The position numbers and the translations under genes were made by a program. The notes below the pieces were generated by a model that had not been told where the DNA came from, ran no database searches, and worked only from the letters and a program-made list of their open reading frames with translations. Shown here in pieces: positions 1-64,000 of a DNA stretch of 64,000 nucleotides. Positions within the stretch are counted from its first letter, which is position 1. Every line of letters begins with the position of its first letter. This DNA is from an uncultured Planctomycetia bacterium (lineage in GTDB: Bacteria; Omnitrophota; Gorgyraeia; 2-02-FULL-51-18): assembly GCA_964606485.1 (NCBI GenBank), contig CAZSGP010000003.1, forward strand, positions 130,481 through 194,480. The letters run 5' to 3'.

Positions 1-57
1 AAAGTCTATGGCATTGCGATTAAATTTTCGGAAGAAGGGGTAGATTAAAGCCTTAGC

Positions 58-558
58 TTAACCGCAGGTCATGCAGGCGCTGAGCGGAGTGTTGCTTCTT
101 GCGCTGACCGGATAGTTTTTGGCTTGCCACGCTTGAAAACCATTTTCCATAGCACGCGAATATTTGTAACCTAATTTTTTAAGTTTAAATACTAAAACGG
201 CGCTGGCCTGACAGCCATCGCTGCAATAAGTTACTATTTCCACGTCTTTCGGATACATTTTCATTGCCTGCTCAAGAAATGCGTCGCTCTCCGGGAGTTC
301 TTTTAAGCGCCCCTGCCGAAAAAGTTCTTCTTTTTCATAATATTCTGGTGCGTAGGGAAGGAGTGCGCCCGGAATGTGCCCCTCATAAAAACTTTTACTG
401 CTACGGGCGTCGAACAGAACAAAACGAACGTTGTTCAGTTGTTTGGTGTGAACAGTTTCCATAGAGACTAGCTCGTTCTCATAAAGACCTGCCCATTTCG
501 GCTGACGAGGCACCGCTGCTCCGGCATCCCCTAAAAACAGGGAAGCCGTGAAGAGCAT
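58..558 (-). CDS. Rhodanese-domain sulfurtransferase
   Basis: Rhodanese fold with a catalytic Cys loop, 'CSDGCQASAV'. The N-terminus is hydrophobic. Confidence 0.6.
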   Translation of the reverse strand: MLFTASLFLGDAGAAVPRQPKWAGLYENELVSMETVHTKQLNNVRFVLFDARSSKSFYEGHIPGALLPYAPEYYEKEELFRQGRLKELPESDAFLEQAMKMYPKDVEIVTYCSDGCQASAVLVFKLKKLGYKYSRAMENGFQAWQAKNYPVSARSNTPLSACMTCG

Positions 559-584
559 GAGCAGGGTGACAGATTTTAAAATAA

Positions 585-1865
585 CTACCGAACCTCAATA
601 ACTGCTTCGGGCTGAGAGTTCGCGTTGGCTACAAACGAATCGCTAGATTGATCACAGTCGCTGCCCGATGCATCCTTAACCGTGAGCACAACCCGGTAGT
701 TGCCGGGTTTTACGTAAGCATGCTCAGTCTTGATGCCTTCGGCGGACGTCCCATCACCAAAATCCCAGTGATAGTTTAAGTCGGATCCCGTTGACTTGGA
801 ACCGTCAAAAGACGTGTTCCTCCCGATGCAGCAAACGAGGTTTTCGCCCGCATTTGCGATTGGCGATTCGTAAACCCTCACGGTGGTTTTATCGGTGGCC
901 ACGGAACAGCTTGAGTCTTGGCCATTGTCTGCAGTCACCGTAACCGTATAATCCCCGCCCTTGGAGTAGGAATGGGTAGCGCTCGAGCCACCCTCTGAAA
1001 CAGCTCCGTCACCAAAATCCCAGCGGTATTTTGCGTTGCCGGTGCCGTTGGCATCAAAACGAATCGATTTGTTCGCGCAGATAGAGTTTCTAGTCTGCGT
1101 AAGCTTGATAGTGACTTTGTCTGTGATTTGCGCTTGTGTCGAAGCGGATGCGACCGAACACTCTGTCTTTTTCCCGTCATCCACGATCAGATGAACGCGA
1201 TAGTTTCCTGCCTTTTGATAAGCGTGGGATATTTGCACACCCTCACCCTTTTGGCCGTCCCCGAAATCCCAGGTAAAGTTCGCGGGACCTGAAGCTGTGG
1301 ATCTGGAAGCGGAAAATAAAGCTTCTTCGCTCACACAAGCCTTGACGGGTGCGCCTGCGTCCGCAGTCGGAGGAAAATTGGAATACACTTTCGTGTTCGC
1401 AACCCCATTGCCGCAGATTTCTCCCGAGCTATCTCTTACCGTCAACACAGCGTTGTATTCGCCAGCTTTGTCGTAACAGTGCCTGGTGACAGCTTGGTCG
1501 CTTGTTTGTCCATCTCCAAAATCCCAAGTGTAAGTGAGTTTTTGCTTGTCCTGATCATAGGACTTGGTACCGTCAAAAGTAAAACAGTTGCATTTGCCCA
1601 TCGAAGTTTGTGGTTCTTTTCTGATGACGGGGGCAGGGGCTTCTTGGGTATTTCCGCCGTAATCAAACGGACTCGTATAAGATCCGCGGCCGGAATGCTT
1701 ATAGTAATTATGAGGGTCGTTCGAGTGGCTGCTTTTATTGGTGTAGCCGTTCCCAGTCTCATCTTGGCCCACTGTCGCTGCCGACGCGTTGGCCCCAAAA
1801 GAAATCATTATAGCAATGGCCGTTACACCCAACCCAACTCTCATACTTTTTTTAAAAATAATCAT
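585..1865 (-). CDS. Secreted protein with four PKD-domain repeats
   Basis: Four repeats of the PKD signature 'W[DH]FGDG', for example 'YTWDFGDGQTS' and 'YHWDFGDGTSAEG'. An N-terminal signal peptide is present. Confidence 0.7.
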   Translation of the reverse strand: MIIFKKSMRVGLGVTAIAIMISFGANASAATVGQDETGNGYTNKSSHSNDPHNYYKHSGRGSYTSPFDYGGNTQEAPAPVIRKEPQTSMGKCNCFTFDGTKSYDQDKQKLTYTWDFGDGQTSDQAVTRHCYDKAGEYNAVLTVRDSSGEICGNGVANTKVYSNFPPTADAGAPVKACVSEEALFSASRSTASGPANFTWDFGDGQKGEGVQISHAYQKAGNYRVHLIVDDGKKTECSVASASTQAQITDKVTIKLTQTRNSICANKSIRFDANGTGNAKYRWDFGDGAVSEGGSSATHSYSKGGDYTVTVTADNGQDSSCSVATDKTTVRVYESPIANAGENLVCCIGRNTSFDGSKSTGSDLNYHWDFGDGTSAEGIKTEHAYVKPGNYRVVLTVKDASGSDCDQSSDSFVANANSQPEAVIEVR

Positions 1866-1981
1866 ACGAACCTCCCGTGGTCAAAAAAATATTTAAATAC
1901 TGTGCGTCCAAGATAACAGGTCATGCTTTGCCGCTAAATAAGGGGAATTACTATTTTTTTTATAGGGGCGACGCCTTATAT

Positions 1982-2007
1982 ATGCTTCCGGGATGCAGAC
2001 AGGGTTC
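1982..2007. repeat. Repeat family A, copy 1 (consensus 'ATGCTTCCGGGATGCATACTGGGTTC')
   Basis: 26/29 match to the copies at 3149, 4655 and 5487. It sits just upstream of the first cassette-like gene. Confidence 0.7.
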
Positions 2008-2038
2008 TGGTAGAATGGTCTGATCAACAGGAGACGCA

Positions 2039-2566
2039 ATGTTTAAAAAATTACTATTGAGTGTAATCACAGTTTTGATTTTGGTTGTAGCTTATGCAGC
2101 AACGAAGCCTTCGGAGTACATGGTGTTTCGGGAAGTTTCTATCAATGCACCAGCCGAAAAGATTTTTACACTGATCAACAATTCCCGTGAAACCGAGCGG
2201 TGGATGCCTTGGGCCGAGACCGATCCAAAAATGAAGATGAGCTATTCTGGTCCGGAGTCGGGAGTCGGATCGAAAGCCTCCTGGGAGAGTCCTGGGCAGA
2301 TGGGTGTCGGATCGTCGACGATTTCTGAAAGCGCTCCGAATCAGTCCGTGAAGTACAGTCTCGAATACACAAAGCCTTTTCAAATGAAACAGACAGCTGA
2401 GATATCGATTACCCCTTCAGGCGGCAAGAACGTTGTGCGTTGGTCGGTGTGGGGTCACAATAAATTATTCTGCCGTGTGGTTTGCCTATTTATGGATATG
2501 GATAAGATGGTGGGTGGAAGTTTTGAGCAGGGGTTGAATAAGCTTAAAGTTATTGCGGAGGGATAG
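2039..2566 (+). CDS. SRPBCC (polyketide cyclase/START-like) family protein with an N-terminal transmembrane helix
   Basis: Size and sequence pattern ('INAPAEKIF...W..W') fit the SRPBCC fold. The match is weak. Confidence 0.4.
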
Positions 2567-2567
2567 A

Positions 2568-2990
2568 ATGAACAATATGCTCAAAGAGTTTAGAGATTTT
2601 GCCGTCAAAGGGAACGTGATCGACATGGCGGTGGGTGTGATCATCGGCGCGTCGTTTGGAAAAATCGTAACATCGCTCGTGTCCGATGTGCTAATGCCTC
2701 CGATTGGCCGGATTGTCGGCGGGGCGGATTTTTCAAATTATTTTTTGCTTTTAGGCGAAGGTTCTTTTACGACGCCGGAAGCTGCCAAGGCTGCGGGTGT
2801 GGCGACGCTAAACTACGGCGTGTTCATTAATAATATTATCAATTTTTTAATCGTCGCTTTTTGCGTTTTTATGATGGTCAAGGCAATCAATATGGCCAAA
2901 AAGAAAGAAGCCGAAGCGCCAAAGCCCGCTCCGGTGACACCGCCGGATGTGCTGTTGTTACAGGAAATCCGAGATTTATTGAAAAAATAA
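2568..2990 (+). CDS. mscL: Large-conductance mechanosensitive channel MscL
   Basis: The N-terminus '[31 protein letters not shown]' is near-canonical for MscL. A GGAGGG ribosome-binding site precedes the ATG at 2568. Confidence 0.9.
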
Positions 2991-3098
2991 TCCTTCAAGA
3001 TCACAAATTGTGACCAGTTCGCTTAATTCATTTTTCGTCAGTTGAAACAAAAAATCAGATGGAAAGCGGCCGCTATTTCTTTTAACTGCTTGGTTTAT

Positions 3099-3148
3099 TC
3101 CTCCCACTACACAAGACGTCAGACCCTTCGATTTTTACCAAAAATATT
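3099..3148. repeat. Repeat family D, copy 1 (50 bp)
   Basis: 49/50 identical to 5367..5416. At that second copy the reverse complement supplies the GGGAGG ribosome-binding site and 5'UTR of the ORF6N gene. Here no ORF follows, so it is an orphan copy. Confidence 0.8.
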
Positions 3149-3182
3149 GATTTTGTATGCTTCCGGGATGCATACTGGGTTC
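3149..3182. repeat. Repeat family A, copy 2 (34 bp 'GATTTTGTATGCTTCCGGGATGCATACTGGGTTC')
   Basis: Identical to 5487..5520. It is followed by the near-palindrome 'CAGATCCGGGATCTG'. Confidence 0.85.
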
Positions 3183-3247
3183 TAATTCAGATCCGGGATC
3201 TGAACTGGGTTTTGGTTTACCTATCACCACCTCAGGGCTGAAATTTT

Positions 3248-3436
3248 ATGGAAGTAGTACTTCTTATAGCGCTTTGCGTATTAGGATTGTACTTATTTTT
3301 TCTGCCCTCGATAATTGCTTATAACAAACAAAAGAAGAGGGCGGGTATGATTTTCTTGCTCAATTTTTTTGTTGGAGCAACAGGCGTTGGCTGGGTGGTT
3401 CTTCTAATTTGGTCTTGCGGAAACGATAGCAGCTGA
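3248..3436 (+). CDS. Superinfection-immunity-like small membrane protein (Imm_superinfect-like)
   Basis: 62 aa with two transmembrane helices. The motif 'AYNKQKKRAGMIFLLNFFVGATGVGWVVLLIWS' matches the Imm family consensus (A..R.H.N..IF.LN...G.TGIGW..ALIW). Confidence 0.6.
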   Translation: MEVVLLIALCVLGLYLFFLPSIIAYNKQKKRAGMIFLLNFFVGATGVGWVVLLIWSCGNDSS

Positions 3437-3518
3437 TTGGTGATTACGATATTTTTTAAGTTGTGTGTACCTGGACATCGGGAATATCCGATCCAGACTT
3501 GATGGAGAAAAATGCAGA

Positions 3519-3884
3519 ATGTCTAAATCTGTAACGACATATTGGAATCCGTTGATGCCGGATAAAGCGTCTTCCTGGACGCCCGTTAAGGGGCTTGAGG
3601 GAATTGCTGAAGAGTTGACCCTGAGCATGGATTCCGAATCTGGCGAGTATACCCGCTTAACTCGCTTTCTCCCTGGAGCCGATACCACTTCCTTTGGTGG
3701 AAAAACCCACAATTATCCTGAAGAAGTTTTTGTTGTGAGTGGGCGATTGTTTGACGTGGCTTTCGGCAAATGGCTTGAACAGGGACACTACGCTAGTCGT
3801 CCTCCCGGTGAAATCCACGGACCATTTAGGACGGATATTGGTTGTGTGGTTTTGGAAGTTTCTTTTCCGGGCAGGAAAGACTAA
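3519..3884 (+). CDS. Cupin-domain protein (ChrR-like cupin)
   Basis: A small beta-barrel-type sequence with a GGAGA ribosome-binding site before the ATG at 3519. The family assignment is tentative. Confidence 0.4.
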   Translation: MSKSVTTYWNPLMPDKASSWTPVKGLEGIAEELTLSMDSESGEYTRLTRFLPGADTTSFGGKTHNYPEEVFVVSGRLFDVAFGKWLEQGHYASRPPGEIHGPFRTDIGCVVLEVSFPGRKD

Positions 3885-3914
3885 GGGAATCAGGCGACCT
3901 GATATTTAATTCAG

Positions 3915-3940
3915 CAATTAAGTTATGTGTCCCTGGAATT
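3915..3940. repeat. Repeat family C, copy 1 ('AATTAAGTTATGTGTCCCTGGAATT')
   Basis: Recurs at 4754, 7095 and 7911. Its reverse complement resembles family A (TTCC[A]GGGA.CATA), so A and C behave as imperfect inverted partners. Confidence 0.8.
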
Positions 3941-4066
3941 CCCGGACGTGGTCCGGTAAAAACGGTAAAATGAGAAAATGGTAAAAAGGCAAACCGTAAG
4001 TATTGCTATTGGTAGCGGGCTCAGGTATACTTATTGTAGTTACAAATATGACTACAGGAGATACAC

Positions 4067-4354
4067 ATGACTTTAGCGACGGAGCTTCTTAGAGCCAGAC
4101 ATGTTGGGGTGAGGGATTTAAAAGCGCATCTGTCAGAAAGAATTAAGACCCGAAAGCCGCTCATTGTCACTGAGCATGGGGAGCCTAAACAGGTCATAAT
4201 TCCTTATGACGTGATTGTTGGAATCGCAGAAGTGCTGCAGGAGCTAGATGATAAGGAGCTCGTTAAAGCAGTGCGGCTTTCCCGCGCAGCCACAAAAAAA
4301 GGGAATGGCATTCCTGTAGAAATACTTTTTAACAAGATGAGATCTAAAAGGTAA
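4067..4354 (+). CDS. Type II antitoxin, Phd/YefM family
   Basis: 95 aa. The N-terminus ('VGVRDLKAHLSERI...PLIVTEHGEPKQVIIPYD') is Phd-like. It lies immediately upstream of a RelE-like toxin. Confidence 0.7.
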   Translation: MTLATELLRARHVGVRDLKAHLSERIKTRKPLIVTEHGEPKQVIIPYDVIVGIAEVLQELDDKELVKAVRLSRAATKKGNGIPVEILFNKMRSKR

Positions 4355-4357
4355 ATC

Positions 4358-4651
4358 TTGAACTACCGGGTTATTTTTGCTCATCCATCGATTAAAAGAA
4401 ATTTTGAAAAAACCCTCCTAACCGCTTCAGCGGAGCTTCGAGATGCAATCGTGCGCAGCGTCGTCAATTTGTCGAATAATCCACGGCCCCATGGGGTCAT
4501 AAAAATAAAACCCCCTTTGGATATTTATCATTCTTTGGCCGGATACCGTATTCGCATTCAAAACTACAGAGTGTTCTACGATATTGATGAAGAAAGAAAA
4601 ACTGTGTCAGTGATTGCTTTAAGAAGGCGCAATGAAGGCACTTATAAATAA
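4358..4651 (+). CDS. Type II toxin, RelE/ParE family
   Basis: 97 aa, overlapping or abutting the antitoxin. The C-terminus 'YRIRIQNYRVFYDIDEERKTVSVIALRRR' is typical of RelE/ParE. It probably starts with TTG. Confidence 0.7.
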   Translation: MNYRVIFAHPSIKRNFEKTLLTASAELRDAIVRSVVNLSNNPRPHGVIKIKPPLDIYHSLAGYRIRIQNYRVFYDIDEERKTVSVIALRRRNEGTYK

Positions 4652-4654
4652 CCG

Positions 4655-4682
4655 CTTGCTTCCGGGATGCATACTGGGTTCC
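4655..4682. repeat. Repeat family A, copy 3
   Basis: Starts 4 nt after the RelE stop codon. Together with the hairpin at 4697-4733 and C copy 2 it makes a compact ~126-bp element. Confidence 0.8.
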
Positions 4683-4696
4683 AATTCGGGTGCACG

Positions 4697-4733
4697 CAGA
4701 TCCCGGATCTGGCCTTTGAAGATCCGGGATCTT
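4697..4733. repeat. Perfect 13-bp inverted repeat hairpin (AGATCCCGGATCT-N9-AGATCCGGGATCT)
   Basis: Read directly from the sequence. It forms the centre of the A-C element. Confidence 0.85.
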
Positions 4734-4753
4734 CACGAGGTCGGTGTGGCCCG

Positions 4754-4780
4754 CTAAATTAAGTGTGTGTCCCCGGAATT
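4754..4780. repeat. Repeat family C, copy 2 (variant 'AATTAAGTGTGTGTCCCCGGAATT')
   Basis: ~22/25 match to the other C copies. Confidence 0.75.
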
Positions 4781-4832
4781 TCTGCGGAATTTCACGGAAT
4801 TTCAAAATCATCGCAGAGGCTTGAACCCATAA

Positions 4833-5360
4833 TTAGATCGCATGAAACCCGATTGACCTCTTAGGTTTTGGAGCGGGCGTTTCTAGCAGTTCCCGAATCG
4901 CTTCAAAAACTATCTTAAACTGCTTATCATGTTTTTCGTATTTTTGCTCAAGCTCTTCAATTTTTTGTCGAATTAGTTCATTGCTTGAGATCATTTCCCT
5001 TAACTTAGTAAACGTGCGCATAATTTGAATGTTGACTTGAATCGCGCGTCTACTATTTAAAACCGAAGACAACATTAGGATGCCGTGTTCGGTAAAAGCG
5101 TGTGGCAGGTATCTCTGACCGCCCCATCTTGAGGTTCCAATTTGGAACCTCAAGATTTCAGCCTCATCCTTAGAAAGCTTAAACATGAAATCCGCAGGAA
5201 ACCGGTCACGGTTTCGAGCTACAGCCTTATTTAGTTCCTTGGTTCTGACTCCATAAAGCTCAGCCAATTCCTTGTCGAGCATCACTTTCTTACCCCTGAT
5301 GATGTAGATTTTATTTTCCACAGCAACACCTGAAATTGGTCCAAATACCTGCTTAGTCAT
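4833..5360 (-). CDS. ORF6N-domain (KilA-N/antirepressor-like) protein
   Basis: The block 'IRGKKVMLDKELAELYGVRTKELNKAVARNRDRFPADFMF...RYLPHAFTEHGILMLSSVLNSRRAIQVNIQIMRTF' is a strong ORF6N signature. The ATG at 5358-5360 is preceded by GGGAGG, which lies inside repeat D. Confidence 0.85.
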   Translation of the reverse strand: MTKQVFGPISGVAVENKIYIIRGKKVMLDKELAELYGVRTKELNKAVARNRDRFPADFMFKLSKDEAEILRFQIGTSRWGGQRYLPHAFTEHGILMLSSVLNSRRAIQVNIQIMRTFTKLREMISSNELIRQKIEELEQKYEKHDKQFKIVFEAIRELLETPAPKPKRSIGFHAI

Positions 5361-5366
5361 AAATAA

Positions 5367-5416
5367 TCCTCCCACTACACAAGACGTCAGACCCCTCGAT
5401 TTTTACCAAAAATATT
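5367..5416. repeat. Repeat family D, copy 2
   Basis: Direct copy of 3099..3148. It contains the ORF6N ribosome-binding site and leader on the minus strand. Confidence 0.8.
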
Positions 5417-5486
5417 TTCAACATTTTTTAAACTCTTAACGTTTTGAGAGGGGAAGATGAGTTGGTGCACCTCAATCTCGGTAGTT

Positions 5487-5520
5487 GATTTTGTATGCTT
5501 CCGGGATGCATACTGGGTTC
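5487..5520. repeat. Repeat family A, copy 4
   Basis: 34/34 identical to 3149..3182. Confidence 0.85.
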
Positions 5521-5522
5521 AC

Positions 5523-5590
5523 GTGGTCCGGTCTACTCGGCCTTGCGGTCAGAGGAGCAAGTAGTCAGTTGGAGACTTGACCCCTTATTT
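5523..5590. repeat. Repeat family B, copy 1 (68 bp)
   Basis: 67/68 identical to 6857..6924. It contains an internal hairpin (CTACTCG...CAAGTAG). Confidence 0.9.
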
Positions 5591-5622
5591 ATTTGTATTT
5601 GCAGCATGAAAAAGGAGATAAA

Positions 5623-6012
5623 TTGAAAAAAACTATACCGTTTATACTAGTTATATTTGTTTGCCGGATGGGATGGGCGGAAAGTATCGTTTTTGAAGGT
5701 GCGCCGGATATCAAGGGTGTAAATACTCTGCAGGATGTATTTAATGAGCCGGTCAATGATGAGAACAAGAAAACTTCACGCCTAGTAATAACCAAGGAGA
5801 ATGGCCAATATATTTGGTTCTCTAGAGAAAAAAATAAGCTTCGATTTTATAAAGATGATAATTTTATATATTTTGTTCGGGAGGATAGACCGGATTATAT
5901 AAAAATTTCAAAGCCGCCCCAATCGGAAGGAAAATATATTTATATGGAACATATGTCCGATGGTATGAAGACGCTCACTTATTGGGGGAAATCCGATAAA
6001 TTAGAATTATAG
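5623..6012 (+). CDS. Hypothetical secreted protein (~129 aa)
   Basis: TTG start with an AAAGGAG ribosome-binding site 5 nt upstream. It has an N-terminal signal-like hydrophobic segment. No recognisable domain. Confidence 0.45.
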   Translation: MKKTIPFILVIFVCRMGWAESIVFEGAPDIKGVNTLQDVFNEPVNDENKKTSRLVITKENGQYIWFSREKNKLRFYKDDNFIYFVREDRPDYIKISKPPQSEGKYIYMEHMSDGMKTLTYWGKSDKLEL

Positions 6013-6091
6013 GCAGCGCAACGGGCAAGAAGTGGTTTATGTAAAACTCTTAAGAGAAGGGAGGTAAGGTCGAGCAAATCGACATAGTTTT

Positions 6092-6733
6092 ATGTCTCAA
6101 GAATATTTCGAAAAAATCAACGAAGCTCTTGAAATTCAGAAAAAATATTCAGCGCTAAAAATACCGGTTTTTGATCAGATTGGTTCTCAAAGCGCTTTAA
6201 GTCCCAATTTTTGGATTAAAGGACAAGCCCAGAACTACATTTTTGCGAGCACGCATTTATCTGGGCAGATTATCGAGGCTCTCCAAAAAGCACATCTTCA
6301 ACTTGCAGTTGTAGGAAGCAGAACGCTTTTTGAAATGGCAGTAAATGCGACTTATATTTACAATCATCCAAAAAAAAGAAAAAGACTTTCTCCAATTCAA
6401 ATGAGAGAAGTTTGTAAAAAAATTGTTTGGTTGGCAAATAAAAGGCGAGGACATGTAAATCATTCCAAAATCGAAGGAACTATCAAAAGTCGATTAGAAT
6501 CGATGGGAATGGGATCTTCATATAGAACTACCTACAGAGTTATGAGCGACTGGGCGCACTTACAATCACGGGCAATTCAGATTTCTGCAGATCCACAAAA
6601 GGCCACGAAATTTGGCATACAAATAGCAGAAGTTACCTTACGAGGCCTCCACAACACTTTCGATTCGATATGCACATATTTCAAGTACGCGCTTGATCCG
6701 GCGTTGGAGCAAGAGGTGATTGGCTTTAAGTAA
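6092..6733 (+). CDS. Hypothetical protein (213 aa), mostly helical by composition
   Basis: Clean ORF in the cassette region with no family recognised. The segment 'KRRGHVNH' loosely fits an R-x4-6-H (HEPN-like) motif, but this is very tentative. Confidence 0.4.
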   Translation: MSQEYFEKINEALEIQKKYSALKIPVFDQIGSQSALSPNFWIKGQAQNYIFASTHLSGQIIEALQKAHLQLAVVGSRTLFEMAVNATYIYNHPKKRKRLSPIQMREVCKKIVWLANKRRGHVNHSKIEGTIKSRLESMGMGSSYRTTYRVMSDWAHLQSRAIQISADPQKATKFGIQIAEVTLRGLHNTFDSICTYFKYALDPALEQEVIGFK

Positions 6734-6856
6734 GACGCTAGGTAACACCGATATCGAAAAGCGGGCGGCTTATAGAGCATATTTGATGCAACCTAGGCGA
6801 AATGAAATGCTACTGGAGATGAAAAGCTAACGTGTCCCCAAAAGGGCGTTTCGGAG

Positions 6857-6924
6857 GTGGTCCGGTCTACTCGGCCTTGCGGTCAGCGGAGCAAGTAGTC
6901 AGTTGGAGACTTGACCCCTTATTT
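6857..6924. repeat. Repeat family B, copy 2
   Basis: Direct repeat of 5523..5590. The two B copies bracket the two-gene module 5623-6733. Confidence 0.9.
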
Positions 6925-7094
6925 TCAAAAAACGAGCTGCAAAAATTGGCGCAAATGGTGTGTTGCTAACAACCACAGGAACTCAGACATCTGCGATGGC
7001 TGGTGGTTATGGGACTGGCGCGATGTGGGTTATACCAGTAAATGCTAAAGTTGTTAAGGGGACGGCAATTTTTGTAAGTGAGGAGTAGTGGTTT

Positions 7095-7120
7095 AAATTA
7101 AGTTATGTGTCCCTGGAATT
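7095..7120. repeat. Repeat family C, copy 3
   Basis: 25/25 match to copy 1. Confidence 0.85.
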
Positions 7121-7140
7121 ATGTGCCGAGGTTGACGAGG

Positions 7141-7809
7141 ATGTCAAATGTCAAAGACCAAACTTCCCCTTATTTTATGAACAAATGCATTAGGTTTGCG
7201 GTCGGAGCAAAAACAGGCCTAAAATCCTCAATATATAACATCACTGTCTGTAAAAATGATATTTACATCTCTGCAGGTATATTAACGAGAGAGACAAAGG
7301 TTAGCATTCATGAAAGCGGTTGTGGGCAATGGTCATACAGATCTGAGGTTTGGAAGGATCGGAAAAAGCCAAATAATGAAAGACATATAGTAAAATGGAA
7401 CTCCCTAATACCTACCGATCTAAAAGCAGTAAATGTTCTTCGAATACGAATACCACATACAACATTAACTCAATATTCTGCACCCTCATCAGAAGATAAG
7501 GTTAAATGGGTTTCCGGGTTACTGTCAGGAACATATCAATTTGATTTATGTCTAACACCACCATCTCAAACAGATCCAGCGCGAGACAGAAGTGACTTAC
7601 CACATGAAGTACTAGGTACATTACAATTGAATGACAAGCGGTGGTTGGTTGTATTTTACCAAGGAACCCCATCGTTAAGTATCCCGAAAGAAGATATCTT
7701 ACGAGAAATAGGAAATAAGGATATTAACCTTCAGGGAACGGGGGGTATGTGTCTTTTTGGTGCTAGTGATGATGGTGTCCCTGTAATGATTGAATGTGTA
7801 TTAAAATAA
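7141..7809 (+). CDS. Hypothetical protein (~222 aa)
   Basis: ORF with no recognisable domain, bracketed by C copies 3 and 4. Confidence 0.4.
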   Translation: MSNVKDQTSPYFMNKCIRFAVGAKTGLKSSIYNITVCKNDIYISAGILTRETKVSIHESGCGQWSYRSEVWKDRKKPNNERHIVKWNSLIPTDLKAVNVLRIRIPHTTLTQYSAPSSEDKVKWVSGLLSGTYQFDLCLTPPSQTDPARDRSDLPHEVLGTLQLNDKRWLVVFYQGTPSLSIPKEDILREIGNKDINLQGTGGMCLFGASDDGVPVMIECVLK

Positions 7810-7910
7810 GAGTTACACACATGACCTACACCAACAAAACACAACTAAAAAATAATGACCAAACCCCCTTTTAAATTCAGCAAAATCAGGGGACGCAATA
7901 CTCAATTCGA

Positions 7911-7936
7911 TAATTAAGTTATCTATTCCCCGGAAT
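7911..7936. repeat. Repeat family C, copy 4 (variant)
   Basis: The core 'TAATTAAGTTAT...CCCCGGAAT' matches. This copy is more diverged. Confidence 0.6.
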
Positions 7937-7980
7937 CCACGAAATTCATATTTGCACAGTACACGTTAATATGGTATTAT

Positions 7981-8277
7981 TTGACCGTGATCATCAGCTT
8001 TAAAGACCAGGCAACGGAAGACATTTTTAATGGAATATCTTCCAAGAAGGCTCTGAAGTTTCCTGTGGTTGTTTGGCAGGTGGGGAGTCGGAAGCTGGAC
8101 ATGATTAACGCGGCGCACGAACTAAAAGATCTTATGATTCCGCCCGGAAACCGCCTGGAAGCATTAAAAGGTGACTTGAAGGGATACCACAGCATTCGTA
8201 TTAATGAAAAATACAGGATTGTGTTTAAGTGGCTTGAGGCCAATGCATCTGAAGTCGAAATTAAAGATTACCACTAG
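7981..8277 (+). CDS. higB: HigB toxin (RelE/ParE superfamily, 'plasmid maintenance system killer')
   Basis: 98 aa. It is the HigB-type toxin of a HigB/HigA module and is encoded upstream of its antitoxin, as in higBA. The start codon (TTG or GTG) is uncertain. Confidence 0.7.
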   Translation: MTVIISFKDQATEDIFNGISSKKALKFPVVVWQVGSRKLDMINAAHELKDLMIPPGNRLEALKGDLKGYHSIRINEKYRIVFKWLEANASEVEIKDYH

Positions 8278-8285
8278 GGGGTAAA

Positions 8286-8558
8286 ATGATACCAACCAAT
8301 CGAAAACCAAATCATCCGGGGGAAATTCTATTAAAAGAGTTTCTGCAGCCGATGGGCTTAACTCAATTAGAGCTGGCAAAAAAAATGCATGTGCCCGTTC
8401 AAAGAGTCAACACGCTTATCAATGAAAAAAGAGGTGTGACTGCGGAGACGGCTATTTTGTTGAGCGAAATATTGAAAACCTCGGCAGAATTCTGGATGAA
8501 TTTGCAGGCAACATATGATCTTTATGAGGCGCGGCACCATCTCAAGATAGCGGCTTAA
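8286..8558 (+). CDS. higA: HigA antitoxin (XRE-family HTH)
   Basis: The N-terminus 'HPGEILLKEFLQPMGLTQLELAKKMHVPVQRVNTLINEKRGVTAETAILLSEIL' is canonical for HigA/VapI. Confidence 0.85.
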   Translation: MIPTNRKPNHPGEILLKEFLQPMGLTQLELAKKMHVPVQRVNTLINEKRGVTAETAILLSEILKTSAEFWMNLQATYDLYEARHHLKIAA

Positions 8559-8562
8559 CCCC

Positions 8563-9978
8563 ATGCGTCACCACAGCCGCTCGCTGCTAATCACCTTAAC
8601 CACCGTTTTGCTTTTGACTTCGCGAGTTTTTGCCCTCGAACCCGAACCCACCACCAAATCCCTTTCGCCTCGGGCGTATTTTAAAACCGCGTTGAATGAA
8701 ATCAATAAAGCCCAAGCTTCGGTTGATCTGTGCATGTATCTGATTAGTTTTTACCCCAAAGAAACAGACTCGCAGGTTTATCAGCTCATGAGCGCGCTTG
8801 CTAAGGCCAAAGCGCGTGGCGTCGCGGTGCGGGTGATTCTGGACCAAGATCCCACTCAAAAAAATTTGGCAGCGGCACAGTTTTTGAAACAGGCGGGTGT
8901 CCCGGTGTTTTGGGACTCGGAACTTGTGACCACGCACACCAAAGCGCTTGTGATGGACGGCGAAACGGTGCTGGTGGGTTCAACGAATTGGTCGGAGAGC
9001 GCATTTTCGCGCAACAATGAATCAAATGCGTTCATTCGGTCGAAAGAGTTTGCCGAAGACTTGCTTGCGGAATTTGCCAAAATTAAAACGGTGGAGGCGG
9101 CGGATCCGGATGGACTCGTGGTGAAGATTCCGGTGCATTTTTTGAGCGCGGACATCATGGGTGAGATGGTGAACGAATCCGACGACCGCGCGATGGACAC
9201 GTACTTGTGGCTTTTGAAGGAAGGAAAAAGTGAGCTCGATTATGAAAAACTCGCCGAGGCACTGGGACTTTCAACGGAGGAGCCCATCGGTTACCGCAGG
9301 CAGATCAACAAGACGCTTGAGAAGCTTGAGCAAAAATATTTATTAATCCAAGTGACGACCGAATACGGCAAGCCGGCTCAAGTGAAAATGGACAAACCAA
9401 ACGGCGGGGATTTTAGTGTGCCGCTCGATTACTGGACGCTTGGCTGGGACCGCGAGCTCTCATTTCCAGCGAAGGTGATGCTTCTTCTGAATCGGTATTA
9501 TTCCCAAGATTCGTCCAATTACCCCAAGTGGCGCAAGTCGGTCGCCGGGATTGCCGAGGAGCGGGGGATTTCTCAAGATTTTGTGAGCACGGGCACGATG
9601 AGTTTGCGGCGTTGGAATCTTATTGAAGTGCGTTATGACTCGCTATACGCGGATGATGCGCCGCGCGTTGCGAATGAATACACACCGAAGCCGCTTTATG
9701 ATCGTAAAGAGGAAGAGGTGAAGCTGAGGGCGCTGGTCACTCTCTATGGAAAAGAGGGGGTCGAGCGCGCCCGCGCTGCGGCGAATGCGGTTTATGAAGA
9801 TCACGACATGGATGGAGTGGAAAAGCTCGTCCAACTTGAGAATCGTTACAGTCTAAACATTGTGCAGGCGGCGCTTAAAGTCATCCTTGAGAAAAGCCCC
9901 GACAATCCGAAGCGCTCGCTGGCGTACCTGATCCGCACCATTGAGCGAATGGGCGAAAAAGGATTTCTCGCCGAATAA
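8563..9978 (+). CDS. Secreted phospholipase-D-like (single HKD motif) protein with a ~280-aa C-terminal region of unknown function
   Basis: N-terminal signal peptide. One HKD motif, 'HTKALVMDGETVLVGSTNWSESAF'. The C-terminal half has no family I can recognise. Confidence 0.65.
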   Translation: MRHHSRSLLITLTTVLLLTSRVFALEPEPTTKSLSPRAYFKTALNEINKAQASVDLCMYLISFYPKETDSQVYQLMSALAKAKARGVAVRVILDQDPTQKNLAAAQFLKQAGVPVFWDSELVTTHTKALVMDGETVLVGSTNWSESAFSRNNESNAFIRSKEFAEDLLAEFAKIKTVEAADPDGLVVKIPVHFLSADIMGEMVNESDDRAMDTYLWLLKEGKSELDYEKLAEALGLSTEEPIGYRRQINKTLEKLEQKYLLIQVTTEYGKPAQVKMDKPNGGDFSVPLDYWTLGWDRELSFPAKVMLLLNRYYSQDSSNYPKWRKSVAGIAEERGISQDFVSTGTMSLRRWNLIEVRYDSLYADDAPRVANEYTPKPLYDRKEEEVKLRALVTLYGKEGVERARAAANAVYEDHDMDGVEKLVQLENRYSLNIVQAALKVILEKSPDNPKRSLAYLIRTIERMGEKGFLAE

Positions 9979-9990
9979 AATCAGATTGCA

Positions 9991-10275
9991 GCGAGTCCTG
10001 TCCTCGGAGCTTCAGATGCGCGTCGAAGATATCCTGCTCGTTACGCTCCGCTGTTTGCGGGGGTACGGCGGATCAGACCTCTTGGTTTGAATGGGAAGCG
10101 CCTGCGCTAAAAAGACAATCCCGGCCTCGAGGTTCTAGAACTTCGCTACGCGCTTTACACTGCGCTGGATATTCTCCGCCGCGCATTCGGATGACCGATT
10201 AGCGGCGGGTGGCCGAGGCGAGATGAGCTCGTGCGCAACTGCACACGAGATCGCTCGCCGAAGGACAGGACCCGC
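9991..10275. repeat. GC-rich non-coding element bounded by 17-bp imperfect inverted repeats (GCGAGTCCTGTCCTCGG / CCGAAGGACAGGACCCGC)
   Basis: The terminal inverted repeats match 15/17 about 250 bp apart. There is an internal hairpin, 'CTCGTGCGCAACTGCACACGAG'. Local GC is higher than in the flanks. No plausible ORF is present. Confidence 0.5.
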
Positions 10276-10356
10276 CGCGTGTTTGGACGCATGAATTTGT
10301 TGGATTAAGCGGAATGCTCTGATAGAATAGCTCGCCAAAAGGGGAACTGCTTACAT

Positions 10357-10857
10357 ATGAAAAAATATCTTTTTGGCATCGTTTTTTCCGCACTACTTCT
10401 GCACTCCACTAGCGCGTTCGCGCTCGACAAAAAAACAATCGAAGCAAAGGGTGAAATTGTTTCAACGAGTCCAATCAGCTCGTCTGTCACAATTAAACAC
10501 GGCGTGATCAAAGGATTTTCTGACGCCGGGGAAACTAATTTCGTTGTCGCCTCAAAAGATCTTTTAAATAATTTGTCGCGTTTCGATCTTGTGAATTTTA
10601 CGATCGTGGACGACAAGGGCAATGCGCAGATTGAAAAAATTTCGAAGACCGGTGTCGCGGAGCCTGAGAAGAATGGCCTCGCGATCGGTGAAGCCGCGCG
10701 TGACGTTTTGAAAGCCACCAGTGAAACGGCGAGTTTTGTGACAAGCCCCATTCCTCCGGCGCAGGGCTTGGTCAATGACACGGTTGGTGCGGTGGCGAAT
10801 GGAACAGGCGAAGCGGTGCAAGACGCCTCGGTTCCGAATACGAAAAACAAATTTTAA
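10357..10857 (+). CDS. Secreted OB-fold protein, CusF-like (the metal ligands are not conserved)
   Basis: Signal peptide. The pattern 'GEIVS...VTIKHGVIKGF....NFVV.....L..L..FDLVNFTIV' resembles the CusF/DUF fold. The match is weak. Confidence 0.35.
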   Translation: MKKYLFGIVFSALLLHSTSAFALDKKTIEAKGEIVSTSPISSSVTIKHGVIKGFSDAGETNFVVASKDLLNNLSRFDLVNFTIVDDKGNAQIEKISKTGVAEPEKNGLAIGEAARDVLKATSETASFVTSPIPPAQGLVNDTVGAVANGTGEAVQDASVPNTKNKF

Positions 10858-10920
10858 AACTTAGAAAAGATCCTTCGGCGAAAAAACGCCTCAGGATGAC
10901 AGGGAAAAAAGGAGATTAGA

Positions 10921-12084
10921 ATGGGTTTTTGGCTGGGTCGCGGTAGAAAAGCACGGCGTTCGTACGGATTTGACGAGATCGCTCTCGTTCCGGGAAATGT
11001 AACCATTAATCCCAACGAAGTTGATACGTCCTGGGAAATTGGAAAGAAAAAATTTCGCGTTCCGATTTTAGCCAGCGCCATGGACGGCGTGGTCGACGTG
11101 AATTTTGCGGTCAAGATGTCGAAGCTTGGCGGCATTGCGGTGCTGAACCTCGAAGGCGTGCAGACGCGTTACGATAACCCAGGCGAAGTGCTAAAGAAAA
11201 TTGCTGCGGCGACCCCTGAAGAATCGGGTCCGCTCTTGCAAGCCATTTACAAACAACCCATCAAGCCAAAACTCATCGCAAAGCGCATTAAAGAGATCAA
11301 GCAGCGCGGCGGAACAGCGGTTGTGTCGAGCATTCCACAACGCGCAGAAGAGTTTGGAAAAATTGCGCAAGGCGCGGGCTGCGACATTTTTGTGGTGCAA
11401 TCCACGGTGTCGACGGTGAAACACATCTCGAGTGAATACAAGACGATTGATTTCTTTAAATTCTGCCAGAAGATGATGAAGATTCCGGTGATCATTGGAA
11501 ACTGTGTAACGTACCAAACCACACTGGAGCTTATGGAAACCGGTGTCTCGGCGCTTTTGATTGGTGTGGGGCCCGGAGCTGCGTGCACGTCTCGCGGCGT
11601 TCTCGGACTGGGTGTGCCGCAAGTCACGGCCATTTGTGACGCGGCAGCGGCGCGCGATGCGTACTTTAAACGCACGAAGAAATACATTCCGATTATTGGC
11701 GATGGCGGAATGTCGTCCGGTGGAGACATTTGTAAGGCATTTGCTTGCGGGTCGGACGCAGTGATGGTGGGTTCTGCTTTTGCGCGCGCCAAAGAAGCGC
11801 CGGGCGGCGGCTACCACTGGGGCATGGCGACTCCGCACGCGAACTTGCCGCGCGGGACTCGGATTCGGGTGAGCACGACGGGAACCTTAGAAGAAATTTT
11901 GTACGGACCGGCCAAACTCGATGATGGATCGCAAAACCTCATGGGCGCTCTGCAAACCTGCATGGGCAATGTCGGTGCGATGACGGTGAAAGAATTGCAA
12001 CTTGTGGATCTTGTGATTGCGCCGTCGATCAAGACTGAAGGAAAAGTGTTTCAACAAGCCCAACGCGTCGGAATGGGCAAGTAA
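10921..12084 (+). CDS. IMP dehydrogenase-family protein lacking the CBS pair (GuaB3-like)
   Basis: A TIM-barrel IMPDH/GMP-reductase-like sequence ('FDEIALVPG', 'ASAMDGV', 'IGDGGMSSGGDI'). At 387 aa there is no CBS insert. Confidence 0.7.
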   Translation: MGFWLGRGRKARRSYGFDEIALVPGNVTINPNEVDTSWEIGKKKFRVPILASAMDGVVDVNFAVKMSKLGGIAVLNLEGVQTRYDNPGEVLKKIAAATPEESGPLLQAIYKQPIKPKLIAKRIKEIKQRGGTAVVSSIPQRAEEFGKIAQGAGCDIFVVQSTVSTVKHISSEYKTIDFFKFCQKMMKIPVIIGNCVTYQTTLELMETGVSALLIGVGPGAACTSRGVLGLGVPQVTAICDAAAARDAYFKRTKKYIPIIGDGGMSSGGDICKAFACGSDAVMVGSAFARAKEAPGGGYHWGMATPHANLPRGTRIRVSTTGTLEEILYGPAKLDDGSQNLMGALQTCMGNVGAMTVKELQLVDLVIAPSIKTEGKVFQQAQRVGMGK

Positions 12085-12095
12085 ACGGTATTTGT

Positions 12096-13763
12096 GTGGG
12101 TAATTTAAGCACGCTCGAAATTGCCCACAAAGCCAAGCCTCTTCGGATTGCGGATATTGCCACGCAAAATGGCATCCGCGCCGAAGAGGTGGAGCTTTAC
12201 GGTAGTAGCAAAGCCAAGATCTCCCTAAAAGTTCTCGAAAGACTCTCCTCCAAGCCAAACGGCAAACTCATTTGCGTCACCGGGATGACTCCCACCAAAG
12301 AAGGTGACGGAAAAACCACAACGAGCATTGGGCTCACCCAGGGACTCGGTAAGCTTAAGAAAAAAGTATTTCTCTGCTTAAGACAACCGTCGCTTGCTCC
12401 GATTTTTGGATTTAAGGGTGGAGCGACCGGTGGCGGCTACTCGCAAGTGGTGCCGATGGAAGAAATTAATCTTCATTTTACCGGCGACATTCACGCCATT
12501 CAGACTGCGCACAATTTGCTCGCGGCCATCATGGAAAATCACCTTCATTTTGGAAACAAGCTCGGCATTGACCCTGAGCAAATTTTTTGGCGCCGCTCGA
12601 TGGACATGAGCGACCGGCAGCTTCGGGAAATTGTCGTCGGCGTGTCCAAGGCGAGTAAATTTCAAAAATACAAAACCGGCTTTGACATTACGGCGGCGTC
12701 GGAAGTGATGGCGGCGTTGTCGTTATCGGATTCGATTAAAACTTTAAAGCAGAAGCTTGGAAAAATTGCGGTGGCGATGACGAAAGACGGAAAACTGGTT
12801 ACGGCTAAAGATTTGAAAGCGTCGGGAGCGATGGCGCTTTTGTTAAAAGAGGCGGTGAAGCCGAATTTGGTTCAGACTTTAGAAGGACAACCGGTGTTCA
12901 TGCACATGGGGCCGTTTGCAAACGTGTCGCACGGCAACAATAGTCTTATTTCGACGCAGATGGCGCTCAAACTGGCTAATTACGTCGTGACCGAGTCCGG
13001 TTTCGCGACGGATCTCGGAATGGAAAAACTTTTTGATCTCGTGCTTCGCGGAAGCGATGTGAAGCCGAGTGTGGTGGTGCTGGTGGTGTCGGTGAAGGCG
13101 CTAAAGTCTCACGCCGGAGAAAACGCAGCGGGGAAAGCACAAGACGCGTTTCGCGAGGGGTTTGCGAATGTGGCGCGGCACATTCAAAACATTCGCCGCT
13201 TTGGAGTGGAGCCGGTGATTGCGATTAACCGCTTTCCGCAGGACACCGACGAAGAAATTAAAGCTGTGCGCAATCATTTTGCGATGCAAAACGTCGAGTG
13301 CGCAGTGTCGGAAGGCGTGCGGCTCGGTGGCGAAGGATGTGTGGAGCTTGCCGAGAAAGTCTTGAAAGTGATTACCGAGAAGCCGGCCAATTTTAAACCG
13401 TTGTATGAGCTGTCGCTGAGTCCCGAAGAAAAAATTTTAAAGATCGCTCAAGAATTGTATGGCGCCTCGTCGGTGACGTATACCGAGGAAGCTAAAAAAG
13501 ATTTGGAAAAAATTCATGCGCTGAAACTGGACGAGCTGCCAGTGTGTGTCGCGAAAACGCCGTACTCGTTTTCGGACGATCTTTTGCTGAAGGGCGCTCC
13601 AACGAATTTCAAAATCAAAGTGCGGCGCGTGCATGCGTACACGGGCGCCGGATTTCTCGTGGTGCTCGCTGGAAAAATGATGCTGATGCCGGGCTTGCCC
13701 GAGCAGCCAACTCTTGAACACATGGATCTTACTGACGACGGCCGCGCTGTAGGCCTATTCTAA
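12096..13763 (+). CDS. fhs: Formate--tetrahydrofolate ligase
   Basis: The signature 'PTKEGDGKTTTSIGL' is present. Full-length at ~555 aa. Confidence 0.9.
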   Translation: MGNLSTLEIAHKAKPLRIADIATQNGIRAEEVELYGSSKAKISLKVLERLSSKPNGKLICVTGMTPTKEGDGKTTTSIGLTQGLGKLKKKVFLCLRQPSLAPIFGFKGGATGGGYSQVVPMEEINLHFTGDIHAIQTAHNLLAAIMENHLHFGNKLGIDPEQIFWRRSMDMSDRQLREIVVGVSKASKFQKYKTGFDITAASEVMAALSLSDSIKTLKQKLGKIAVAMTKDGKLVTAKDLKASGAMALLLKEAVKPNLVQTLEGQPVFMHMGPFANVSHGNNSLISTQMALKLANYVVTESGFATDLGMEKLFDLVLRGSDVKPSVVVLVVSVKALKSHAGENAAGKAQDAFREGFANVARHIQNIRRFGVEPVIAINRFPQDTDEEIKAVRNHFAMQNVECAVSEGVRLGGEGCVELAEKVLKVITEKPANFKPLYELSLSPEEKILKIAQELYGASSVTYTEEAKKDLEKIHALKLDELPVCVAKTPYSFSDDLLLKGAPTNFKIKVRRVHAYTGAGFLVVLAGKMMLMPGLPEQPTLEHMDLTDDGRAVGLF

Positions 13764-14321
13764 TTGCTGCTTGCCTTTCATAAACCTTACGGCGTTTTGT
13801 CTCAATTCACCAAAGAAGCGCCGGATCATCACACGCTTGCGGAATTTGGATTTCCTAAACACGTTTATCCGATTGGAAGGCTCGACTGGGACAGCGAAGG
13901 CTTGCTTTTACTCAGCAACGAACGCGACTGGACCGAGTGGCTACTCAATCCTAAAAACCGGCATGAGCGGGTGTATCACGCGCAAGTGGACCGGGTGGTG
14001 ACGCCGGAAGCGATTGCCCAGCTCCAAAAAGGGGTGTTGATTGACGGCGAAATGACGCGGCCTGCCAAAGCTAAAATTTTAGAGAACCCCGGTTACCCCG
14101 AGCGCGTGCCGCCGGTCCGGTTTCGCAAAACCGTTCCAACGAGTTGGCTCGAGCTCAAACTCACCGAAGGAAAAAATAGACAAGTGCGGCGCATGACGGC
14201 GGCGGTGGGTTTTCCGACGCTGAGACTTTTGCGTGTGTCGATTGGGACGATTCCGCTCGGGGATCTGGCGGCAGGGAAATGGCGGGAGCTTTCGGAAAAA
14301 GAACAGTTATCTTTACGATGA
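13764..14321 (+). CDS. rRNA pseudouridine synthase, RsuA/RluE-type
   Basis: Motifs 'LLAFHKPYGVLSQFT' and 'PIGRLDWDSEGLLLLSNE' with the catalytic Asp. Starts with TTG right after the fhs stop. Confidence 0.75.
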   Translation: MLLAFHKPYGVLSQFTKEAPDHHTLAEFGFPKHVYPIGRLDWDSEGLLLLSNERDWTEWLLNPKNRHERVYHAQVDRVVTPEAIAQLQKGVLIDGEMTRPAKAKILENPGYPERVPPVRFRKTVPTSWLELKLTEGKNRQVRRMTAAVGFPTLRLLRVSIGTIPLGDLAAGKWRELSEKEQLSLR

Positions 14322-14378
14322 ACCAACCTCGCACTGTAGTTTTGTTCGATTATCACCACCTCCGGGGTGGTATTGGTT

Positions 14379-15137
14379 ATGACTAGGCTGCATACGCACC
14401 CAAATTTTTACATCGATACGGATTACCGTGTGCTTTTTGAAGATGATGCGCTGCTTGTGATCAATAAGCCAGCGCCGCTCGCGGTTCATCCGGTAGGCTC
14501 GTACGTTGAGCTGAATATTCACTCGCTTGTCAAAAAAGATCCGCGCTGGGAGGGGATATCCATGAAAATGGTGCACCGGCTCGATGCAGAAACGAGCGGC
14601 GTGCTGGTGATGGCTAAAACGTATGAGGCGGCGCGAAGCCTAGGAAAACAATTTTTAGCGGGAACGATTGAAAAAGAATACGAAGCGGTGGTGTTTGGGA
14701 CACCGAACCCTTCTGAAGGCTTGATTGATTTTCCGCTCGGCCATGACGAGAGCTCTGGATTTCAAAGTGTGCGCACGCATGATGCGGAAAATGGGGAGAA
14801 GGCACAAACTCAGTTTAAAGTTTTAAAATCGGGCGCGGAATATTCCAGAGTACTGCTCAAGCCTTTAACCGGACGCACGCATCAACTGCGCGTGCACATG
14901 GCGCTCATCGGACATCCGATTGTGGGGGATAAAATTTACATCGATTTGAAAATTTTTGCCAAATACGTGGTGGAAGGGTTAAACGACGAGATGATGGAGA
15001 GACTGAAGCTTAAGCGTTTGGCGTTGCACGCGGGGAAAATTACGTTTACACACCCGCATACGCGCGAACTTCTCAGTGTTAGCGCCCCACTTCCTAAAAT
15101 TTTAAGTGATTTTGTCGAGTTTTCGGGGCTTTCCTAG
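14379..15137 (+). CDS. RluA-family pseudouridine synthase
   Basis: Catalytic motif 'HRLDAETSGVLVMAKT' and 'GRTHQLRVHMA'. Confidence 0.8.
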   Translation: MTRLHTHPNFYIDTDYRVLFEDDALLVINKPAPLAVHPVGSYVELNIHSLVKKDPRWEGISMKMVHRLDAETSGVLVMAKTYEAARSLGKQFLAGTIEKEYEAVVFGTPNPSEGLIDFPLGHDESSGFQSVRTHDAENGEKAQTQFKVLKSGAEYSRVLLKPLTGRTHQLRVHMALIGHPIVGDKIYIDLKIFAKYVVEGLNDEMMERLKLKRLALHAGKITFTHPHTRELLSVSAPLPKILSDFVEFSGLS

Positions 15138-15244
15138 AGCGAAAATACCTGAGATAGCGCTCGCTTTTGAGAGCGGAAGCTGTTAGAATGCCCCCAACGC
15201 AATACAGGCTCTGTCGTTTTTAATGCAGTCAATAATTTTGAAAA

Positions 15245-15284
15245 CCGCGAATCCTAAACTAAAAGGGTTCGCGGATTTTTTTTG
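15245..15284 (+). terminator. Rho-independent terminator after the rluA-like gene
   Basis: Stem CCGCGAATCC/GGTTCGCGG followed by ATTTTTTTT. Confidence 0.6.
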
Positions 15285-15306
15285 TTTGGCTCACCCCGGA
15301 GATCAA

Positions 15307-16302
15307 ATGGTGGAAATAGGCCGCAGTAAAGAAATTATTGATCAGCTAGAAGTTTTTATGGGCACCCAACTTGGGATGCTCAAGTCCGTTGATGAGTCCT
15401 GGCAGGCGTGTGATTTTTTGCCGGATATGTCCAAAGACAATTGGGTAGACGGTGTGAAGGATTTGCGTTTGCAATCCGCCGGGTTATCGGACGATGCGCT
15501 GGTGGTTTTAGCGGGAAACATGGTCACCGAAGAAGCGTTGCCGTCGTACCAAACCTGGATTAATCGCAACGAAGGAATCAGCGATGAGACCGGTGCGAGC
15601 GATAGCTCGTGGGGACAGTGGTCGCGTGGATGGACCGCCGAAGAAAAGCGCCACGGTGAACTGCTGAGTCACTATCTTTATCTGACGGGGCGGGTAGACA
15701 TGCGCTCGGTGGAAGTGACGATTCAGCATTTAATCCGTAATGGATTTGATGTGAAATCGGACAGAGATCCGTACCGTTCAATGGTTTATGTTTCGTTTCA
15801 AGAGCGAGCCACCAAAGTGTCGCACGCGAATATGGGTCGTCTAGCCGAGCGCTGCGGGGATAGTCGGCTTGCGAAAATTTGCTCGATGATTGCATCTGAC
15901 GAAGCGCGTCACGAAGAAGTCTATAAACGCGTGTTTGAGAAGGTGATTCAGCTGGACCCCAGCGAAGCGGTGATTGCTTTTGCATTTATGATGAAACAAA
16001 AAGTAGTGATGCCGGCGCGACTCATGTCCGACGGAAGCGAACGCGATCTTTTTACGAATTTTGCCATTGTGGCACAGAGAAGCAAGGTTTACACGACGAC
16101 CGACTACGCGGGAATCGTTTCACATTTGTTGGAATTTTGGAAAATCGGGTCGCTGACAGGCTTGTCAGCGGAAGCGACCGAGGCGCAAGAATTTTTGTGC
16201 GGGCTGCCGGAACGATTTTTGTCCAAGGCAGAAAAAACAGAGCGAATCATCTCTAAAATCCCCAAAGAACCGTTTCGTTGGATTTTCGAAAGGAGCGCGT
16301 AA
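15307..16302 (+). CDS. Soluble acyl-ACP desaturase (ferritin-like di-iron, DesA/plant stearoyl-ACP desaturase type)
   Basis: Di-iron ligand motifs 'EEKRHGELL' and 'DEARHEEVY', plus 'QERATKVSHANMG'. The start is set at the ATG 5 nt after GGAGA. The ATG at 15223 lies upstream of the terminator and was rejected. Confidence 0.75.
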   Translation: MVEIGRSKEIIDQLEVFMGTQLGMLKSVDESWQACDFLPDMSKDNWVDGVKDLRLQSAGLSDDALVVLAGNMVTEEALPSYQTWINRNEGISDETGASDSSWGQWSRGWTAEEKRHGELLSHYLYLTGRVDMRSVEVTIQHLIRNGFDVKSDRDPYRSMVYVSFQERATKVSHANMGRLAERCGDSRLAKICSMIASDEARHEEVYKRVFEKVIQLDPSEAVIAFAFMMKQKVVMPARLMSDGSERDLFTNFAIVAQRSKVYTTTDYAGIVSHLLEFWKIGSLTGLSAEATEAQEFLCGLPERFLSKAEKTERIISKIPKEPFRWIFERSA

Positions 16303-16495
16303 CCGTTTATGGCGAGGAGATTTTCTGTGAAATCTAAAAAGATATCGGCATCCAGCAAGGGGAGGCGCTGCAAATTTCCTTCTTGCAAGAGACTGCTTAG
16401 CATTTATAATCACGAAACAAACTGTCATATTCACTTGAATAAAATGGCGCGCAAGGCGCACGCCATGAACCCGGCTTAAAAATAAGGAGCAACCC

Positions 16496-16636
16496 ATGAA
16501 ACCTCAACAAAAAACAACCTTCGTTCAAAAGCGCGTCGTTAAAATCGGAAAAGCCGAAAAAGTTTTTAATGCCGGTGAAAAGATGAAAGCCAAGCTCGTC
16601 CGCGATAAAGAAGCACAAGCCAAAGCCTCCGCCTAA
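16496..16636 (+). CDS. Small basic protein (46 aa), hypothetical
   Basis: Strong AAGGAG ribosome-binding site 5 nt before the ATG. Lys-rich. No family assigned. Confidence 0.35.
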   Translation: MKPQQKTTFVQKRVVKIGKAEKVFNAGEKMKAKLVRDKEAQAKASA

Positions 16637-16663
16637 ACAACGGTTTATACTAATAATAATAGT

Positions 16664-16694
16664 TGTTTAATTAACAATCTATTTGTTGTATAAT
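16664..16694 (+). promoter_or_regulatory. Putative sigma70-type promoter (TTGTTT-N19-TATAAT) for the small secreted peptide gene
   Basis: Perfect TATAAT at 16689-16694 with TG immediately upstream. The -35 box is weak and the spacing is long. Confidence 0.3.
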
Positions 16695-16738
16695 GCTTAA
16701 CGTTGTTAGGATTAATTCATCTACACGTAGGAGGTTTG

Positions 16739-16912
16739 ATGCGTAAGAATACTCTGTTGTTTGTGGCTCTGTTCATTGTTGCGGCGGCGTTTTGTGCCAA
16801 CGCGTTTGCGGCGGATGGCGATACTTGCGCGCTCGGCGGTTTTTTTAATTCCGTGGGCGGCTTTTTGTACAACGCGCTTCCCTGGAACTGGGGAAATTGG
16901 TTCGGTAAATAA
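16739..16912 (+). CDS. Small secreted Gly/Trp-rich peptide (57 aa)
   Basis: AGGAGG ribosome-binding site and a signal peptide 'MRKNTLLFVALFIVAAAFCANAFA'. The mature ~30-aa peptide is 'ADGDTCALGGFFNSVGGFLYNALPWNWGNWFGK'. Confidence 0.5.
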   Translation: MRKNTLLFVALFIVAAAFCANAFAADGDTCALGGFFNSVGGFLYNALPWNWGNWFGK

Positions 16913-16983
16913 GCACGATCTTTTGTTTTGTTAAACGGGGGGCATGGGAAACCATGCTCCCCGTTTCCTTTCCTGTCTGATTT

Positions 16984-17574
16984 TTGGTAAAATACCCGCC
17001 TATGAATTTTTCTAAGACGAGTCTTCAGAACTATTTAAAACTTTTGGGATCTAGCGCTCCTGCACCCGGCGGCGGAAGCGGGGCAGCACTGGTCTCGGCA
17101 ACGGGTGTGGCGTTGGCGGAGATGGTGGCGGCGATCAACGAGAAAAAGCCGAAGGCGGTAGGCGGTAGGCAGAATTCGAAGGAGCTAAAAAAAATTAAGA
17201 ACAAACTTCTGTCGCTTGTGACCAAAGATGCCCAGGTGTTTGAAAAAATAAAAAAGGCGTTTGCGAAGGATCGTAATAGTGTGGAATACCAGAAAGCCTT
17301 GAAAATGGGGGCTGAGAGTCCGCTTGAGATTTGCGAGTGGTGTTTAAAGGCGGCGAAACTCGCGGTGCTCGAAAAAGAACGCACGAGCAAATGGTTGATC
17401 AGTGATTTGAAAGAGTCGCTCATCTTGCTTGAAGCAGGATACCGCTCGGCACGGCTGAATGTTGAAATTAATTTAAACGCAGTAACGGACCATCATTTTA
17501 AAAATAAAACGGCGGCACAACTTGAAAAAATTGGAAACGCTCTTCATGAATACCAAACAAGCCTCGCTGCTTGA
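16984..17574 (+). CDS. Methenyl-THF cyclohydrolase / formimino-THF cyclodeaminase-domain protein
   Basis: Motif 'SSAPAPGGGSGAALVSATGVALAEMV', typical of the FTCD C-terminal/FchA fold. The start may be at 17002. Confidence 0.75.
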   Translation: MVKYPPMNFSKTSLQNYLKLLGSSAPAPGGGSGAALVSATGVALAEMVAAINEKKPKAVGGRQNSKELKKIKNKLLSLVTKDAQVFEKIKKAFAKDRNSVEYQKALKMGAESPLEICEWCLKAAKLAVLEKERTSKWLISDLKESLILLEAGYRSARLNVEINLNAVTDHHFKNKTAAQLEKIGNALHEYQTSLAA

Positions 17575-18391
17575 TGGCTCGCGGATTGCCGCGAAACATC
17601 TAGAGTTGGCCAAGCAAAAAATTGCAGGGCTGTCGAATGCGGGAAAAAAGCTGACTCTCGGAACGATTCAGATCGGCCAATCCAAAGATGCGACGATTTA
17701 TTCGAATTATTTAAAAAGAATTTTAGGGGGCATTGGCATTCAGTACCAACCCGCGCTGCTGAGTGAAAACGCGATTGAAAAAGATGTGCTTGAGCAGATT
17801 CGAAAATTCAACCAAGACGCGGCGGTGACGGGGATTATGATTTTTGCGCCTCTGCCAAAACATTTGGATTCGACGGTTATTTTTGATCACATTTCTGCCG
17901 CCAAAGATGTGGAAGGCCGCACGTTTTTAAAAAGTCACTTCGGCGTGTTTTCGCCGACGGCGCATTCGGTGATGGCGCTGATTGATGAGACGGGCGTGGA
18001 TTTAAAAGGAAAAGAAGCGGTGGTGGTGGGCCACAGCGATCTCGTGGGGAAGCCCACGGCTGTGCTTTTGATGGACCGGTTTGCAACAGTGACGGTTTGT
18101 CACAAAGAAACTAAAGACCTGGCGTCTCATTTGGCCAAAGCGGATATCGTGGTGGTGGCGGTCGGAAAAGCGCATGTGATTAAAGGGGAGTGGATTAAGC
18201 CGGGGGCGGTCGTGATTGACGTGGGCGAGAACACGCTGGATGGAAAAATTGTGGGAGATGTGGAGTTTGAAACCGCACGGCAGCGAGCGGCGTTCATCAG
18301 CCCGGTTCCGGGGGGCGTTGGGCCTCTCACCAATGTGATGTTGATTTGCAATCTCATTCGAATGGCGGAAACAAAAAATGGAAACCGTTAA
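17546..18391 (+). CDS. folD: Bifunctional 5,10-methylene-THF dehydrogenase/methenyl-THF cyclohydrolase
   Basis: Motifs '[15 protein letters not shown]' and '[15 protein letters not shown]'. The start is taken at the internal ATG '[11 protein letters not shown]'. Confidence 0.85.
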
Positions 18392-21119
18392 AGAAACAAT
18401 TCAAGACCCGTCGCACAATATCTGGGGCTCTCCCGCAGGAGAGCTAGACGCTTTTTTTAAACCAAAAGTAGTGGCGGTGATTGGTGCGACCGAAAAAGAA
18501 CACAGTGTCGGTCGCACGATTTTATCGAATTTACTCAAAACCCCGTTTGGTGGAACCGTTTTTCCGGTAAATCCCAATCGCACGAGCGTTCTAGGGATTC
18601 AATCCTTTCCGAGCATTAGCCGCTTGCCGCTCAAGCCTGATTTAGCGGTGATTGTAACTCCCGCTAAAACTGTGCCGGGTGTGGTGGCCGAGTGTGTGCA
18701 GGCTGGAATCAAAAACGCAATCATCATATCTGCCGGATTCAAAGAGCTTGGAGCGCCGGGCATTGCGCTTGAACAAGAAATTTTAAAAATTGCCGGTGGA
18801 AAAATGCGCATCATCGGCCCGAACTGCTTAGGCGTGATGAGCCCTGTGACGGGACTGAACGCGACCTTTGCAAGCCGGATGGCGCTGCCGGGACGTGTGG
18901 CGTTCATTAGCCAAAGTGGAGCGCTCTGCACGTCGGTGCTCGACTGGAGCATTGAAGAAAAAGTGGGTTTTAGTTTTTTTGCGTCGATCGGCTCGATGCT
19001 CGACGTGGACTGGGGTGATCTCATCAATTATCTCGGCGATGACCCGAAAACAAAAAGCATTTTGATTTACATGGAAACCGTTGGCGACGCTCGCGCATTT
19101 TTGTCGGCGGCGCGCGAAGTAGCTCTCACCAAACCCATTATTGTTTTAAAACCCGGACGCAGTGACGCGGCGATGAAAGCGGCGGCGTCTCACACGGGTT
19201 CGATTGCGGGGAGTGACCGGGTGTTGGACGCAGCGTTTCGCCGGTGCGGCGTGTTGCGTGTGAATGAAATTCGCGATTTGTTTAACGTGGCTGAAATTTT
19301 AGCCAAGCAACCAGCCCCCAATGGGCCGAGACTCACGATTTTAACGAATGCCGGCGGACCCGGAGTGCTTGCAACGGACGCCTTGATTCAATACGGCGGA
19401 AAGCTTGCCGCTCTTAGCGATAAAGCGCAGGCGGAACTGAACGCATTTTTGCCGGAACACTGGAGTCACGCTAACCCGGTGGACATCTTGGGAGACGCGG
19501 ACCCGGAACGATTTGCAAAAGCGCTTTCGGTGCTTGTGAATGATTCGGAAACCGACGGACTTTTGGTGGTGCTCACGCCTCAAGCGATGACGGACCCGAC
19601 GGTCACAGCGGAAAAACTAGCGGAAACCGCCAAAAAAAGCGACAAGCCTGTTTTGGCAAGCTGGATGGGCGAAGACGATGTGTTGCGCGGTCGAAAAGTT
19701 TTACGCAAAGCGGGGATTCCTGATTTTCCGTACCCTGACGAAGCGGCGAAATTGTACGACTACATGTGGCAATACAAAGACAATCTGCGCTCGCTTTACG
19801 AAACGCCGGTACTTCCCAAAACGTGTAGGCTTGATAATCAAAAAATTGCGCAGTCGGCGGATGAAATATTGTCTCGTGTGCGCAAAGACAAACGAACGAT
19901 TTTAACCGAAGACGAATCAAAAACCATTTTGTCCTCCTACGGCATACCGGTGACAGAAACTTTGATCGCCGAGAGCGCGGAAAAAGCGGTTGAGGCTGCT
20001 AAGAAAATCGGTTTCCCGGTGGTTCTAAAGCTTAATTCGCATGTGATCACGCACAAAACCGATGTGGGCGGCGTGGTTTTAAATTTAAACACCGACGCGC
20101 AGGTCAAAGCGGCGTTTGTGGAGATTGAAAAAAGGGCGGAAGCCAAACAAAAAGGCGCGTTTGGCGGAGTGAGTGTGCAGCCGATGATTACCGAAAAAGG
20201 ATTTGAACTTATTTTGGGCAGCAGTGTGGACGCGCAGTTTGGTCCGGTGATTTTGTTTGGAGCGGGCGGGATAGCGGTTGAAGTGTTTAAAGACTTTGAA
20301 CTGGGACTTCCGCCGCTCAACACAACGCTTGCGCGGCGAATGATTGAGCGCACAAAAATTTCAAAAGTGCTGGGCGGATTTCGAGGGGAAGCGCCAATTA
20401 ATCAAGAGCTCGTCGAAGAAATCATGGTGCGGTTTAGCCAGCTTGTGGCCGAACAAGCGTGGATTAAAGAAATTGATGTGAACCCGCTTTTTGTGTCGTC
20501 CAAGCGCTGTGTGGCGCTGGATGCACGCATTGTTCTGCACGAACCCGGAACGGCGGAAAAAAATTTATCGAAGCCGGCGATTCGTCCGTACCCGATTGAG
20601 TACATTCAAAGTTTAGAGCTTAAAAACGGGCAAAAAGCGTCGGTGCGGCCGATTCGCCCGGAAGATGAGCCGATGCTGGTGCAATTTCACAAAGCGCTTT
20701 CGGAAAAAAGCGTGCAGACGCGTTACATGGGCGTGATGAGTTTGGACCGGCGCATTGCGCACGAGAGACTGGTGCGCGTGTGTTTCAATGACTACGACCG
20801 CGACTTGGCGCTCGTGGTGGATGTGGCGAACGAAAAAACCAAGGATCATGAAATAGTGGCGATTGCGCGGCTTTCGATTGACCCGCTGACGCGCGAAGCC
20901 GAATACTCGATGATTGTGAGCGACTCGCACCAAGGCCAGGGTTTAGGCAGTAAGCTCGCTGCACTTTCGATGGAAATCGCCCGAAAAGAAAATTTAAAAA
21001 AAGTGTGGGCCGAAATGCTGACCGAAAACGTGGCGATGCGGAAAATTTTACAGAAACTGAAATTTAAAATACGCGAAGATTTAAAAGACGGACTCGTGAA
21101 GGCGGTTTTTGAAAAATGA
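18378..21119 (+). CDS. Pat-like protein: NDP-forming acyl-CoA synthetase (alpha+beta fused) with a C-terminal GNAT acetyltransferase
   Basis: CoA-binding N-terminus '[16 protein letters not shown]', then succinyl-CoA-synthetase-like and ATP-grasp regions. The C-terminal GNAT carries '[10 protein letters not shown]'. Length 913 aa. Confidence 0.8.
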
Positions 21120-21916
21120 AACCTAAAAAAACGGTAATCCTAACCTGTTACGACGCGCCAACTGCGGAAATTTTGGAGCGGATGGGTGTGGACATGTTGC
21201 TTGTGGGAGATTCGGTGGGGATGGTGCTCTTGGGTTACCCCACGACTGAGCCTGTGACGATGGACGAGATGATTCACCACGCCAAAGCCGTGCGGCGCGG
21301 GGCGCCCAAGGCACATGTGATTGGCGACTTGCCGCTACGCGGAGTCAATCATGGGGTGAAACATGCCGTTGAGTCGGCAAAGCGTTTTTTAAAAGAGGCG
21401 CGCTGCAATTCGGTGAAAATGGAATGGCGTGAGGATGCGCCCGAAATCGCCCGCGCGTTCCGGAAAAATAAAATTCCACTCATGGGCCACGTGGGTTTGA
21501 CGCCACAGACACTAGGCACGGCAAAATTTGGAGTGCGGGGCGCTACGGCTGAAGGCGCCAAGGAAGTGCTGAGACAGGCGCTGGCGTTTCAAGAAAATGG
21601 CGCGTACGCAGTGCTTCTTGAGTGCGTACCAGCCAAAGTAAGCCGCGTGATTAGCGAGACTTTAAAAATACCGACGATTGGAATTGGTTCGGGGCCGGAC
21701 TGCGCGGGGCAGGTGCTGGTCTTTCATGACATTGTAGGGATTTTCCGGAAATTTAAACCGCGATTTGCCAAACGCTACGCGAAACTTGGCGTTCAAATGG
21801 ACCGGGCGGTTGAAAAATTTTCAAGCGAGGTGCGCGAAGGAAAGTTCCCAAGCCGTAAATATGAATTTAAAATCGATCCGGTGGAATTTAAAAATTTTCA
21901 AAGGGACCTACCATGA
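21116..21916 (+). CDS. panB: 3-methyl-2-oxobutanoate hydroxymethyltransferase
   Basis: Motifs '[29 protein letters not shown]' and 'GHVGLTPQ'. Confidence 0.9.
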
Positions 21917-22737
21917 CAATTTATGATTATGGATTTTTAGGTTCGTGCGCGTTTTACTTTCTCTGCTTGTGCGCTACTTTTTTGAACTTTGAGTTAAAGA
22001 ACGACCTCGTTTCAATCTGGGGCCGGCGATTTTTGTGGGCAGGATTCATTGCTCAAAGCGCCTGGTTTTCGTTTCGCTGTATGCACGGACACTCTCCGCG
22101 CCTTGCGACGCTGTCGGGCGAGCTCTACATCACGTCATTTTTGATCGTGCTCGCCACGCTTTTCATGGAATGGCGTTTTAAGACCTGGTTTTTGACTCTT
22201 TTTTCCATGCCGCTGTCGCTCGCGCTTCTTTTTACGGGGATTTTGTTGTCCGACAGAGCGCAAAGCGTTTCGCCGGAGCTTCGCGAGAAATGGATTATCG
22301 TGCACGCCACGCTCATCTTGACGGGCTTTGCGGCGCTCGTGATATCGGCGGCGAGTGCGGCGATGTACTTGCTGCAGGCGAAGCAGCTGAAGTCGAAGCA
22401 CCTCGGAAGAATTTTTTCCAAATTACCGTCGCTTTCAAAGCTTGATCGGATGCATTTTTTGACACTATTTTTTGGAGTGGTGTTTTTTACGGCCGGAATT
22501 TTAGGCGGATTTTTGAGAGCGGGGCAACTGAAAGGCTTATCTAATCTTTTGGCGGACCCGAAAGTGCTGCTCTCGATCTGGACCTGCTTTTTGTACTGGG
22601 TGGTGCTCGGTGTGCGCTTAAGCACGCTTCGCAAGGAACAAAAAATTGCGATGAGCACGGTAGCGCTTTGCATTTTTTTGGTTTTGACGCTGGTGAGTGA
22701 GCTTGGCTCGCGCGGCGGGTTTCATAAAGGGATTTAG
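21913..22737 (+). CDS. CcsA/HemX-like cytochrome c assembly-family membrane protein
   Basis: Polytopic membrane protein immediately upstream of hemA, as hemX is in hemAXCDBL operons. The W-rich motif is only weakly visible. Confidence 0.55.
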   Translation: MTIYDYGFLGSCAFYFLCLCATFLNFELKNDLVSIWGRRFLWAGFIAQSAWFSFRCMHGHSPRLATLSGELYITSFLIVLATLFMEWRFKTWFLTLFSMPLSLALLFTGILLSDRAQSVSPELREKWIIVHATLILTGFAALVISAASAAMYLLQAKQLKSKHLGRIFSKLPSLSKLDRMHFLTLFFGVVFFTAGILGGFLRAGQLKGLSNLLADPKVLLSIWTCFLYWVVLGVRLSTLRKEQKIAMSTVALCIFLVLTLVSELGSRGGFHKGI

Positions 22738-22739
22738 TG

Positions 22740-23783
22740 ATGCGCGTTTCGGTTTTAGGGCTTAATTTTAAAACAGCGTCCGTAGACATACGGGAGCGGC
22801 TCTCTGTGCCCGCGCATAAAATGCCGGAACTTTTTAAGAGGCTCGAAGAAAAAAAGATTTTTGACGAGCGTTTGGTGCTTTCAACCTGCAACCGCACGGA
22901 AATTTACGGCGTGGACGCAAACGGAAAGTCGTCGGTCGAAGAGACAAAAGCATTTTTATGCGAATACTCGTCGCTGTCGAAGGCGGAGATTGACCACGCG
23001 CTCTATGTGCTGGACGGACCACAATCGGTGGATCACTTGTTTCGCGTGGCGTCGGGCCTCGACTCCATGATCATTGGGGAAACAGAAATTACGGGACAGG
23101 TGAAGAACGCGTATAAATTAGCCCAGGAACATCACCAGACCGGGAAAGTGTTGAATCATTTATTTCAAAAATCGTTGAAAGTTGCCAAAGACTTGCGCAC
23201 GAAGACAGAAATAGGCGCGGGGCGCGTGAGTGTAGCGTCGGTGGCGGTGGATTTGGCGGAGAAAATATTTGAAGATTTGAAAAATTCGCGCGTGATGGTG
23301 GTGGGAACCGGTGAAATGTCGACCCAAGTGGCGAAGGCGCTGATTTCCAAAGAAGCAAAGGCAGTGATTGTGTCGAGCCGGCATTTTGAACGCGCAAAAG
23401 AGCTCGCCAAAGAGTTGGGTGGCGAGGCGCTGGATTTTCGGGAATTTGAAGCACATGCGCCGGCGGCGGACATCATTGTGACGGCCACCGAAGCGCCGTG
23501 TTCCTTGATACGCGAAGAGCATGGGCGGGCGTGGATGAAAATGCGGCGCGAGCGGCCTTTGTTTTTAATTGATATTGCCGTACCCAGAAACATAGATCCA
23601 GCGATCAACGAGCTGGATGGTGTGTTTTTGTACAACATTGATGACCTGCAAAATATTTCCAATAAAAATTTGGCAATTCGGGAAAGTCATCTGGAGAAAT
23701 GCATGGAGATGGTGTCGGTGCAGACGGCGCATTGCATGAGCTGGATTAAAAAAGAATTTGGCGGGGCAAGTCATGGCGCCTAA
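22740..23783 (+). CDS. hemA: Glutamyl-tRNA reductase
   Basis: Motif 'LSTCNRTEIYG' and an NADPH-binding 'VVGTGEMS' segment. Confidence 0.9.
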   Translation: MRVSVLGLNFKTASVDIRERLSVPAHKMPELFKRLEEKKIFDERLVLSTCNRTEIYGVDANGKSSVEETKAFLCEYSSLSKAEIDHALYVLDGPQSVDHLFRVASGLDSMIIGETEITGQVKNAYKLAQEHHQTGKVLNHLFQKSLKVAKDLRTKTEIGAGRVSVASVAVDLAEKIFEDLKNSRVMVVGTGEMSTQVAKALISKEAKAVIVSSRHFERAKELAKELGGEALDFREFEAHAPAADIIVTATEAPCSLIREEHGRAWMKMRRERPLFLIDIAVPRNIDPAINELDGVFLYNIDDLQNISNKNLAIRESHLEKCMEMVSVQTAHCMSWIKKEFGGASHGA

Positions 23784-24774
23784 AAAAATCATACGGATTG
23801 GATCGCGGGGAAGCTTGCTTGCGCTCGCGCAAAGTAAAAATATTTTAAAAATACTTCAAAAAAAGTTTAAACAGTACCGATTTAAACTGGTGATCATTAA
23901 AACAACCGGTGATGAATTTCAGAGCGTTGAGCTTTTTAAGACGGCGAATATTGGTGTTTTTACGAAAGAATTGGAAAAAAAGCTGCTGGCTAGACAGATT
24001 GATATTGCGGTGCATAGCCTAAAAGACTTGCCGACTAATCTAGCGCCAGGGCTCGTGCTTGGCGGCTACCCGAAGCGCGAAGATTCACGCGATGTGCTGG
24101 TCACGAAAAAAAATTATACGCTTAAAACCATTCCTGAAGGCGGCGTCGTGGGGACGGGGAGTTTGCGGCGGCAAAGGCAGATTAAACTCGTGCGGCCGGA
24201 TTTAAATGTGGTGGCGATTCGTGGGAATTTGAATACGCGGATTCTGAATGTGATCCGCGAAAATCAGTACCACGGGGTCGTGGTCGCGCGCGCGGGTCTC
24301 GTGCGGGTTAAAAAATATTTGAAATACGCATGGCCGATCCCGCCAAAAATTATGATGACGGCGGTAGCGCAGGCAGTGCTCGGAGTGCAGGTGCGCGCAG
24401 AGGATGAAGTCAGCTTAAAAATGGCGCAGAGCTTGAATCACAAGCCGACCGAACTTGCGGCGAGAATCGAGAGACACTTCTTAAACGCGCTCGAAGGCGG
24501 TTGCCGCGTGCCGGTAGGGGTCGAGACAAAGATTAGTGGAAAAAATATTTCGCTCAAGGCCGCGGTGTTTTCGGTGAAGACGAAGGCGGTGATTCGGGGG
24601 GAGATTAAGGGATCTGCTGAGAAATTGGAAGTGTTGGCTGAGACGCTAGCAAAGCAAATGCTTAAAAAAGGGGCGGACGGGTTTTTGAAGGAAGCTAGGG
24701 AAGGCGTTGCCACTCAAGAACACAGGTTCGGCAGGGAAGTGTGGGGAAAACCCATGGGGCGAGAAGTTTGGTGA
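23773..24774 (+). CDS. hemC: Porphobilinogen deaminase (hydroxymethylbilane synthase)
   Basis: 'IRIGSRGSLLALAQS' N-terminus. The annotated 3' end and stop lie inside a 33-bp direct repeat, so the C-terminal ~15 aa are repeat-encoded. Confidence 0.85.
   Translation: MAPKKIIRIGSRGSLLALAQSKNILKILQKKFKQYRFKLVIIKTTGDEFQSVELFKTANIGVFTKELEKKLLARQIDIAVHSLKDLPTNLAPGLVLGGYPKREDSRDVLVTKKNYTLKTIPEGGVVGTGSLRRQRQIKLVRPDLNVVAIRGNLNTRILNVIRENQYHGVVVARAGLVRVKKYLKYAWPIPPKIMMTAVAQAVLGVQVRAEDEVSLKMAQSLNHKPTELAARIERHFLNALEGGCRVPVGVETKISGKNISLKAAVFSVKTKAVIRGEIKGSAEKLEVLAETLAKQMLKKGADGFLKEAREGVATQEHRFGREVWGKPMGREVW
24742..24774. repeat. Direct repeat copy 1 (TGGGGAAAACCCATGGGGCGAGAAGTTTGGTGA) at the 3' end of hemC
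   Basis: Repeated at 26111..26142 with a single 1-nt indel. Confidence 0.9.
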
Positions 24775-24780
24775 TATCGA

Positions 24781-25503
24781 ATGTTGGGGATTGACCCAAT
24801 GAGAAGAGCGTTCCCATTTCTGCTTATCGGAATCGCTTATTGTTTGGTGCGCGGTTGGGTTTACTCGGTTTTGCCGGTTCGAACTTTTGAAGATTGGTTC
24901 TGGCGGGATACGTGGATGAATTTTCCGCGAATTGTCGGAGCTGTTTTGTGTTTATGGTTCGGCTTGAAGTTTTGGGGTCGAAAAAATTTCGGGTTTCACT
25001 CAAGCTCACTGCTTGCGGCACTAATTGCCGGGGCGATTTGTGTGGGGGATATTTTTTCGAGAACCCTCTACCCAATTCAGTGTAAGATTCTCCTGAATAT
25101 TGGACTTGTGATTTTTATAGGCAGTAGCCTGTGTGTGGCTTTATTTGAAGAGCTCCTTTTTCGGGGAGGGTTGCTACAATCACTTAAAGAGCGGCACGGG
25201 AATTTTATTGCGATTTGGATTTCGTCGTTTTTATTTACAATTTTTCATATTCAGGCCCAAGAGTTTCATGGTTGGCCATTTATTTTTATGAGCGGGCTCT
25301 TTTGGGCCGGATTAAGAATTTACCAAAGGGTTTCGCTGGTGTGGTTGATTGTTATTCATTGGGTGGTGGATGTGGTGTGGATTTTCAGACAGACTCCAGA
25401 ATATTTTATGGGGTACTCGCTCTATTCTTTGAGGGTTTTGGCGTGGGTCGTTGTTTTGGGGGCCTACTACTTGTGGGTGTGGAGGCGTAGGGCAATTTCA
25501 TGA
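24781..25503 (+). CDS. CPBP-family (CAAX protease/Abi) intramembrane metalloprotease
   Basis: Motifs 'EELLFRG' and 'FxxxH' ('FLFTIFHIQ') in a polytopic membrane protein. Confidence 0.75.
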   Translation: MLGIDPMRRAFPFLLIGIAYCLVRGWVYSVLPVRTFEDWFWRDTWMNFPRIVGAVLCLWFGLKFWGRKNFGFHSSSLLAALIAGAICVGDIFSRTLYPIQCKILLNIGLVIFIGSSLCVALFEELLFRGGLLQSLKERHGNFIAIWISSFLFTIFHIQAQEFHGWPFIFMSGLFWAGLRIYQRVSLVWLIVIHWVVDVVWIFRQTPEYFMGYSLYSLRVLAWVVVLGAYYLWVWRRRAIS

Positions 25504-25602
25504 TGCGAGCGAAGGTTTATTTGGTAGGGGCGCACCTTATTTTAGAGCAGGCGTTGAAATTATAACGTTATAATGTTATAATGTTACTCATGGAGAGCAG
25601 AC

Positions 25603-25827
25603 ATGACAAAAGCCACGACTGTTTATATTGATAACCGCCTTTTGCAGGCGGCGAAGCTTAAAGCGATTCAGGTGCATCAGAGCGTTTCGCATCTCATTAA
25701 CGATGCCTTGCGAATGGCTCTAAAAGAAGATGCGATGGATTTAGAAGCGATCCGTAAGCGTAAAAAGGAACCGACTATTTCGTTTGAAGCCGCACTCAAA
25801 GACCTAGAGAAGAATGGCCTCTTATAA
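25603..25827 (+). CDS. Type II antitoxin (RHH/ParD-like)
   Basis: 74 aa, directly upstream of and overlapping a RelE/ParE toxin gene. Confidence 0.6.
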   Translation: MTKATTVYIDNRLLQAAKLKAIQVHQSVSHLINDALRMALKEDAMDLEAIRKRKKEPTISFEAALKDLEKNGLL

Positions 25828-26074
25828 ACTGTCTCTAAAAGTTTCGGCGCAAAAAGAGCTTAAGAAAATTCATAAACCGCTTATCGCGCAGATCGTCAAA
25901 CGCATTCAGGCGTTGGCGGCTGATCCGCGTCCGCATAACTGCCAGATGCTTAATCAGGATGAGGGGTATTTCCGTGTGCGTCAGGGGGATTACCGGATTA
26001 TTTATGAAATTGATGATGAGGCGGGGCTCGTTGTGATTCTTAAAATCGGCCATCGCAGTGATGTTTATAAATAG
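25814..26074 (+). CDS. Type II toxin, RelE/ParE family
   Basis: 'YRIIYEIDDEAGLVVILKIGHRSDVY' C-terminus. Confidence 0.8.
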   Translation: MASYKLSLKVSAQKELKKIHKPLIAQIVKRIQALAADPRPHNCQMLNQDEGYFRVRQGDYRIIYEIDDEAGLVVILKIGHRSDVYK

Positions 26075-26110
26075 AAAATTGGGTCTAGTTTAAATGAAAT
26101 CAAAAGTTTA

Positions 26111-26142
26111 TGGGGAAACCCATGGGGCGAGAAGTTTGGTGA
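26111..26142. repeat. Direct repeat copy 2
   Basis: 32/33 identical to 24742..24774. This copy is intergenic. Confidence 0.9.
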
Positions 26143-26216
26143 GTATTCCTTTGACTGGTCTTGAAATAACCCTTCAATTATACTATAATACTACTATATT
26201 AAATTAGGGGGTTTGG

Positions 26217-26459
26217 ATGCACAACAAGGCACATATCAATATTACTTTGGATGCCGCGATTTTAAACTGGATTGACCGGTTACGCGGACAAAAGCCAAGA
26301 TCAACGTTTATTAATTCTATCTTGGATCAATTCTGCGAAAAAGAGCAGGCTGTTTTTGATTGGGCTCATGAAGGCAAGAAAGCGGATGAGGACATCCAAA
26401 AGGGCCGGGTTCATAAATTTACGGATTCCAAGAAAGCGGCTAAGTGGCTAAAGAGTTAG
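26217..26459 (+). CDS. Type II antitoxin (RHH/CopG-like)
   Basis: 'INITLDAAILNWIDRL' ribbon-helix-helix-like N-terminus. It overlaps the downstream toxin. Confidence 0.55.
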   Translation: MHNKAHINITLDAAILNWIDRLRGQKPRSTFINSILDQFCEKEQAVFDWAHEGKKADEDIQKGRVHKFTDSKKAAKWLKS

Positions 26460-26713
26460 TCTACACGGCAACTTTTAAGGAAAACTATCAGCGCCTGCCC
26501 AAAAAAATACAAGAAACCTTTGATCGGAAGCAGGAGTTGTTTCTGAAAGATCCAAAGCACCCCTCATTAAATATTCACCGATACCATGGGAAAGACGGCG
26601 TGTGGGAGGCTTATGTGAACGAAAAATACCGCTTCACTTTTGCGGTAACGGAAAACAGTCTTATTTTTCGTAATATCGGTTCTCATGGAATAATTGACAA
26701 GGGAAAGGTTTGA
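26444..26713 (+). CDS. Type II toxin, RelE/ParE (YafQ-like) family
   Basis: 'LPKKIQETF...DPKHPSLNIHRYHGKDGVWEAYVNEKYRFTF' matches the RelE/YafQ pattern. Confidence 0.65.
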   Translation: MAKELVYTATFKENYQRLPKKIQETFDRKQELFLKDPKHPSLNIHRYHGKDGVWEAYVNEKYRFTFAVTENSLIFRNIGSHGIIDKGKV

Positions 26714-26722
26714 AATAATCGC

Positions 26723-28252
26723 ATGAACAGCAAGGTCTATCTTGTCGGTGCAGGTCCCGGAGACCCGGGGCTTTTGACGCTCAAGGCGTGTCGGGCGCTG
26801 GAAGAAGCGGATCTTGTGATCTATGACTATCTCTCAAACACAGAGCATTTGAATCACTGTAAGAGCACCGTGCAAAAAGTGGCGGTGGGGAAAGGGTTCC
26901 GTCACAAGGCGATTTCCCAGCAAAAAATTAACCGTTTGATTGTGAGTGCGGCACAAAAAAATCAAACTGTGGTGCGGCTTAAGGGCGGAGACCCGTACTT
27001 GTTTGGCCGCGGCGGCGAAGAGGCGCTTTTTTTACACGAGCACAAAATTCCATTTGAAGTGGTGCCGGGCGTCACCAGTGCGACGGCTTGTGCGGCGTAC
27101 GCGGGGATTCCGCTCACACACCGCGACCACAACCAAAGTGTGACGTTTCTCACCGGACACCGGGCCGAAGACGGGCACCTGGACACGCTGCCGTGGAAAA
27201 AGATCGTAGAGATGGGCGGAACGCTTGCTATTTACATGGGGTTTTATAATTTAAAATCGATTGCCGAGAATTTGATTAAAAACGGAATGAACACGGATAT
27301 GCCTGTTGCCGTTGTGGAATGGGGAACGCTGCCGACGCAAAAAAGTGTGGTGGGAGCGCTTAAAAATATTGGGACGCTGGTTGAAAAAAAGAATTTGAAG
27401 CCGCCAGCGATGATTTTTATAGGCGAAGTGGTTGGTTTAAGCGCAAAACTCAACTGGTACGAGCGGCTGCCGCTCTTTGGTAAAAAAATTGTGATTACCC
27501 GCACCAAAGAACGCGCCGGTGCGATGACAGAAAAACTGAGAAACCTGGGTGCGGAGGTCGTGGAGTTTCCGGTGATTGAGATTGGAAAGCCCAAAAGTTT
27601 TACCGGGCTTGATGGGGCGCTCAGAGAAATTCAAAAATTTGATTGGGTGGTGTTTTCAAGCACGTATGGAGTCGAAAGTTTTTTTGAACGCCTTGCGGCG
27701 CAAAAAAAAGACGCACGGGCTTTGAGCGGCATAAAATTTGCCTGTGTGGGGCCGGGAACAGCAATGGCGCTTAAAAGTTTTGGAGTGAGCACGGATTTAC
27801 TGCCGGATCACTACGAGACGTCGGCGATTGTTGAAAAATTTAGAACGGCTAAAATAAATTTAAAAGAAAAAAGAGTGCTTTTGCCGCGGACGGACATTGC
27901 ACCCCCGGCGCTTCAAGTGGGGCTTAAAAAACTGGGAGCGCTTGTCACCCAGGTGACGGCGTACACGACGCGGACGCCAAAAATAATTTCGGCGGAATTT
28001 AAAAAAGAAATTTTAACAAATGGCGCCGACTTTGTGACGTTTACAAGCTCGTCGACGGTGGATAATTTTGTTAAGATCATGGGGCTTCGCGAGGTGAAAC
28101 GGCTTTCAAAAAAGGCGAAACTGGCGAGCATAGGCCCGGTGACAAGTGAAGCGATGCGGCGATACGGACTCAAACCCGCGGTAGAGGCAAAAATTTTTAC
28201 GGTAGAAGGACTAGTGAATGCGATAAAGAATTGTCATTCCCGCAAGTTTTAA
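26723..28252 (+). CDS. Bifunctional uroporphyrinogen-III C-methyltransferase / uroporphyrinogen-III synthase
   Basis: N-terminal 'VYLVGAGPGDPGLLTLKA' (CobA/CysG methyltransferase). The C-terminal ~250 aa are HemD-like. Confidence 0.8.
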   Translation: MNSKVYLVGAGPGDPGLLTLKACRALEEADLVIYDYLSNTEHLNHCKSTVQKVAVGKGFRHKAISQQKINRLIVSAAQKNQTVVRLKGGDPYLFGRGGEEALFLHEHKIPFEVVPGVTSATACAAYAGIPLTHRDHNQSVTFLTGHRAEDGHLDTLPWKKIVEMGGTLAIYMGFYNLKSIAENLIKNGMNTDMPVAVVEWGTLPTQKSVVGALKNIGTLVEKKNLKPPAMIFIGEVVGLSAKLNWYERLPLFGKKIVITRTKERAGAMTEKLRNLGAEVVEFPVIEIGKPKSFTGLDGALREIQKFDWVVFSSTYGVESFFERLAAQKKDARALSGIKFACVGPGTAMALKSFGVSTDLLPDHYETSAIVEKFRTAKINLKEKRVLLPRTDIAPPALQVGLKKLGALVTQVTAYTTRTPKIISAEFKKEILTNGADFVTFTSSSTVDNFVKIMGLREVKRLSKKAKLASIGPVTSEAMRRYGLKPAVEAKIFTVEGLVNAIKNCHSRKF

Positions 28253-28303
28253 GCGGGAATCAGGCTGATCCCCGATAAAAGATTTCGGGGATGACAGGAG
28301 AAG

Positions 28304-29281
28304 ATGAAACCTTTAAAAATCAGACCACGTCGTTTAAGAGAAAATCCACTCGTGCGGAGCTTTGTGTCGGAAAACTCCATTTTGGCAAAGGATTTGATTC
28401 AGCCGATTTTTATAAAAGAAGGGCTCACGAAGCCGGTTGAAATAGCGTCCATGCCGGGACAGTTTCAGCAAACGCTTGCGAGTGCGGTGACAGAAGCGAA
28501 GATTTTAGAGAAGCTTGGGGTGTCGGGCGTGATTTTATTTGGCATACCGACTAAAAAAGATTTGAACGGACGCGCGGCGTTTGCGGGAAATGGAATTACT
28601 CAAAAAGCGATAGCACAGATTAAAAAAGCGGCGCCAAAACTACTGGTGATTGCGGATGTTTGTTTATGTGAATACTTAAGCCATGGACACTGTGGAATTA
28701 TAAAAAATAAAAGCGTTCAAAACGACGAGACGCTGGACGTTTTGGCCAAGGTGGCGATCAGTTACGCGCGGGCGGGAGCGGACATTGTGGCGCCGTCGGA
28801 CATGATGGATGGACGCGTGGCGGCAATCCGTGAGGCGCTCGATAAAAATAATTTTAAAAATGTGCCGATTTTGTCGTATGCGGTGAAGTACGCTTCTAGT
28901 TTTTACGCGCCGTTTCGGGACGCGGCGGAGAGCGCGCCGGCATTTGGAGACCGCAAGAGCTACCAGATGAACCCGGCGAATATTCGAGAGGCTTTGAAAG
29001 AAGCGGCACTCGACGTAGCTGAGGGCGCGGACATGCTTTTGGTGAAACCGGCGCTGACGTACGGGGACATTCTTTCAAAATTGCAGGAAAAATATTCGAT
29101 CCCAGTGGGAGCCTATAGCGTGAGCGGAGAGTACGCAATGATCAAAGCGGCGGTGGTGATGGGATGGCTCGACGAGCAAAAAACGGTGCTAGAGACGCAT
29201 TTGTCGCTGAAGCGCGCGGGAGCGGATTTCATTGTGACGTACTGGGCAAAAGACATTGCAAAATGGGGAGTGGGGTTATGA
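28304..29281 (+). CDS. hemB: Porphobilinogen synthase (ALA dehydratase)
   Basis: 'RPRRLRENPLVRSFV' N-terminus and an active-site Lys region 'VKPAL'. Confidence 0.9.
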   Translation: MKPLKIRPRRLRENPLVRSFVSENSILAKDLIQPIFIKEGLTKPVEIASMPGQFQQTLASAVTEAKILEKLGVSGVILFGIPTKKDLNGRAAFAGNGITQKAIAQIKKAAPKLLVIADVCLCEYLSHGHCGIIKNKSVQNDETLDVLAKVAISYARAGADIVAPSDMMDGRVAAIREALDKNNFKNVPILSYAVKYASSFYAPFRDAAESAPAFGDRKSYQMNPANIREALKEAALDVAEGADMLLVKPALTYGDILSKLQEKYSIPVGAYSVSGEYAMIKAAVVMGWLDEQKTVLETHLSLKRAGADFIVTYWAKDIAKWGVGL

Positions 29282-30528
29282 GCCAGCAGTGGGTGGACGC
29301 GCAAAATCATTTGGCGGGTGGAGTCAATAGTCCAGTTCGCGCGTTTCGCGCGGTGGGTGGAGAGCCGGTGTTCATGAAAAGCGGCAAAGGGGCCGAGCTT
29401 ACAGACACGGCTGGAAAAAAATACGTCGACTACTGCATGTCGTGGGGCGCGCTTTACTTTGGCCACGCGGACCCAGTGACGGTGAAAGCGGTGCAAGCGC
29501 AGGCTAAGAAGGGTTTGAGTTTTGGCGCGTGCACGACGCTTGAAACGGAGCTCGCGACTGAAATTCAAAAAGTGTTTCCGAATATGGAGCGCATTCGTTT
29601 TACGAGTTCGGGTACGGAAGCGGTGATGAGTGCGATTCGTTTGGCGCGTGGATTCACCAAAAAAGAGCGGGTCGTGAAATTTGAGGGGTGCTACCACGGC
29701 CACGCAGACAGTTTGCTTGTGAAGGCGGGAAGCGGGCTTGCGACATTTGGAACTCCAGACTCGGGGGGAATTCCAAAGGAACTTGCGAAGCTCACGACGG
29801 TTTTGGAATACAACAACAGTGACGCTGTGCGAGCGCATTTTAGAAAATCAAAAGACACGGCGTGTGTGATTGTGGAGCCGGTTGCCGGAAACATGGGAGT
29901 GGTGCCGGGGAAAACAGAATTTTTAGAGACACTCAAAAAGGAATGCAAAAAGGCCGGGGCGCTTTTGATATTTGATGAAGTGATGAGCGGATTTCGGGTG
30001 GCGTACGGCGGGGCGCAACATTTGCACGGCATAACGCCGGATATGGTGGTTTTGGGGAAAGTGATTGGCGGGGGCTTGCCGGTGGGTGCGTTTGGCGCGC
30101 GGCGCGAAATCATGGAAAATTTGTCGCCGCTGGGTGCCGTGTACCAAGCGGGAACGCTGTCGGGGAACCCGCTTTCAATGGCGGCGGGACTCTCTGTGCT
30201 AAAACGTCTTTCCAAAAAAAATCACAATGATGCTGAGAAAAAACAAAAGACGCTGCTCGCGGGGGCGCAGGAAATATTTGCGCGGAAAAAAATAGAGGTT
30301 GTGATTCAGAGCGTGGGGCTCATGTTTACGGTATTTTTTAGAAGCGGTAAGGTTGAAAATTGGAACGACGTTTCGAGATCTGACAAAGAAGCTTTTAAGA
30401 AATATTTTAACCGGATGCTGGCCGCGGGAATTTACCTGCCGCCGTCGGCGTTTGAAGCGGCATTTTTTTCTCAAGCGCATGGGAAAAATGAAATTGAAAA
30501 AACATTGAAGGCGATCGAGCGATGCTAA
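29278..30528 (+). CDS. hemL: Glutamate-1-semialdehyde 2,1-aminomutase
   Basis: 'GGVNSPVRAF' and a PLP-Lys region 'LGKVIGGGLPVGAFG'. The start is taken at the ATG overlapping the hemB stop. Confidence 0.9.
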   Translation: MSQQWVDAQNHLAGGVNSPVRAFRAVGGEPVFMKSGKGAELTDTAGKKYVDYCMSWGALYFGHADPVTVKAVQAQAKKGLSFGACTTLETELATEIQKVFPNMERIRFTSSGTEAVMSAIRLARGFTKKERVVKFEGCYHGHADSLLVKAGSGLATFGTPDSGGIPKELAKLTTVLEYNNSDAVRAHFRKSKDTACVIVEPVAGNMGVVPGKTEFLETLKKECKKAGALLIFDEVMSGFRVAYGGAQHLHGITPDMVVLGKVIGGGLPVGAFGARREIMENLSPLGAVYQAGTLSGNPLSMAAGLSVLKRLSKKNHNDAEKKQKTLLAGAQEIFARKKIEVVIQSVGLMFTVFFRSGKVENWNDVSRSDKEAFKKYFNRMLAAGIYLPPSAFEAAFFSQAHGKNEIEKTLKAIERC

Positions 30529-31553
30529 AGCGAATTGGTTTTTTGTGTTTAGCGGTACTTCTGATGGGGGCCGACTATTTGGGTGAAGAAACGGCGCGTT
30601 TCATGGAGAACGCGGAGGGCGTGAGTTTTGAGCTTGCTCTTTCCGATGAGCGCGTCAACGACGCGAAGTTTCACGCGGTTGCGGACGAAACATTTAAAAT
30701 TATTAGCGAGACGAAGAAAAAATTTTCCGAAACGGAGCCCACGAGCGTGGTGAGCCGGATCAACGCGGCAGCGACCGGTGAAAGTTTTGTGCTAGACGAG
30801 GATGTCTGGACAGCGGTTAAAGAAGCGCAGAGAATTTCGCGGCTTTCAGACGGCGCTGTGGATTTTGGATCGGGGCGTTTGGAAGCGCTTTGGAAAGCGG
30901 CGAAAGAAAAAGCGGCGAGGCCTACCGACGAAGAAATAGGGCTTGCGCTGGCAGAGTCGGGGCAAAATCATTTCGAATTAAACGCAGAGAAAAAAACGCT
31001 GACCGTTGTGAAGGCTGGCGCGCGGCTTTCGCTCGGCGAGCTGTCGACAGCGGTTGCGGTGGACAAGGCGTGTGCGTATTTGAAAGACCAGAATTTGCGG
31101 TCGGCAGTTTTAAGTGCGGACGAGGACGTGCGGCTCGTGGGTTTGGGAGCTGAGGGGCGGTTTCGGCAGGTGGCGATTGAGCACCCCAGAGACATTGAAG
31201 AAAATGCTGCGGTTTTAAAATTAGATAAAGAGTGCGTGGTGTCGACCGCGAGCGATACGGAGAATTTTTTCATGGTTCAAGGGAAGCGGGTTTCGTGCTC
31301 ACCCGACCCAAAAACCGGAAAAGAACCTAAAAGCGGTGTGTTGAGCGTAACAGTGATCACTAAGAAAGCGCTTTTGGCGCGGCTCCTGTCGAAGGCATTT
31401 TTTGTAATGGGCGAAGAAAAAGGTTATACTCTGCTGGATTCACTTAAGAATGAAGGGGTGGATGCGGTATTTATAACGCAAATTGTCGGCGGGCCGATAC
31501 TGCTCAGCAGTTCGGATGACATTCGCCCGGCGATGAAAGACATTAATCTATGA
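30522..31553 (+). CDS. ApbE-like FAD:protein FMN transferase (divergent)
   Basis: 'SDGAVDFGSGRLEALW' resembles the ApbE 'DGAFDPT.G.L..LW' motif. Signal peptide or lipoprotein-like N-terminus. Confidence 0.45.
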   Translation: MLKRIGFLCLAVLLMGADYLGEETARFMENAEGVSFELALSDERVNDAKFHAVADETFKIISETKKKFSETEPTSVVSRINAAATGESFVLDEDVWTAVKEAQRISRLSDGAVDFGSGRLEALWKAAKEKAARPTDEEIGLALAESGQNHFELNAEKKTLTVVKAGARLSLGELSTAVAVDKACAYLKDQNLRSAVLSADEDVRLVGLGAEGRFRQVAIEHPRDIEENAAVLKLDKECVVSTASDTENFFMVQGKRVSCSPDPKTGKEPKSGVLSVTVITKKALLARLLSKAFFVMGEEKGYTLLDSLKNEGVDAVFITQIVGGPILLSSSDDIRPAMKDINL

Positions 31554-32542
31554 GAACAACTTCGATGAATTTGGAAGAAATTTACGCGCCGGCGCAAAAA
31601 GATTTGGAGCGCTTTTCGGACATTTTAAAGAAAGAGCTTGCGTCGGACGATGCGCTGATTACGAACATTCATAATCATTTGCTCAAGATGACGGGGAAAT
31701 TTTTAAGACCCGCGCTCACACTTTTAAGCTCCAAACTTGGCCCCAAAGATAAGCCTGTGGAAGCAGCGAAGCTTTCAGCGGCGATTGAGCTGATTCATAC
31801 GGCGACGCTCATTCATGATGATATCATCGACAATTCGGAATTGAGACGCAACATGCCGTCGGTGCATTCGAAATGGGGACGGGATATTTCGATTGTGTCG
31901 GGGGACTATTTGTACGCGAAGGCGTTTATGCTGCTTGCGTCGCTCAAGGATGTGTACCTAAACCAGGCGCTCGCGGCGTGTGCTCATGTGATGTGCGAAG
32001 GCGAGATGAAGCAGATTGAAAAGCGCACAGACTTTTTGATGACTGAGGAAGAGTATTTGAAAATTATTCACCAAAAAACGGCGGCACTCTTTCAGGCGTC
32101 GTGCATGGGCGGGGCGTATTTGGCGGGACTGGATTTGACGCATGTGCGCAAGCTTGGCGACTACGGATACAATTTGGGAATGGCGTTTCAGATTGTGGAC
32201 GACTGTTTGGATTTGGTCGGCGAGACTCAGACGCTCGGGAAAACGGCGGGGCTTGATGTTTACAAAAACGATGTGACGCTGCCGCTTTTATATTTATTTC
32301 AAAATATTAATTTGTCAAGACGGGCGGAGCTGTTGCGTCAAATTGAAACAGGGCATCCGGACCCAGGGATTTTGTCGGAAATTCAAAAATTAGCCAAAGA
32401 AACGCGCGCCATTGAGCAAGCGATGGCAAAAGCCCGGCAATACATTGAAAAAGCACATGAGGCGCTGCAAGGTATAGCCGCAAGCCCATCCAAAGACAGC
32501 CTGGAAAACCTGGCGCTTTTCTGTATTGAAAGAGCTCGTTAA
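31550..32542 (+). CDS. Long-chain polyprenyl diphosphate synthase (IspB/HepT type)
   Basis: First and second Asp-rich motifs: 'LIHDDIIDN' and 'FQIVDDCLD'. Confidence 0.85.
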   Translation: MRTTSMNLEEIYAPAQKDLERFSDILKKELASDDALITNIHNHLLKMTGKFLRPALTLLSSKLGPKDKPVEAAKLSAAIELIHTATLIHDDIIDNSELRRNMPSVHSKWGRDISIVSGDYLYAKAFMLLASLKDVYLNQALAACAHVMCEGEMKQIEKRTDFLMTEEEYLKIIHQKTAALFQASCMGGAYLAGLDLTHVRKLGDYGYNLGMAFQIVDDCLDLVGETQTLGKTAGLDVYKNDVTLPLLYLFQNINLSRRAELLRQIETGHPDPGILSEIQKLAKETRAIEQAMAKARQYIEKAHEALQGIAASPSKDSLENLALFCIERAR

Positions 32543-32576
32543 TCTGCTAGAATAAACCTTTCGCGAGGATAAGCGT

Positions 32577-32735
32577 ATGTTTGGAGTTGGTTTCCCCGAG
32601 TTGTTGGTTATTTTGTTGATTGCTCTGCTTCTTTTTGGTGCTAACCGCCTCCCTGAGATTGGAAAAAGTCTGGGTGAGGGTATTAAAGAATTCAAAAAGG
32701 CACTCAAAGACGGTCAAGGCGACAAAAAAAGCTAA
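32577..32735 (+). CDS. tatA: Twin-arginine translocase subunit TatA/E
   Basis: 52 aa. '[42 protein letters not shown]' is canonical for TatA. It is absent from the ORF track because it is shorter than 60 aa. Confidence 0.85.
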
Positions 32736-32760
32736 ACCCACCTGTTTCATCTTTTAAGTT

Positions 32761-33837
32761 ATGAAATCCCATAAACAAAAACGCGTTGTAGTTGCCATGT
32801 CCGGCGGAGTGGATAGCTCTGTTTGTGCCTATCTCTTAAAAAAAGAGGGCTGGGACGTTGTGGGCGTGACGATCAAGACTTGGGGGGATGATTCTTGTCG
32901 GGACGAAAAGTCGAAGGGGTGTTGCTCGCTGAGGGACATTGATGATGCGCGGTCGGTGGCGAGAAAGTTGGACATTCCATTTTATGTGATGGACCTCTCG
33001 GTGGATTTCAAAGAGAAGGTGATTGATTATTTTGTGGATGAATATTTCGCGGGGCGCACACCCAATCCGTGCATTGAGTGCAATCGGCACATCAAGTTTG
33101 GAATTCTCATGAATAAGGCCAAGGAGCTTGAGGCGGATTTTGTGGCCACGGGCCATTACGCGCGAAAAGGTTATGATGAGGTTCAGAAACGATTCACCAT
33201 TTACGAAGCGGTGGACCTGAACAAAGATCAATCGTATGTGTTGTTTGGACTCACTCAAGAGCAGCTTAAGAAAACGCTGCTCCCAATCGGCGAGCTTGAA
33301 AAGTCGAAGGTGCGTGAAATTGCGGAGGAGTTGGGATTGCGCGTGCATGACAAGCCGGACAGCCAGGAAATTTGCTTCGTTAAAAATAAGTACATCGACT
33401 TCGTGAAGGAATACGCCCCGAACCGTTTACCAGGAAACGGCGCGTTTGTCACCGCGGAGGGTCGCGAAGTTGGGCAGCATCACGGCAGTCAGGAATTTAC
33501 AATTGGGCAAAGAAAGCGCATTAAGATTAATGGGGATGAGCCTTATTTTGTGACGAAGATCGATGCGGCGAACAACCGAGTGGTTATTGGTCCCGAAAAA
33601 GATCTGCTTGCGAAAGAGATGCGCGTTCAGCGCGTCAATTGGATTTTAAATCCTCGCTTAGGGGCTGTTTCTGTTAAAATACGGTCCCGAAATTCCAAGT
33701 CTGCAGCTGAAATAGTTGGCGTGGAGAGCGGGGGAGTCCATCTCAGATTTACGGTGGCTCAAAAGGCTATTACGCCCGGTCAGGCGGCCGTCTTTTATGA
33801 TGGCCCGAATGTATTGGGAGGCGGTTGGATTGAATAG
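32761..33837 (+). CDS. mnmA: tRNA-specific 2-thiouridylase
   Basis: 'VVVAMSGGVDSSV' PP-loop and a conserved Cys region. Confidence 0.9.
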   Translation: MKSHKQKRVVVAMSGGVDSSVCAYLLKKEGWDVVGVTIKTWGDDSCRDEKSKGCCSLRDIDDARSVARKLDIPFYVMDLSVDFKEKVIDYFVDEYFAGRTPNPCIECNRHIKFGILMNKAKELEADFVATGHYARKGYDEVQKRFTIYEAVDLNKDQSYVLFGLTQEQLKKTLLPIGELEKSKVREIAEELGLRVHDKPDSQEICFVKNKYIDFVKEYAPNRLPGNGAFVTAEGREVGQHHGSQEFTIGQRKRIKINGDEPYFVTKIDAANNRVVIGPEKDLLAKEMRVQRVNWILNPRLGAVSVKIRSRNSKSAAEIVGVESGGVHLRFTVAQKAITPGQAAVFYDGPNVLGGGWIE

Positions 33838-33881
33838 TTAAGGTAGATTTGTTTAGATATATTTAAATTGTTGACTCGTTT

Positions 33882-33953
33882 GGCGGCGTAGCTCAGTGGT
33901 AGAGCGCGGGACTCATAAGCCCAAGGTCGGTGGTTCGATCCCACCCGCCGCCA
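33882..33953 (+). tRNA. tRNA with anticodon CAT (Met, or Ile2 if lysidine-modified)
   Basis: Acceptor stem GGCGGCG/CGCCGCC. D-arm GCTC/GAGC. T-arm GGTGG-TTCGATC-CCACC. The anticodon loop CTCATAA gives anticodon CAT. The anticodon stem has only 3 central G-C pairs with mismatched outer positions. Confidence 0.75.
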
Positions 33954-34018
33954 TGTTTTTTTGACAAAAGCTGAAAAATCATTATAATTACCTCTTATAT
34001 CACCTTATGGAGTTTAAA

Positions 34019-34573
34019 ATGAAAAAAGCTAGCGTTTCTGTACTTGCAATTGCATTACTGTTCATATCATCGTATTGCTTTTCTGAAGAATCGACCACTG
34101 CGAAAACAGAGGTTGTAACTACGACTCAAACTACAACCCAAGAACCTAATGCGATTGAAACCGTGGTTGCAACACCCGCAGAGACGCCAGTGATTGCTAC
34201 GCAACCTTTTGCCAGCGAGCAGCCCGTTGTCGATGAGGCGCCGGTTCAATCTGCGCCTGTTGCGGTGGAATCTCCAGTTGAAACACAGTTAGCCCCCGTG
34301 ACGACAAAGGAAACTGAGATTTCTGAGAACGTTGAGTTTGTTTCGGGTGAAGTCAGCTCCATCGATGCCGCTGCAAAGACCGTCACCGTTAAACTTTATG
34401 GCGAAGCGGATGATAAGGCAGGCGATAAAGTAATCACCGTTAAGGTTGATGAATCCACCGATATTACCGATGGGGATAAAGACCGTGATTTGGGCTCGCT
34501 GTCTACCGGAACCGAAGTGGATGTGGAGTACGACCCAGCATCCAACAAAGCAACGTATATTTTCGTTTATTAA
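34019..34573 (+). CDS. Secreted Thr/Pro/Glu-rich hypothetical protein
   Basis: Signal peptide 'MKKASVSVLAIALLFISS' and a low-complexity linker. The C-terminal ~80 aa look globular. Confidence 0.5.
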   Translation: MKKASVSVLAIALLFISSYCFSEESTTAKTEVVTTTQTTTQEPNAIETVVATPAETPVIATQPFASEQPVVDEAPVQSAPVAVESPVETQLAPVTTKETEISENVEFVSGEVSSIDAAAKTVTVKLYGEADDKAGDKVITVKVDESTDITDGDKDRDLGSLSTGTEVDVEYDPASNKATYIFVY

Positions 34574-34596
34574 TTTAAACGCCATCTTAACTTTAA

Positions 34597-34632
34597 CGGA
34601 TAAGAGCAGCTGCTCTTATCCGTTTTTGTTTT
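34597..34632 (+). terminator. Rho-independent terminator
   Basis: Perfect 13-bp palindrome CGGATAAGAGCAG/CTGCTCTTATCCG followed by TTTTTGTTTT. Confidence 0.85.
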
Positions 34633-34636
34633 AGAT

Positions 34637-35656
34637 ATGCAAATTTTTAGAAGTCTCCTTCAGGAAGTTGAAGTTCTAAACCGCCGTCATAATCTCTTCG
34701 AGAGAGGGGATCGGATCGTTTTGGGTTTATCTGGTGGTGCGGACTCCTTGTTTTTGCTGGAAACTCTAAAAGCACTAACCCATAAGTACTCCCTAGGGAT
34801 CACGGCTGCTCATTTAGATCACGGGATTCAGCATAAGCAAAATTCGAAGCATCTCCTTTTCTGCAAAGAATATTGTCGCAGAATCGGTGTGAGTTTTTTT
34901 TCAGCGCGAGTGAGTGTGCCTGCAGTCGCTAGGCGGTTGAAATTATCACTGGAGGAGGCCGGTCGAAATGAGCGGTATCAATTTTTTAGGGATGTCGCTC
35001 AAAAGACCCGATCAAATAAAATCGCAACCGCTCACACACTTGACGATCAGGCTGAAACGGTTTTGCTTCGCTTATTGAGAGGGACGGGCTTGAGAGGGCT
35101 TGGAGGAATTCCCGTTAAAAGGGTAGAAGGGGGCGCTTATGAAGTGATTCGTCCTCTGGCAAGTTGCGAAAAAAAAGATATTTTAAGGTACTTCGATAAA
35201 ACTAAGGAAAAATATTGCATTGATTCGAGCAATCACTCAAATGATTATTTACGTAATCGCGTACGGAACTCTCTTTTACCAGAACTCCAAAAAAATTATA
35301 ACCCCAAAATTAAAACCGCGTTGTGTCAACTGGCTGAAATTAGTTTAAATGCCCACAAACACTTGGAAATGGAAGCTTCAAGGATTCTCTCGAAACAGAA
35401 AGTCCTGCTTGGTGGGAAAGGTAGAATCCGGCTAGAGGTTAAGAATTTTTGCCTCCAAGCAAGGAGCATTCAGTCTGAGATAGTCGCTCAAGTTTATACC
35501 TCTTTGAAAGGCGACCTAAGGCAACTTGCGTACTCGCACATAGATTCGACTATTTTGGCAGCGCAGTCGGTGGAGTCGGGGCTTGAAATTCACTTGCCTC
35601 ACGGAATAACCATGAAAAAGAGCAGGGGTTTGCTTGTTTTTTCAAGAGCGCTCTAA
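34637..35656 (+). CDS. tilS: tRNA(Ile)-lysidine synthetase
   Basis: PP-loop 'VLGLSGGADSLFL'. Size and architecture fit TilS. Confidence 0.85.
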   Translation: MQIFRSLLQEVEVLNRRHNLFERGDRIVLGLSGGADSLFLLETLKALTHKYSLGITAAHLDHGIQHKQNSKHLLFCKEYCRRIGVSFFSARVSVPAVARRLKLSLEEAGRNERYQFFRDVAQKTRSNKIATAHTLDDQAETVLLRLLRGTGLRGLGGIPVKRVEGGAYEVIRPLASCEKKDILRYFDKTKEKYCIDSSNHSNDYLRNRVRNSLLPELQKNYNPKIKTALCQLAEISLNAHKHLEMEASRILSKQKVLLGGKGRIRLEVKNFCLQARSIQSEIVAQVYTSLKGDLRQLAYSHIDSTILAAQSVESGLEIHLPHGITMKKSRGLLVFSRAL

Positions 35657-35717
35657 AAATTGACAGGCTCCAGGATTACCGTTATAATCGCCGCCATTCA
35701 CAACAGAAAGGTATTGC

Positions 35718-35894
35718 ATGTCACGAGTTGAAGTTGGGCCGAACGAGCCGTTAGAGAAGGCGCTGAGACGCTTCAAAAAGAAGATCGAGCGTGAAGGTAT
35801 TCTTAAAACATTGAAAGCTCGTAAACACTACGAAAAGCCCAGTGAAATAAAGCGCCGCAAAGCCCGTTCTAGTAAAAACCGCAGCCGCTTCTAA
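35718..35894 (+). CDS. rpsU: 30S ribosomal protein S21
   Basis: 58 aa. 'MSRVEVGPNEPLEKALRRFKKKIEREGILKTLKARKHYEKPSE..RRKARS' is canonical S21. It is not in the ORF track (under 60 aa). The antisense ORF 35751-35936 is spurious. Confidence 0.9.
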   Translation: MSRVEVGPNEPLEKALRRFKKKIEREGILKTLKARKHYEKPSEIKRRKARSSKNRSRF

Positions 35895-35954
35895 ATCATT
35901 GATTGGAAAGGGGTCTATGCACAAAAACCCCAACAATAAGAAGAGCGTGATCTC

Positions 35955-37169
35955 ATGACTCTTCTGACGATTTCTTCGTTAGCCCTGATCGCCGCTTCAA
36001 TTGTGGCGATTTTTTTTATGTGGAGTTTCAAAAAAAGCGCCCGAGAAAGTTCGGTCCTTATTGAATCCCAACTCCAGAAACTTTCCGGTGAGCTTTCACA
36101 AAACCGCTCCGAGTCGTCCGTAGTGAGTCGTCAATTGCGTGAAGAGGTTGCAAACTCTTTCACCAATCTCACTCAGATCAACGAGGCGAAGCTTGAAAAC
36201 TTGCGCCAGTCGGTGGAGCATCGCCTCAAATCCCTGCAGGATGACAACTCACAAAAATTAGAACTGATGCGCTCAACAGTAGATGAAAAATTAAATTCTA
36301 CACTTGAAAAAAGACTTGGAGATTCTTTTAAAACAGTAAGAGATCAACTTGACCAGGTACACAGAGGTCTTGGGGAAATGCAGGCGCTAGCGTCAGGAGT
36401 GGGGGATTTAAAAAAAGTTCTGACGAATGTAAAGGTGCGAGGGACTCTCGGAGAGGTTCAGTTGGAAGCTATTTTAGAGCAATTTTTATCGCCAGAGCAG
36501 TACGGTAAAAATGTATCCACCAAAGAAGGCTCGCGTGAGAATGTGGAGTTTGCAGTTAAATTTCCGGGTTCGCGGGAAGGGGAGCCGGTCTGGCTTCCGA
36601 TTGATGCTAAGTTTCCCGTGGAGGATTACCAGCGTCTCATGGAGGCTCAGGAAAATGCGGATGCTGATAAAATTGAAGAATGTCAAAAGGCGCTGGAGAA
36701 CCGAATTAAAAGCGAAGCTAAAGACATTCGAGATAAATACATTAACCCTCCATTTACAACCGACTTTGCGATTCTTTTTTTGCCGTTCGAGGGCTTATTT
36801 GCAGAAGTGTTGAGACGGCCCGGCCTTTACGAATCTATTCAGCGAAATTTTAACACCACAATCGCAGGTCCAACGACAATCGCGGCTATTTTAATCGGGT
36901 TTCAGATGGGCTTTAAAACGCTTGCGATTGAAAAAAGATCTAGCGAAGTTTGGGGGCTCCTCAGCCAAGTCAAATCAGAATTTGGAAAATTTGGCGATGT
37001 GCTGGATCGAGCGAATAAGCAGCTGCGGACGGTGGCAGACACAATGGAATCTGCCACGCGCAAAACAAGAACCATTGAAAGACGCCTAAAAGAAGTTCAA
37101 GTTCTTCCGACGCTCGCCGACGAAAGCCTTTTGGTTGCCGACGAAACTGAAATGGAAATTAATCCTTAA
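35955..37169 (+). CDS. rmuC: DNA recombination protein RmuC
   Basis: N-terminal transmembrane helix, a long coiled coil, and a C-terminal RmuC nuclease-like region ('FAILFLPFEGLFAEVL'). Confidence 0.75.
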   Translation: MTLLTISSLALIAASIVAIFFMWSFKKSARESSVLIESQLQKLSGELSQNRSESSVVSRQLREEVANSFTNLTQINEAKLENLRQSVEHRLKSLQDDNSQKLELMRSTVDEKLNSTLEKRLGDSFKTVRDQLDQVHRGLGEMQALASGVGDLKKVLTNVKVRGTLGEVQLEAILEQFLSPEQYGKNVSTKEGSRENVEFAVKFPGSREGEPVWLPIDAKFPVEDYQRLMEAQENADADKIEECQKALENRIKSEAKDIRDKYINPPFTTDFAILFLPFEGLFAEVLRRPGLYESIQRNFNTTIAGPTTIAAILIGFQMGFKTLAIEKRSSEVWGLLSQVKSEFGKFGDVLDRANKQLRTVADTMESATRKTRTIERRLKEVQVLPTLADESLLVADETEMEINP

Positions 37170-37303
37170 ATTCTATTGCAGTAAAATATTTTTTTGATAT
37201 ACTGATCCGTAATGGCTCAACTCATTGAGATAAATGCAGCCCGCAATTCATCTCAATTCCCGCCGCAAGATACCACCAAACATTTTAAAACTTTTTTTCT
37301 GAG

Positions 37304-38131
37304 ATGCGCCTTATGAGCAAACTCATTGAAACGCTAAGAGCGAGCGCTCAAGAATTTACGAAGCGTCAAACCAAAGACTCAACTGTCTCCAACGCCCAAA
37401 AAACTCAGTACGAGTTAACACAAGAGCAGTTGGCCGATATCTATTTTTCTAATACTCAAAAAACTCAAAAATCAGAGATGCCGATGGTGATCAAGGTCAT
37501 TGAAAAGTCTAAACCGTCGGCTTCGATTGGTCCGTGGATTATCAGTTTGATCGCTATCATAATCACAGCGTTCAGTCTTTTTTCTTCGAAGCGCGTTTTT
37601 GTAGACATTAAGGTTATTGATGATCGCGCCATGTACGCGCCATCTAGTTACGATTCATCTATTTATGGGCGGGGAGATGTATCTCGATCTGCACCACGGA
37701 ACCTTAGTCCGGCAGATTTTTGGTTTGAGGGTGCCGCTCTATTAAAAAGTTCAAAATCCAAAGATCTTTTGACGCTATCCAATAGCTCCGTTGCTAGTTT
37801 TGCCAAAGCGGCAACATCGTTTGAGCCTCCGCTCAATCTCACGACCTCTAAGCTTTGTTTTATGGTGAAGGGTGTGAAGGGCCAAGAAAATATTGCAGTA
37901 GCCATGAAAGACCGAGAAAATCGCACGGCTTTCCCAAAAGGAAAATTTTACCCTTATCCAACCGGACTCACCAATGACTGGCAAAGAGTTGAAATTAGCT
38001 CCCAGGATTTTTTAAGCGAGTTTGATTCTAAGAATATTACAGGGCTGCGCTTTGAGTTTGGCACCAAGGAAATTGGCAATAAACCGGGCGACTCGATTTT
38101 AATCAAGGATCTTCATATCGAAACCCCATAA
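37304..38131 (+). CDS. Membrane-anchored hypothetical protein with a C-terminal beta-rich (possibly CBM-like) domain
   Basis: One transmembrane helix (~residues 75-95). The stop codon lies 2 nt before the ParA-like gene, so the two are probably co-transcribed. Confidence 0.45.
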   Translation: MRLMSKLIETLRASAQEFTKRQTKDSTVSNAQKTQYELTQEQLADIYFSNTQKTQKSEMPMVIKVIEKSKPSASIGPWIISLIAIIITAFSLFSSKRVFVDIKVIDDRAMYAPSSYDSSIYGRGDVSRSAPRNLSPADFWFEGAALLKSSKSKDLLTLSNSSVASFAKAATSFEPPLNLTTSKLCFMVKGVKGQENIAVAMKDRENRTAFPKGKFYPYPTGLTNDWQRVEISSQDFLSEFDSKNITGLRFEFGTKEIGNKPGDSILIKDLHIETP

Positions 38132-38133
38132 AA

Positions 38134-39213
38134 ATGCATATTATCGCAATTTCCAATCAAAAAGGGGGGTGCGGTAAAACGACAGCCGCGATAAACATCG
38201 CGGCGAGCCTCGCGTCTCTTGGCAAAAAAACTCTTCTTGTCGATCTAGATCCTCAAGCCCACGCAACTTTCGGAGTGGGCATTCGTACCGAAAACCTAGA
38301 AGGTTCTATATACAACGTTCTTACGCTTCAAGAGGAGCGCCGGAAACCTTTCCTAGAAGATGTGATCATGCCCATTGAAGATAATTTAGACATAGCGCCC
38401 TCACACGTGCTTCTAACGACGATCGAGCAAGAGTTTACAAATAGAGATGAGTCGGTTTCTCGGCTTCACGAGGTTTTTTTAGGACTTTCGTTTCCTTATG
38501 ACTACGTCGTTATTGACTGCCCGCCTAGCCTTGGATTTTTAACGTTCAACGCGCTTCGTGCAGCTCGTACGGTGATTGTGCCGGTAGAGCTTGGTTCATT
38601 CTCATTGATGGGCGTCACTAAATTACTTAGTATGGCCGAGCTATTGCGAGTAAAACTATCTCACACGCCCCGAATTTTTGCACTTCCATCCCTTGTGGAT
38701 ATGAGAACGCGTTTTGCTAAGCATATGCTCAGCGAAATTCGATCCGCATTCGGAGAAAATGTTTTTGATAGCACCATTCGCCAAACTATTTCAGTCAAAG
38801 AATCTCAGGCGAAGGGCGTGTCTCTGTTTCGATATGACCGAAAATCAAAGGGAGCTCTTGATTTTCTGCTTTTAGCGCAAGAGATTCTAGGCAAGACAGG
38901 CGGCAAAATAGATGAATCAACCGCGCTCGCAAACCCAGAATCGCTTCCCTCGCAACGCTTAAAAGATTTTATTGTGAAGGTTCAGGGTGCGCGTGAAGTG
39001 CACATTGTTGGAGATTTTAACAACTGGAGAATGTCCGATCAGTCTTTGTTGTGGCAAAAAGAAGAGGGGCTCTGGCAAAAAAGAGTGTTCTTGGAACCGG
39101 GAAAATATCGGTACAAATTTATTATTGACGGTCAATGGACCACTGATCCTTCGAATGACTTTCTAGAGTCCAACCCTTACGGGGGCGTCGATTCCGTTCT
39201 TGAAATCCAGTAA
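38134..39213 (+). CDS. ParA/MinD-family ATPase fused to a C-terminal CBM48/AMPK-beta glycogen-binding module
   Basis: Deviant Walker A 'NQKGGCGKTTAAINIA'. The C-terminus 'VHIVGDFNNWRMSD...GKYRYKFIIDGQWTTDPSN' closely matches the AMPK1_CBM/CBM48 signature (GSFNNW...G.Y.YKF.VDGQW..DP). Confidence 0.8.
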   Translation: MHIIAISNQKGGCGKTTAAINIAASLASLGKKTLLVDLDPQAHATFGVGIRTENLEGSIYNVLTLQEERRKPFLEDVIMPIEDNLDIAPSHVLLTTIEQEFTNRDESVSRLHEVFLGLSFPYDYVVIDCPPSLGFLTFNALRAARTVIVPVELGSFSLMGVTKLLSMAELLRVKLSHTPRIFALPSLVDMRTRFAKHMLSEIRSAFGENVFDSTIRQTISVKESQAKGVSLFRYDRKSKGALDFLLLAQEILGKTGGKIDESTALANPESLPSQRLKDFIVKVQGAREVHIVGDFNNWRMSDQSLLWQKEEGLWQKRVFLEPGKYRYKFIIDGQWTTDPSNDFLESNPYGGVDSVLEIQ

Positions 39214-39742
39214 ACTACCGTACAAGATTGTTGAATCCAGCACGCATTACAACGGGCACATCATCCAGCTTCGGAAAGACCGTTTCACCTTAAACGCCGT
39301 TCCCGGAAAGATTGTGACGCGCGAACTCGTGGTCCACCCTGGGGCGGTTGTGATTTTGCCGTTTATAGATAAAAACAAAATTGTTCTAATTAGGCAATTC
39401 CGCTATGCCGCAAAAGGGGATTTGTGGGAAATTCCGGCGGGGACTTTGGAGGCAGGCGAGAACCCGCTCGTTTGCGCGAAGCGTGAACTCGAAGAAGAGA
39501 TTGGTTTTAAAGCTAAAAAATTTAAGCTTCTGACACGCTTTTTCTCTGCCCCCGGAATTAGCGATGAGGTGATGACTCTTTACTCTGCCCACCAACTTTA
39601 CCCGGGACTTAAAAACCTGGATCACGACGAATGGATAGAGCACCGTATTACACCCCTTAAAGATGCGCTTCGAATGATTCGCACCGGTCAGATCAAAGAC
39701 GCAAAAACCATCATAGGAATTCTTTGGGTTTCCCAATTTTAA
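39200..39742 (+). CDS. NUDIX hydrolase (ADP-ribose pyrophosphatase-like)
   Basis: Nudix box 'GTLEAGENPLVCAKRELEEEIGF'. TTG start. Confidence 0.8.
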   Translation: MKSSKLPYKIVESSTHYNGHIIQLRKDRFTLNAVPGKIVTRELVVHPGAVVILPFIDKNKIVLIRQFRYAAKGDLWEIPAGTLEAGENPLVCAKRELEEEIGFKAKKFKLLTRFFSAPGISDEVMTLYSAHQLYPGLKNLDHDEWIEHRITPLKDALRMIRTGQIKDAKTIIGILWVSQF

Positions 39743-40245
39743 AAGTCCGCGCGCTAACCGCTCTTGCGGTGATCGGATTTACGGCAGCGGCCTACGCCTC
39801 TGATCGCCGTGAAGTCACGGTGCGCCGAACCGTCGACGGAGACACCTTCGAAACAACCAATCGAGAAAAAATTCGTTTCATCGGAATCAACTGCCCGGAA
39901 TATCAACCCCAAAACAATAAAGTAGACCCCTACGGCAAAGAAGCGGCGGATTTTCTTAAAAAAATTTTAACCCGTAAGAAAGTTTTTTTGGAGTCTGACG
40001 TAGAGCCTCGAGATAAATACACTCGGACACTGGCTTACGTCTACGACGAGAATGGACGCTTCATTAATCAGCTCTTGGTTGAAGAGGGGTATGCCCGCGC
40101 AAAAGCCTATCCACCCAATCTGAAGCATCAAAATCTATTCAAAGAAGCGGAAGCAACTGCCCAAGAACAGCAAAAGGGGCTTTGGGATCGCAGAAAGAAT
40201 TCTGCTATGCGTTCCTGGCTTGATAAATTTCTGCCAAGAGCTTAG
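39724..40245 (+). CDS. Secreted thermonuclease (SNase-like)
   Basis: 'VDGDTFET...IRFIGINCPE' and an 'LVEEGYARA' SNase fold. Signal peptide present. Confidence 0.75.
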   Translation: MGFPILKVRALTALAVIGFTAAAYASDRREVTVRRTVDGDTFETTNREKIRFIGINCPEYQPQNNKVDPYGKEAADFLKKILTRKKVFLESDVEPRDKYTRTLAYVYDENGRFINQLLVEEGYARAKAYPPNLKHQNLFKEAEATAQEQQKGLWDRRKNSAMRSWLDKFLPRA

Positions 40246-40268
40246 AATATTCAAAACAAAGGAGTTGC

Positions 40269-40790
40269 GTGCTCAGGGAAGCAAAAATTTCTTCAGTAGT
40301 GTCACTATTTCCGCTCCCTCAGTACGTGGTGGTTCTCGAGGATCTTCAGAGAACAAGGCTTGTGCCTATTTGGATTGGCGTCAGCGAGGGAAATGCTATT
40401 GCCCTTGAAATGCAGGGGGAGAAATTTCCGCGACCCTTGACGCACGACTTGATTTTGAATTTTTTAACAGCCCTAAACGCTAAGGTTGCTAAAGTAGTTA
40501 TTAGTGATCTCAAAGATAATAGCTACTACGCGCTCATCACCCTTGAATCTGGGGGCAAGGCGCTAGAGATTGATGCGCGGCCCTCTGATTCGCTGGCGAT
40601 TGCAGTGCGGGCAAAATGCCCGATATTTATTGAAGATAAAGTTTTGAAAAAATGTCCCAAAATTGAGAACACCATCAGTGAAGGGGAAATTGAAAATTTT
40701 AAAGAAGAGCTGAAGACGATGTCCCCGGAAGATTTTTTTAAGAAGCTCGAAGAAGAGCCTTTCGACGAAGATGAAAACGAAGAACAATAA
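40269..40790 (+). CDS. Bifunctional nuclease (DUF151/BFN domain) with an acidic C-terminal tail
   Basis: 'VVVLEDLQRTRLVPIWIGVSEGNAIALEMQGEKFPRPLTHDLI' is the BFN signature. Confidence 0.75.
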   Translation: MLREAKISSVVSLFPLPQYVVVLEDLQRTRLVPIWIGVSEGNAIALEMQGEKFPRPLTHDLILNFLTALNAKVAKVVISDLKDNSYYALITLESGGKALEIDARPSDSLAIAVRAKCPIFIEDKVLKKCPKIENTISEGEIENFKEELKTMSPEDFFKKLEEEPFDEDENEEQ

Positions 40791-40803
40791 GGAGAAACGC
40801 CGA

Positions 40804-41187
40804 ATGATCAGCAAAAAGAGTTTATTTTTTATAATGTTTGCGGCTGCTTTAGTTGTATTTTCAGATGCATATGCATTTGCTGAAGAAGCAATGACGATTC
40901 CGGGAGAGCGCGTTGATTACGGAACGGGTGTTGGAAAAAAATTAGGTCGCGGACTTTCTAATGCGGCATTCGGTTGGATGGATGTCTTGAAGGGTATTGA
41001 AGATGTGGGTGACAACCAAAATTTTATTGCGGGAATCACTTGGGGACCCATCTACGGGGCGGGTCGCGCTATCCAGAGAACCGCGGCGGGGGTTGTTGAA
41101 GTAGCCACGTTTCCAATCCCGGCTCCAAACAACAATTTTGAGCCTCTTGTGAAGCCTGAGTTTGTCATGCAAGATGACGAGTCGTGA
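40804..41187 (+). CDS. Exosortase-system-associated small secreted protein (TIGR04073-like)
   Basis: Signal peptide. 'KKLGRGLSNAAFGWMDV' resembles the family's KL.RG..N...GW.E motif. Moderate confidence. Confidence 0.45.
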   Translation: MISKKSLFFIMFAAALVVFSDAYAFAEEAMTIPGERVDYGTGVGKKLGRGLSNAAFGWMDVLKGIEDVGDNQNFIAGITWGPIYGAGRAIQRTAAGVVEVATFPIPAPNNNFEPLVKPEFVMQDDES

Positions 41188-42760
41188 GACTTGGGAAGCG
41201 GAAAACGGTCTAAGCGTTCACGCAGAGTTTCTCGAGCCGCTTGCTGATGCGCTCGCCGAGCGCTGGTGCGAGCTATACCTGGTTTCGTTTGGCCGATACG
41301 CTTTCTTTTCGAAGCAGCGTGTAGAAAAAATCTTTAAAGAGCTTACTCAACTTTTCATTTCCTCGCTCAAAGGAAAAAATCTAGACTTCTACTTTGAGAA
41401 CCTGCAAGAAAAGGGCCGTATTTTTTCTAGTCTCGGCGTCCCTTTTGAAGAGGTGATTATTTCAATGCATCTTTTCGAAGAGACTTGCACCGAACAATTC
41501 CTATCGTCTTATCCTCAACGCTCGAAGCTTCCTGAAATGATTTTGGCTATGGAAGCCCTACAGAGCGAAGCGCTGTCGGTTCTTGCCAGTAGTTATTTTG
41601 AGGCTAGCAAAGAACACTTACTTAAAATTAGCGAATCTCTAAAAGAGGAAAACGAATCCCTAAAAGCGGAGGCGTCTCAACTGCGCGAATCTTTTTTTGG
41701 ATCCGCCAAACGAGATCTATCTTCCATGCAGCTTGTCATTAGCGGCCTAAGCCAAAAACTTAAAAACCGAGCATCCGCCTTGAGCCGAGTTCAAAAAATA
41801 TCGGAATCCCTGGAAAACGAATCGGACCCGGAGCGTCTAATGTTGATTGCGTCAAATCAGCTCAAGCATTTGCTGCCGCGAAACTCCGAGGTCATTTTTG
41901 GATGGCTCGACGAATCAAAAAACAAAGTGAATACCTATTGCCAGGATGCTGTAGATCCGCGACAAGTTCAAATGACCGCATCATTTTTTTCTTCAGAATT
42001 TATGAATGATTTTCGGGAATTATTGTTTCGTCCGGATGCGCGATACGCCCATTTCCAGGACCCGCGCAGCATTCCTCTTAGTGTTCGACAAGTTCTAGGA
42101 ATCAAGCCTCCATGGGATTTTTTTGTAGTTCCTATCAGGCTTTATCAGGAGTCGACCGGTTTTATTATTTTGGCGGCAGGTGCGTCGGATTTTTTTTGCA
42201 AGGGCACGCATAAGTTTTTCTGGAGATCTTGTCAAAGCGTCTCAAAAGCATTGACCACCGCGAAACTGTTTGGCGTTCAAAAAAAACAAGATGAATTTGA
42301 AATGATCTTAGACCGGCTCAAAGGCGAAAAGCATTTGCAGCAACCCATTGAAACGACGCTCGATTTTTGCCTTGGTTCTTTAATTAAGCTTTTGGGTGCC
42401 GAACGCTCATCGCTGATGCGCTATGACGAATCTGAAAAATCCCTGAAGGTTTGCGCAGCCAAAGGTTATAAAGTTTATCCGATCTCCGGCTCCTCTATTC
42501 GTTGGGGGGAGGGCGTTGCGGGTCTAGCGCTTAAGGAGAGTAAAATTATTTCGATTGCACGAATGCACGAGCCGCAGACTAAAAATTCATCAGAGATTAA
42601 AGTAAAATCCCTTTTATGCGTTCCGCTTCACGATATGAGCGTCCCTATAGGTGTCGTGAACATTTCGACCATTAATTTTTATAAAAACTTTGACCGTGCA
42701 GAAGTGGACATGGTTCAAAAAATTGCCGCACGCCTTTCGGGCCTCCTAAAAGAATTTTAA
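41162..42760 (+). CDS. GAF-domain protein with a long helical N-terminal region
   Basis: C-terminal GAF: 'LGAERSSLMRYDESEKSLKVCAAKGY...GEGVAGLALKE...LCVPLH'. No output domain. Confidence 0.6.
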   Translation: MSCKMTSRETWEAENGLSVHAEFLEPLADALAERWCELYLVSFGRYAFFSKQRVEKIFKELTQLFISSLKGKNLDFYFENLQEKGRIFSSLGVPFEEVIISMHLFEETCTEQFLSSYPQRSKLPEMILAMEALQSEALSVLASSYFEASKEHLLKISESLKEENESLKAEASQLRESFFGSAKRDLSSMQLVISGLSQKLKNRASALSRVQKISESLENESDPERLMLIASNQLKHLLPRNSEVIFGWLDESKNKVNTYCQDAVDPRQVQMTASFFSSEFMNDFRELLFRPDARYAHFQDPRSIPLSVRQVLGIKPPWDFFVVPIRLYQESTGFIILAAGASDFFCKGTHKFFWRSCQSVSKALTTAKLFGVQKKQDEFEMILDRLKGEKHLQQPIETTLDFCLGSLIKLLGAERSSLMRYDESEKSLKVCAAKGYKVYPISGSSIRWGEGVAGLALKESKIISIARMHEPQTKNSSEIKVKSLLCVPLHDMSVPIGVVNISTINFYKNFDRAEVDMVQKIAARLSGLLKEF

Positions 42761-44802
42761 TGCCTGAAAACATAGCCCCTAAAAAATATATTCTAAAATC
42801 TTCGCCTGGGCCTGAGTCCTTTAAAATTGATTATGCAAAGGAGTTGAACGCTGAGCAACTGGAAGTCATTCGCAAGGCCGAGGGAGCTTGTCTCGTGCTT
42901 GCGGGAGCCGGTAGCGGAAAAACGAGAACCCTAATTTATAGGGTAGCTTATTTGCTGGAAAAAGGAGTTCACCCGGAAGAGATTCTGCTTGTCACGTTTA
43001 CCAACAAGGCCGCTCAAGAGATGCGCTCGCGAGTGGAGGCGCTTCTCAAAGGGGAGGCAAAAGGGCTTTGGTGTGGGACCTTTCACCACATCGGCAACCG
43101 GGTGCTTCGTCGATACGGCAAGTCGATGGGGCTGAGTGAAGATTTTGGGATTTTGGATGAAGAAGATAGCCGCGATCTCATTAAAGCGTGCATGAAATCT
43201 CTCGAAATTTCATCTACTAAAAACGCTTTTCCAAAACCTTCAGCGGTTCAATCGCTGCTAAGCTTCGCGGCTAACACGCGCTTAAAAACAGGGGATGCTC
43301 TCGCTAAACACGCGCCTCACTTTTTAAGCTTTTCATCTAGCTTTGAAAAAATTCGAGTTTTGTATGAAGAAAAAAAACGCAAAACAAACAATCTTGATTA
43401 CGATGACCTGATCTTGAGATGGATCGAGCTTTTAGAAAAATCTCCGGAGGTGCGTGAGCGCTTGACGCGTCAATTCCGCTACTGTCTAGTTGATGAATAT
43501 CAAGATACGAATCGCCTCCAAAATGAGGTGATTCGAATTTTATCTAGTCATCATAAAAATATTCTCGTAGTTGGTGATGATGCGCAATCAATTTATTCGT
43601 TTCGCGGAGCGGAAATTAGAAATATCTTGGATTTTCCGGAGGTTTATTCCGGATCTAAAATTTTTAAATTGGAAACCAATTATCGCTCCGTAAAACCAAT
43701 TCTGGATCTTGCCAACGAAAGTATCCGCAACAATGTGCATCAATTCCCCAAAACACTTAAAACGGTTCTGACTAGTGGCAAGGTTCCTCAATTTGTGCGG
43801 GTGCGCGACGGCCGACAAGAGGCTCGTTTTGTGGTTCAGCGGATTCAGGAAATGGTAGATTCGGGGATTGATCTAAATCAGATCGCCGTTTTATTCCGCG
43901 CTCATTATCAGGCCGCAGAACTCGAAATGGAATTAGCCAAAAGTGGTATTAACTACATCGTTCGTGGGGGCGTTCGTTTTTTTGAGCAAGCGCACATCAA
44001 AGATGTCCTCGCTTATTTGAGGCTCGTGCAAAATCCAATGGATGAGATTGCCTGGATCCGAGCCTTAACGCTTTATCCTGGGATAGGCGGTGTTTCTGCG
44101 GAAAAAATTTTCCGCTTAATTGAGCAATCTTCTGGGAATCTAGAGAAAATTCTAGCACCTGGATTTGAGTCTGCTATGCCATCCAAAGCCAGGGAAAGCT
44201 TTCTATCATTCAAGAAAACACTTAAAAGTTTATCCAAGGACGTAGCGCTTGACCGTCCGGACTCGCTCATCGAAACAGTTCTTGAAAAAGGTTACAACCA
44301 ACACGTTCTCTTGAATTTTGAAAACGCACAAGAGCGGCTTGAAGATTTGAGAGAGCTTGTTAACTTCGCTCACACGTATAAATCTCTCAAAAGTTTTTTA
44401 TCGGATACGGCTTTGCGAGAGGGTTTTGCTGGGGAATCGTTCGCTAACGCAAGCGCACAGGATGAGGCGGTGGAGCAGCTGGTTTTATCAACCATTCACC
44501 AAGCCAAGGGTCTTGAGTGGAAAGCGGTTTTTGTGATTCGATTGTCCGAAGGTCAGTTTCCTCACGCAAAAGCAATGGACAATGAAATCCAGATCGAAGA
44601 AGAACGGCGCTTGTTTTACGTTGCTTCCACCCGCGCTAAAGAGGAGTTGATTCTGGTTCACCCCATGACCCGTTATGACTATAATGTCGGCACGGTGATC
44701 TCAAGAGAATCGCCGTTTGTCGCCGAACTTTCTCACCGACTCTATGAAGAGTTGGAGATCGAGGAAGAGGCGGAGCAAGAAGAAACGATCTACCTGGATT
44801 AA
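42760..44802 (+). CDS. UvrD/PcrA-family ATP-dependent DNA helicase
   Basis: Walker A 'LVLAGAGSGKTRTL'. Helicase motifs 'VDEYQDTN', 'VGDDAQSIYSFRGA' and 'STIHQAKGLEW'. Confidence 0.9.
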   Translation: MPENIAPKKYILKSSPGPESFKIDYAKELNAEQLEVIRKAEGACLVLAGAGSGKTRTLIYRVAYLLEKGVHPEEILLVTFTNKAAQEMRSRVEALLKGEAKGLWCGTFHHIGNRVLRRYGKSMGLSEDFGILDEEDSRDLIKACMKSLEISSTKNAFPKPSAVQSLLSFAANTRLKTGDALAKHAPHFLSFSSSFEKIRVLYEEKKRKTNNLDYDDLILRWIELLEKSPEVRERLTRQFRYCLVDEYQDTNRLQNEVIRILSSHHKNILVVGDDAQSIYSFRGAEIRNILDFPEVYSGSKIFKLETNYRSVKPILDLANESIRNNVHQFPKTLKTVLTSGKVPQFVRVRDGRQEARFVVQRIQEMVDSGIDLNQIAVLFRAHYQAAELEMELAKSGINYIVRGGVRFFEQAHIKDVLAYLRLVQNPMDEIAWIRALTLYPGIGGVSAEKIFRLIEQSSGNLEKILAPGFESAMPSKARESFLSFKKTLKSLSKDVALDRPDSLIETVLEKGYNQHVLLNFENAQERLEDLRELVNFAHTYKSLKSFLSDTALREGFAGESFANASAQDEAVEQLVLSTIHQAKGLEWKAVFVIRLSEGQFPHAKAMDNEIQIEEERRLFYVASTRAKEELILVHPMTRYDYNVGTVISRESPFVAELSHRLYEELEIEEEAEQEETIYLD

Positions 44803-44804
44803 AC

Positions 44805-46022
44805 ATGGCCCTGTTTACCGTTTTCTTTGTCGTGCTCATCGATCTTATGGGTTTTGGGATTGTTTTACCGCTTCTGCCATTCTATGCGGAAAAATTCCAA
44901 GCCACTGGGCTCATGATCGGTCTTTTGTACAGCGTCTACTCGTTTTCACAGCTTATTTTTTCGCCAATTTGGGGAAATTTATCAGATCGCATTGGAAGGC
45001 GGCCGATAATGATCCTAAGCACATTCGGTTCATTTTTATCTTATCTGCTCTTTTCTTTTTCAGGATCATTCCTCGTTTTGTTTATCTCGCGTTTAATGGC
45101 CGGCGTGATGGGTGGAAATATTTCCACTGCTCAAAGCTACGTTGCGGATGTGACGACTCCGGAAAACAGGGCAAAGGGGATGGGTTTAATTGGCGCAGCG
45201 TTTGGAATCGGCTTTGTGCTTGGACCCGCGCTGTCCACGCTTCTTATTCATCCAACGTTTACCCAGTTTATTAAAATGGAAAATCCTTATGCTTTACCTG
45301 GAATGGTGGCCGCTGGTTTATCGCTAATCAGCTTTCTGCTTATTATTTTTAAGCTCCCAGAAACCGTAAATGTAAAGACGGGCCAGGCTGTTAAACAAGA
45401 TTCAACTCGCATCATCAAGGCGAGTTTGTTTTCCGGATCTTTTTGGAGAAATATTTTTCATGAGTCGCACATGGAACGAGCGAAGCATTTGCCCTGGCTT
45501 TTAGGGTGTACGTTTCTTTTGTCTTTTGCCCACTCCACGCTGTACAGCGCGTTTCCTCTTTTTTGTAAAAAGGTTCTGGGTCTTTCGGCGGCCAACGTAG
45601 GCATGCAATTTGTATGGATGGGGCTTATCGCTGTTGTTATACAGGGCGGGCTCATCCGTGTTCTCGTTAAAAGATTTCCGGAACAAAAAATATTTTTTGC
45701 AGGAAATATTTTAATGGTGGTAGGACTCTTGCTTATCCCATTCGCCAAAAATCCTACCGAGCTCACCGCGTTTCTTGCGGTGATGGCTGTTGGCGCTAGT
45801 TTAAATGGCCCAACACTGACAAGCCTGGTTTCAAAATGCGCAGACCCTTCGCGAGTAGGTGTGATGATGGGCACTTCTCAGGGTCTTGCCGCACTCGGCA
45901 GAGTTGCGGGACCTGCTTGGGGAGGACTCCTTATCGGCTACTCTACACACCTTCCTTTTATGGCGACAGCGGCGGTCGCAGCTTTGTCAATTTTTGCAGG
46001 TTTTGTCCTTTTAAAAAATTGA
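44805..46022 (+). CDS. MFS transporter (DHA1/tetracycline-efflux-like)
   Basis: 12 transmembrane helices and the MFS motif 'GNLSDRIGRRPIM'. Confidence 0.8.
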   Translation: MALFTVFFVVLIDLMGFGIVLPLLPFYAEKFQATGLMIGLLYSVYSFSQLIFSPIWGNLSDRIGRRPIMILSTFGSFLSYLLFSFSGSFLVLFISRLMAGVMGGNISTAQSYVADVTTPENRAKGMGLIGAAFGIGFVLGPALSTLLIHPTFTQFIKMENPYALPGMVAAGLSLISFLLIIFKLPETVNVKTGQAVKQDSTRIIKASLFSGSFWRNIFHESHMERAKHLPWLLGCTFLLSFAHSTLYSAFPLFCKKVLGLSAANVGMQFVWMGLIAVVIQGGLIRVLVKRFPEQKIFFAGNILMVVGLLLIPFAKNPTELTAFLAVMAVGASLNGPTLTSLVSKCADPSRVGVMMGTSQGLAALGRVAGPAWGGLLIGYSTHLPFMATAAVAALSIFAGFVLLKN

Positions 46023-46064
46023 CAGCAAAGCCTCATTTTGTAATAATCTGATCTTTCAAATTTC

Positions 46065-46916
46065 ATGGAAACGCCCACATCTAAACGCAAACTTTTTTTT
46101 GGACTGTTCATATTTCCGCTGCTCATTGCAGTTGGGATGGCAATCCTTCTGTGTTCCGTTGTGCTTCTAACACACGAAGAACAAACCCCCGAAACCCTTG
46201 TGAGCGCCATTAAAACGGGCTCTGCCTCCAAGCGCTGGCAAAAAGCCTTTGAACTTTCGAACGAACTCAATCGCTCCAAAGATACACTTCGAAACGAAAG
46301 CCTATTAAAAGAAATGATCTCAATTCTCAAGGATTCTGAGCGGTACGATTCTAAAACTCGCGGATACATGGCACTTGCGATTGGTCGCTTTCAAAATGAA
46401 ACGGCTGAGCAGGCTCTGGCGGACGCGCTAGGAAGCTCTGATGAGGATGTTCAGGTTTATGCGCTTTGGTCTTTGGGTGGGATGTCCGCTAAAAACTCAG
46501 CCCCTCAGGTTGCGGAACTTTTAAAGAGTGATAGCGCGGAACTTAGAAAAATTTCAGCCTATGTCTTGGGTGCAATTGGGGACAAAAAATACTCGGTTGA
46601 TTTACGTAAATTATTAAATGACCCATCCACCGAAGTTCGGTGGAACGCCGCTCTGGGCTTAGCTCGACTAGGGGATAAGACCAGTCTGGACACTCTCTCG
46701 CAAATGGTGAAGCGCGAAACTTATTCACAGGAACTTTTGATGGACGAAGAAAATATTGAAACGGTGATGATCAATGCGGTCAAAGGACTTTCCTTGATCG
46801 CAACAACGGATTCTGGAAAAATTCTTGAAGATTTATCTAAAAATGATAAAAGTCTAAAAGTCCGCCAAGCGGCACTGGATGCGCTACGGCTATATAAGGA
46901 AGGCTTAGTTCGATGA
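46065..46916 (+). CDS. Membrane-anchored HEAT/PBS-lyase-like repeat protein
   Basis: N-terminal transmembrane helix. Repeated 'VR..A..ALG.IGD' HEAT-like units. Confidence 0.6.
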   Translation: METPTSKRKLFFGLFIFPLLIAVGMAILLCSVVLLTHEEQTPETLVSAIKTGSASKRWQKAFELSNELNRSKDTLRNESLLKEMISILKDSERYDSKTRGYMALAIGRFQNETAEQALADALGSSDEDVQVYALWSLGGMSAKNSAPQVAELLKSDSAELRKISAYVLGAIGDKKYSVDLRKLLNDPSTEVRWNAALGLARLGDKTSLDTLSQMVKRETYSQELLMDEENIETVMINAVKGLSLIATTDSGKILEDLSKNDKSLKVRQAALDALRLYKEGLVR

Positions 46917-47452
46917 GCGAAACACCTACACCCGTCCAGGCGACAACCCAGAACCCTTCAAACCCCACGATGAATCGGCGGAAATTTATTTCCTGGTTTG
47001 GTGTGGCATGGGTAAGTTTTGCTGCGGCAACAACCGGAGCTCTTTCGATCGTGCTTCGCTACTTATTTCCAAACGTTGTTTTTGAGCCACCCACCAGTTT
47101 CAAGGCTGGGTTTCCAGCGGATTATGAAGTCGGTGTTGTGGATGAGCGCTGGAAAGAAAAATATGGCGTCTGGATGATGAGAACAGCGGAGGGGATATAC
47201 GCGCTGTCGACCATCTGCACGCATTTAGGCTGCACACCCAATTGGCTCGCCACCGAAAATAAATTCAAATGCCCTTGCCATGGCAGCGGCTTTTATAAAA
47301 CCGGTATTAATTTTGAAGGGCCCGCACCACGACCGCTCGAACGCTACCGCATCTCGCTCGCCGATGACGGACAAATTTTAATTGATAAGTCAAAAAAATT
47401 TCAGCAGGAAAAAGGCGAGTGGAATAATCCGGAATCGTTTTTAAACTGCTAA
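46913..47452 (+). CDS. Rieske [2Fe-2S] subunit of a cytochrome bc/b6f-type complex, Tat-exported
   Basis: Twin-arginine motif 'NRRKFIS'. Rieske boxes 'CTHLGC' and 'CPCHGS'. Confidence 0.9.
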
Positions 47453-47462
47453 AGGAAAAATA

Positions 47463-48266
47463 ATGGCCGACGCGACACCTCCTAAACCTAAATTTGATCT
47501 CGGAAAATACATCACCGAGACTCAGCTCTACAAATCGATGTTCCGCCATGGGTACACGACAAGCGACCGCGACCGAGCGCTTTCGGTAATGACAAACGTG
47601 TTTTTTCATTTGCATCCAGTCAAGGTGCGCAAGTCTGGGGCGCGTCTCGGGTTTACGTGGTGCGCGGGCGGATTGTCATTTTTTGTATTCTTGACTCTTG
47701 TTGTGAGCGGAATTCTTTTGATGTTTTACTACCGCCCAACCGTTGAACATGCTTACAACGACATCATGGCCCTCCGCGAACACGTTCCGTTTGGAATTAT
47801 GCGTGAGCTGCACCGCTGGGGAGCACACGCGATGATTATCACAGTTTGGCTCCACATGTTTCGTGTGTTCATGACCGGCTCTTATAAGCCGCCCAGGGAA
47901 TTCAACTGGGTGATCGGTGTTATTCTTTTGGTATTGACCATGCTTCTTAGCTTCACCGGATACTTGCTTCCCTGGGACCAGCTCGCGATGTGGGCAATCA
48001 CAGTGGGTAGTAATATGGCTCGCGCCACTCCATTTTTAGGTCACGAAGGTCCAGGGGCGGCACTGCTTGCCATTGGAGACATTCAGCTCGTGCATGCAGG
48101 GAGTGACGTTCGTTTCGCGCTTCTTGGGGGTCGTTTTGTTGGGGCGGGGACCTTGCTTCGGTTCTACATTCTTCACTGTGTTGCCATTCCAACCCTTGTA
48201 GTTGTTTTGATGTCGGTTCACTTCTGGCGCATCCGTAAAGATGGGGGAATCAGCGGACCCTTATAA
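47463..48266 (+). CDS. Cytochrome b (b6-like N-terminal half)
   Basis: '[20 protein letters not shown]' and '[13 protein letters not shown]' with the bis-His heme ligands. Confidence 0.9.
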
Positions 48267-48267
48267 T

Positions 48268-49347
48268 ATGGAAGCCTTCAAAGTACTCCTCAACTCAATA
48301 GCGTCGCCCACCACTATTTTTACAGCGGCTTTGTTTATTTTTGGTCTCTTCGTTTCGTTTCCGCGCTTTTTCTCATCGAAGCCAGCGGGCTTCGTCATGC
48401 TTGCTGTGGTGGCTGGTTTTCTGGGATTCGGACTAACGGATAAGCATTTCCGCTCCATCATTAGCACGCCCGATAACGTTCCGATTGTCGGCATGATTTT
48501 TATTTTTGGATTTTTCACGTGGTACGCCATGCACAAGGCGACTGCGAACGATGCTCGCATTGAAAAAGGTGAGCCCACCTGGGAAGCAACTGAAACAAAC
48601 GACAAGGTGCTGGTGTTTCCGTATCTAATTTTCATCGAATTTGTCATGGCCTTAGCGTATGCGCTTGTGCTCGTTGTCTGGTCTATCTATTTGAAGGCGC
48701 CGCTCGAGGAACCCGCGAATCCGACCGTGTCACCAAACCCCAGCAAAGCTCCTTGGTATTTCTTGGGTCTTCAGGAAATGCTTGTCTATTTTGATCCGTG
48801 GATCGCGGGCGTGCTTTTGCCGACGCTCATCATCATCGGTCTTTGCGCGATTCCGTATATCGACCGCGATACGTCTACTTCAGGATTTTTTTCATTTAAA
48901 AAGAGAAAAGGTGTGATCACGACCTATCTTTTCGGATTCTGGCTTCTCTGGATTTTGCTCGTTATCATGGGAACATTTTTACGCGGACCAAACTGGAATT
49001 TCTTCGGTCCTTTTGAAGTTTGGGATGTACGAAAAGTGGTCCCGCTTTTAAACGTGAACCTTTCTGAAATTATTTTCATCAAGATGTTGGGGGTTGGGTT
49101 GCCAAAACTCTGGTTTATTCGTGAAGCGCCGGGCATTTTGCTGGTGCTCGCATATTTGGTTTTACCGCCAGCAATCCTCGCCAAAACAATTTTTAAAGAG
49201 CATTACAAAAAAATGGGGCCTGAGCGATACGCTCTCATGGTATTTTTGTTTCTCATGATGTTGGCACTTCCCATTAAAATGTATTTGCGCTGGGGTTTTA
49301 ATTTAAAATACATCGTCGCCATCCCTGAATTCTTTTTTAACATCTAA
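48268..49347 (+). CDS. Cytochrome b C-terminal half (subunit IV-like) with extra transmembrane helices
   Basis: 'PWYFLGLQEMLVYFDPWIAGVLLP' corresponds to the PEWY region. Length 359 aa. Confidence 0.8.
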   Translation: MEAFKVLLNSIASPTTIFTAALFIFGLFVSFPRFFSSKPAGFVMLAVVAGFLGFGLTDKHFRSIISTPDNVPIVGMIFIFGFFTWYAMHKATANDARIEKGEPTWEATETNDKVLVFPYLIFIEFVMALAYALVLVVWSIYLKAPLEEPANPTVSPNPSKAPWYFLGLQEMLVYFDPWIAGVLLPTLIIIGLCAIPYIDRDTSTSGFFSFKKRKGVITTYLFGFWLLWILLVIMGTFLRGPNWNFFGPFEVWDVRKVVPLLNVNLSEIIFIKMLGVGLPKLWFIREAPGILLVLAYLVLPPAILAKTIFKEHYKKMGPERYALMVFLFLMMLALPIKMYLRWGFNLKYIVAIPEFFFNI

Positions 49348-49348
49348 T

Positions 49349-52135
49349 ATGCCTCCCAAACCAAACCCAACGCTGTACAGCATCCCCAAAACCTTTATGT
49401 GGTTTGCAATCGTCAGCATTCTCTTGACCGGCAGCCTTGTGGCGATTATATGGCTCGACTACTCAAGGGAGTGGAAAACATACCAAAAAGCCTTTATCGA
49501 ATTAAAAATTAAAAATGCGCAGAGCGAGCTAAAGGCGGCTTCATCAAAAATCGACAAAAAGAAGCTGGCTGATTTGGAAGCTGTTAAAAATGCAACTGAA
49601 GAGGCTCTTAAGATCCACCGGACTGAAATGGCTACTTTGCAAAAGGAGATAGGCTCTCTTTCAACAACGCTGATTAAAAAGAAAAATGCGTATCAAGACT
49701 TGAAGCAGTTCCAAGATTCGTATCGCTATTTCTTTGAAGATTACACCGAACACAAAGATCCGAAAGCCAAGGAATACGAAAAGAAGTTGGCGGAAGTGAG
49801 CCCGAAGGTGGTTGCGGCCAAAATTGCTTTTGATGAAGCCGAAAAAGCAAAGGCGGACAAAGAGTCAGCGCTAAATGAATACTTGGCCAAAGAAAAAGCT
49901 GCGCAAAAAGACCTCGATAAAATTCTGGATGAACAAACTCGGACTCAAAAGAAAATAAGTAAACTAATGCCAAGCCTTGCAAAGGCTGCCTTAAACGCCC
50001 CAATGCTTGATTTTGTGGCGCCTACTTATAAAGTTCAACAAATTGTTCTCGACAATCTTTACGACGACTACCATTTCGCGAAAACTCAAAAAGTTGACCG
50101 TTGCACCACGTGCCACCTGGGAATCGATCAAAAAGGTTACGAAGATGCACCTCAACCTTTCAAAACACATCCAAACCTAGACCTTTACTTGGGGTCATCT
50201 TCTCCGCATCAAATTGAAAAAGTGGGTTGCACAAGTTGCCACGGCGGCAACGGTCATTCCGTTTCGTTTAAAGACTCAGCCCATATGCCCCAGAGCGCCG
50301 AGCAGGCTGAGCAGTGGCATAAGAAATATAATTGGGAGATGCTTGAAAAATGGGACAACAAGATGCTTCCCATGAACTACGTGCAAGCGTCATGCGCCAA
50401 ATGCCATCAGCAAACCACCGATGTGCCGAAAGCTAATAAATTGAACGAGGGTAGAGCTCTCGCAAACCGCTATGGCTGTATCAATTGCCACAAGATTTCG
50501 GGCTATGAAAATCGTTGGAAAGTTGGCCCGAGCCTTGAAAGCATCTCTTCCAAACTTGATAAGGACTGGATCGTGAAATGGACTCACAACCCGCAACATT
50601 TCCGTGAGTCCACAAAAATGCCCCGGATTTTTAATCTTGGCAATACCTCAAACCCTGAAGATCTGGCTAAAAATGCCGCTGCGATTGAGAGTATTGCGGT
50701 ATATCTTCTCAAACATTCAAGCCCTGTAACTTTAGCTGCGCCCCCCTCTAAGGGCAACGCAGAAAGCGGTGAGAAGCTCATTAAGGAACGTGGTTGCTTG
50801 GGCTGTCACAGCTTGTCAAATGTGCAAGCGGATCATCATGCGCCAGAACTTTCTGGACTTGGCAGCAAAGTAAAACCCGAATGGCTTTATTCTTGGGTTA
50901 AGAATCCGAAGCACTTTTCACCAAGCACTCGCATGCCCAATCTTCGTCTGACTGACAGCGAGGCGGCGGATATCACGGCCTATTTATTAAGCCAGAGAAA
51001 CGAAAAATTTGAGTCGGAGAAGGCGCCGCAAGCGGACCCCGCTGTGCGAGATGCTCTTATTTTAGAAGGCCTGCTCGGCACGCTCACTAGAGATCAGGCC
51101 CAAGAAAAAATAAATTCCCTCAAAGAGGATGAAAAGTGGGAATTTTTAGGCAAAAAAACGATTAGCCAACAAGGCTGTTACTCTTGCCATCAAATCAAAG
51201 GATTTGAAGACGCTAAAGCGATTGGCGCTGAGCTCACCAAAGAAGGGCGTAAAGACTTGCATCAGTTTGATTTTGGTTTTATCGATATTGAGCACACACG
51301 GCATGACTGGATTACCCAGAAGCTAAAAGAACCTCGGATTTTTGATCACGGAAAAGTTAAGGCTTACTACGAAAAGCTTCGCATGCCACAGTTTAATTTA
51401 ACGCCCGCTGAAATTGAGTCTATTACGACATTTGTTTTGAGCTTGACCGATGAGCAGATTCCTTACGAGATGCAAAAGCGGCTTTCGCCTAATGAAGCCA
51501 AGGTCGAAAAGGGAAGATTGCTCGTCCAAAAATTAAATTGTGCCGGCTGCCATGCTCTTGACGGAAAACCCGGAACATTAAGAGAGATTATGGAAGATAA
51601 GGGCCAGGCGCCTCCTGTTTTGGATGGTGAGGGAGCAAAGGTTCAGGAGAAATGGCTTCATGAATTTTTGAAAGCCCCATATCCCGTGCGCCCATGGCTT
51701 CAAATTCATATGCCTACATTTGATTTGAGCGAGGATGAGGTAAAGTCTATCGTCGAGTATTTCACCTACATGGCGCATCAGGAAATTTCATACAACGGCC
51801 TCGACCTCCCGGAAACATCGAAGGAGAAATTAGAGGGCGGAAAAGTGTTGTTTGAAAAATTCCAGTGCACGAAGTGTCACCAGGTCAACGCCGAAGCCCT
51901 GGCCATGGGAACTTCCTTCTTGGCGCCGGATCTCACGCTCACCAAACACCGCCTGAAGCCCGAATGGGTGCGGCAGTGGCTCGTTGACCCTCAAATGGTG
52001 CAAGAGGGGACTATGATGCCCACCTTCTTCGCAGACGGGACAACGCCAGTAGAGGACATTTTGAGCGGCGATGCCAACAAGCAGATCGAAGCCATTCGTG
52101 ATTACCTCTACACCTACGAAACCCAAAAGTCTTAG
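49349..52135 (+). CDS. Membrane-anchored octaheme cytochrome c with an N-terminal coiled coil
   Basis: Eight CxxCH motifs: CTTCH, CTSCH, CAKCH, CINCH, CLGCH, CYSCH, CAGCH, CTKCH. N-terminal transmembrane helix and a ~170-aa coiled coil. Confidence 0.85.
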   Translation: MPPKPNPTLYSIPKTFMWFAIVSILLTGSLVAIIWLDYSREWKTYQKAFIELKIKNAQSELKAASSKIDKKKLADLEAVKNATEEALKIHRTEMATLQKEIGSLSTTLIKKKNAYQDLKQFQDSYRYFFEDYTEHKDPKAKEYEKKLAEVSPKVVAAKIAFDEAEKAKADKESALNEYLAKEKAAQKDLDKILDEQTRTQKKISKLMPSLAKAALNAPMLDFVAPTYKVQQIVLDNLYDDYHFAKTQKVDRCTTCHLGIDQKGYEDAPQPFKTHPNLDLYLGSSSPHQIEKVGCTSCHGGNGHSVSFKDSAHMPQSAEQAEQWHKKYNWEMLEKWDNKMLPMNYVQASCAKCHQQTTDVPKANKLNEGRALANRYGCINCHKISGYENRWKVGPSLESISSKLDKDWIVKWTHNPQHFRESTKMPRIFNLGNTSNPEDLAKNAAAIESIAVYLLKHSSPVTLAAPPSKGNAESGEKLIKERGCLGCHSLSNVQADHHAPELSGLGSKVKPEWLYSWVKNPKHFSPSTRMPNLRLTDSEAADITAYLLSQRNEKFESEKAPQADPAVRDALILEGLLGTLTRDQAQEKINSLKEDEKWEFLGKKTISQQGCYSCHQIKGFEDAKAIGAELTKEGRKDLHQFDFGFIDIEHTRHDWITQKLKEPRIFDHGKVKAYYEKLRMPQFNLTPAEIESITTFVLSLTDEQIPYEMQKRLSPNEAKVEKGRLLVQKLNCAGCHALDGKPGTLREIMEDKGQAPPVLDGEGAKVQEKWLHEFLKAPYPVRPWLQIHMPTFDLSEDEVKSIVEYFTYMAHQEISYNGLDLPETSKEKLEGGKVLFEKFQCTKCHQVNAEALAMGTSFLAPDLTLTKHRLKPEWVRQWLVDPQMVQEGTMMPTFFADGTTPVEDILSGDANKQIEAIRDYLYTYETQKS

Positions 52136-52244
52136 TTTTTATACCGCTTGCTAATTTAAGCTAAGAAAATTAAAATACTTCTGTTTCTGTTTGAGTCTAT
52201 TTTTTATCAATTTTAGAACATCTTTTACAAAGGGAGATAGAGCC

Positions 52245-52949
52245 ATGAAGTTCAAATTAACTGCGCTTATCGCAGGGGTCTTGTTTGTGTTTTCTACGCA
52301 CGCTTTCGCGGCAAATGTTACCGGTAAAATTACACTCGACGGCGCATCACCCGCAGTCGAAAAAATCAAAACAGATGCTGATCCTAATTGCAAAGCCATG
52401 CACCCCGCAGGCCTTGAAAATGACGAGGCCATTGTGTCCGCTGATGGCAGCATCAAGGACGTATTTGTGTATGTGAAAACCGGTTTAGAGGGGCAGAAAT
52501 TTGAGGCTCCTAAAGAAGCGGTGACCCTGGACCAGCATGGCTGCCAGTACAATCCAAAAGTATTCGGAATTCAAGTGGGTCAACCCCTAGAAATCAAAAA
52601 TAGCGACAACACTCTTCACAATGTGCATTCGCTGAGCGCTAATAGCCCTCAGTTCAATCTGGGAATGCCTTTACAGAATATGAAACTCAAAAAAACATTC
52701 GCCAAGCCTGAAGTCATGGTTAAAATGAAGTGCGAGGTGCACCCTTGGATGCACGCCTACGCAGGTGTATTGGATAATCCTTTTTATGCGGTTACCAATG
52801 CGGATGGATCGTTTGAAATTAAAAATCTTCCCGTTGGCAAATATACGATCGAAGCTTGGCATGCAAAATTTGGAACAATCACCCAAGAGGTGACCATCGC
52901 GGCTGACACCGACGCTCCGAATCTTGCTTTAAAACTCAAAGCGGCCTAA
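52245..52949 (+). CDS. Periplasmic cupredoxin-like (type-1 copper) protein with a carboxypeptidase-regulatory-like beta-sandwich
   Basis: Signal peptide. Candidate T1Cu ligands 'HNVH ... CEVHPWM' (His...Cys-x2-His-x2-Met). AGGGAG ribosome-binding site. Confidence 0.5.
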   Translation: MKFKLTALIAGVLFVFSTHAFAANVTGKITLDGASPAVEKIKTDADPNCKAMHPAGLENDEAIVSADGSIKDVFVYVKTGLEGQKFEAPKEAVTLDQHGCQYNPKVFGIQVGQPLEIKNSDNTLHNVHSLSANSPQFNLGMPLQNMKLKKTFAKPEVMVKMKCEVHPWMHAYAGVLDNPFYAVTNADGSFEIKNLPVGKYTIEAWHAKFGTITQEVTIAADTDAPNLALKLKAA

Positions 52950-52964
52950 ACCTTCTTTAAAATA

Positions 52965-53819
52965 ATGCGTCGTTTCGGCCTTTTTTTAACGGCCTGGGTA
53001 TTTATCCTAATCTTCGCGGGAGGACTGGTCACAAGCACGGACTCCGGACTTTCGGTTCCGGATTGGCCGTTGTCTTATGGGCAAGTCTTCCCGCCGATGA
53101 TTGGTGGAATTCGCTATGAGCACACGCATCGAGTCATTGCGGGTTTCGCTGGCATCTTTACTCTCCTTTTTTTCTTAGGTTCGCTCAAATTTGATTCCCG
53201 TAAATGGTTTAAAGTTTTTATGGGTATCTGTGTTTTGGTTGTGGCGCTTCAGGCGGTTTTGGGCGGGTTAACCGTAATTTATCTGCTTCCTACCTGGATA
53301 TCCGTATTTCACGCGACACTCGCACAGACTTTTTTTTGTTTGATTCTTCTGTCGACTTATTTCATGTCCCGCGAGTGGAAAAGCGAAGCTGTTTGCTTAG
53401 AGTCGAAAAATAGCGGTTCGCTCAAACGATTACTCATAATGACTATTGCGTTTATTTATGCTCAACTCATCATCGGGTCGCTCGTTCGTCATACCGGAGA
53501 AGCACAGACAGGGCTAAGCACCCACTTTGTAGTCGCTTTTTTAGTCGTTTTGCATATTATTTTGAGTGCGCTTAAAATCGCCAGAGACCCTGCATTTAAA
53601 ACGCTTCTAGGTCACGCCTTTTTTGCACTAAGCCTCGTGCTAGGACAGGTTTTTTTGGGAATTGGCTCTTGGCTTATCACCCGCACTCATGAAGTGGCGG
53701 ACTCAACCGTCACCTTTTTTATTCTACTTCGAACAGCCCACCAAACAAATGGAGCGCTAATCCTTGGTGTTATGGTGTTGTTAGCCGTAAGAGCCTTTCG
53801 CTTAACTCGAAATACCTGA
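52965..53819 (+). CDS. ctaA: Heme A synthase (COX15/CtaA)
   Basis: 'FAGGLVTSTDSGLSVPDWPLSYGQ' in a polytopic protein with His pairs. Confidence 0.8.
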   Translation: MRRFGLFLTAWVFILIFAGGLVTSTDSGLSVPDWPLSYGQVFPPMIGGIRYEHTHRVIAGFAGIFTLLFFLGSLKFDSRKWFKVFMGICVLVVALQAVLGGLTVIYLLPTWISVFHATLAQTFFCLILLSTYFMSREWKSEAVCLESKNSGSLKRLLIMTIAFIYAQLIIGSLVRHTGEAQTGLSTHFVVAFLVVLHIILSALKIARDPAFKTLLGHAFFALSLVLGQVFLGIGSWLITRTHEVADSTVTFFILLRTAHQTNGALILGVMVLLAVRAFRLTRNT

Positions 53820-54661
53820 TGATTAAAAATTTCTTAGTCCTTACAAAGCCTAGACTTGTTTTTATGGCGCTCATCACGGCGGCATGCGGCTTTTTTCTGG
53901 CCGCTCGCAAACCAGTGGAGTGGACAGCTCTTTTTATTATGTTAGCCGGCTCCGCACTTCTAGGTGGCGGAGTGAACGCCCTCAACCAGTGGTGGGAAAG
54001 ACAGCCTGATTCAAAAATGCACCGCACTCAAAATCGCCCGGTTCCAGCAGGACAACTTTTACCCATTCACGCGCTTATATTTGGATGGGGGCTTTCTTTG
54101 AGTGGAGTTGCCGTTCTTTTTACTCTAAATCTATTATCAGGATTTCTGGCGCTCGCAACACTCGGTTCTTACGTTTTTATTTATACACCCATGAAACAGA
54201 AGACGGTGCTCAATACTTTTGTGGGTGCCATTCCAGGAGCAATGCCCGTTTTTTTAGGGTGGAGCGCCGCGCAAGGGGTGCTTGATTTTAAAGCCTGGGC
54301 TTTTTTTCTGCTGCTTTATTTTTGGCAGTTGCCTCATTTTTTTGCAATTGCATGGATGCACCGCACTGATTATGAAAACGCTGGTTTCAAGATGATGAGC
54401 GGCGGGGATAGAGGCGCTGAACGCACATCCCGTCAAATCTTTATCTGGAGCTGGGTATTTTTTGCGGCAACATTTTTGCCTGTGTTTTCGGAGCTTTCCG
54501 GAAGTCTTTATTTTTTAGGCGCATTTGTAACGGGAATTTTCTTTTTGGCGTTCGCGCTCTATGTCGCTTCCCATAGATTAAAAGACGCTAGAGCCTTAAT
54601 GGTCGCGTCGATTCTTCACTTGGGATTGCTTAACGTTTTTTTATTTTTTGATCGGATTTAA
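53819..54661 (+). CDS. ctaB: Protoheme IX farnesyltransferase (heme O synthase)
   Basis: UbiA-family motifs 'NQWWERQPDSKMHRTQNRP' and 'YFWQLPHFFAIAW'. Confidence 0.85.
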   Translation: MIKNFLVLTKPRLVFMALITAACGFFLAARKPVEWTALFIMLAGSALLGGGVNALNQWWERQPDSKMHRTQNRPVPAGQLLPIHALIFGWGLSLSGVAVLFTLNLLSGFLALATLGSYVFIYTPMKQKTVLNTFVGAIPGAMPVFLGWSAAQGVLDFKAWAFFLLLYFWQLPHFFAIAWMHRTDYENAGFKMMSGGDRGAERTSRQIFIWSWVFFAATFLPVFSELSGSLYFLGAFVTGIFFLAFALYVASHRLKDARALMVASILHLGLLNVFLFFDRI

Positions 54662-54665
54662 CTAG

Positions 54666-55277
54666 ATGAGCGGCAAAGAAAAAGATTCTCAAACAATTTT
54701 TTGGTGGATTGGATGGATTGTGCTGACCATCGTGTCGTTTTTCGTGAGCTGCTATTTCTGGACACCCTTCATCGCCAAACACGTCGGAGCCATTGATAAG
54801 CCTGGGGTTGCGGTGATTTGGATCGCGGCGGTGTTTGGGAGTTGGATGGTGCTTTTAGTTCCGCTCATCGTCGTGATGTACAACAAAGTGGACCGAGCCT
54901 ATGAGGATGCACGTCTATCGCGCGAAGCTCGGCAAATGGCTCAGGCTAAAACAGAATTAACGGATCTTGGGGTGCGCTCCATTCAAATCAATGAATCTGA
55001 GCGTTTACTCAGGCCCGATCTTCAAGAAAAGCTAAGCAAGTCGCCGGAGGCGATTTCGAGAGGGCATCTGGTAACGCTCACTTTGAGTAATGGAAAAAAA
55101 ATTCAGAACGTATTTATTTGCGATAAAAAAGAGGTGCTTGGAATTTATGATGCGAAGCACATGGATTTTAAAGTAGAAGACATCGCAGATCTAGCTCTTA
55201 CCGATTTGGACCGCCTACCCAATTTCAAGCCTGAGAAATGGTTGAGGCTTGATGGCGTGGGGCGTGAGAGTCTATAA
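54666..55277 (+). CDS. Hypothetical membrane protein
   Basis: Two N-terminal transmembrane helices and a soluble C-terminal domain. No family assigned. Confidence 0.4.
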   Translation: MSGKEKDSQTIFWWIGWIVLTIVSFFVSCYFWTPFIAKHVGAIDKPGVAVIWIAAVFGSWMVLLVPLIVVMYNKVDRAYEDARLSREARQMAQAKTELTDLGVRSIQINESERLLRPDLQEKLSKSPEAISRGHLVTLTLSNGKKIQNVFICDKKEVLGIYDAKHMDFKVEDIADLALTDLDRLPNFKPEKWLRLDGVGRESL

Positions 55278-55285
55278 TAGCCGCC

Positions 55286-55630
55286 ATGACTATCGAAGAA
55301 ATTAAACAAGCGCGCGCTGAAAAAGCACCTCGAAAAAAACAACCCCCTAAACTCGCCGTCATCAATCAAAATGGCTGCACGGGCTGCGAAGCGTGTATCG
55401 TGTTTTGCCCAGCGGATTGTATTGAGATTGTTCCGAATGCCGCAAACCCTGAGCTGCAGCGCGTGGTAGAAGTGGATTTGATTCGCTGCATTGGCTGCTC
55501 GCTCTGTGCGAAATACTGCCCCTGGGAAACCATCGATATGCTGCCTTACGAGCAGGCGCTTGCCGAAGCACCGGGCGTTACGCTTCGAAGCGTTTGCGAT
55601 CAAAAAACCGCAACCGAAGCCGCTGCTTAA
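55286..55630 (+). CDS. 2x[4Fe-4S] ferredoxin
   Basis: 'CTGCEACIVFCP' and 'CIGCSLCAKYCP'. Confidence 0.85.
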   Translation: MTIEEIKQARAEKAPRKKQPPKLAVINQNGCTGCEACIVFCPADCIEIVPNAANPELQRVVEVDLIRCIGCSLCAKYCPWETIDMLPYEQALAEAPGVTLRSVCDQKTATEAAA

Positions 55631-55633
55631 ATT

Positions 55634-56581
55634 TTATCCGCGTCCGCGGACTTTTCTTTCTATGAAATCAGCAACCTGAAGTTCAGGTTTGGTGTGGTTA
55701 AAATGATGAATCTCAGGAATTCCGGCAGGACTTGTCACATTAATTTCAGTGAGATAACCACCAATCACATCAATCCCAGTAAACCAAAGCCCGTTTTTTT
55801 GAAGCTCGGGCGTAATCGCTTTGACGAGTTGTTTTTCGCGGGGCGTAACATCGGCCGGATGCATCGAGCCGCCCAGGCTTAAATTTGCGCGAAATTCACC
55901 CTTGGCTGGTTTTCTTAAAAAAGCGCCTAAAATTTTTCCGTTTAAAATTAAAATTCGCTTATCTCCGTGAATAGCCGCCGACACAAAACGTTGAAGAATA
56001 ACACTTTTTTTGCCGCTAAGTGTGGCGCGTTCCAATAATTTTCCTGCACGCGGATTTTGCTTTGAGATCTCGATAATTCCAGCCCCACCTTTATTGTCCA
56101 GAGGCTTCACAACCATGTCAGAGCGTAAGACATTAAAGAAGCGTAAAGCGTCACCGGGATTGTTTGTCACAAGAGAGTCTGGCGCAAAACCGGGAAACCG
56201 GAGAACAAATGACTTCTCATTGCAAAGGGCGATGCCCGCTGGATCGTTGAGCACAAAAACCTTACTTTTCAGCGTTTCCAGGGCTTGGAGGCTGTAGAGA
56301 TATTCGGTGCCAAAAGGGGGCTCCTTTCGAATAAATAGGCAGTCTAGAGTCTCCAAATCGGTGTTTTTTGAGCTCTTGGGGGAGGGGAGGTAGCCTTTTT
56401 GGGGGTCTAGGCAGGCAGGGGTGAGTCTAGCGCTAATCCGCCCATTTTGACTAGAAAGATCCGCGCTTTCAAAATAACTCACGGAATGCCCGCGCCTTTG
56501 AAGCTCGAGCATGATCCAAAATGAGCTATCTTCATCCACTTTGACGCGAGCGGTTGGGTAGAGCAAAAAGGCTATTTTCAT
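55634..56581 (-). CDS. gshB: Glutathione synthetase (prokaryotic ATP-grasp GshB)
   Basis: Collinear with E. coli GshB: 'DSSF..LE.QRRG', 'RK.PPF.TE..Y', 'CNEK', 'KPLDG.GG', 'DKRVL', 'LTEINVTSP'. Confidence 0.8.
   Translation of the reverse strand: MKIAFLLYPTARVKVDEDSSFWIMLELQRRGHSVSYFESADLSSQNGRISARLTPACLDPQKGYLPSPKSSKNTDLETLDCLFIRKEPPFGTEYLYSLQALETLKSKVFVLNDPAGIALCNEKSFVLRFPGFAPDSLVTNNPGDALRFFNVLRSDMVVKPLDNKGGAGIIEISKQNPRAGKLLERATLSGKKSVILQRFVSAAIHGDKRILILNGKILGAFLRKPAKGEFRANLSLGGSMHPADVTPREKQLVKAITPELQKNGLWFTGIDVIGGYLTEINVTSPAGIPEIHHFNHTKPELQVADFIERKVRGRG
55646..55670. terminator. Putative bidirectional terminator between convergent genes
   Basis: Palindrome GTCCGCGGAC followed by TTTTCTTT. 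Weak. Confidence 0.35.
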
Positions 56582-56603
56582 AAGGTTCTGATATTATAGC
56601 ACC

Positions 56604-57893
56604 ATGTTGCGACACGAGGATTTGATTGATTACTTCCGAAAAGGCGAAAAGCCCCGCAAAGACTTTAAAGTGGGTGTTGAGTGGGAAAAAGTCGGCGTTT
56701 ACCGTGAAAATTTCAAAGCAATTTCTTATTCCGGACCGCGCGGCGTCGAAACCATTTTAAAAGCGCTGGTTCGTAAATTTAACTGGAAGCCAGTGCTAAA
56801 CGATGGGCGCATCATCGCCCTAAAACGCGGCAAAGCGTCCATTACGCTCGAACCCGGCGGACAAATCGAGCTAAGCGGTCAACCAGCCAAGCATTTAGAT
56901 GACAATATTTGCGAGCTCTGCTGCCATCTCAACGAAATCCGATCCATCTCCGAGCCCATGGGAATTATTTGGCTAGGTCTCGGATTGCAGCCCGTGAGCG
57001 GTCTTAAGGATATCGAATGGGTTCCCAAAAAACGCTACCGAGTCATGCGAGAACTTCTAAAAGATAAGGGCGAGCTCACCTTTTGGATGATGAAAAAAAC
57101 AGCTTCGATTCAAGTTTCGGTGGATTATGCGAACGAAAAAGACGCCATGGAAAAATTAAGGCTAGGGATGGCATTGTCACCGGTTTTTTCGTCACTATTT
57201 GCCAATTCACCGATTGAGCGCGGAAAGCCAAGTGGATTTTTGTCAAAACGCACAGACATTTGGATTCATACCGACCCATCACGCACTGGAATCATCCCGG
57301 CTATTTTCAAATCAGATGCAAGCTACGAAGACTACGCGGAGTTCGCGTTATCAGCGCCAATGCTTTTTATTGAGCGCGGGGGAAATTGGATTGCCGTTAA
57401 AAATTTAAATTTTAGAGAGTACGTGAAGAGGGGTTATAGGGGTTTGACGGCTACGTTAGCGGATTGGGAGCTGCATCTGTCTGGAATTTTTACGGATTGC
57501 CGATTAAAACAGTACATTGAAATCCGGTCCATCGACTGCCAGACAACGCCGCTCGCATTTTCAGCGCCGGCCCTAATCAAAGGAATTTTTTATAATGACA
57601 GCTCGCGGAAGAAGGCGTGGGATCTGGTTTTCGGACTTTCCTTGGGTGAGCTATCCAGGCTTCGATTGCAAGGGGCCCGATCAGGTTTGCGTGCGAAAGT
57701 AGGCAGGCACAATGTTCAAAAGGTTGCCGAGAAATTGATCCAACTTTCTAGAAACGGTCTTTTGAGTGGCGAGCAAAAATACCTGCAGCCGCTTGAGGAG
57801 ATACTATTTGAAAAAAAGAAGACTCCAGCCGATTCGGTCTTAAAGAATTTTCAAAAAAACGGACTTTGCAGTCTTCAGCTTCTGAGTTTGTAG
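56604..57893 (+). CDS. Glutamate--cysteine ligase, GCS2/plant-type family
   Basis: ~430-aa carboxylate-amine ligase. It is divergently paired with gshB. Confidence 0.6.
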   Translation: MLRHEDLIDYFRKGEKPRKDFKVGVEWEKVGVYRENFKAISYSGPRGVETILKALVRKFNWKPVLNDGRIIALKRGKASITLEPGGQIELSGQPAKHLDDNICELCCHLNEIRSISEPMGIIWLGLGLQPVSGLKDIEWVPKKRYRVMRELLKDKGELTFWMMKKTASIQVSVDYANEKDAMEKLRLGMALSPVFSSLFANSPIERGKPSGFLSKRTDIWIHTDPSRTGIIPAIFKSDASYEDYAEFALSAPMLFIERGGNWIAVKNLNFREYVKRGYRGLTATLADWELHLSGIFTDCRLKQYIEIRSIDCQTTPLAFSAPALIKGIFYNDSSRKKAWDLVFGLSLGELSRLRLQGARSGLRAKVGRHNVQKVAEKLIQLSRNGLLSGEQKYLQPLEEILFEKKKTPADSVLKNFQKNGLCSLQLLSL

Positions 57894-58648
57894 CCGATTC
57901 TAAACAAGTGCTCAACCGTTAGAAAAAGAGCTACCGCCAAGACGAAGGCGAGAACCATTCCGATCCAAACCGGAACGTCGGTAACACCGATCATTCCATA
58001 CCGCAAACCACTCACGAGATAAAAAATGGGGTTGAGTCGCGTAATGAATTGAAGTGGCGCCGGAACCATTGAGATCCCATGAAAAACACCGCCAAAATAA
58101 ATCAGTGGGGTCAACACGAACGTTCCCCAGACAGAGAGCTTCTCGAACCCTTCCGCCCACAAACCCACAATGAGGCCTAAGCAGGAAAAAATAATCGTCA
58201 CAAATATAAAAAAATACGCCACTATGAAAAAATTATGAAATGCAAACTGTGTAAAAAGAAGTGAGACACCGTAAACGCCCGTCGCCACGATTAGTCCGCG
58301 CGTCATGCTTCCAATGAGAAGTGCTAGCACCATTTCGAAATACGAAAGAGGGGACAAGAGAAGTTCTTGGATCATATTGTGCCAACGGGACATAAAAAGT
58401 GATGAGGAAGCGTTGGTGTAGGAGCTTTCAATCAAGTGCATCATCACAAGCCCCGGCACTAAAAACTCCAAGTAGCCCACGCCGTGAATCGAAACATTTA
58501 AATTACGCCCAACCGAATAACCGAACACAAAAATAAACAATGTCGAAGAGACGAGCGGCGGCAAAATAGTTTGCGTGAACACCACAAAATAGCGCAAAAT
58601 TTCGCGGCGGACTAGAGTTCTGAAGCCAATGAGCTTATTCACGGGCAT
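57875..58648 (-). CDS. ABC-2 type transporter permease
   Basis: Six transmembrane helices. It overlaps the upstream ATPase gene. Confidence 0.75.
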   Translation of the reverse strand: MPVNKLIGFRTLVRREILRYFVVFTQTILPPLVSSTLFIFVFGYSVGRNLNVSIHGVGYLEFLVPGLVMMHLIESSYTNASSSLFMSRWHNMIQELLLSPLSYFEMVLALLIGSMTRGLIVATGVYGVSLLFTQFAFHNFFIVAYFFIFVTIIFSCLGLIVGLWAEGFEKLSVWGTFVLTPLIYFGGVFHGISMVPAPLQFITRLNPIFYLVSGLRYGMIGVTDVPVWIGMVLAFVLAVALFLTVEHLFRIGYKLRS

Positions 58649-59402
58649 CCGTCTCCCGGGTAAGCTCTAAAAATTTTTGCTCGAGCGTTTTATCTCCCAC
58701 CAGAGTTTGTTTGTCGCCGTTGTGGACGATTTTTCCTTTATTCAAAATAATCACGTTTTTAGCGAGTGTTTCAGCCTCTTCCATGTAGTGCGTGGTGAGA
58801 ACGATGGTTTTTCCCTCAGCGTTCACTTGTTTTAAGTGGTCCCAGATGTGATGCTTAAGCTCGACGTCCGCTCCGGCCGTCGGCTCATCCAAAATTAAAA
58901 TTTTGGGATCGTGTGCGAGTGCGCGGCAAATAAGAAGCCTACGCTTCATGCCTCCTGATAATTTTCGGAAGTCCGTGCTTCTTTTTTCATAAAGCCGGAA
59001 ACGTTTGAGCAGTATTTCAGACCGTTTAATTGCTTCGGCGCGGGGCACACCAAAGTAACCGGCTTGATAGACCAGAATCTGCTCGATCGATAAAAAGGGG
59101 TCAAAATTAAATTCCTGAGGGCACAAACCAATGAGTCGGCGCGTTTGGCGGTAGTCACGAACGACGTCCATTCCAAAAACACGAACGCTTCCGCGAGCTT
59201 CAAAATTACAAAGACCTGTGATCGAGCCGATCGTCGTGGTTTTGCCAGCGCCATTGGGCCCCAGAAACGCCAGAAAATCGCCTTGCTTCACGCCAAAACT
59301 AATGTCATTTAGCGCCTGAAAGCCCTTATAGAATTTCGAAAGATTTTGTACGGTGATTGCGTCCACTGGATCTCCAAATAGTCGTGCTATAATACCGCGC
59401 AT
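58635..59402 (-). CDS. ABC transporter ATP-binding protein
   Basis: Walker A 'GPNGAGKTTT', signature 'LSGGMKRRL', Walker B 'ILDEPTAGAD'. The start is trimmed to 'MRGIIARLF'. Confidence 0.8.
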   Translation of the reverse strand: MRGIIARLFGDPVDAITVQNLSKFYKGFQALNDISFGVKQGDFLAFLGPNGAGKTTTIGSITGLCNFEARGSVRVFGMDVVRDYRQTRRLIGLCPQEFNFDPFLSIEQILVYQAGYFGVPRAEAIKRSEILLKRFRLYEKRSTDFRKLSGGMKRRLLICRALAHDPKILILDEPTAGADVELKHHIWDHLKQVNAEGKTIVLTTHYMEEAETLAKNVIILNKGKIVHNGDKQTLVGDKTLEQKFLELTRETDARE

Positions 59403-60012
59403 GTCGAAGCCAATAAAAGCGATATTATTCGATCTCGGTAAAGTCATTGTTGATTTTGACTTTACACCCGCATTTTCCAGACTTTCGCGGCACTGCGCGC
59501 TCAAACCCCATGAAATCAGTGATTACTTTACAAAATCTGGGCTTGAAGTGCTTTATGACGGGGGCAAAATTTCCTCGAAAGAATTTCACAGAGTGGTCAA
59601 AAAGTCACTCGGCCATTCACTGGATTACGACGGTTTTAAAAAAATTTGGAACGAAATTTTTAAGGCAAATGCGGAAACCGTTCGTCTCATTCAAAAACTT
59701 AAAAAAAATTACAGGCTGGTGCTTTTGTCGAACACGAACGCCATGCATTTTGAGTATATCCTTAAAAAATATAAAATTTTGGGAGCATTCGACGCGCACA
59801 TTCTTTCTTACAAAGAAAAACTGCGCAAACCCGATGAACGGCTGTACCGGATCGCGAGCCGCGCCTGCAAAGCTAAGCCTCATGAAATTTTATACATTGA
59901 CGACCGGGAAGATCTGACTGAGGCAGCCCGTGATCTGGGGTTTCACACACACACTTTTAAAAAAGACTACCCAAAACTTCGTTCTAAAATGAAAGCGCTA
60001 AAAATCATATGA
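59401..60012 (+). CDS. HAD-superfamily hydrolase
   Basis: 'AILFDLGKVIVDFD' motif I-like and 'LLSNTN' / 'YIDDRE' motifs. Confidence 0.6.
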   Translation: MSKPIKAILFDLGKVIVDFDFTPAFSRLSRHCALKPHEISDYFTKSGLEVLYDGGKISSKEFHRVVKKSLGHSLDYDGFKKIWNEIFKANAETVRLIQKLKKNYRLVLLSNTNAMHFEYILKKYKILGAFDAHILSYKEKLRKPDERLYRIASRACKAKPHEILYIDDREDLTEAARDLGFHTHTFKKDYPKLRSKMKALKII

Positions 60013-60827
60013 AATCAAACGCTCTGATTCTCAAAACCGCAATCAACGCCGCTGAAAAAGCTGGAAAAATTCTGATGGCGTCTTATGGAAAATTAAAAAC
60101 CTCCGAAATTAGCTCGAAGTCGAAGAATGATTTTGTGACGGTTGTTGACAAAAAATCTGAAGAAACGGTGATCCGGACCATTCAAAGAGTGTTTCCATCG
60201 CATGGAATTAAGGGCGAAGAAGGCGGGAGCAGTAAAGGTGATGGCACGACCTGGATCATTGACCCGCTCGACGGAACCTCTAACTACATTCATCAGTTTC
60301 CGATGTTTTCAGTTTCGATTGGCGTGGTTCAAGATGGGCGCTTGATTGCAGGGGTCGTGTACGATCCGCTGCACAAGGAAATGTTCACCGCGCTTCGTAA
60401 CCAGGGCGCTTATTTAAATAAAAAGCGAATCCACGTCACGAAAGTTCCACAGCTTGCGGACGCCCTGATGGCCACCGGAATTCCGTTTCGCGCCCGCGCT
60501 CGTTTTTCGGAATACATTAAAAGCTTAGAAATCATCTCACTTTCGAGTGCCGGTATGCGACGTGGCGGGTCGGCGGCGCTAGATCTAGCCTATGTGGCTT
60601 GCGGGCGCTTTGACGGTTTCTGGGAATTGGATCTGTCACCGTGGGATATTGCAGCGGGTGTCTGTCTCATTGAAGAAGCGGGTGGGAAAGTCACCGATAT
60701 GTGGAACCGGTCCGATTATCTAAAAAACGGCGATGTGCTGGGCTCCAACACTTTGATCCATGCTGAGCTATTAAAAATTACCTCCAAAACATTTACCCCG
60801 ACAACCGTGGACAAACTGTGTCTCTAG
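60009..60827 (+). CDS. Inositol monophosphatase family (SuhB-like)
   Basis: 'WIIDPLDGTSNYIHQFP' and 'WDIAAG'. Confidence 0.85.
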   Translation: MKSNALILKTAINAAEKAGKILMASYGKLKTSEISSKSKNDFVTVVDKKSEETVIRTIQRVFPSHGIKGEEGGSSKGDGTTWIIDPLDGTSNYIHQFPMFSVSIGVVQDGRLIAGVVYDPLHKEMFTALRNQGAYLNKKRIHVTKVPQLADALMATGIPFRARARFSEYIKSLEIISLSSAGMRRGGSAALDLAYVACGRFDGFWELDLSPWDIAAGVCLIEEAGGKVTDMWNRSDYLKNGDVLGSNTLIHAELLKITSKTFTPTTVDKLCL

Positions 60828-61261
60828 TTCTAGAAGACGACCGCATGTGTTATGTGTGCGGCGAAAAAAATCCCAAAGGACTTAAGCTAAAATTCGAACA
60901 TCCAAAGCCGGGTCTTTTGAAAGCCGTGGTCGTTTTCCAGAAAGAACACCAGGGTTATAACGGGGTCGTTCATGGCGGGATGATGGCGATGGTTTTAGAC
61001 GAAATGATGGTGAACTTGGCCTGGACCGAGGGTATTCCGACAGTCACAGGAGAGCTCATCACCCGCTTTAAAAAACCCGCCAAAATTGGCCAAAAGATCC
61101 ATTTTGAGGGTGTTTTAGACGCTTCCAAGCGAAAGGGGAGGGTTGTTTACGCTTCCGCCTCTGCAAAAACGGAATCCGGCGTGCTTCTAGCGAGCGCCAC
61201 AGCCACCTGCATCCAAATCACGCTTCATGAAAATATTGATCAAAAAAAGGATAGGAGATAA
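60818..61261 (+). CDS. PaaI-family (hotdog) thioesterase
   Basis: 'HGGMMAMVLDEMM' plus an N-terminal Cys pair. Start is GTG 60818 or ATG 60845. Confidence 0.7.
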   Translation: MSLVLEDDRMCYVCGEKNPKGLKLKFEHPKPGLLKAVVVFQKEHQGYNGVVHGGMMAMVLDEMMVNLAWTEGIPTVTGELITRFKKPAKIGQKIHFEGVLDASKRKGRVVYASASAKTESGVLLASATATCIQITLHENIDQKKDRR

Positions 61262-61270
61262 ACTAAAGCC

Positions 61271-61450
61271 ATGCCTTATATCAATCTGAAAGTCGTTGGA
61301 AAGCTCACCCGAGAACAAAAGCTGATCATCGCCAAAGAGTTCTCGGAAACGCTTGAACGCGTTGCCAACAAACCCAAGGATCACACTTATCTCGTGTTTG
61401 ATGAGGTAAACGGTGAAAATTGGGCTAAAGGCGAAAAGCTTTTTAGTTAA
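61271..61450 (+). CDS. 4-oxalocrotonate tautomerase-family protein
   Basis: 59 aa with Pro1: 'MPYINLKVVGKLTREQKLIIAKEFSETLERV'. Not in the ORF track. Confidence 0.75.
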   Translation: MPYINLKVVGKLTREQKLIIAKEFSETLERVANKPKDHTYLVFDEVNGENWAKGEKLFS

Positions 61451-61456
61451 ATTCTT

Positions 61457-61852
61457 ATGCCTATCGAAAAACAGCTTTCGGTTTTCATGGAAAACAAGCC
61501 CGGAAGATTGTCCGGTATTTGCAACACGCTCGCCGATAACTCTATCAACATTCATGCCATGTCCGTTCATGACACCGTTGACCACGCCATTGTAAGGCTA
61601 ATGGTAGACAATCCGAACAAGGCGCTCGTTATTCTCGAAGAAGAAGGTTTGTATATCGTTCCGCAGGATGTGGTTGTGCTTGAAACTGAAAATAAACCGG
61701 GCATTATTGCCGATATCGCCAAAAAACTATTTCGTGCGGACATCAACATTGAATACGCCTATTGCACCGCCACCAAAAATCAAGAGCTTGGCTGTGTTGT
61801 AATTAAAACTCGAGACCCCGAACAGACCCAGGAAATACTTGAAGCATTTTAA
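61457..61852 (+). CDS. Tandem ACT-domain protein
   Basis: Two ~60-aa ACT-like units ('RLSGICNTLADNSINIHAMSV', 'GIIADIAKKLFRADINIEYAY'). Confidence 0.55.
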   Translation: MPIEKQLSVFMENKPGRLSGICNTLADNSINIHAMSVHDTVDHAIVRLMVDNPNKALVILEEEGLYIVPQDVVVLETENKPGIIADIAKKLFRADINIEYAYCTATKNQELGCVVIKTRDPEQTQEILEAF

Positions 61853-62507
61853 GAGTTTTTTATTTTTCTACCTCGCCTTATTTTTCATCAGCTCAAATGC
61901 ATTTGCGGCACTCGAACGGCAGACCACTAGTGTTTCCGAAGTTCTCTCTGGTGACACCGTTCGTTTAAAAGGCGGTAAAACGCTTCGCTATACCGGTGTT
62001 AAAGCGCCACCCCTTCAAGATATCATTCCGCTTCTTCGGGAATACGGAAAAAATTCTTTGGAATTCAATAAGAAATTGGTCGAGGGAAAAACAATTACAA
62101 TTGAATGGGGAAATCAGATCAAAGACGCGCAGGGGAATCTCCTGGGATTTGTTTTTCTGGAGGACGGGACCTTTGTGAATGAATTAATTCTAAAAGAGGG
62201 TCAAGCGAAGTGGCGCAATGCCGTACCCAATACCCGATACGCCGAGGAACTCGAGAAAGCAGAGCTCTCCGCGAGGCGTTCTAAAAAAGGCTTGTGGGAA
62301 AAAGAGGCAAAAAATCCGTATCTCGAAAGCGCCTTTTTGGGTGAAAAAAGCACTCATATTTATCACAAACCTTCCTGTGTAAAACTAGAAAATATCCCCG
62401 AATCGAGCCTCGTAAAATTTGATTCGCGCGTAGAAGCTAAGGCTGCCGGGTTTTCGCCTTGCGCCTTTTGTAAGGGTAGCTCACAAAACCAGGAAGACGT
62501 TTTTTAG
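61839..62507 (+). CDS. Secreted SNase-like nuclease fused to an Ada-type Zn-binding C-terminal domain
   Basis: Signal peptide and an SNase region ('SGDTVRLKGG...RYTGVKAP'). The C-terminus 'YHKPSCVKLENIPESSLVKFDSRVEAKAAGFSPCAFC' matches the Ada_Zn_binding pattern. Confidence 0.6.
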   Translation: MKHFKSFLFFYLALFFISSNAFAALERQTTSVSEVLSGDTVRLKGGKTLRYTGVKAPPLQDIIPLLREYGKNSLEFNKKLVEGKTITIEWGNQIKDAQGNLLGFVFLEDGTFVNELILKEGQAKWRNAVPNTRYAEELEKAELSARRSKKGLWEKEAKNPYLESAFLGEKSTHIYHKPSCVKLENIPESSLVKFDSRVEAKAAGFSPCAFCKGSSQNQEDVF

Positions 62508-62599
62508 CTTGACGATAAAGGCCTTTTCTATTTTAATTTAAGGGTTGGCAGTTTGTTGCAAGCGTTAACAAAAGTAAGCAATGAGGAGATAGTGTCAGC

Positions 62600-62803
62600 A
62601 TGGCTAAAGGCGTTGTGAAATGGTTTAGCAATCAAAAAGGTTATGGATTTATTACTCCCGACGGCGGAGGAAAAGATGTGTTTGTCCACCATTCCGCCAT
62701 CTTAGGCGATGGGTACAAGACCCTAGACGAAGGGCAAAGCGTGGAATTTGAAGTCTCTCAAGGTCCCAAAGGGGAACAGGCTTCCAGCGTCCGCAAATTA
62801 TAA
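62600..62803 (+). CDS. cspA: Cold-shock protein (CspA family)
   Basis: '[31 protein letters not shown]' carries the RNP1 and RNP2 motifs. Confidence 0.95.
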
Positions 62804-62824
62804 AAGCCGATAGCTTTGTTATCA

Positions 62825-62863
62825 CCCCCGGAGTCCTATAAACGATTCCGGGGGTTTTTATTT
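62825..62863 (+). terminator. Rho-independent terminator after csp
   Basis: Stem CCCCCGGA/TCCGGGGG followed by a T-run. Confidence 0.8.
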
Positions 62864-62935
62864 GTCCAATCCCTTGAAAACGCAGTTTGTTATGGTATAC
62901 TCGCATTCACATTTGAAATTTAAGGAGCCTTAAGC

Positions 62936-63307
62936 ATGAGCGCTGAACGCAGAGAGTTTTTGAGATTGAACTTTAAGCAGCCTATTGAGTATAAGAAAAT
63001 TGCAGCAAACTCAGGAGCTGGTCTAGCCATCTCTAAAAATATCAGCGAATCAGGCATTTTGTTTAGCACGCCAACAAATCCACCAGACCTTTCAAGTATC
63101 GTGTTAATGGATTTGGACTACCGGACAGTTTCTATCTGTAAAGAGATTGAAAAAAGAGCGCTGATTTTCAATAACTCCGTGGTCGGGCGTGTGGTTCGAG
63201 TGGAAGAAAACCCAGAAAAGAACCAAACCTACGACATCGGCGTTTGCTTTGTAACTCAAGATCAAGCCGATACTCGAGACATCCAGCAAGCCCTGATCAA
63301 AGCCTAA
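62936..63307 (+). CDS. Stand-alone PilZ-domain protein
   Basis: The 'RREFLR' and 'NISESGILF' motifs (RxxxR ... D/NxSxxG) suggest c-di-GMP binding. Confidence 0.5.
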   Translation: MSAERREFLRLNFKQPIEYKKIAANSGAGLAISKNISESGILFSTPTNPPDLSSIVLMDLDYRTVSICKEIEKRALIFNNSVVGRVVRVEENPEKNQTYDIGVCFVTQDQADTRDIQQALIKA

Positions 63308-63496
63308 TAACCGTTTTTTTAACCCCTAGGACGGCTATCCCCATTCTTAATGTTATATAATGTATATTATGTTAAGTAACTAATGGGGCGACTATTTGAG
63401 CTTACTAGTATTTTGAAGGATTCGCAAATCTGGATTAATCAATAAGAAACCCTCGGAGAATTTCTTCCCCGAGGGTTCTTGGTTTGAATCTAGTTC

Positions 63497-64000
63497 TTAG
63501 AAAGTAACCGTTACTCTGGAGACGTACTCAGAGGCGGTGTCGTTATTCGGGTCATTGTAAAAATCACCCGGAATAAACCAGTTAGCCATAAAGCTAAAGG
63601 TCACGTCTTCTGTGTAAGCATACGTGATTTGTGTGTCAATTTCGTCACCCAAATCATCAGACAAGAAGCTCGTGGTGTTATTTGCAGGGGTTGTATGTAC
63701 CTCTTCATCGTTCCAGAAGTGATAATACGCTCCCCACAGCGTCAGGTCTTCCATGGGCTTCAAGGTTCCATAGAGGCTGACATGCTGCTGGTTCTGACCC
63801 GCAGGCTGATTTAGGCCATCGGCAGTGTCATAGGTAATTTCCTGATAATCGCGAATCCAGCCATAGGTCGGTGATCTAAAAAACCCGTTCCAGGCCTGGT
63901 AATCGTTCGTCGTTGAAGCATTTTGGTTGCCTTCACCCGACAAATAAACATACTGCAAGCCAACCATAGGCTTCCAGACGTTATCGAAGCGGTATTCGCC
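63497..64000 (-). CDS. Outer-membrane beta-barrel protein, C-terminal part (the gene continues beyond the window end)
   Basis: Alternating amphipathic beta-strands and a C-terminal '...VTVTF' with terminal Phe. The 5' end is outside the window. Confidence 0.55.
   Translation of the reverse strand, partial: GEYRFDNVWKPMVGLQYVYLSGEGNQNASTTNDYQAWNGFFRSPTYGWIRDYQEITYDTADGLNQPAGQNQQHVSLYGTLKPMEDLTLWGAYYHFWNDEEVHTTPANNTTSFLSDDLGDEIDTQITYAYTEDVTFSFMANWFIPGDFYNDPNNDTASEYVSRVTVTF

Follow-up and report, generated by a model that had tools for sequence, protein, structure and literature searches.

The direct repeat that flanks part of a foreign islet in the heme operon of this uncultured Omnitrophota bacterium appears, on comparison of the sequences, to be the fossil of an antitoxin gene. 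Its 33 bases read as the coding sequence of the last nine or ten residues and the stop codon of MazE (an AbrB/SpoVT-type protein), present twice, and neither as hemC sequence nor as a dedicated attachment site. The islet occupies ~2 kb (about 24703-26722) at the hemC-cobA/hemD junction of the 64-kb stretch of DNA that we analyzed (the window; Table 1) and is made up of lineage-specific accessory genes that have accumulated at a point where the stop and start codons of hemC and cobA/hemD overlap in relatives. The best explanation, to which we assign a probability of roughly 0.55, is that a relic of a mazEF module lay behind hemC and that a unit consisting of a CPBP protease gene and a RelE-type toxin-antitoxin (TA) pair (TA1) then entered, duplicating the mazE 3' end.

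Table 1. Features at the hemC-cobA/hemD junction, in window coordinates
Feature	Position	Strand	Remarks
hemC (porphobilinogen deaminase), part homologous to relatives	23773..24702	+	PF01379 and PF03900; alternative TTG start at 23758
Nonnative HemC tail, GVATQEHRFGREVWGKPMGREVW followed by stop	24703..24774	+	Putative in-frame fused relic of the MazE C-terminal (MazF-binding) tail
Direct repeat copy 1	24742-24774	+	TGGGGAAAACCCATGGGGCGAGAAGTTTGGTGA; codes for (W)GKPMGREVW and TGA (the hemC stop)
CPBP/Rce1-like intramembrane glutamic protease, 240 aa	24781..25503	+	PF02517, E 1.4e-15, 57.7 bits (cutoff 22.4)
TA1 promoter, predicted, sigma-70-like, TTGAAA-17-TATAAT (11/12)	25554..25582	+	Within TTATAA(C/T)GTTATAATGTTATAATGTTAC repeats
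TA1 antitoxin, 74 aa, ribbon-helix-helix type	25603..25827	+	Precomputed PF22180 (RH3_dom)
TA1 toxin, 86 aa, RelE family	25814..26074	+	PF05016, E 1e-14, 55 bits (cutoff 23)
Direct repeat copy 2	26110-26142	+	ATGGGGAAACCCATGGGGCGAGAAGTTTGGTGA; putative isolated mazE 3' relic, MGKPMGREVW and stop
TA2 promoter, predicted, sigma-70-like (11/12)	26161..26189	+	
TA2 antitoxin, 80 aa, ribbon-helix-helix-like N terminus	26217..26459	+	NCBIfam NF050104, residues 7-42, E 3e-6, below family cutoff
TA2 toxin, 89 aa, RelE/ParE superfamily	26444..26713	+	Family-level matches
cobA/hemD fusion gene, intact N terminus (MNSKVYLVGAGPGDPG...)	26723..28252	+	PF00590 and PF02602; right islet edge

The original prediction, which had been made from this DNA alone, held that the heme operon is interrupted after hemC, and comparison with relatives bears this out. 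In the four Omnitrophota relatives for which genomic context was available, hemC abuts or overlaps the start of cobA/hemD and there is no insert. The G+C content of the islet is 0.38 to 0.47, versus 0.50 to 0.55 in the flanks, and the islet is, as far as these comparisons indicate, lineage specific. The genes hemC and cobA/hemD, the CPBP gene, and both TA pairs are intact, and the N terminus of the cobA/hemD product agrees with those of relatives. All genes of the region point the same way, and terminators are predicted no more often than by chance; thus, transcription of the downstream heme genes could continue through the islet.

The gene identities proposed earlier also held. The CPBP start codon lies 6 nt past the hemC stop, and the protein has the motifs of CPBP (Rce1/Abi-like) proteases, EExxxR, FxxxH, and HxxxD (E123, E124, and R128; F152 and H156; H193 and D197), which are invariant in the alignment. 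It is nearly an orphan: among 5.8 billion proteins, two homologues were detectable (33 to 38% identity), both of them distant and in unrelated contexts, and both retaining the N terminus and the motifs. TA1 and the second pair, TA2, share the canonical layout of type II TA systems of the RelBE/ParDE superfamily, in which a small antitoxin gene overlaps the gene for a RelE-fold toxin of ~86 to 89 aa (by 14 nt in TA1 and 16 nt in TA2), and each pair stands behind its own predicted promoter. The TA1 toxin matched RelE structures in the PDB (Rv2866/RelG, 3G5O, at 3.5e-10; E. coli RelE at about 1e-4); identity to the closest TA1 homologues does not exceed 59%. The TA2 toxin taken alone scored under the cutoff of TIGR02385 (21 versus 27.9 bits), and its placement in the RelE/ParE superfamily comes from its family, which comprises 694 representative clusters with members matching ParE_like, ParE_toxin, and YafQ and whose profile matches RelE3 (3BPQ) at 4e-8. 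By sequence, TA1, TA2, and the CPBP protein are ordinary but distant members of their families. Neither the antitoxins nor the toxins of TA1 and TA2 showed pairwise similarity to each other, and on this ground we rejected a tandem duplication of one TA module. Assignment of the islet to a defence system was likewise rejected, since PADLOC returned no meaningful match.

The two copies of the repeat are near-identical, as originally described. Local alignment of the 33-base copies gave 32 identical bases and one 1-nt indel, with a longest exact common run of 27 nt; the chance expectation for such a repeat is 0 (no matches in shuffled sequence). In register (24744-24774 versus 26112-26142), 30 of 31 bases are identical, and the sole difference is synonymous (GGA/GGG). 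The likeness does not reach significantly past ~33 nt: a leftward extension to ~40 nt was not significant (1,963 of 5,000 shuffles scored equally well), and no other duplicated sequence was found between or beside the copies. At their 3' ends, both copies are bounded by the identical base (TGA). There is no third copy within the 64-kb window, and the repeat families of a repeat-rich region at 1.9 to 8.3 kb have no copy near hemC. Searches of IMG/VR for the repeat and of the GTDB representative genomes (a set that does not include the genome of this organism) for an exact 21-mer and a degenerate 30-mer gave no matches. A common motif dispersed over the genome, which had been raised as a possible objection, was rejected on these counts, which cover the 64 kb of the window and those two collections.

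The hemC open reading frame (23773/23758-24774) does run through copy 1, as predicted, takes its stop codon from it, and ends in ...GREVWGKPMGREVW. It had further been claimed that copy 1 regenerates the 3' end of hemC by an att-like duplication, and this part did not survive. Alignment of the HemC protein with 13 Omnitrophota homologues stops at ...FLKEARE. The native C terminus is shorter in relatives, as had been suspected: their HemC proteins end 1 to 9 residues past the EAR of the conserved ...KEAR, two having somewhat longer tails. The 23 to 24 extra residues of the window protein find their match instead in the C terminus of MazE antitoxins.

The MazE match emerged from a codon-degenerate search. 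The pattern GGNAARCCNATGGGNMGNGARGTNTGGTGA had five matches in public metagenomes, and all five are the last nine codons and stop of a mazE gene (...DWGKPMGREVW and stop). Every one of the matched open reading frames carries the MazE_antitoxin domain (PF04014), with the match at its extreme 3' end, and in each of the loci a PemK/MazF gene (PF02452) comes next, through an ATGGTGA overlap with the mazE stop. Over their full length, the five proteins can be aligned with E. coli MazE (1UB4 and 1MVF); among the MazE C termini compared (PDB 1UB4, 1MVF, and 7D2N), one ends in ...DWGALEGREEW. This C-terminal tail is a disordered, toxin-neutralising region (PMC4333400). Since every match to the degenerate 30-mer is a mazE 3' end, the HemC tail is best read as a relic of a MazE C terminus fused in frame and not as a regenerated native end of hemC. 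Consistent with this, a tblastn search with the last 28 aa of one metagenomic MazE (L010) matched the window at 24685-24771 (E 3e-5), and a second MazE (L007) matched it at 24712-24771 (E 5e-4), scores that are partly built in by the searched motif. The resemblance spans 20 to 29 aa, and the hemC open reading frame closes with the motif of the MazE tail, ...WG.P...EVW; upstream of WGKPMGREVW, it is weak and consists only of a T.E.H pattern.

Compared with an E. coli-type mazEF locus (chpA), the window has little left. The peptide encoded by the repeat, (W/M)GKPMGREVW and stop, matches the conserved MazF-binding end of MazE, but only the last 10 to 22 codons are kept, in one relic fused to HemC and in another that is noncoding. 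The N-terminal SpoVT/AbrB swapped-hairpin domain is absent, tblastn with the five MazE proteins finding only the terminal 10 to 29 aa in the window; no mazE body precedes copy 2, and no mazF follows it. Nothing in the window resembles MazF (best E value, 0.05, for an unrelated match).

Integrative islands and prophages can enter the 3' ends of tRNA, tmRNA, or protein genes and are then flanked by att direct repeats. The original prediction had accordingly read the CPBP and TA genes as a decayed or satellite element that integrated site specifically into the 3' end of hemC, a model in which the repeats would be attL and attR. The likeness is real: direct repeats of att length (~30 bp) surround foreign cargo of lower G+C content, and the left copy ends an open reading frame and furnishes the hemC stop. 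The predicted absence of an integrase was confirmed, with no recombinase or transposase family in the islet open reading frames, in the genes within ~9 kb upstream and 8 kb downstream, or among the larger open reading frames scanned (most of the large ones in the 64-kb window), and it fits decay or mobilisation in trans. However, the repeat encodes the C terminus of MazE and not that of HemC; the native HemC ends ~23 residues earlier, overlapping cobA, so that nothing native is regenerated. The repeats had also been taken to bound the insert. They do enclose the CPBP gene and TA1 (24775-26109), but TA2 (26217-26713) comes after copy 2, leaving that half of the islet outside, and nonancestral DNA begins at ~24703, ~40 nt upstream of copy 1. 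Moreover, the insert-free relatives have no copy of the 33-mer, including the nearest hemC relative (59% identical), and this further weakens the att reading, although relatives at 59% identity or less are too distant to decide it. Unlike known islands of this kind, the insert is only 1.37 kb long and has neither integrase nor excisionase, and neither an empty site nor a second instance is known in public data. We therefore consider integration into a native hemC end unlikely. What stands of the earlier claim of a foreign element inserted by recombination is the low-G+C islet with its repeat-flanked 1.37-kb part, without the native-end att interpretation.

Integron cassettes and chromosomal cassette arrays often carry TA cassettes, and the islet resembles them: its orphan gene and its small TA modules, each with a predicted promoter, all read in one direction, and a short repeat marks a boundary like that of a cassette. 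In contrast with such arrays, the repeat lacks an attC-type imperfect palindrome, and on inspection no pair of attC cores (GTTRRRY/RYYYAAC) was visible; neither intI nor any other tyrosine recombinase was present among the window open reading frames scanned, and no third copy of the repeat follows TA2. Folding of the repeat on both strands did not go beyond shuffled controls (z-scores of about 0), and Rfam gave no match. With terminators at chance level as well, we rejected an integron attC, a terminator, and a structured RNA as identities of the repeat.

We favor instead a history in which a mazEF relic received the CPBP-TA1 unit, and we infer its steps, and the way in which the DNA recombined, as follows. 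A mazEF module would once have been located after hemC. A deletion would then have brought the final ~22 codons of mazE in frame behind hemC, just past ...KEARE, with mazF lost or replaced. The 1.37-kb unit of the CPBP gene and the RelE-type TA would next have entered right behind the mazE stop codon, in a recombination that made a second copy of some 32 bp from the 3' end of mazE and left copy 2 stranded ahead of the second RelE-type TA pair. The unit may have come in on a circular DNA that shared the short sequence with the chromosomal relic and recombined with it in a single crossover, one that was site specific, with the enzyme acting in trans, or that relied on short homology. An identity of 32 bp is short for RecA-dependent recombination, and we know of no recombinase able to act on the repeat site. 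The repeat duplication probably arose as the CPBP-TA1 unit recombined into the mazE relic.

The copies could also be unrelated to any insertion, representing independent relics of two tandem paralogous mazEF modules, each eroded to its last ~10 codons. The site does gather TA modules (two RelE-type pairs here; in one relative, L002, two PIN pairs adjoin panB). In addition, GREVW is encoded twice within the HemC tail, with 4 differences in 15 nt between the two stretches, every one of them synonymous, a pattern expected of different, once-selected mazE genes. Divergence between the copies points the other way: they differ at 1 of 30 nt, whereas independent mazE ends encoding the same nine residues differ at 3 to 6 of 30, which argues for one duplication as the source of both. 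Furthermore, both copies end at the same TGA base and both are entirely without mazF, and it is improbable that erosion stopped twice, independently, at the same 33 nt. It is thus doubtful that the repeat records two mazEF modules.

Several features would fit retention of the 33-mer in two copies for a function, either in translation coupling or ribosome binding or as a MazE-tail peptide or HemC tail that neutralises a MazF encoded elsewhere. GGTGAT precedes the CPBP ATG by 5 nt, the one base that differs in register leaves the amino acid unchanged, copy 2 forms a mini-open reading frame (MGKPMGREVW and stop), and in MazE it is the C-terminal tail alone that neutralises the toxin (PMC4333400). 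However, one synonymous difference carries no statistical meaning, the next start codon follows copy 2 after 74 nt that include a strong predicted promoter, the window has no mazF, and the repeat shows no conserved structure on either strand and no Rfam match. We regard selection for such a function as very improbable. An assembly artefact, in which a chimeric join was made through the short repeat of a metagenome-derived genome, is hardly credible. A Logan contig (L001) has the identical arrangement over 13 kb with 0 mismatches, and a separately assembled ENA contig (L019), which covers 23899-26272 and has four single nucleotide polymorphisms of its own, none of them in the repeats, also has both copies; the exact common run, moreover, is only 27 nt.

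Exact-protein look-ups of TA1 and TA2 in public collections returned the same arrangement only and no empty-site variant, and neither a mobile form nor a second insertion of the CPBP-TA1 unit was found. A TA1-type module (74 plus 87 aa) does occur elsewhere, as a bare two-gene unit without the CPBP gene. With the CPBP homologues in unrelated contexts, we rejected the idea that CPBP and TA1 form a recurrent mobile unit. It is a long shot that the mazE 3' end serves as a recurrent recombination point for integrase-less cassettes mobilised in trans or that the HemC-borne tail or the mini-open reading frame acts as a MazF decoy.

Taken as a whole, the locus is ordinary, though tidy, genomic debris, and its value is mainly cautionary and descriptive: an att-like repeat that closes a housekeeping open reading frame appears to be the fossil of an antitoxin gene, exposed by a codon-degenerate search. 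The interest would be wider if the mazE end could serve recombination repeatedly or if the tail acted as a decoy for MazF; a decoy carried by HemC would link an essential heme enzyme to the control of a toxin. For the uncultured phylum Omnitrophota, the locus indicates how a biosynthetic operon with tightly coupled genes can be reshaped by TA turnover. Here, the stop/start overlap of hemC and cobA/hemD has been broken, HemC has gained a foreign tail of 23 residues, and the heme operon now houses an orphan membrane protease and two TA modules with predicted promoters of their own.

The direct repeats at the junction between hemC and cobA/hemD (copies 1 and 2; see the table) proved to be real. 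In register, the copies are identical at 30 of 31 positions with a spacing of 1368 nt (repeat finder); local alignment joined 32 identical bases across one 1-nt indel within an A-run and gave no significant leftward extension of the similarity. Pattern searches allowing up to 3 mismatches found just these two copies in the 64-kb window, and the pattern was absent from dinucleotide shuffles. The secondary structure of the repeats was not above that of shuffled controls on either strand, and Rfam had no match for them. As the original prediction stated, hemC reads through copy 1 (the ORF ends ...EHRFGREVWGKPMGREVW-stop). The prediction also had the repeats bounding the whole islet; however, copy 2 lies between the toxin-antitoxin (TA) pairs TA1 and TA2, and therefore the repeats enclose only the CPBP gene and TA1. 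A Logan contig matched the window with 0 mismatches across 13 kb, and a separately assembled ENA contig (ERZ4216102; 2374 nt) contains both copies and shows 4 SNPs, all of them outside the repeats. Misassembly does not account for the arrangement; these additional assemblies contradict that explanation, which deserves almost no weight.

Features of the hemC-cobA/hemD islet and of the repeat-rich region at 1900-8300 (window positions)
Feature	Position	Strand	Details
Copy 1	24742-24774		TGGGGAAAACCCATGGGGCGAGAAGTTTGGTGA
CPBP/Rce1-like protease gene	24781-25503		PF02517
TA1 promoter, sigma-70-like	25554-25582		predicted, 11/12
TA1	25603-26074		74-aa antitoxin + 86-aa toxin (PF05016)
Copy 2	26110-26142		ATGGGGAAACCCATGGGGCGAGAAGTTTGGTGA
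TA2 promoter, sigma-70-like	26161-26189		predicted, 11/12
TA2	26217-26713		80-aa + 89-aa pair
cobA/hemD	26723 (start)
SRPBCC + MscL	2039-2990
Small membrane ORF	~3249-3436
Cupin	3465-3884
Phd/YefM + ParE TA pair	4067-4651
ORF6N gene	4833-5375	-
Unknown-function ORF	5593-6012
DUF5677	6092-6733
Unknown-function ORF	7105-7809
HigB + HTH	7981-8558
Motif B	1985, 3160, 4659, 5498		CTTCCGGGATGCATACTGGGTT
Motif D	~3456, 3918, ~4758, 7098, ~7914		TTAAGTTATGTGTCCCTGGAAT

The copies have a single in-register difference, GGA/GGG, which leaves the residue encoded in the hemC frame unchanged; for this reason, we screened public collections for the codon-degenerate pattern GGNAARCCNATGGGNMGNGARGTNTGGTGA. The pattern had no match in IMG/VR, and neither it nor the exact 21-mer matched GTDB representative genomes. 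Five loci in JGI metagenomes did match, and at all five the match is the last nine codons and the stop of an ~80-aa ORF that begins ...VKWGNSHAVRLPK... and ends ...DWGKPMGREVW-stop (DMGKPMGREVW-stop in one locus, L011). The ATG of the next gene, which reads MVKAPYVPDRGHLIKIDFDP..., overlaps this stop (ATGGTGA). By Pfam, these pairs are a MazE_antitoxin (PF04014) and a PemK/MazF toxin (PF02452), and the alignment of one of these proteins, a MazE, with E. coli MazE (PDB 1UB4/1MVF) and with 7D2N (...DWGALEGREEW) runs from end to end. The C-terminal tail of MazE is an intrinsically disordered region that binds and neutralizes MazF (PMC4333400). When metagenomic MazE was compared with the window by tblastn, it matched at 24685/24712-24771 (TQEHRFGREVWGKPMGREVW vs TPKNLHDEQDWGKPMGREVW; E values of 3e-5 to 6e-4, with the ten terminal residues fixed by the construction of the search and hence not independent evidence). 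The second and last place was 26110/26113-26139; no further mazE sequence and no mazF similarity was found anywhere in the window. Three lines of evidence are independent: the unconstrained DNA pattern fell on the very end of mazE in five cases out of five, the tail is not found in HemC relatives, and a weaker T.E.H...W pattern goes on upstream. Judged from sequence, copy 1 belongs to a mazE 3′ remnant joined in frame to hemC, and copy 2 is another such remnant, standing alone; it is very likely that the repeat represents the 3′ relic of a mazE gene in duplicate. We consider it highly improbable that the repeat is a functional element, whether for ribosome binding or coupling or as a MazF-decoy peptide; apart from the synonymous nature of the single difference and what is known of the MazE tail, this reading has no positive evidence.

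HemC (Pfam PF01379 and PF03900) has its best matches among Candidatus Omnitrophota proteins, the closest being 59% identical, the 100% self-match aside. The panB-ccsA-hemA-hemC-cobA/hemD-hemB-hemL cluster is kept in the four relatives with genomic context, and in all four hemC either runs into the cobA/hemD start or adjoins it (4 to 11 nt). When 14 HemC proteins were aligned, homology stopped at ...FLKEAR, beyond which the relatives mostly have 1 to 9 residues and the HemC of the window has 23 to 24 extra. Since the cobA/hemD N terminus is intact (MNSKVYLVGAGPGDPG), this end of HemC homology places the nonancestral DNA at ~24703 to 26722; the G+C content of the islet is 0.38 to 0.47, vs 0.50 to 0.55 in the flanks. 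The original prediction was of an integrative element in which the repeats are att sites and copy 1 regenerates the native hemC 3′ end. That model shares recombinational insertion with the mazE-relic reading, and its remark that no integrase remains was borne out: recombinase genes were absent from ~9 kb upstream to 8 kb downstream and from the other ORFs scanned across the window. However, it fails on two points, the regenerated native end (copy 1 encodes a MazE C terminus, and relatives' HemC mostly ends shortly past FLKEAR) and how much cargo the repeats bracket; we regard it as unlikely.

Two other Omnitrophota HemC proteins have short lineage-specific C-terminal extensions of their own (P0004 and P0015; ...KGLGNRER and ...FGGKEARKGLDNREG), and at L014, the locus of an Omnitrophota relative, the HemC extension overlaps the cobA/hemD start by 11 nt (4154-4164). 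Variable tails seem to be tolerated at the HemC C terminus. In the NCBI MAG of one relative (L005, 4476-6025), cobA/hemD is called as two ORFs, one of 200 aa without a Pfam match and one of 324 aa with HEM4, while a Logan contig with the same HemC protein (L006, 2212-3750) has a single 512-aa fusion; the discrepancy probably reflects a frameshift, or a mistake in assembly, in one of the two sequences.

Within the islet, the CPBP protein keeps the EExxxR, FxxxH, and HxxxD motifs and aligns from its first Met with its only two detectable homologues (33 to 38% identity), which lie in unrelated neighborhoods. This alignment places its start at 24781 (240 aa), 6 nt past the hemC stop, and the start in public gene calls (24916, 195 aa) is probably too short, leaving out 24781-24915. 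The TA1 toxin is RelE-like, matching 3G5O (Rv2866) at 3.5e-10 and also E. coli RelE. Its nearest relatives, from many phyla, are at most 59% identical, and one TA1-type module (74-aa RHH antitoxin and 87-aa toxin) occurs in an unrelated context without a CPBP gene. The TA2 toxin alone fell below family cutoffs; its family comprises 694 representative clusters (full HMMER search), with members that match ParE_like, ParE_toxin, and YafQ and a profile that matches RelE3 (3BPQ) at 4e-8. Terminator-like sites showed no excess over chance.

Independent mazE ends for the same nine residues are 3 to 6 of 30 nt apart from each other and from the window copies (except L007 and L008, metagenomic loci of one lineage). 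The window copies differ at 1 of 30 nt, end on the same base, and both lack mazF; nothing else is duplicated, with no detectable pairwise similarity between TA1 and TA2 in antitoxins or toxins. These features favor one duplication event, ~32 bp long, that was linked to the arrival of the intervening 1.34 kb. If two mazEF modules had eroded independently, both would have had to shrink to the same 33 nt with 1/30 divergence, which we consider unlikely. Because mazE-like context continues upstream of copy 1 and not of copy 2, copy 1 seems to be the resident one, and the insertion seems to have generated or delivered copy 2. The HemC tail encodes GREVW twice, 27 nt apart (24731-24772; GGCAGGGAAGTGTGG and GGGCGAGAAGTTTGG). 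The stretch outside the core of the repeat (24731-24745) and the GREVW of the repeat are separated by 4 synonymous changes in 15 nt, and the former is nearer to the L007/L008 codons; this suggests that mazE turnover at the hemC site has a longer history and hints that the tail may be two different mazE-derived pieces joined head to tail.

The islet is lineage specific and contains an intact CPBP gene along with two intact RelE-type TA modules, and the second near-identical 33-nt mazE relic lies 1.37 kb downstream of the HemC-fused one. We propose that a deletion cut a former mazEF module to its last ~22 codons, fusing them to hemC, and that the CPBP-TA1 segment later recombined in at the mazE stop codon, duplicating ~32 bp. 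A possible route would be a Campbell-type single crossover with circular DNA bearing the same short sequence, either site specific in trans or by short homology. We put the full statement, a mazE relic plus an insertion-linked duplication, at a probability of roughly 0.55.

By sequence, the parts are of known families (MazE tail, RelE/ParE TA pairs, CPBP protease). The whole islet is like small TA-bearing islets and like the direct-repeat scars of integrative elements but fails the defining tests of an integrase-mediated island and of an integron cassette. Two details are unusual, and we found no described equivalent of either: the fusion hemC::'mazE, and a duplicated junction that consists of the 3′ end of an antitoxin gene. 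They do not make the islet a new kind of system. That mazE ends are a reusable recombination point, or that the HemC tail is a MazF decoy, would be a slim prospect.

Elsewhere in the window, 1900-8300 is a repeat-rich accessory region built of small modules, which are separated by two recurring motifs, B and D. The motifs are imperfect inverted complements; adjacent B and D (4650-4790) pair as one long hairpin (-65 kcal/mol, z = -5.4), and nonadjacent ones flank cargo (3160...3456 and 5498...7098). The modules look as though they are bounded by terminal inverted repeats (MITE-like) or recombination sites. For these modules there was no recombinase in the window and no Rfam match, motif B had no exact match in IMG/VR, and none of the motifs of the region lies near hemC. 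A 68-nt repeat (5523-5590 and 6857-6924, 99% identical) and a 53-nt repeat (3096-3148 and 5364-5416, 96% identical) are also present. Because the 53-mer takes in the start of the minus-strand ORF6N gene at 5375 (its ribosome-binding site and 5′ end), the copy at 3096 may represent a truncated second version of this gene start.

In a related Omnitrophota genome (L002, ENA ERZ27253378 k141_1675322, 2184-3573; also L003), two PIN-domain TA pairs lie directly upstream of panB in the same conserved panB-ccsA-hemA-hemC cluster; TA insertion around the heme cluster therefore recurs in the phylum, at different junctions. As has been reported for TA loci in general, the TA modules of the islet may make it harder for recombination between the repeats to remove the segment.

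Follow-up and report, generated by a model that had tools for sequence, protein, structure and literature searches.

The window analyzed in this study, a stretch of DNA 64,000 nucleotides in length, harbors a pair of adjacent genes encoding a bitopic membrane protein, hereafter UP (upstream partner), and a fusion of a Soj-type ParA ATPase with a C-terminal CBM48 module (Table 1). Both open reading frames were found where the preliminary description had placed them, and, as stated there, UP ends 2 nt ahead of the fusion gene, its stop codon (38129–38131) and the fusion ATG at 38134 being joined by the junction ccaTAAaaATGcat. Since UP homologues begin with MSK, as deduced from their alignment, the true start of UP is probably the ATG at 37313 rather than 37304, giving a protein of 272 aa. 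The fusion stop is overlapped by 14 nt by the ORF of a NUDIX hydrolase, which is therefore probably co-transcribed with the fusion gene. This hydrolase also matched NudE (78 bits) and YffH/AdpP (67 bits) of NCBIfam, both below the cutoff, and its gene lies directly downstream of the fusion gene in the loci L002, L003, L006–L008, and L061; its role as a functional member of the module is uncertain. Scanned for promoters and terminators, the surroundings of the operon scored no better than shuffled controls, and the gap of 134 nt ahead of UP showed no remnant of a PC4-like gene. Genes of the glg, GH57, parB, or min type were found nowhere in the 64-kb window.

Table 1. Features of the locus encoding UP and the ParA-CBM48 fusion, with positions counted within the window and residues within the respective protein.
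Feature	Position	Strand	Basis or remark
UP gene, bitopic membrane protein	37304..38131	+	275-aa ORF
UP cytoplasmic N-terminal tail (predicted), two conserved motifs	37313..37447	+	Homologue alignment
UP transmembrane helix IGPWIISLIAIIITAFSLF, residues 75–93	37526..37582	+	Hydropathy scan
UP C-terminal CBM-like beta-jelly-roll, predicted extracytoplasmic	37700..38128	+	AF2 pLDDT 95–98, Foldseek
ParA-CBM48 fusion gene, 359 aa	38134..39213	+	ORF, domain matches, AF2 model
Soj-type ParA ATPase domain, residues 1–255	38134..38898	+	AAA_31, PDB match, AF2
Deviant Walker A KGGCGKT, residues 10–16	38161..38181	+	Cys13 is the clade signature
Disordered linker, approximately residues 256–275 (~20 aa)	38899..38958	+	AF2 pLDDT <50, residues 258–274
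AMPK-beta-type CBM48 module, residues 276–359	38959..39210	+	HMMs, 1Z0N match, AF2
NUDIX hydrolase, NDP-sugar/ADP-compound hydrolase group	39200..39742	+	Pfam NUDIX 65.7 bits

Read as an anti-phage defence island, the neighboring genes for RmuC, NUDIX, SNase, a BFN nuclease, and a UvrD-like helicase yielded PADLOC matches at the domain level, namely of the UvrD-like helicase to GajB/RTasHel, of SNase to C3a212, and of RmuC to RTasRmuC. The fusion protein itself features just a 35-residue P-loop match (23.8 bits) and UP none, neither GajA nor a reverse transcriptase is present, and the contexts in which the fusion is found are many and unrelated. Given that the PADLOC matches are generic and that the gene order is kept among divergent Omnitrophota, beside the housekeeping genes tilS and rpsU, this explanation is effectively refuted and is considered extremely improbable.

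The N-terminal part of the fusion protein (residues 1–229) matched AAA_31 with 166.6 bits and CbiA with 68 bits in profile searches, in agreement with the ParA/MinD-type deviant Walker A motif noticed previously. Its best match among PDB sequences was the chromosomal ParA of M. xanthus (8RAY, E = 4.9e-49), and the AF2 model of the ATPase superposes on 8RAY, TtSoj (1WCV/2BEK), and HpSoj (6IUB) with target TM-scores between 0.84 and 0.90, i.e., the same fold at 35–38% identity. Like these proteins, the fusion possesses the signature lysine of the deviant Walker A motif and the aspartates of Walker A' and B, and K10, K15, D37, D39, and D128 were found to be invariant among 216 family members. Two positions set the family apart: Cys13 (210 of 216 members) and His43 within DPQxH (212 of 216), where all three canonical ParA/Soj proteins included in the alignment have Val and Asn, respectively. 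A BY-kinase of the Wzc/CapB type (CapA/CapB-like, with a split membrane activator) was rejected as a candidate, since the TIGR01007 score of 33 bits falls far short of the cutoff (108); in place of the C-terminal tyrosine cluster of such kinases, the window protein ends in CBM48.

The positions contacting DNA (K199, K227, K230, and K247 of HpSoj; R238 of MxParA) correspond to K196, Q217, S220, and K237 in the window protein, so that two of the four basic residues are kept and both central ones are replaced. Across the family, the basic positions 193, 196, 220, and 222, mapped on HpSoj and on R238 of MxParA, carry K/R in 142–193 of 216 members, position 220 in 174 and the additional position 222 in 193 of them. 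The canonical DNA-binding motif P-(K/R)-(S/N)-V-(K/R)-L, part of the alpha8–alpha9 DNA/ATP loop IP(K/R)(S/N)V(K/R)L of chromosomal ParA/Soj, reads IRQTISVK in the window protein, with IRQT standing for IP(K/R)(S/N). Because its central residues are replaced by Q217 and S220, nucleoid binding is uncertain in the clade of the window.

It is quite unlikely that the fusion is a plain chromosome-partitioning ParA (Soj) with an accessory C-terminal domain and a ParB encoded elsewhere. The top sequence and structure matches (8RAY, 1WCV, and 6IUB) would suit this explanation, as would the label 'chromosome partitioning protein' that relatives bear in JGI. Against it stand Cys13 and His43 as the clade's own residues, the altered alpha8–alpha9 loop, and the failure to find parB beside the fusion in the window, in L002 and L003, and in the scanned neighbors of L032/L020. 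Compared with chromosomal ParA/Soj, the fusion is also extended at its C-terminus by the linker and CBM48. ParB was also not among the 25 most frequent neighbor families of 36 loci devoid of UP. Moreover, the fusion was found in phyla whose cultured members possess canonical ParABS, for example Myxococcota, with M. xanthus as a described case (PMC12462528).

The C-terminal module passed both curated Pfam cutoffs, reaching 48.9 bits for AMPK1_CBM (PF16561; cutoff 26.8; residues 284–358) and 23.6 bits for CBM_48 (PF02922; cutoff 22.4), and the strings GDFNNW and GKYRYKFIIDGQWTTDPSN, quoted when the module was first recognized, are both present in the translation. When the C-terminal 95 aa were compared with PDB sequences, the CBM of AMPK beta1 (1Z0N) was retrieved with E = 3.8e-10, and the AF2 model displays pLDDT values of 81–91, mostly 85–91, from residue 281 onward. 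The module thus resembles the AMPK beta CBM48 structures (1Z0N, 1Z0M, and 2F15) in its length of approximately 85 aa and in the W/K/W residues: W298, K328, and W335 of the fusion align to W100, K126, and W133 of AMPK beta1, which, together with N150, we take to be the cyclodextrin/glycogen contacts. Among 221 divergent fusions, W298 is kept in 213, W335 in 209, G350 in 213, K328 as K/R in 208, and D353 as N/D in 200. These presumed contact residues are therefore retained in more than 90% of the fusions, which argues for selection on sugar binding and not on the fold alone. Deviations from AMPK beta are the exchange of L146 for Tyr/Phe and that of N150 for Asp in the window protein, 142 of the 221 family members having Asn. 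On this basis, the CBM48 module is predicted to bind glycogen.

Unlike the AMPK beta CBM, which resides in a kinase heterotrimer, the CBM of the fusion sits on a P-loop ATPase via a disordered linker. Across the family, this linker varies between 2 and 357 aa, is of low complexity and rich in Ala, Glu, Pro, and Ser, and is always followed by one CBM. A linker of this kind is what one would expect of a tether rather than of a docked allosteric domain.

The relatives of the fusion, counted in a species-level genome collection, amount to at least 571 stretches and span Omnitrophota, Planctomycetota, Myxococcota, Desulfobacterota, Auribacterota, and others, corresponding to at least eight phylum-level groups; they are annotated generically as 'AAA family ATPase' or 'chromosome partitioning protein'. 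At the level of 50% identity, the CBM is present in 139 of 149 representatives of the ATPase clade, and the remaining 10 sequences appear to be truncated or to contain a frameshift. To probe whether the design is modular, other C-terminal modules were sought on the same clade; none appeared among the 149 representatives. Judged from these sequences, the ATPase clade characterized by Cys13 and His43 and the CBM seem to be essentially inseparable. When cultured, tractable carriers of the fusion were looked for, a homology search starting from a Planctomycetota member yielded proteins from MAGs or metagenomes alone among its best 120 matches. No description of a ParA-CBM48 protein was found in the literature on ParA with glycogen, CBM48, or AMPK1_CBM, in accordance with the earlier remark that no ParA-like system was known for glycogen. 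Published work on this large, multi-phylum family, of which the pair encoded in the window is one member, was not found.

As proposed in the preliminary description, UP appears to be a single-pass membrane protein with a beta-rich C-terminal domain: it features one hydrophobic segment, modeled by AF2 as a helix at residues 72–90 of the 272-aa form, and its beta-sandwich was predicted with pLDDT values above 95. In short homologues, K+R residues are more frequent on the N-flank of the transmembrane helix than on its C-flank (6.1 vs. 2.3), which indicates an N-in/C-out topology, and the beta-rich domain most likely lies outside the cytoplasm. Foldseek comparison of this domain with the PDB retrieved beta-jelly-roll CBMs with a probability of 1.00, namely CBM30 (1WMX, E = 3e-7), CBM4-2 (1K42), CBM11 (1V0A), CBM22, and CBM16, the E-values for the first three ranging from about 3e-7 to 1e-6 and the target TM-scores being ~0.5. 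Unlike these CBMs, the UP ectodomain is anchored by a transmembrane helix, has no glycoside hydrolase attached, shares only 10–16% identity with them, and remains below the Pfam threshold (CBM30, PF21582: 20.2 bits, cutoff 27), with weak precomputed PF21582 matches in some homologues. All 66 UP homologues are designated 'hypothetical' or unnamed.

The N-terminal tail of UP carries MSK(I/L)(I/L)E.L(K/R) at its extreme N-terminus and, at residues 37–48, the motif ELTQEQLADIYF. In 61 homologues, M1, S2, E6, L8, Q37, L40, and Y44 are invariant or nearly so, and the core (I/L)Y..LA.(I/T)Y together with a Lys-rich stretch is the sole part of the tail shared with the short UP forms of ~190 aa. A UP peptide sequence from a short form reads MDKKDIYEHLAKIYLDASSKKKKK. 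Gene adjacency and a motif resemblance suggest that the tail may act as the peptide contacting ParA. The earlier proposal of UP as the cognate adaptor was only partly sustained: UP is a conserved partner on the same strand, but its folded domain is likely extracytoplasmic. UP is thus no classical cytoplasmic glycogen adaptor, because only the short N-terminal tail would reach the ATPase, and its link to a cytoplasmic granule would be indirect.

To follow the pair across genomes, an iterated HMM for UP was applied, and UP was detected directly upstream of the fusion and on the same strand in 47 loci, 44 of them within a set of 80 genome loci. All of the 44 loci are of the Omnitrophota type; the gap between both genes ranges from -80 to +157 nt, mostly below 40 nt, while the identity of ParA drops to ~38%. 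Outside Omnitrophota, no UP homologue was found beside the fusion in the 80 genome loci. A GH57 amylopullulanase-like gene lies directly upstream of the pair in 23 of the 44 UP loci, representing one large clade, and encodes a cytoplasmic protein with no predicted transmembrane segment, the closest relative being a glycogen-degrading amylopullulanase (E = 2e-83). An AlgE-like outer-membrane barrel of the Alginate_exp type (113 bits) is encoded upstream in 25 Omnitrophota loci, either adjoining UP or with GH57 in between. Two further genes of this larger operon in Omnitrophota, p146 and 3-TM, could be assigned to no Pfam or NCBIfam family. The 36 loci devoid of UP, labeled Myxococcota, Desulfobacterota, Planctomycetota, and others, feature heterogeneous neighbors and no recurrent alpha-glucan gene, and neither glg nor GH57 occurs near the pair in the window's clade. 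The link to polysaccharide genes, for which a survey of glg neighbors had been suggested, was therefore recovered in the form of GH57 in Omnitrophota and failed to appear in the window's clade and in the UP-less loci. An Mrp/ApbC or flagellar (FlhG) context, which had been named as evidence against a role in polysaccharide positioning, was seen in none of the loci examined.

The barrel and the GH57 enzyme, together with UP and the ATPase, could alternatively represent a trans-envelope machine for uptake or export of alpha-glucan, the ATPase localizing or gating the complex in a role comparable to that of BcsQ toward cellulose synthase. Membrane anchoring and the CBM-like ectodomain of UP fit this explanation, as does a P-domain beta-sandwich protein encoded next to the fusion in 5 Planctomycetota-type loci, three of them with weak PEP-CTERM matches. 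BcsQ structures (6YAY and 6YB5) were among the fold matches as well (target TM-scores ~0.8), and BcsQ is likewise a ParA/MinD-fold ATPase tied to polysaccharide biology and to membrane and outer-membrane components. However, identity to BcsQ is just 16–18%, the fusion contains the canonical KGGxGKT and lacks BcsR, BcsE, and BcsA neighbors, and inspection of the conserved operon members revealed no glycosyltransferase or synthase, no ABC/MFS transporter, and nothing resembling BcsR/BcsE. The clade of the window is devoid of both barrel and GH57, and CBM48 in its characterized contexts is, to our knowledge, a binder of cytoplasmic storage glucan. Such a machine is therefore deemed unlikely. An assignment of the fusion as BcsQ proper was rejected, since TIGR03371 scored 58 bits against a cutoff of 157.85 and no bcs genes were present nearby.

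A further possibility is that glycogen is the signal and not the cargo: the CBM48 would report the state of the store, as in AMPK, and tune a ParA that positions something else, such as the chromosome, the division site, or an envelope complex containing UP. This improbable explanation would account for a CBM that is of the AMPK-beta type and not of the GlgB/GlgX N-domain type (48.9 bits for AMPK1_CBM vs. 23.6 for CBM_48), for an ATPase closest to chromosomal ParA, and for the absence of alpha-glucan genes near most loci. The strong conservation of the fusion, amounting to 63–72% identity within the window's clade and 67–96% among the Planctomycetota matches, would also fit a core cell-cycle factor. 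The disordered linker of such variable length speaks against the fixed inter-domain interface used in allosteric sensing by AMPK, and a gene for a second cargo or adaptor is not conserved outside Omnitrophota.

The reading tentatively preferred here, which we regard as possible rather than probable, is that the fusion acts as an ATP-switched tether organizing glycogen. A predicted catalytically competent ParA ATPase would carry its own cargo-recognition device, the CBM48 on its flexible linker, which would bind alpha-1,4/1,6-glucan in the form of intracellular glycogen. Upon ATP binding, the ATPase may dimerize and dock on a matrix, either the nucleoid, by means of the partly retained basic patch, or the cytoplasmic tail of UP, or both. 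Both CBMs of the dimer would then hold glycogen particles until ATP hydrolysis releases the tether, a step that UP may stimulate through its conserved N-terminal helix and its Lys-rich tail, much as ParB does through its N-terminal peptide. As an outcome, glycogen stores would be anchored and distributed in an ATP-dependent manner, which may let both daughter cells inherit them or keep them beside glucan-processing enzymes. In Omnitrophota, the jelly-roll of UP, predicted to face the periplasm, could additionally connect the cytoplasmic module with the envelope or with a glycan outside the cell.

The cells of Omnitrophota are reportedly very small, so that active positioning of granules seems less necessary in them, and the lack of glg and GH57 genes near the pair in the window's clade and in the 64-kb window likewise weighs against the tether. 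In its favor are the GH57 gene upstream of the pair in 23 Omnitrophota loci and the report that Omnitrophota MAGs encode glycogen synthesis (PMC8542988).

Among characterized systems, the proposed tether can be compared with McdA-McdB, in which carboxysomes are positioned through a separate adaptor. Like McdA (6NON/6NOP; target TM-scores ~0.8), the fusion is an orphan ParA-type ATPase with no parB linked to it, and the logic of ATP-dependent matrix binding combined with cargo tethering is plausible for it. Unlike McdA, the fusion possesses the signature lysine, UP as its genetically linked partner resides in the membrane and has a predicted extracytoplasmic domain, and cargo recognition appears to be covalent, through the CBM, and not mediated by an adaptor.

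ParA/MinD ATPases are a general bacterial means of placing large cytoplasmic objects, known cargos being chromosomes, plasmids, carboxysomes, and chemoreceptor arrays, among others. For glycogen, one of the commonest storage polymers of bacteria, no dedicated system of this kind is known to us. If the tether reading is correct, the fusion family would add glycogen to these cargos and would stand for another type of construction, with motor and cargo-binding module joined in one chain by a linker of very variable length. A functional assignment would correct many annotations across a large and well-conserved family and provide an entry point to the cell biology of Omnitrophota, anaerobic Planctomycetota, and other groups that are largely uncultured. 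In its widest form, which is rather doubtful, the pair would be the founding example of a widespread glycogen-granule organizing system, in which ParA recognizes its cargo directly via the tethered CBM48, adaptor-free, and partitions or anchors the storage polysaccharide on nucleoid or membrane, with UP, in Omnitrophota, providing the connection to a glycan-binding domain in the periplasm. The carbon stores of the cytoplasm would thereby be linked in space with the capture of glycans at the envelope. The combination of motor and cargo module in a single protein would make for a simple system for in vitro reconstitution.

Both open reading frames, i.e., that of the ParA-CBM48 fusion and that of the membrane protein encoded directly upstream of it (UP), were found where the preliminary description had placed them, separated by 2 nt (TAA-aa-ATG). 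The deviant Walker A motif (MHIIAISNQKGGCGKTT) is located at the very N-terminus of the fusion, of which residues 1-229 matched the Pfam families AAA_31 (166.6 bits) and CbiA (68 bits). Past a short spacer, residues 284-358 were recognized as AMPK1_CBM (48.9 bits, cutoff 26.8), and the C-terminal module also exceeded the cutoff for CBM_48 (23.6 bits, cutoff 22.4). The domain search that had been proposed thus bore out the architecture of a ParA-type ATPase joined to an AMPK-beta/CBM48 module, and the fusion is real and no artefact.

Coordinates of the features discussed (numbers behind a locus name are positions within that locus, all others refer to the window)
Feature	Position	Strand	Size	Remarks
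Haem biosynthesis cluster	22737-30528			
RH3-domain/ParE-family gene pair	~25600-26075			converted from L004
Gap upstream of UP	37170-37303		134 nt	PC4-like gene absent
UP ORF	37304-38131	+	275 aa	
ParA-CBM48 ORF	38134-39213	+	359 aa	
Respiratory cluster	46913-54661			
Alginate_exp-type barrel, C-terminal part	63500-64000	-		37 bits; cut by window end
PC4-like gene (PF02229)	L002:6919-7158; L003:6916-7155		79 aa	overlaps UP start; also L007, L008, L009, L061
Alginate_exp-type outer-membrane barrel				25 loci of a larger, more distant Omnitrophota group; 113 bits
GH57 enzyme			~520 aa	same distant loci, directly upstream of UP in 23; 213 bits
3-TM protein	L037:7134-7460		105-112 aa	21 Omnitrophota loci, immediately downstream of fusion; conserved HAKQGLV
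Poly-Lys protein	L032:7125-7562; L033:7160-7564		~120-150 aa	31 Omnitrophota loci, downstream of fusion
ORF directly after fusion	L018:7128-8042; L027:7129-8058; L064:3339-4274		~305-312 aa	

The fusion represents an uncharacterised, widespread ParA subfamily featuring a built-in module for which glucan binding is predicted. An identical protein is encoded in the Logan assembly of run SRR12487046, and the best 120 database matches were all full-length fusions (355-373 aa, 63-72% identity), the named organisms among them being nearly all Candidatus Omnitrophota MAGs. The window is therefore assigned to the chromosome of an Omnitrophota bacterium. Scanning one genome per GTDB species yielded at least 571 confirmed stretches encoding relatives. 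The best 80 of these (34-68% identity) are almost all full-length, one ending at residue 341, and were labelled as Omnitrophota, Planctomycetota (Phycisphaerae, Sedimentisphaerales, Pirellulales, and Tepidisphaerales), Myxococcota, Desulfobacterota, Auribacterota, Eisenbacteria, UASB14, and others. When 1.84 billion cluster representatives were searched exhaustively with HMMER, the top ~150 were almost all fusions; the CBM was present in 139 out of 149 clade representatives, the other ten appearing truncated or frameshifted, which demonstrates an apparently obligatory association of this ATPase clade with the CBM. A Planctomycetota-seeded search again recovered only fusions (67-96% identity), annotated as 'AAA family ATPase', 'chromosome partitioning protein', or 'hypothetical protein'. 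Neither a ParA-CBM48 protein nor a ParA-type glycogen system was found described in the literature searched, in agreement with the initial claim for this cargo.

Among PDB sequences, the ATPase half best matched the chromosomal Myxococcus xanthus ParA (8RAY, E=4.9e-49), the Soj proteins of H. pylori and T. thermophilus ranking next. When the AlphaFold2 model of the fusion (mean pLDDT 80.8) was superimposed on these three, target TM-scores reached 0.84-0.90. All sequence and fold criteria place the fusion in the ParA/MinD superfamily. It lies outside every named equivalog, because its NCBIfam matches (ParA, RepA, MinD, and BcsQ) were all sub-threshold. A chromosomal ParA with an accessory domain, which the M. 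xanthus match would suit, appears quite improbable. No glg, parB, or min gene was detected in the whole 64-kb window. Membership tests for a chromosomal ParABS ParA, BcsQ, and a BY-kinase failed for all three.

Residues K10, G11, G12, G14, K15, T16, D37, D39, and D128 were invariant in an alignment of 216 fusions, and with these catalytic residues retained the ATPase should be active. As judged from this alignment, Cys13 in the Walker A motif (210/216) and His43 of DPQxH (212/216) are signatures of the clade, the three canonical ParA/Soj proteins aligned having Val and Asn, respectively, instead. The DNA-binding patch was determined by experiment for H. pylori Soj (K199, K227, K230, and K247; PMC6393308) and M. 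xanthus ParA (R238; PMC12462528). Its equivalents in the window protein are K196, Q217, S220, and K237, two central residues thus being lost, while position 220 is K/R in 174 and a family-specific basic position, 222, in 193 of the 216 fusions (K222 in the window protein). With the patch partly kept family-wide and reduced here, nucleoid binding seems plausible across the family; in the window's clade, i.e., the closest Omnitrophota relatives, it is uncertain.

For the last 95 aa, the CBMs of AMPK beta1 and beta2 ranked first among the PDB sequences (E about 4e-10), followed by CBM48 modules of GH13 pullulanase and the glucan phosphatases SEX4/LSF. The glucan contacts W100, K126, W133, and N150 of AMPK beta1 align with W298, K328, W335, and D353 of the fusion. 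In a multi-phylum set of 221 non-identical fusions, the four sites were occupied by W (213), K/R (208), W (209), and N/D (200), respectively; G350 was kept in 213 and an aromatic residue at 349 in 162. Such conservation demonstrates, at the sequence level, selection on the ligand residues and an intact CBM, and our main argument for continued alpha-glucan binding is that contact residues, beyond the fold alone, are conserved. In addition, Omnitrophota MAGs reportedly encode glycogen synthesis (PMC8542988), and the phylum would thus be expected to contain the ligand.

The linker (residues 258-274) is disordered in the model. Family-wide, the spacer is rich in Ala/Glu/Pro/Ser, and its length lies anywhere between 2 and 357 aa: members of the window's clade have 16-26 aa, those from Planctomycetota 61-143 aa, and the maximum is reached by Nitrospirota- and Leptospirillia-type fusions. 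Each fusion carries exactly one CBM. Such a variable, low-complexity spacer with a single CBM is more in keeping with a flexible tether than with a docked allosteric domain. A regulator that senses glycogen to control some other ParA function is regarded as rather unlikely. Five long-linker fusions (P0139, P0176, P0234, P0238, and P0250) share an extra conserved, helix-like segment, LSRPAELVQRAKQLAQLANLQFGR, right behind the ATPase domain, absent from short-linker Omnitrophota fusions. Giant hypothetical proteins without ParA fusion were also noticed, with 18 separate CBM48-matching stretches in the 1812-aa P0121 (WP_305767917.1, Candidatus Epulopiscium viviparus) and seven each in P0165 and P0193 (about 1400 aa).

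UP, for which 66 homologues were detectable, all hypothetical or unnamed, comprises ~70 N-terminal residues with two conserved motifs (MSK(I/L)(I/L)E.L(K/R) and ELTQEQLADIYF), one TM helix (residues 75-93), a variable spacer, and a conserved ~140-aa domain. The latter was modelled as a beta-sandwich (AF2, pLDDT 95-98) and matched CBM30, CBM4-2, CBM11, CBM22, and CBM16 in Foldseek (probability 1.00), consistent with a sub-threshold Pfam CBM30 match. As revealed by an iterated HMM, UP directly precedes a same-strand fusion gene in 47 loci, of which 44 belong to the 80 genome loci. These loci are all of Omnitrophota type and include some in which ParA identity to the window protein is as low as about 38-45%, which upholds the proposed partnership. 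Such distant loci encode a UP of only about 190 aa, its cytoplasmic part being reduced to MDKKDIYEHLAKIYLDASS and a Lys-rich run; mean K+R counts of 6.1 on the N-side versus 2.3 on the C-side of the TM helix indicate an N-in/C-out topology. The jelly-roll thus most probably faces the periplasm, which leaves the short tail as the sole part able to touch the ATPase. Because of this topology, the idea of UP as cognate adaptor needs revision. The tail, in which a short helix combines basic residues with a hydrophobic face, loosely fits the ParB N-terminal ParA-binding motif (described in PMC12462528), making it, by analogy, a lead for a ParB-like contact peptide.

The gene order in the window's clade is tilS, (rpsU, DUF1844), rmuC, (PC4-like), UP, ParA-CBM48, NUDIX, (M48), SNase, and BFN. 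The NUDIX gene, of the NDP-sugar/ADP-compound hydrolase group (below curated cutoffs), overlaps the fusion stop codon by 14 nt. The PC4-like gene occurs in six close relatives; no remnant was detectable in the window upstream of UP. A defence-island reading was rejected on the PADLOC result and is given negligible weight.

The richer locus of the distant clade comprises the outer-membrane barrel, GH57, UP, ParA-CBM48, the 3-TM protein (108 aa), and the poly-Lys protein (~140 aa). The GH57 protein, with neither a predicted TM segment nor a signal sequence, is closest to the Aquifex GH57 amylopullulanase hydrolysing glycogen, pullulan, and starch (E=2e-83). Bitopic UP is tightly linked to the fusion in Omnitrophota. 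Linkage of GH57, in many genomes, ties the system to alpha-glucan metabolism; the recurrence beside such genes, for which a survey had been suggested, was thereby confirmed, albeit for one Omnitrophota clade only. The 36 loci without UP have heterogeneous neighbours, with no recurrent alpha-glucan gene found. A role resembling that of BcsQ, organising an envelope glucan machine, which the linked outer-membrane barrel would fit, is likewise considered rather unlikely. As the most economical mechanism, we tentatively propose an ATP-switched tether for glycogen, whose dimeric ATP form would bind a matrix (possibly the nucleoid, the membrane-bound UP tail, or both) and hold glycogen by two CBMs. 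Overall, the initial interpretation is supported in part, namely for the architecture, the partner, and the connection to alpha-glucan metabolism, with positioning as a putative function.

Downstream of the fusion in the distant clade, the 3-TM gene often overlaps the fusion's stop codon and yielded no family match. The poly-Lys protein, which matched no Pfam or NCBIfam family, combines KKKxKKK repeats in its N-terminal tail, suggestive of binding a polyanion such as DNA, with a conserved ~80-aa C-terminal domain (G.ITHYFP...GD.I.IKGHTTDF.Q...SMQID...AKKGQEIGLLV). In five Planctomycetota-type loci (L047, L070, L071, L072, and L082), gene +1 encodes a ~200-240-aa proprotein-convertase P-domain beta-sandwich protein with a weak PEP-CTERM match in three of five, one above the Pfam cutoff; by analogy, it may be a membrane-anchored extracytoplasmic counterpart of UP. 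Among the ORFs directly after the fusion, L064 matched CbiA (33 bits), L018 showed a weak CbiA/ParA-type match (E=0.0016), and L027 matched no family.

The window carries housekeeping and respiratory genes. Its haem cluster (GlutR, PBG deaminase, uroporphyrinogen methyltransferase/HEM4, ALAD, and GSA aminotransferase) and respiratory cluster (Rieske protein, cytochrome b, CtaA, UbiA/CtaB, and a 928-aa protein with only faint cytochrome c family matches) suggest a respiratory lifestyle of the source genome. At ~34000, base composition shifts abruptly from GC about 0.47-0.53 and skew +0.11 to +0.25 (8 to 34 kb) to about 0.45 and 0-0.07, with plus-strand genes on both sides; no contig of an independent Logan assembly crosses this position, one beginning at about 33917. 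The RH3-domain and ParE-family toxin genes lie between an Rce1-like gene and the haem genes. The barrel at the window end, on the opposite strand and about 25 kb from the UP/ParA-CBM48 pair, belongs to the family linked to that pair elsewhere in Omnitrophota.
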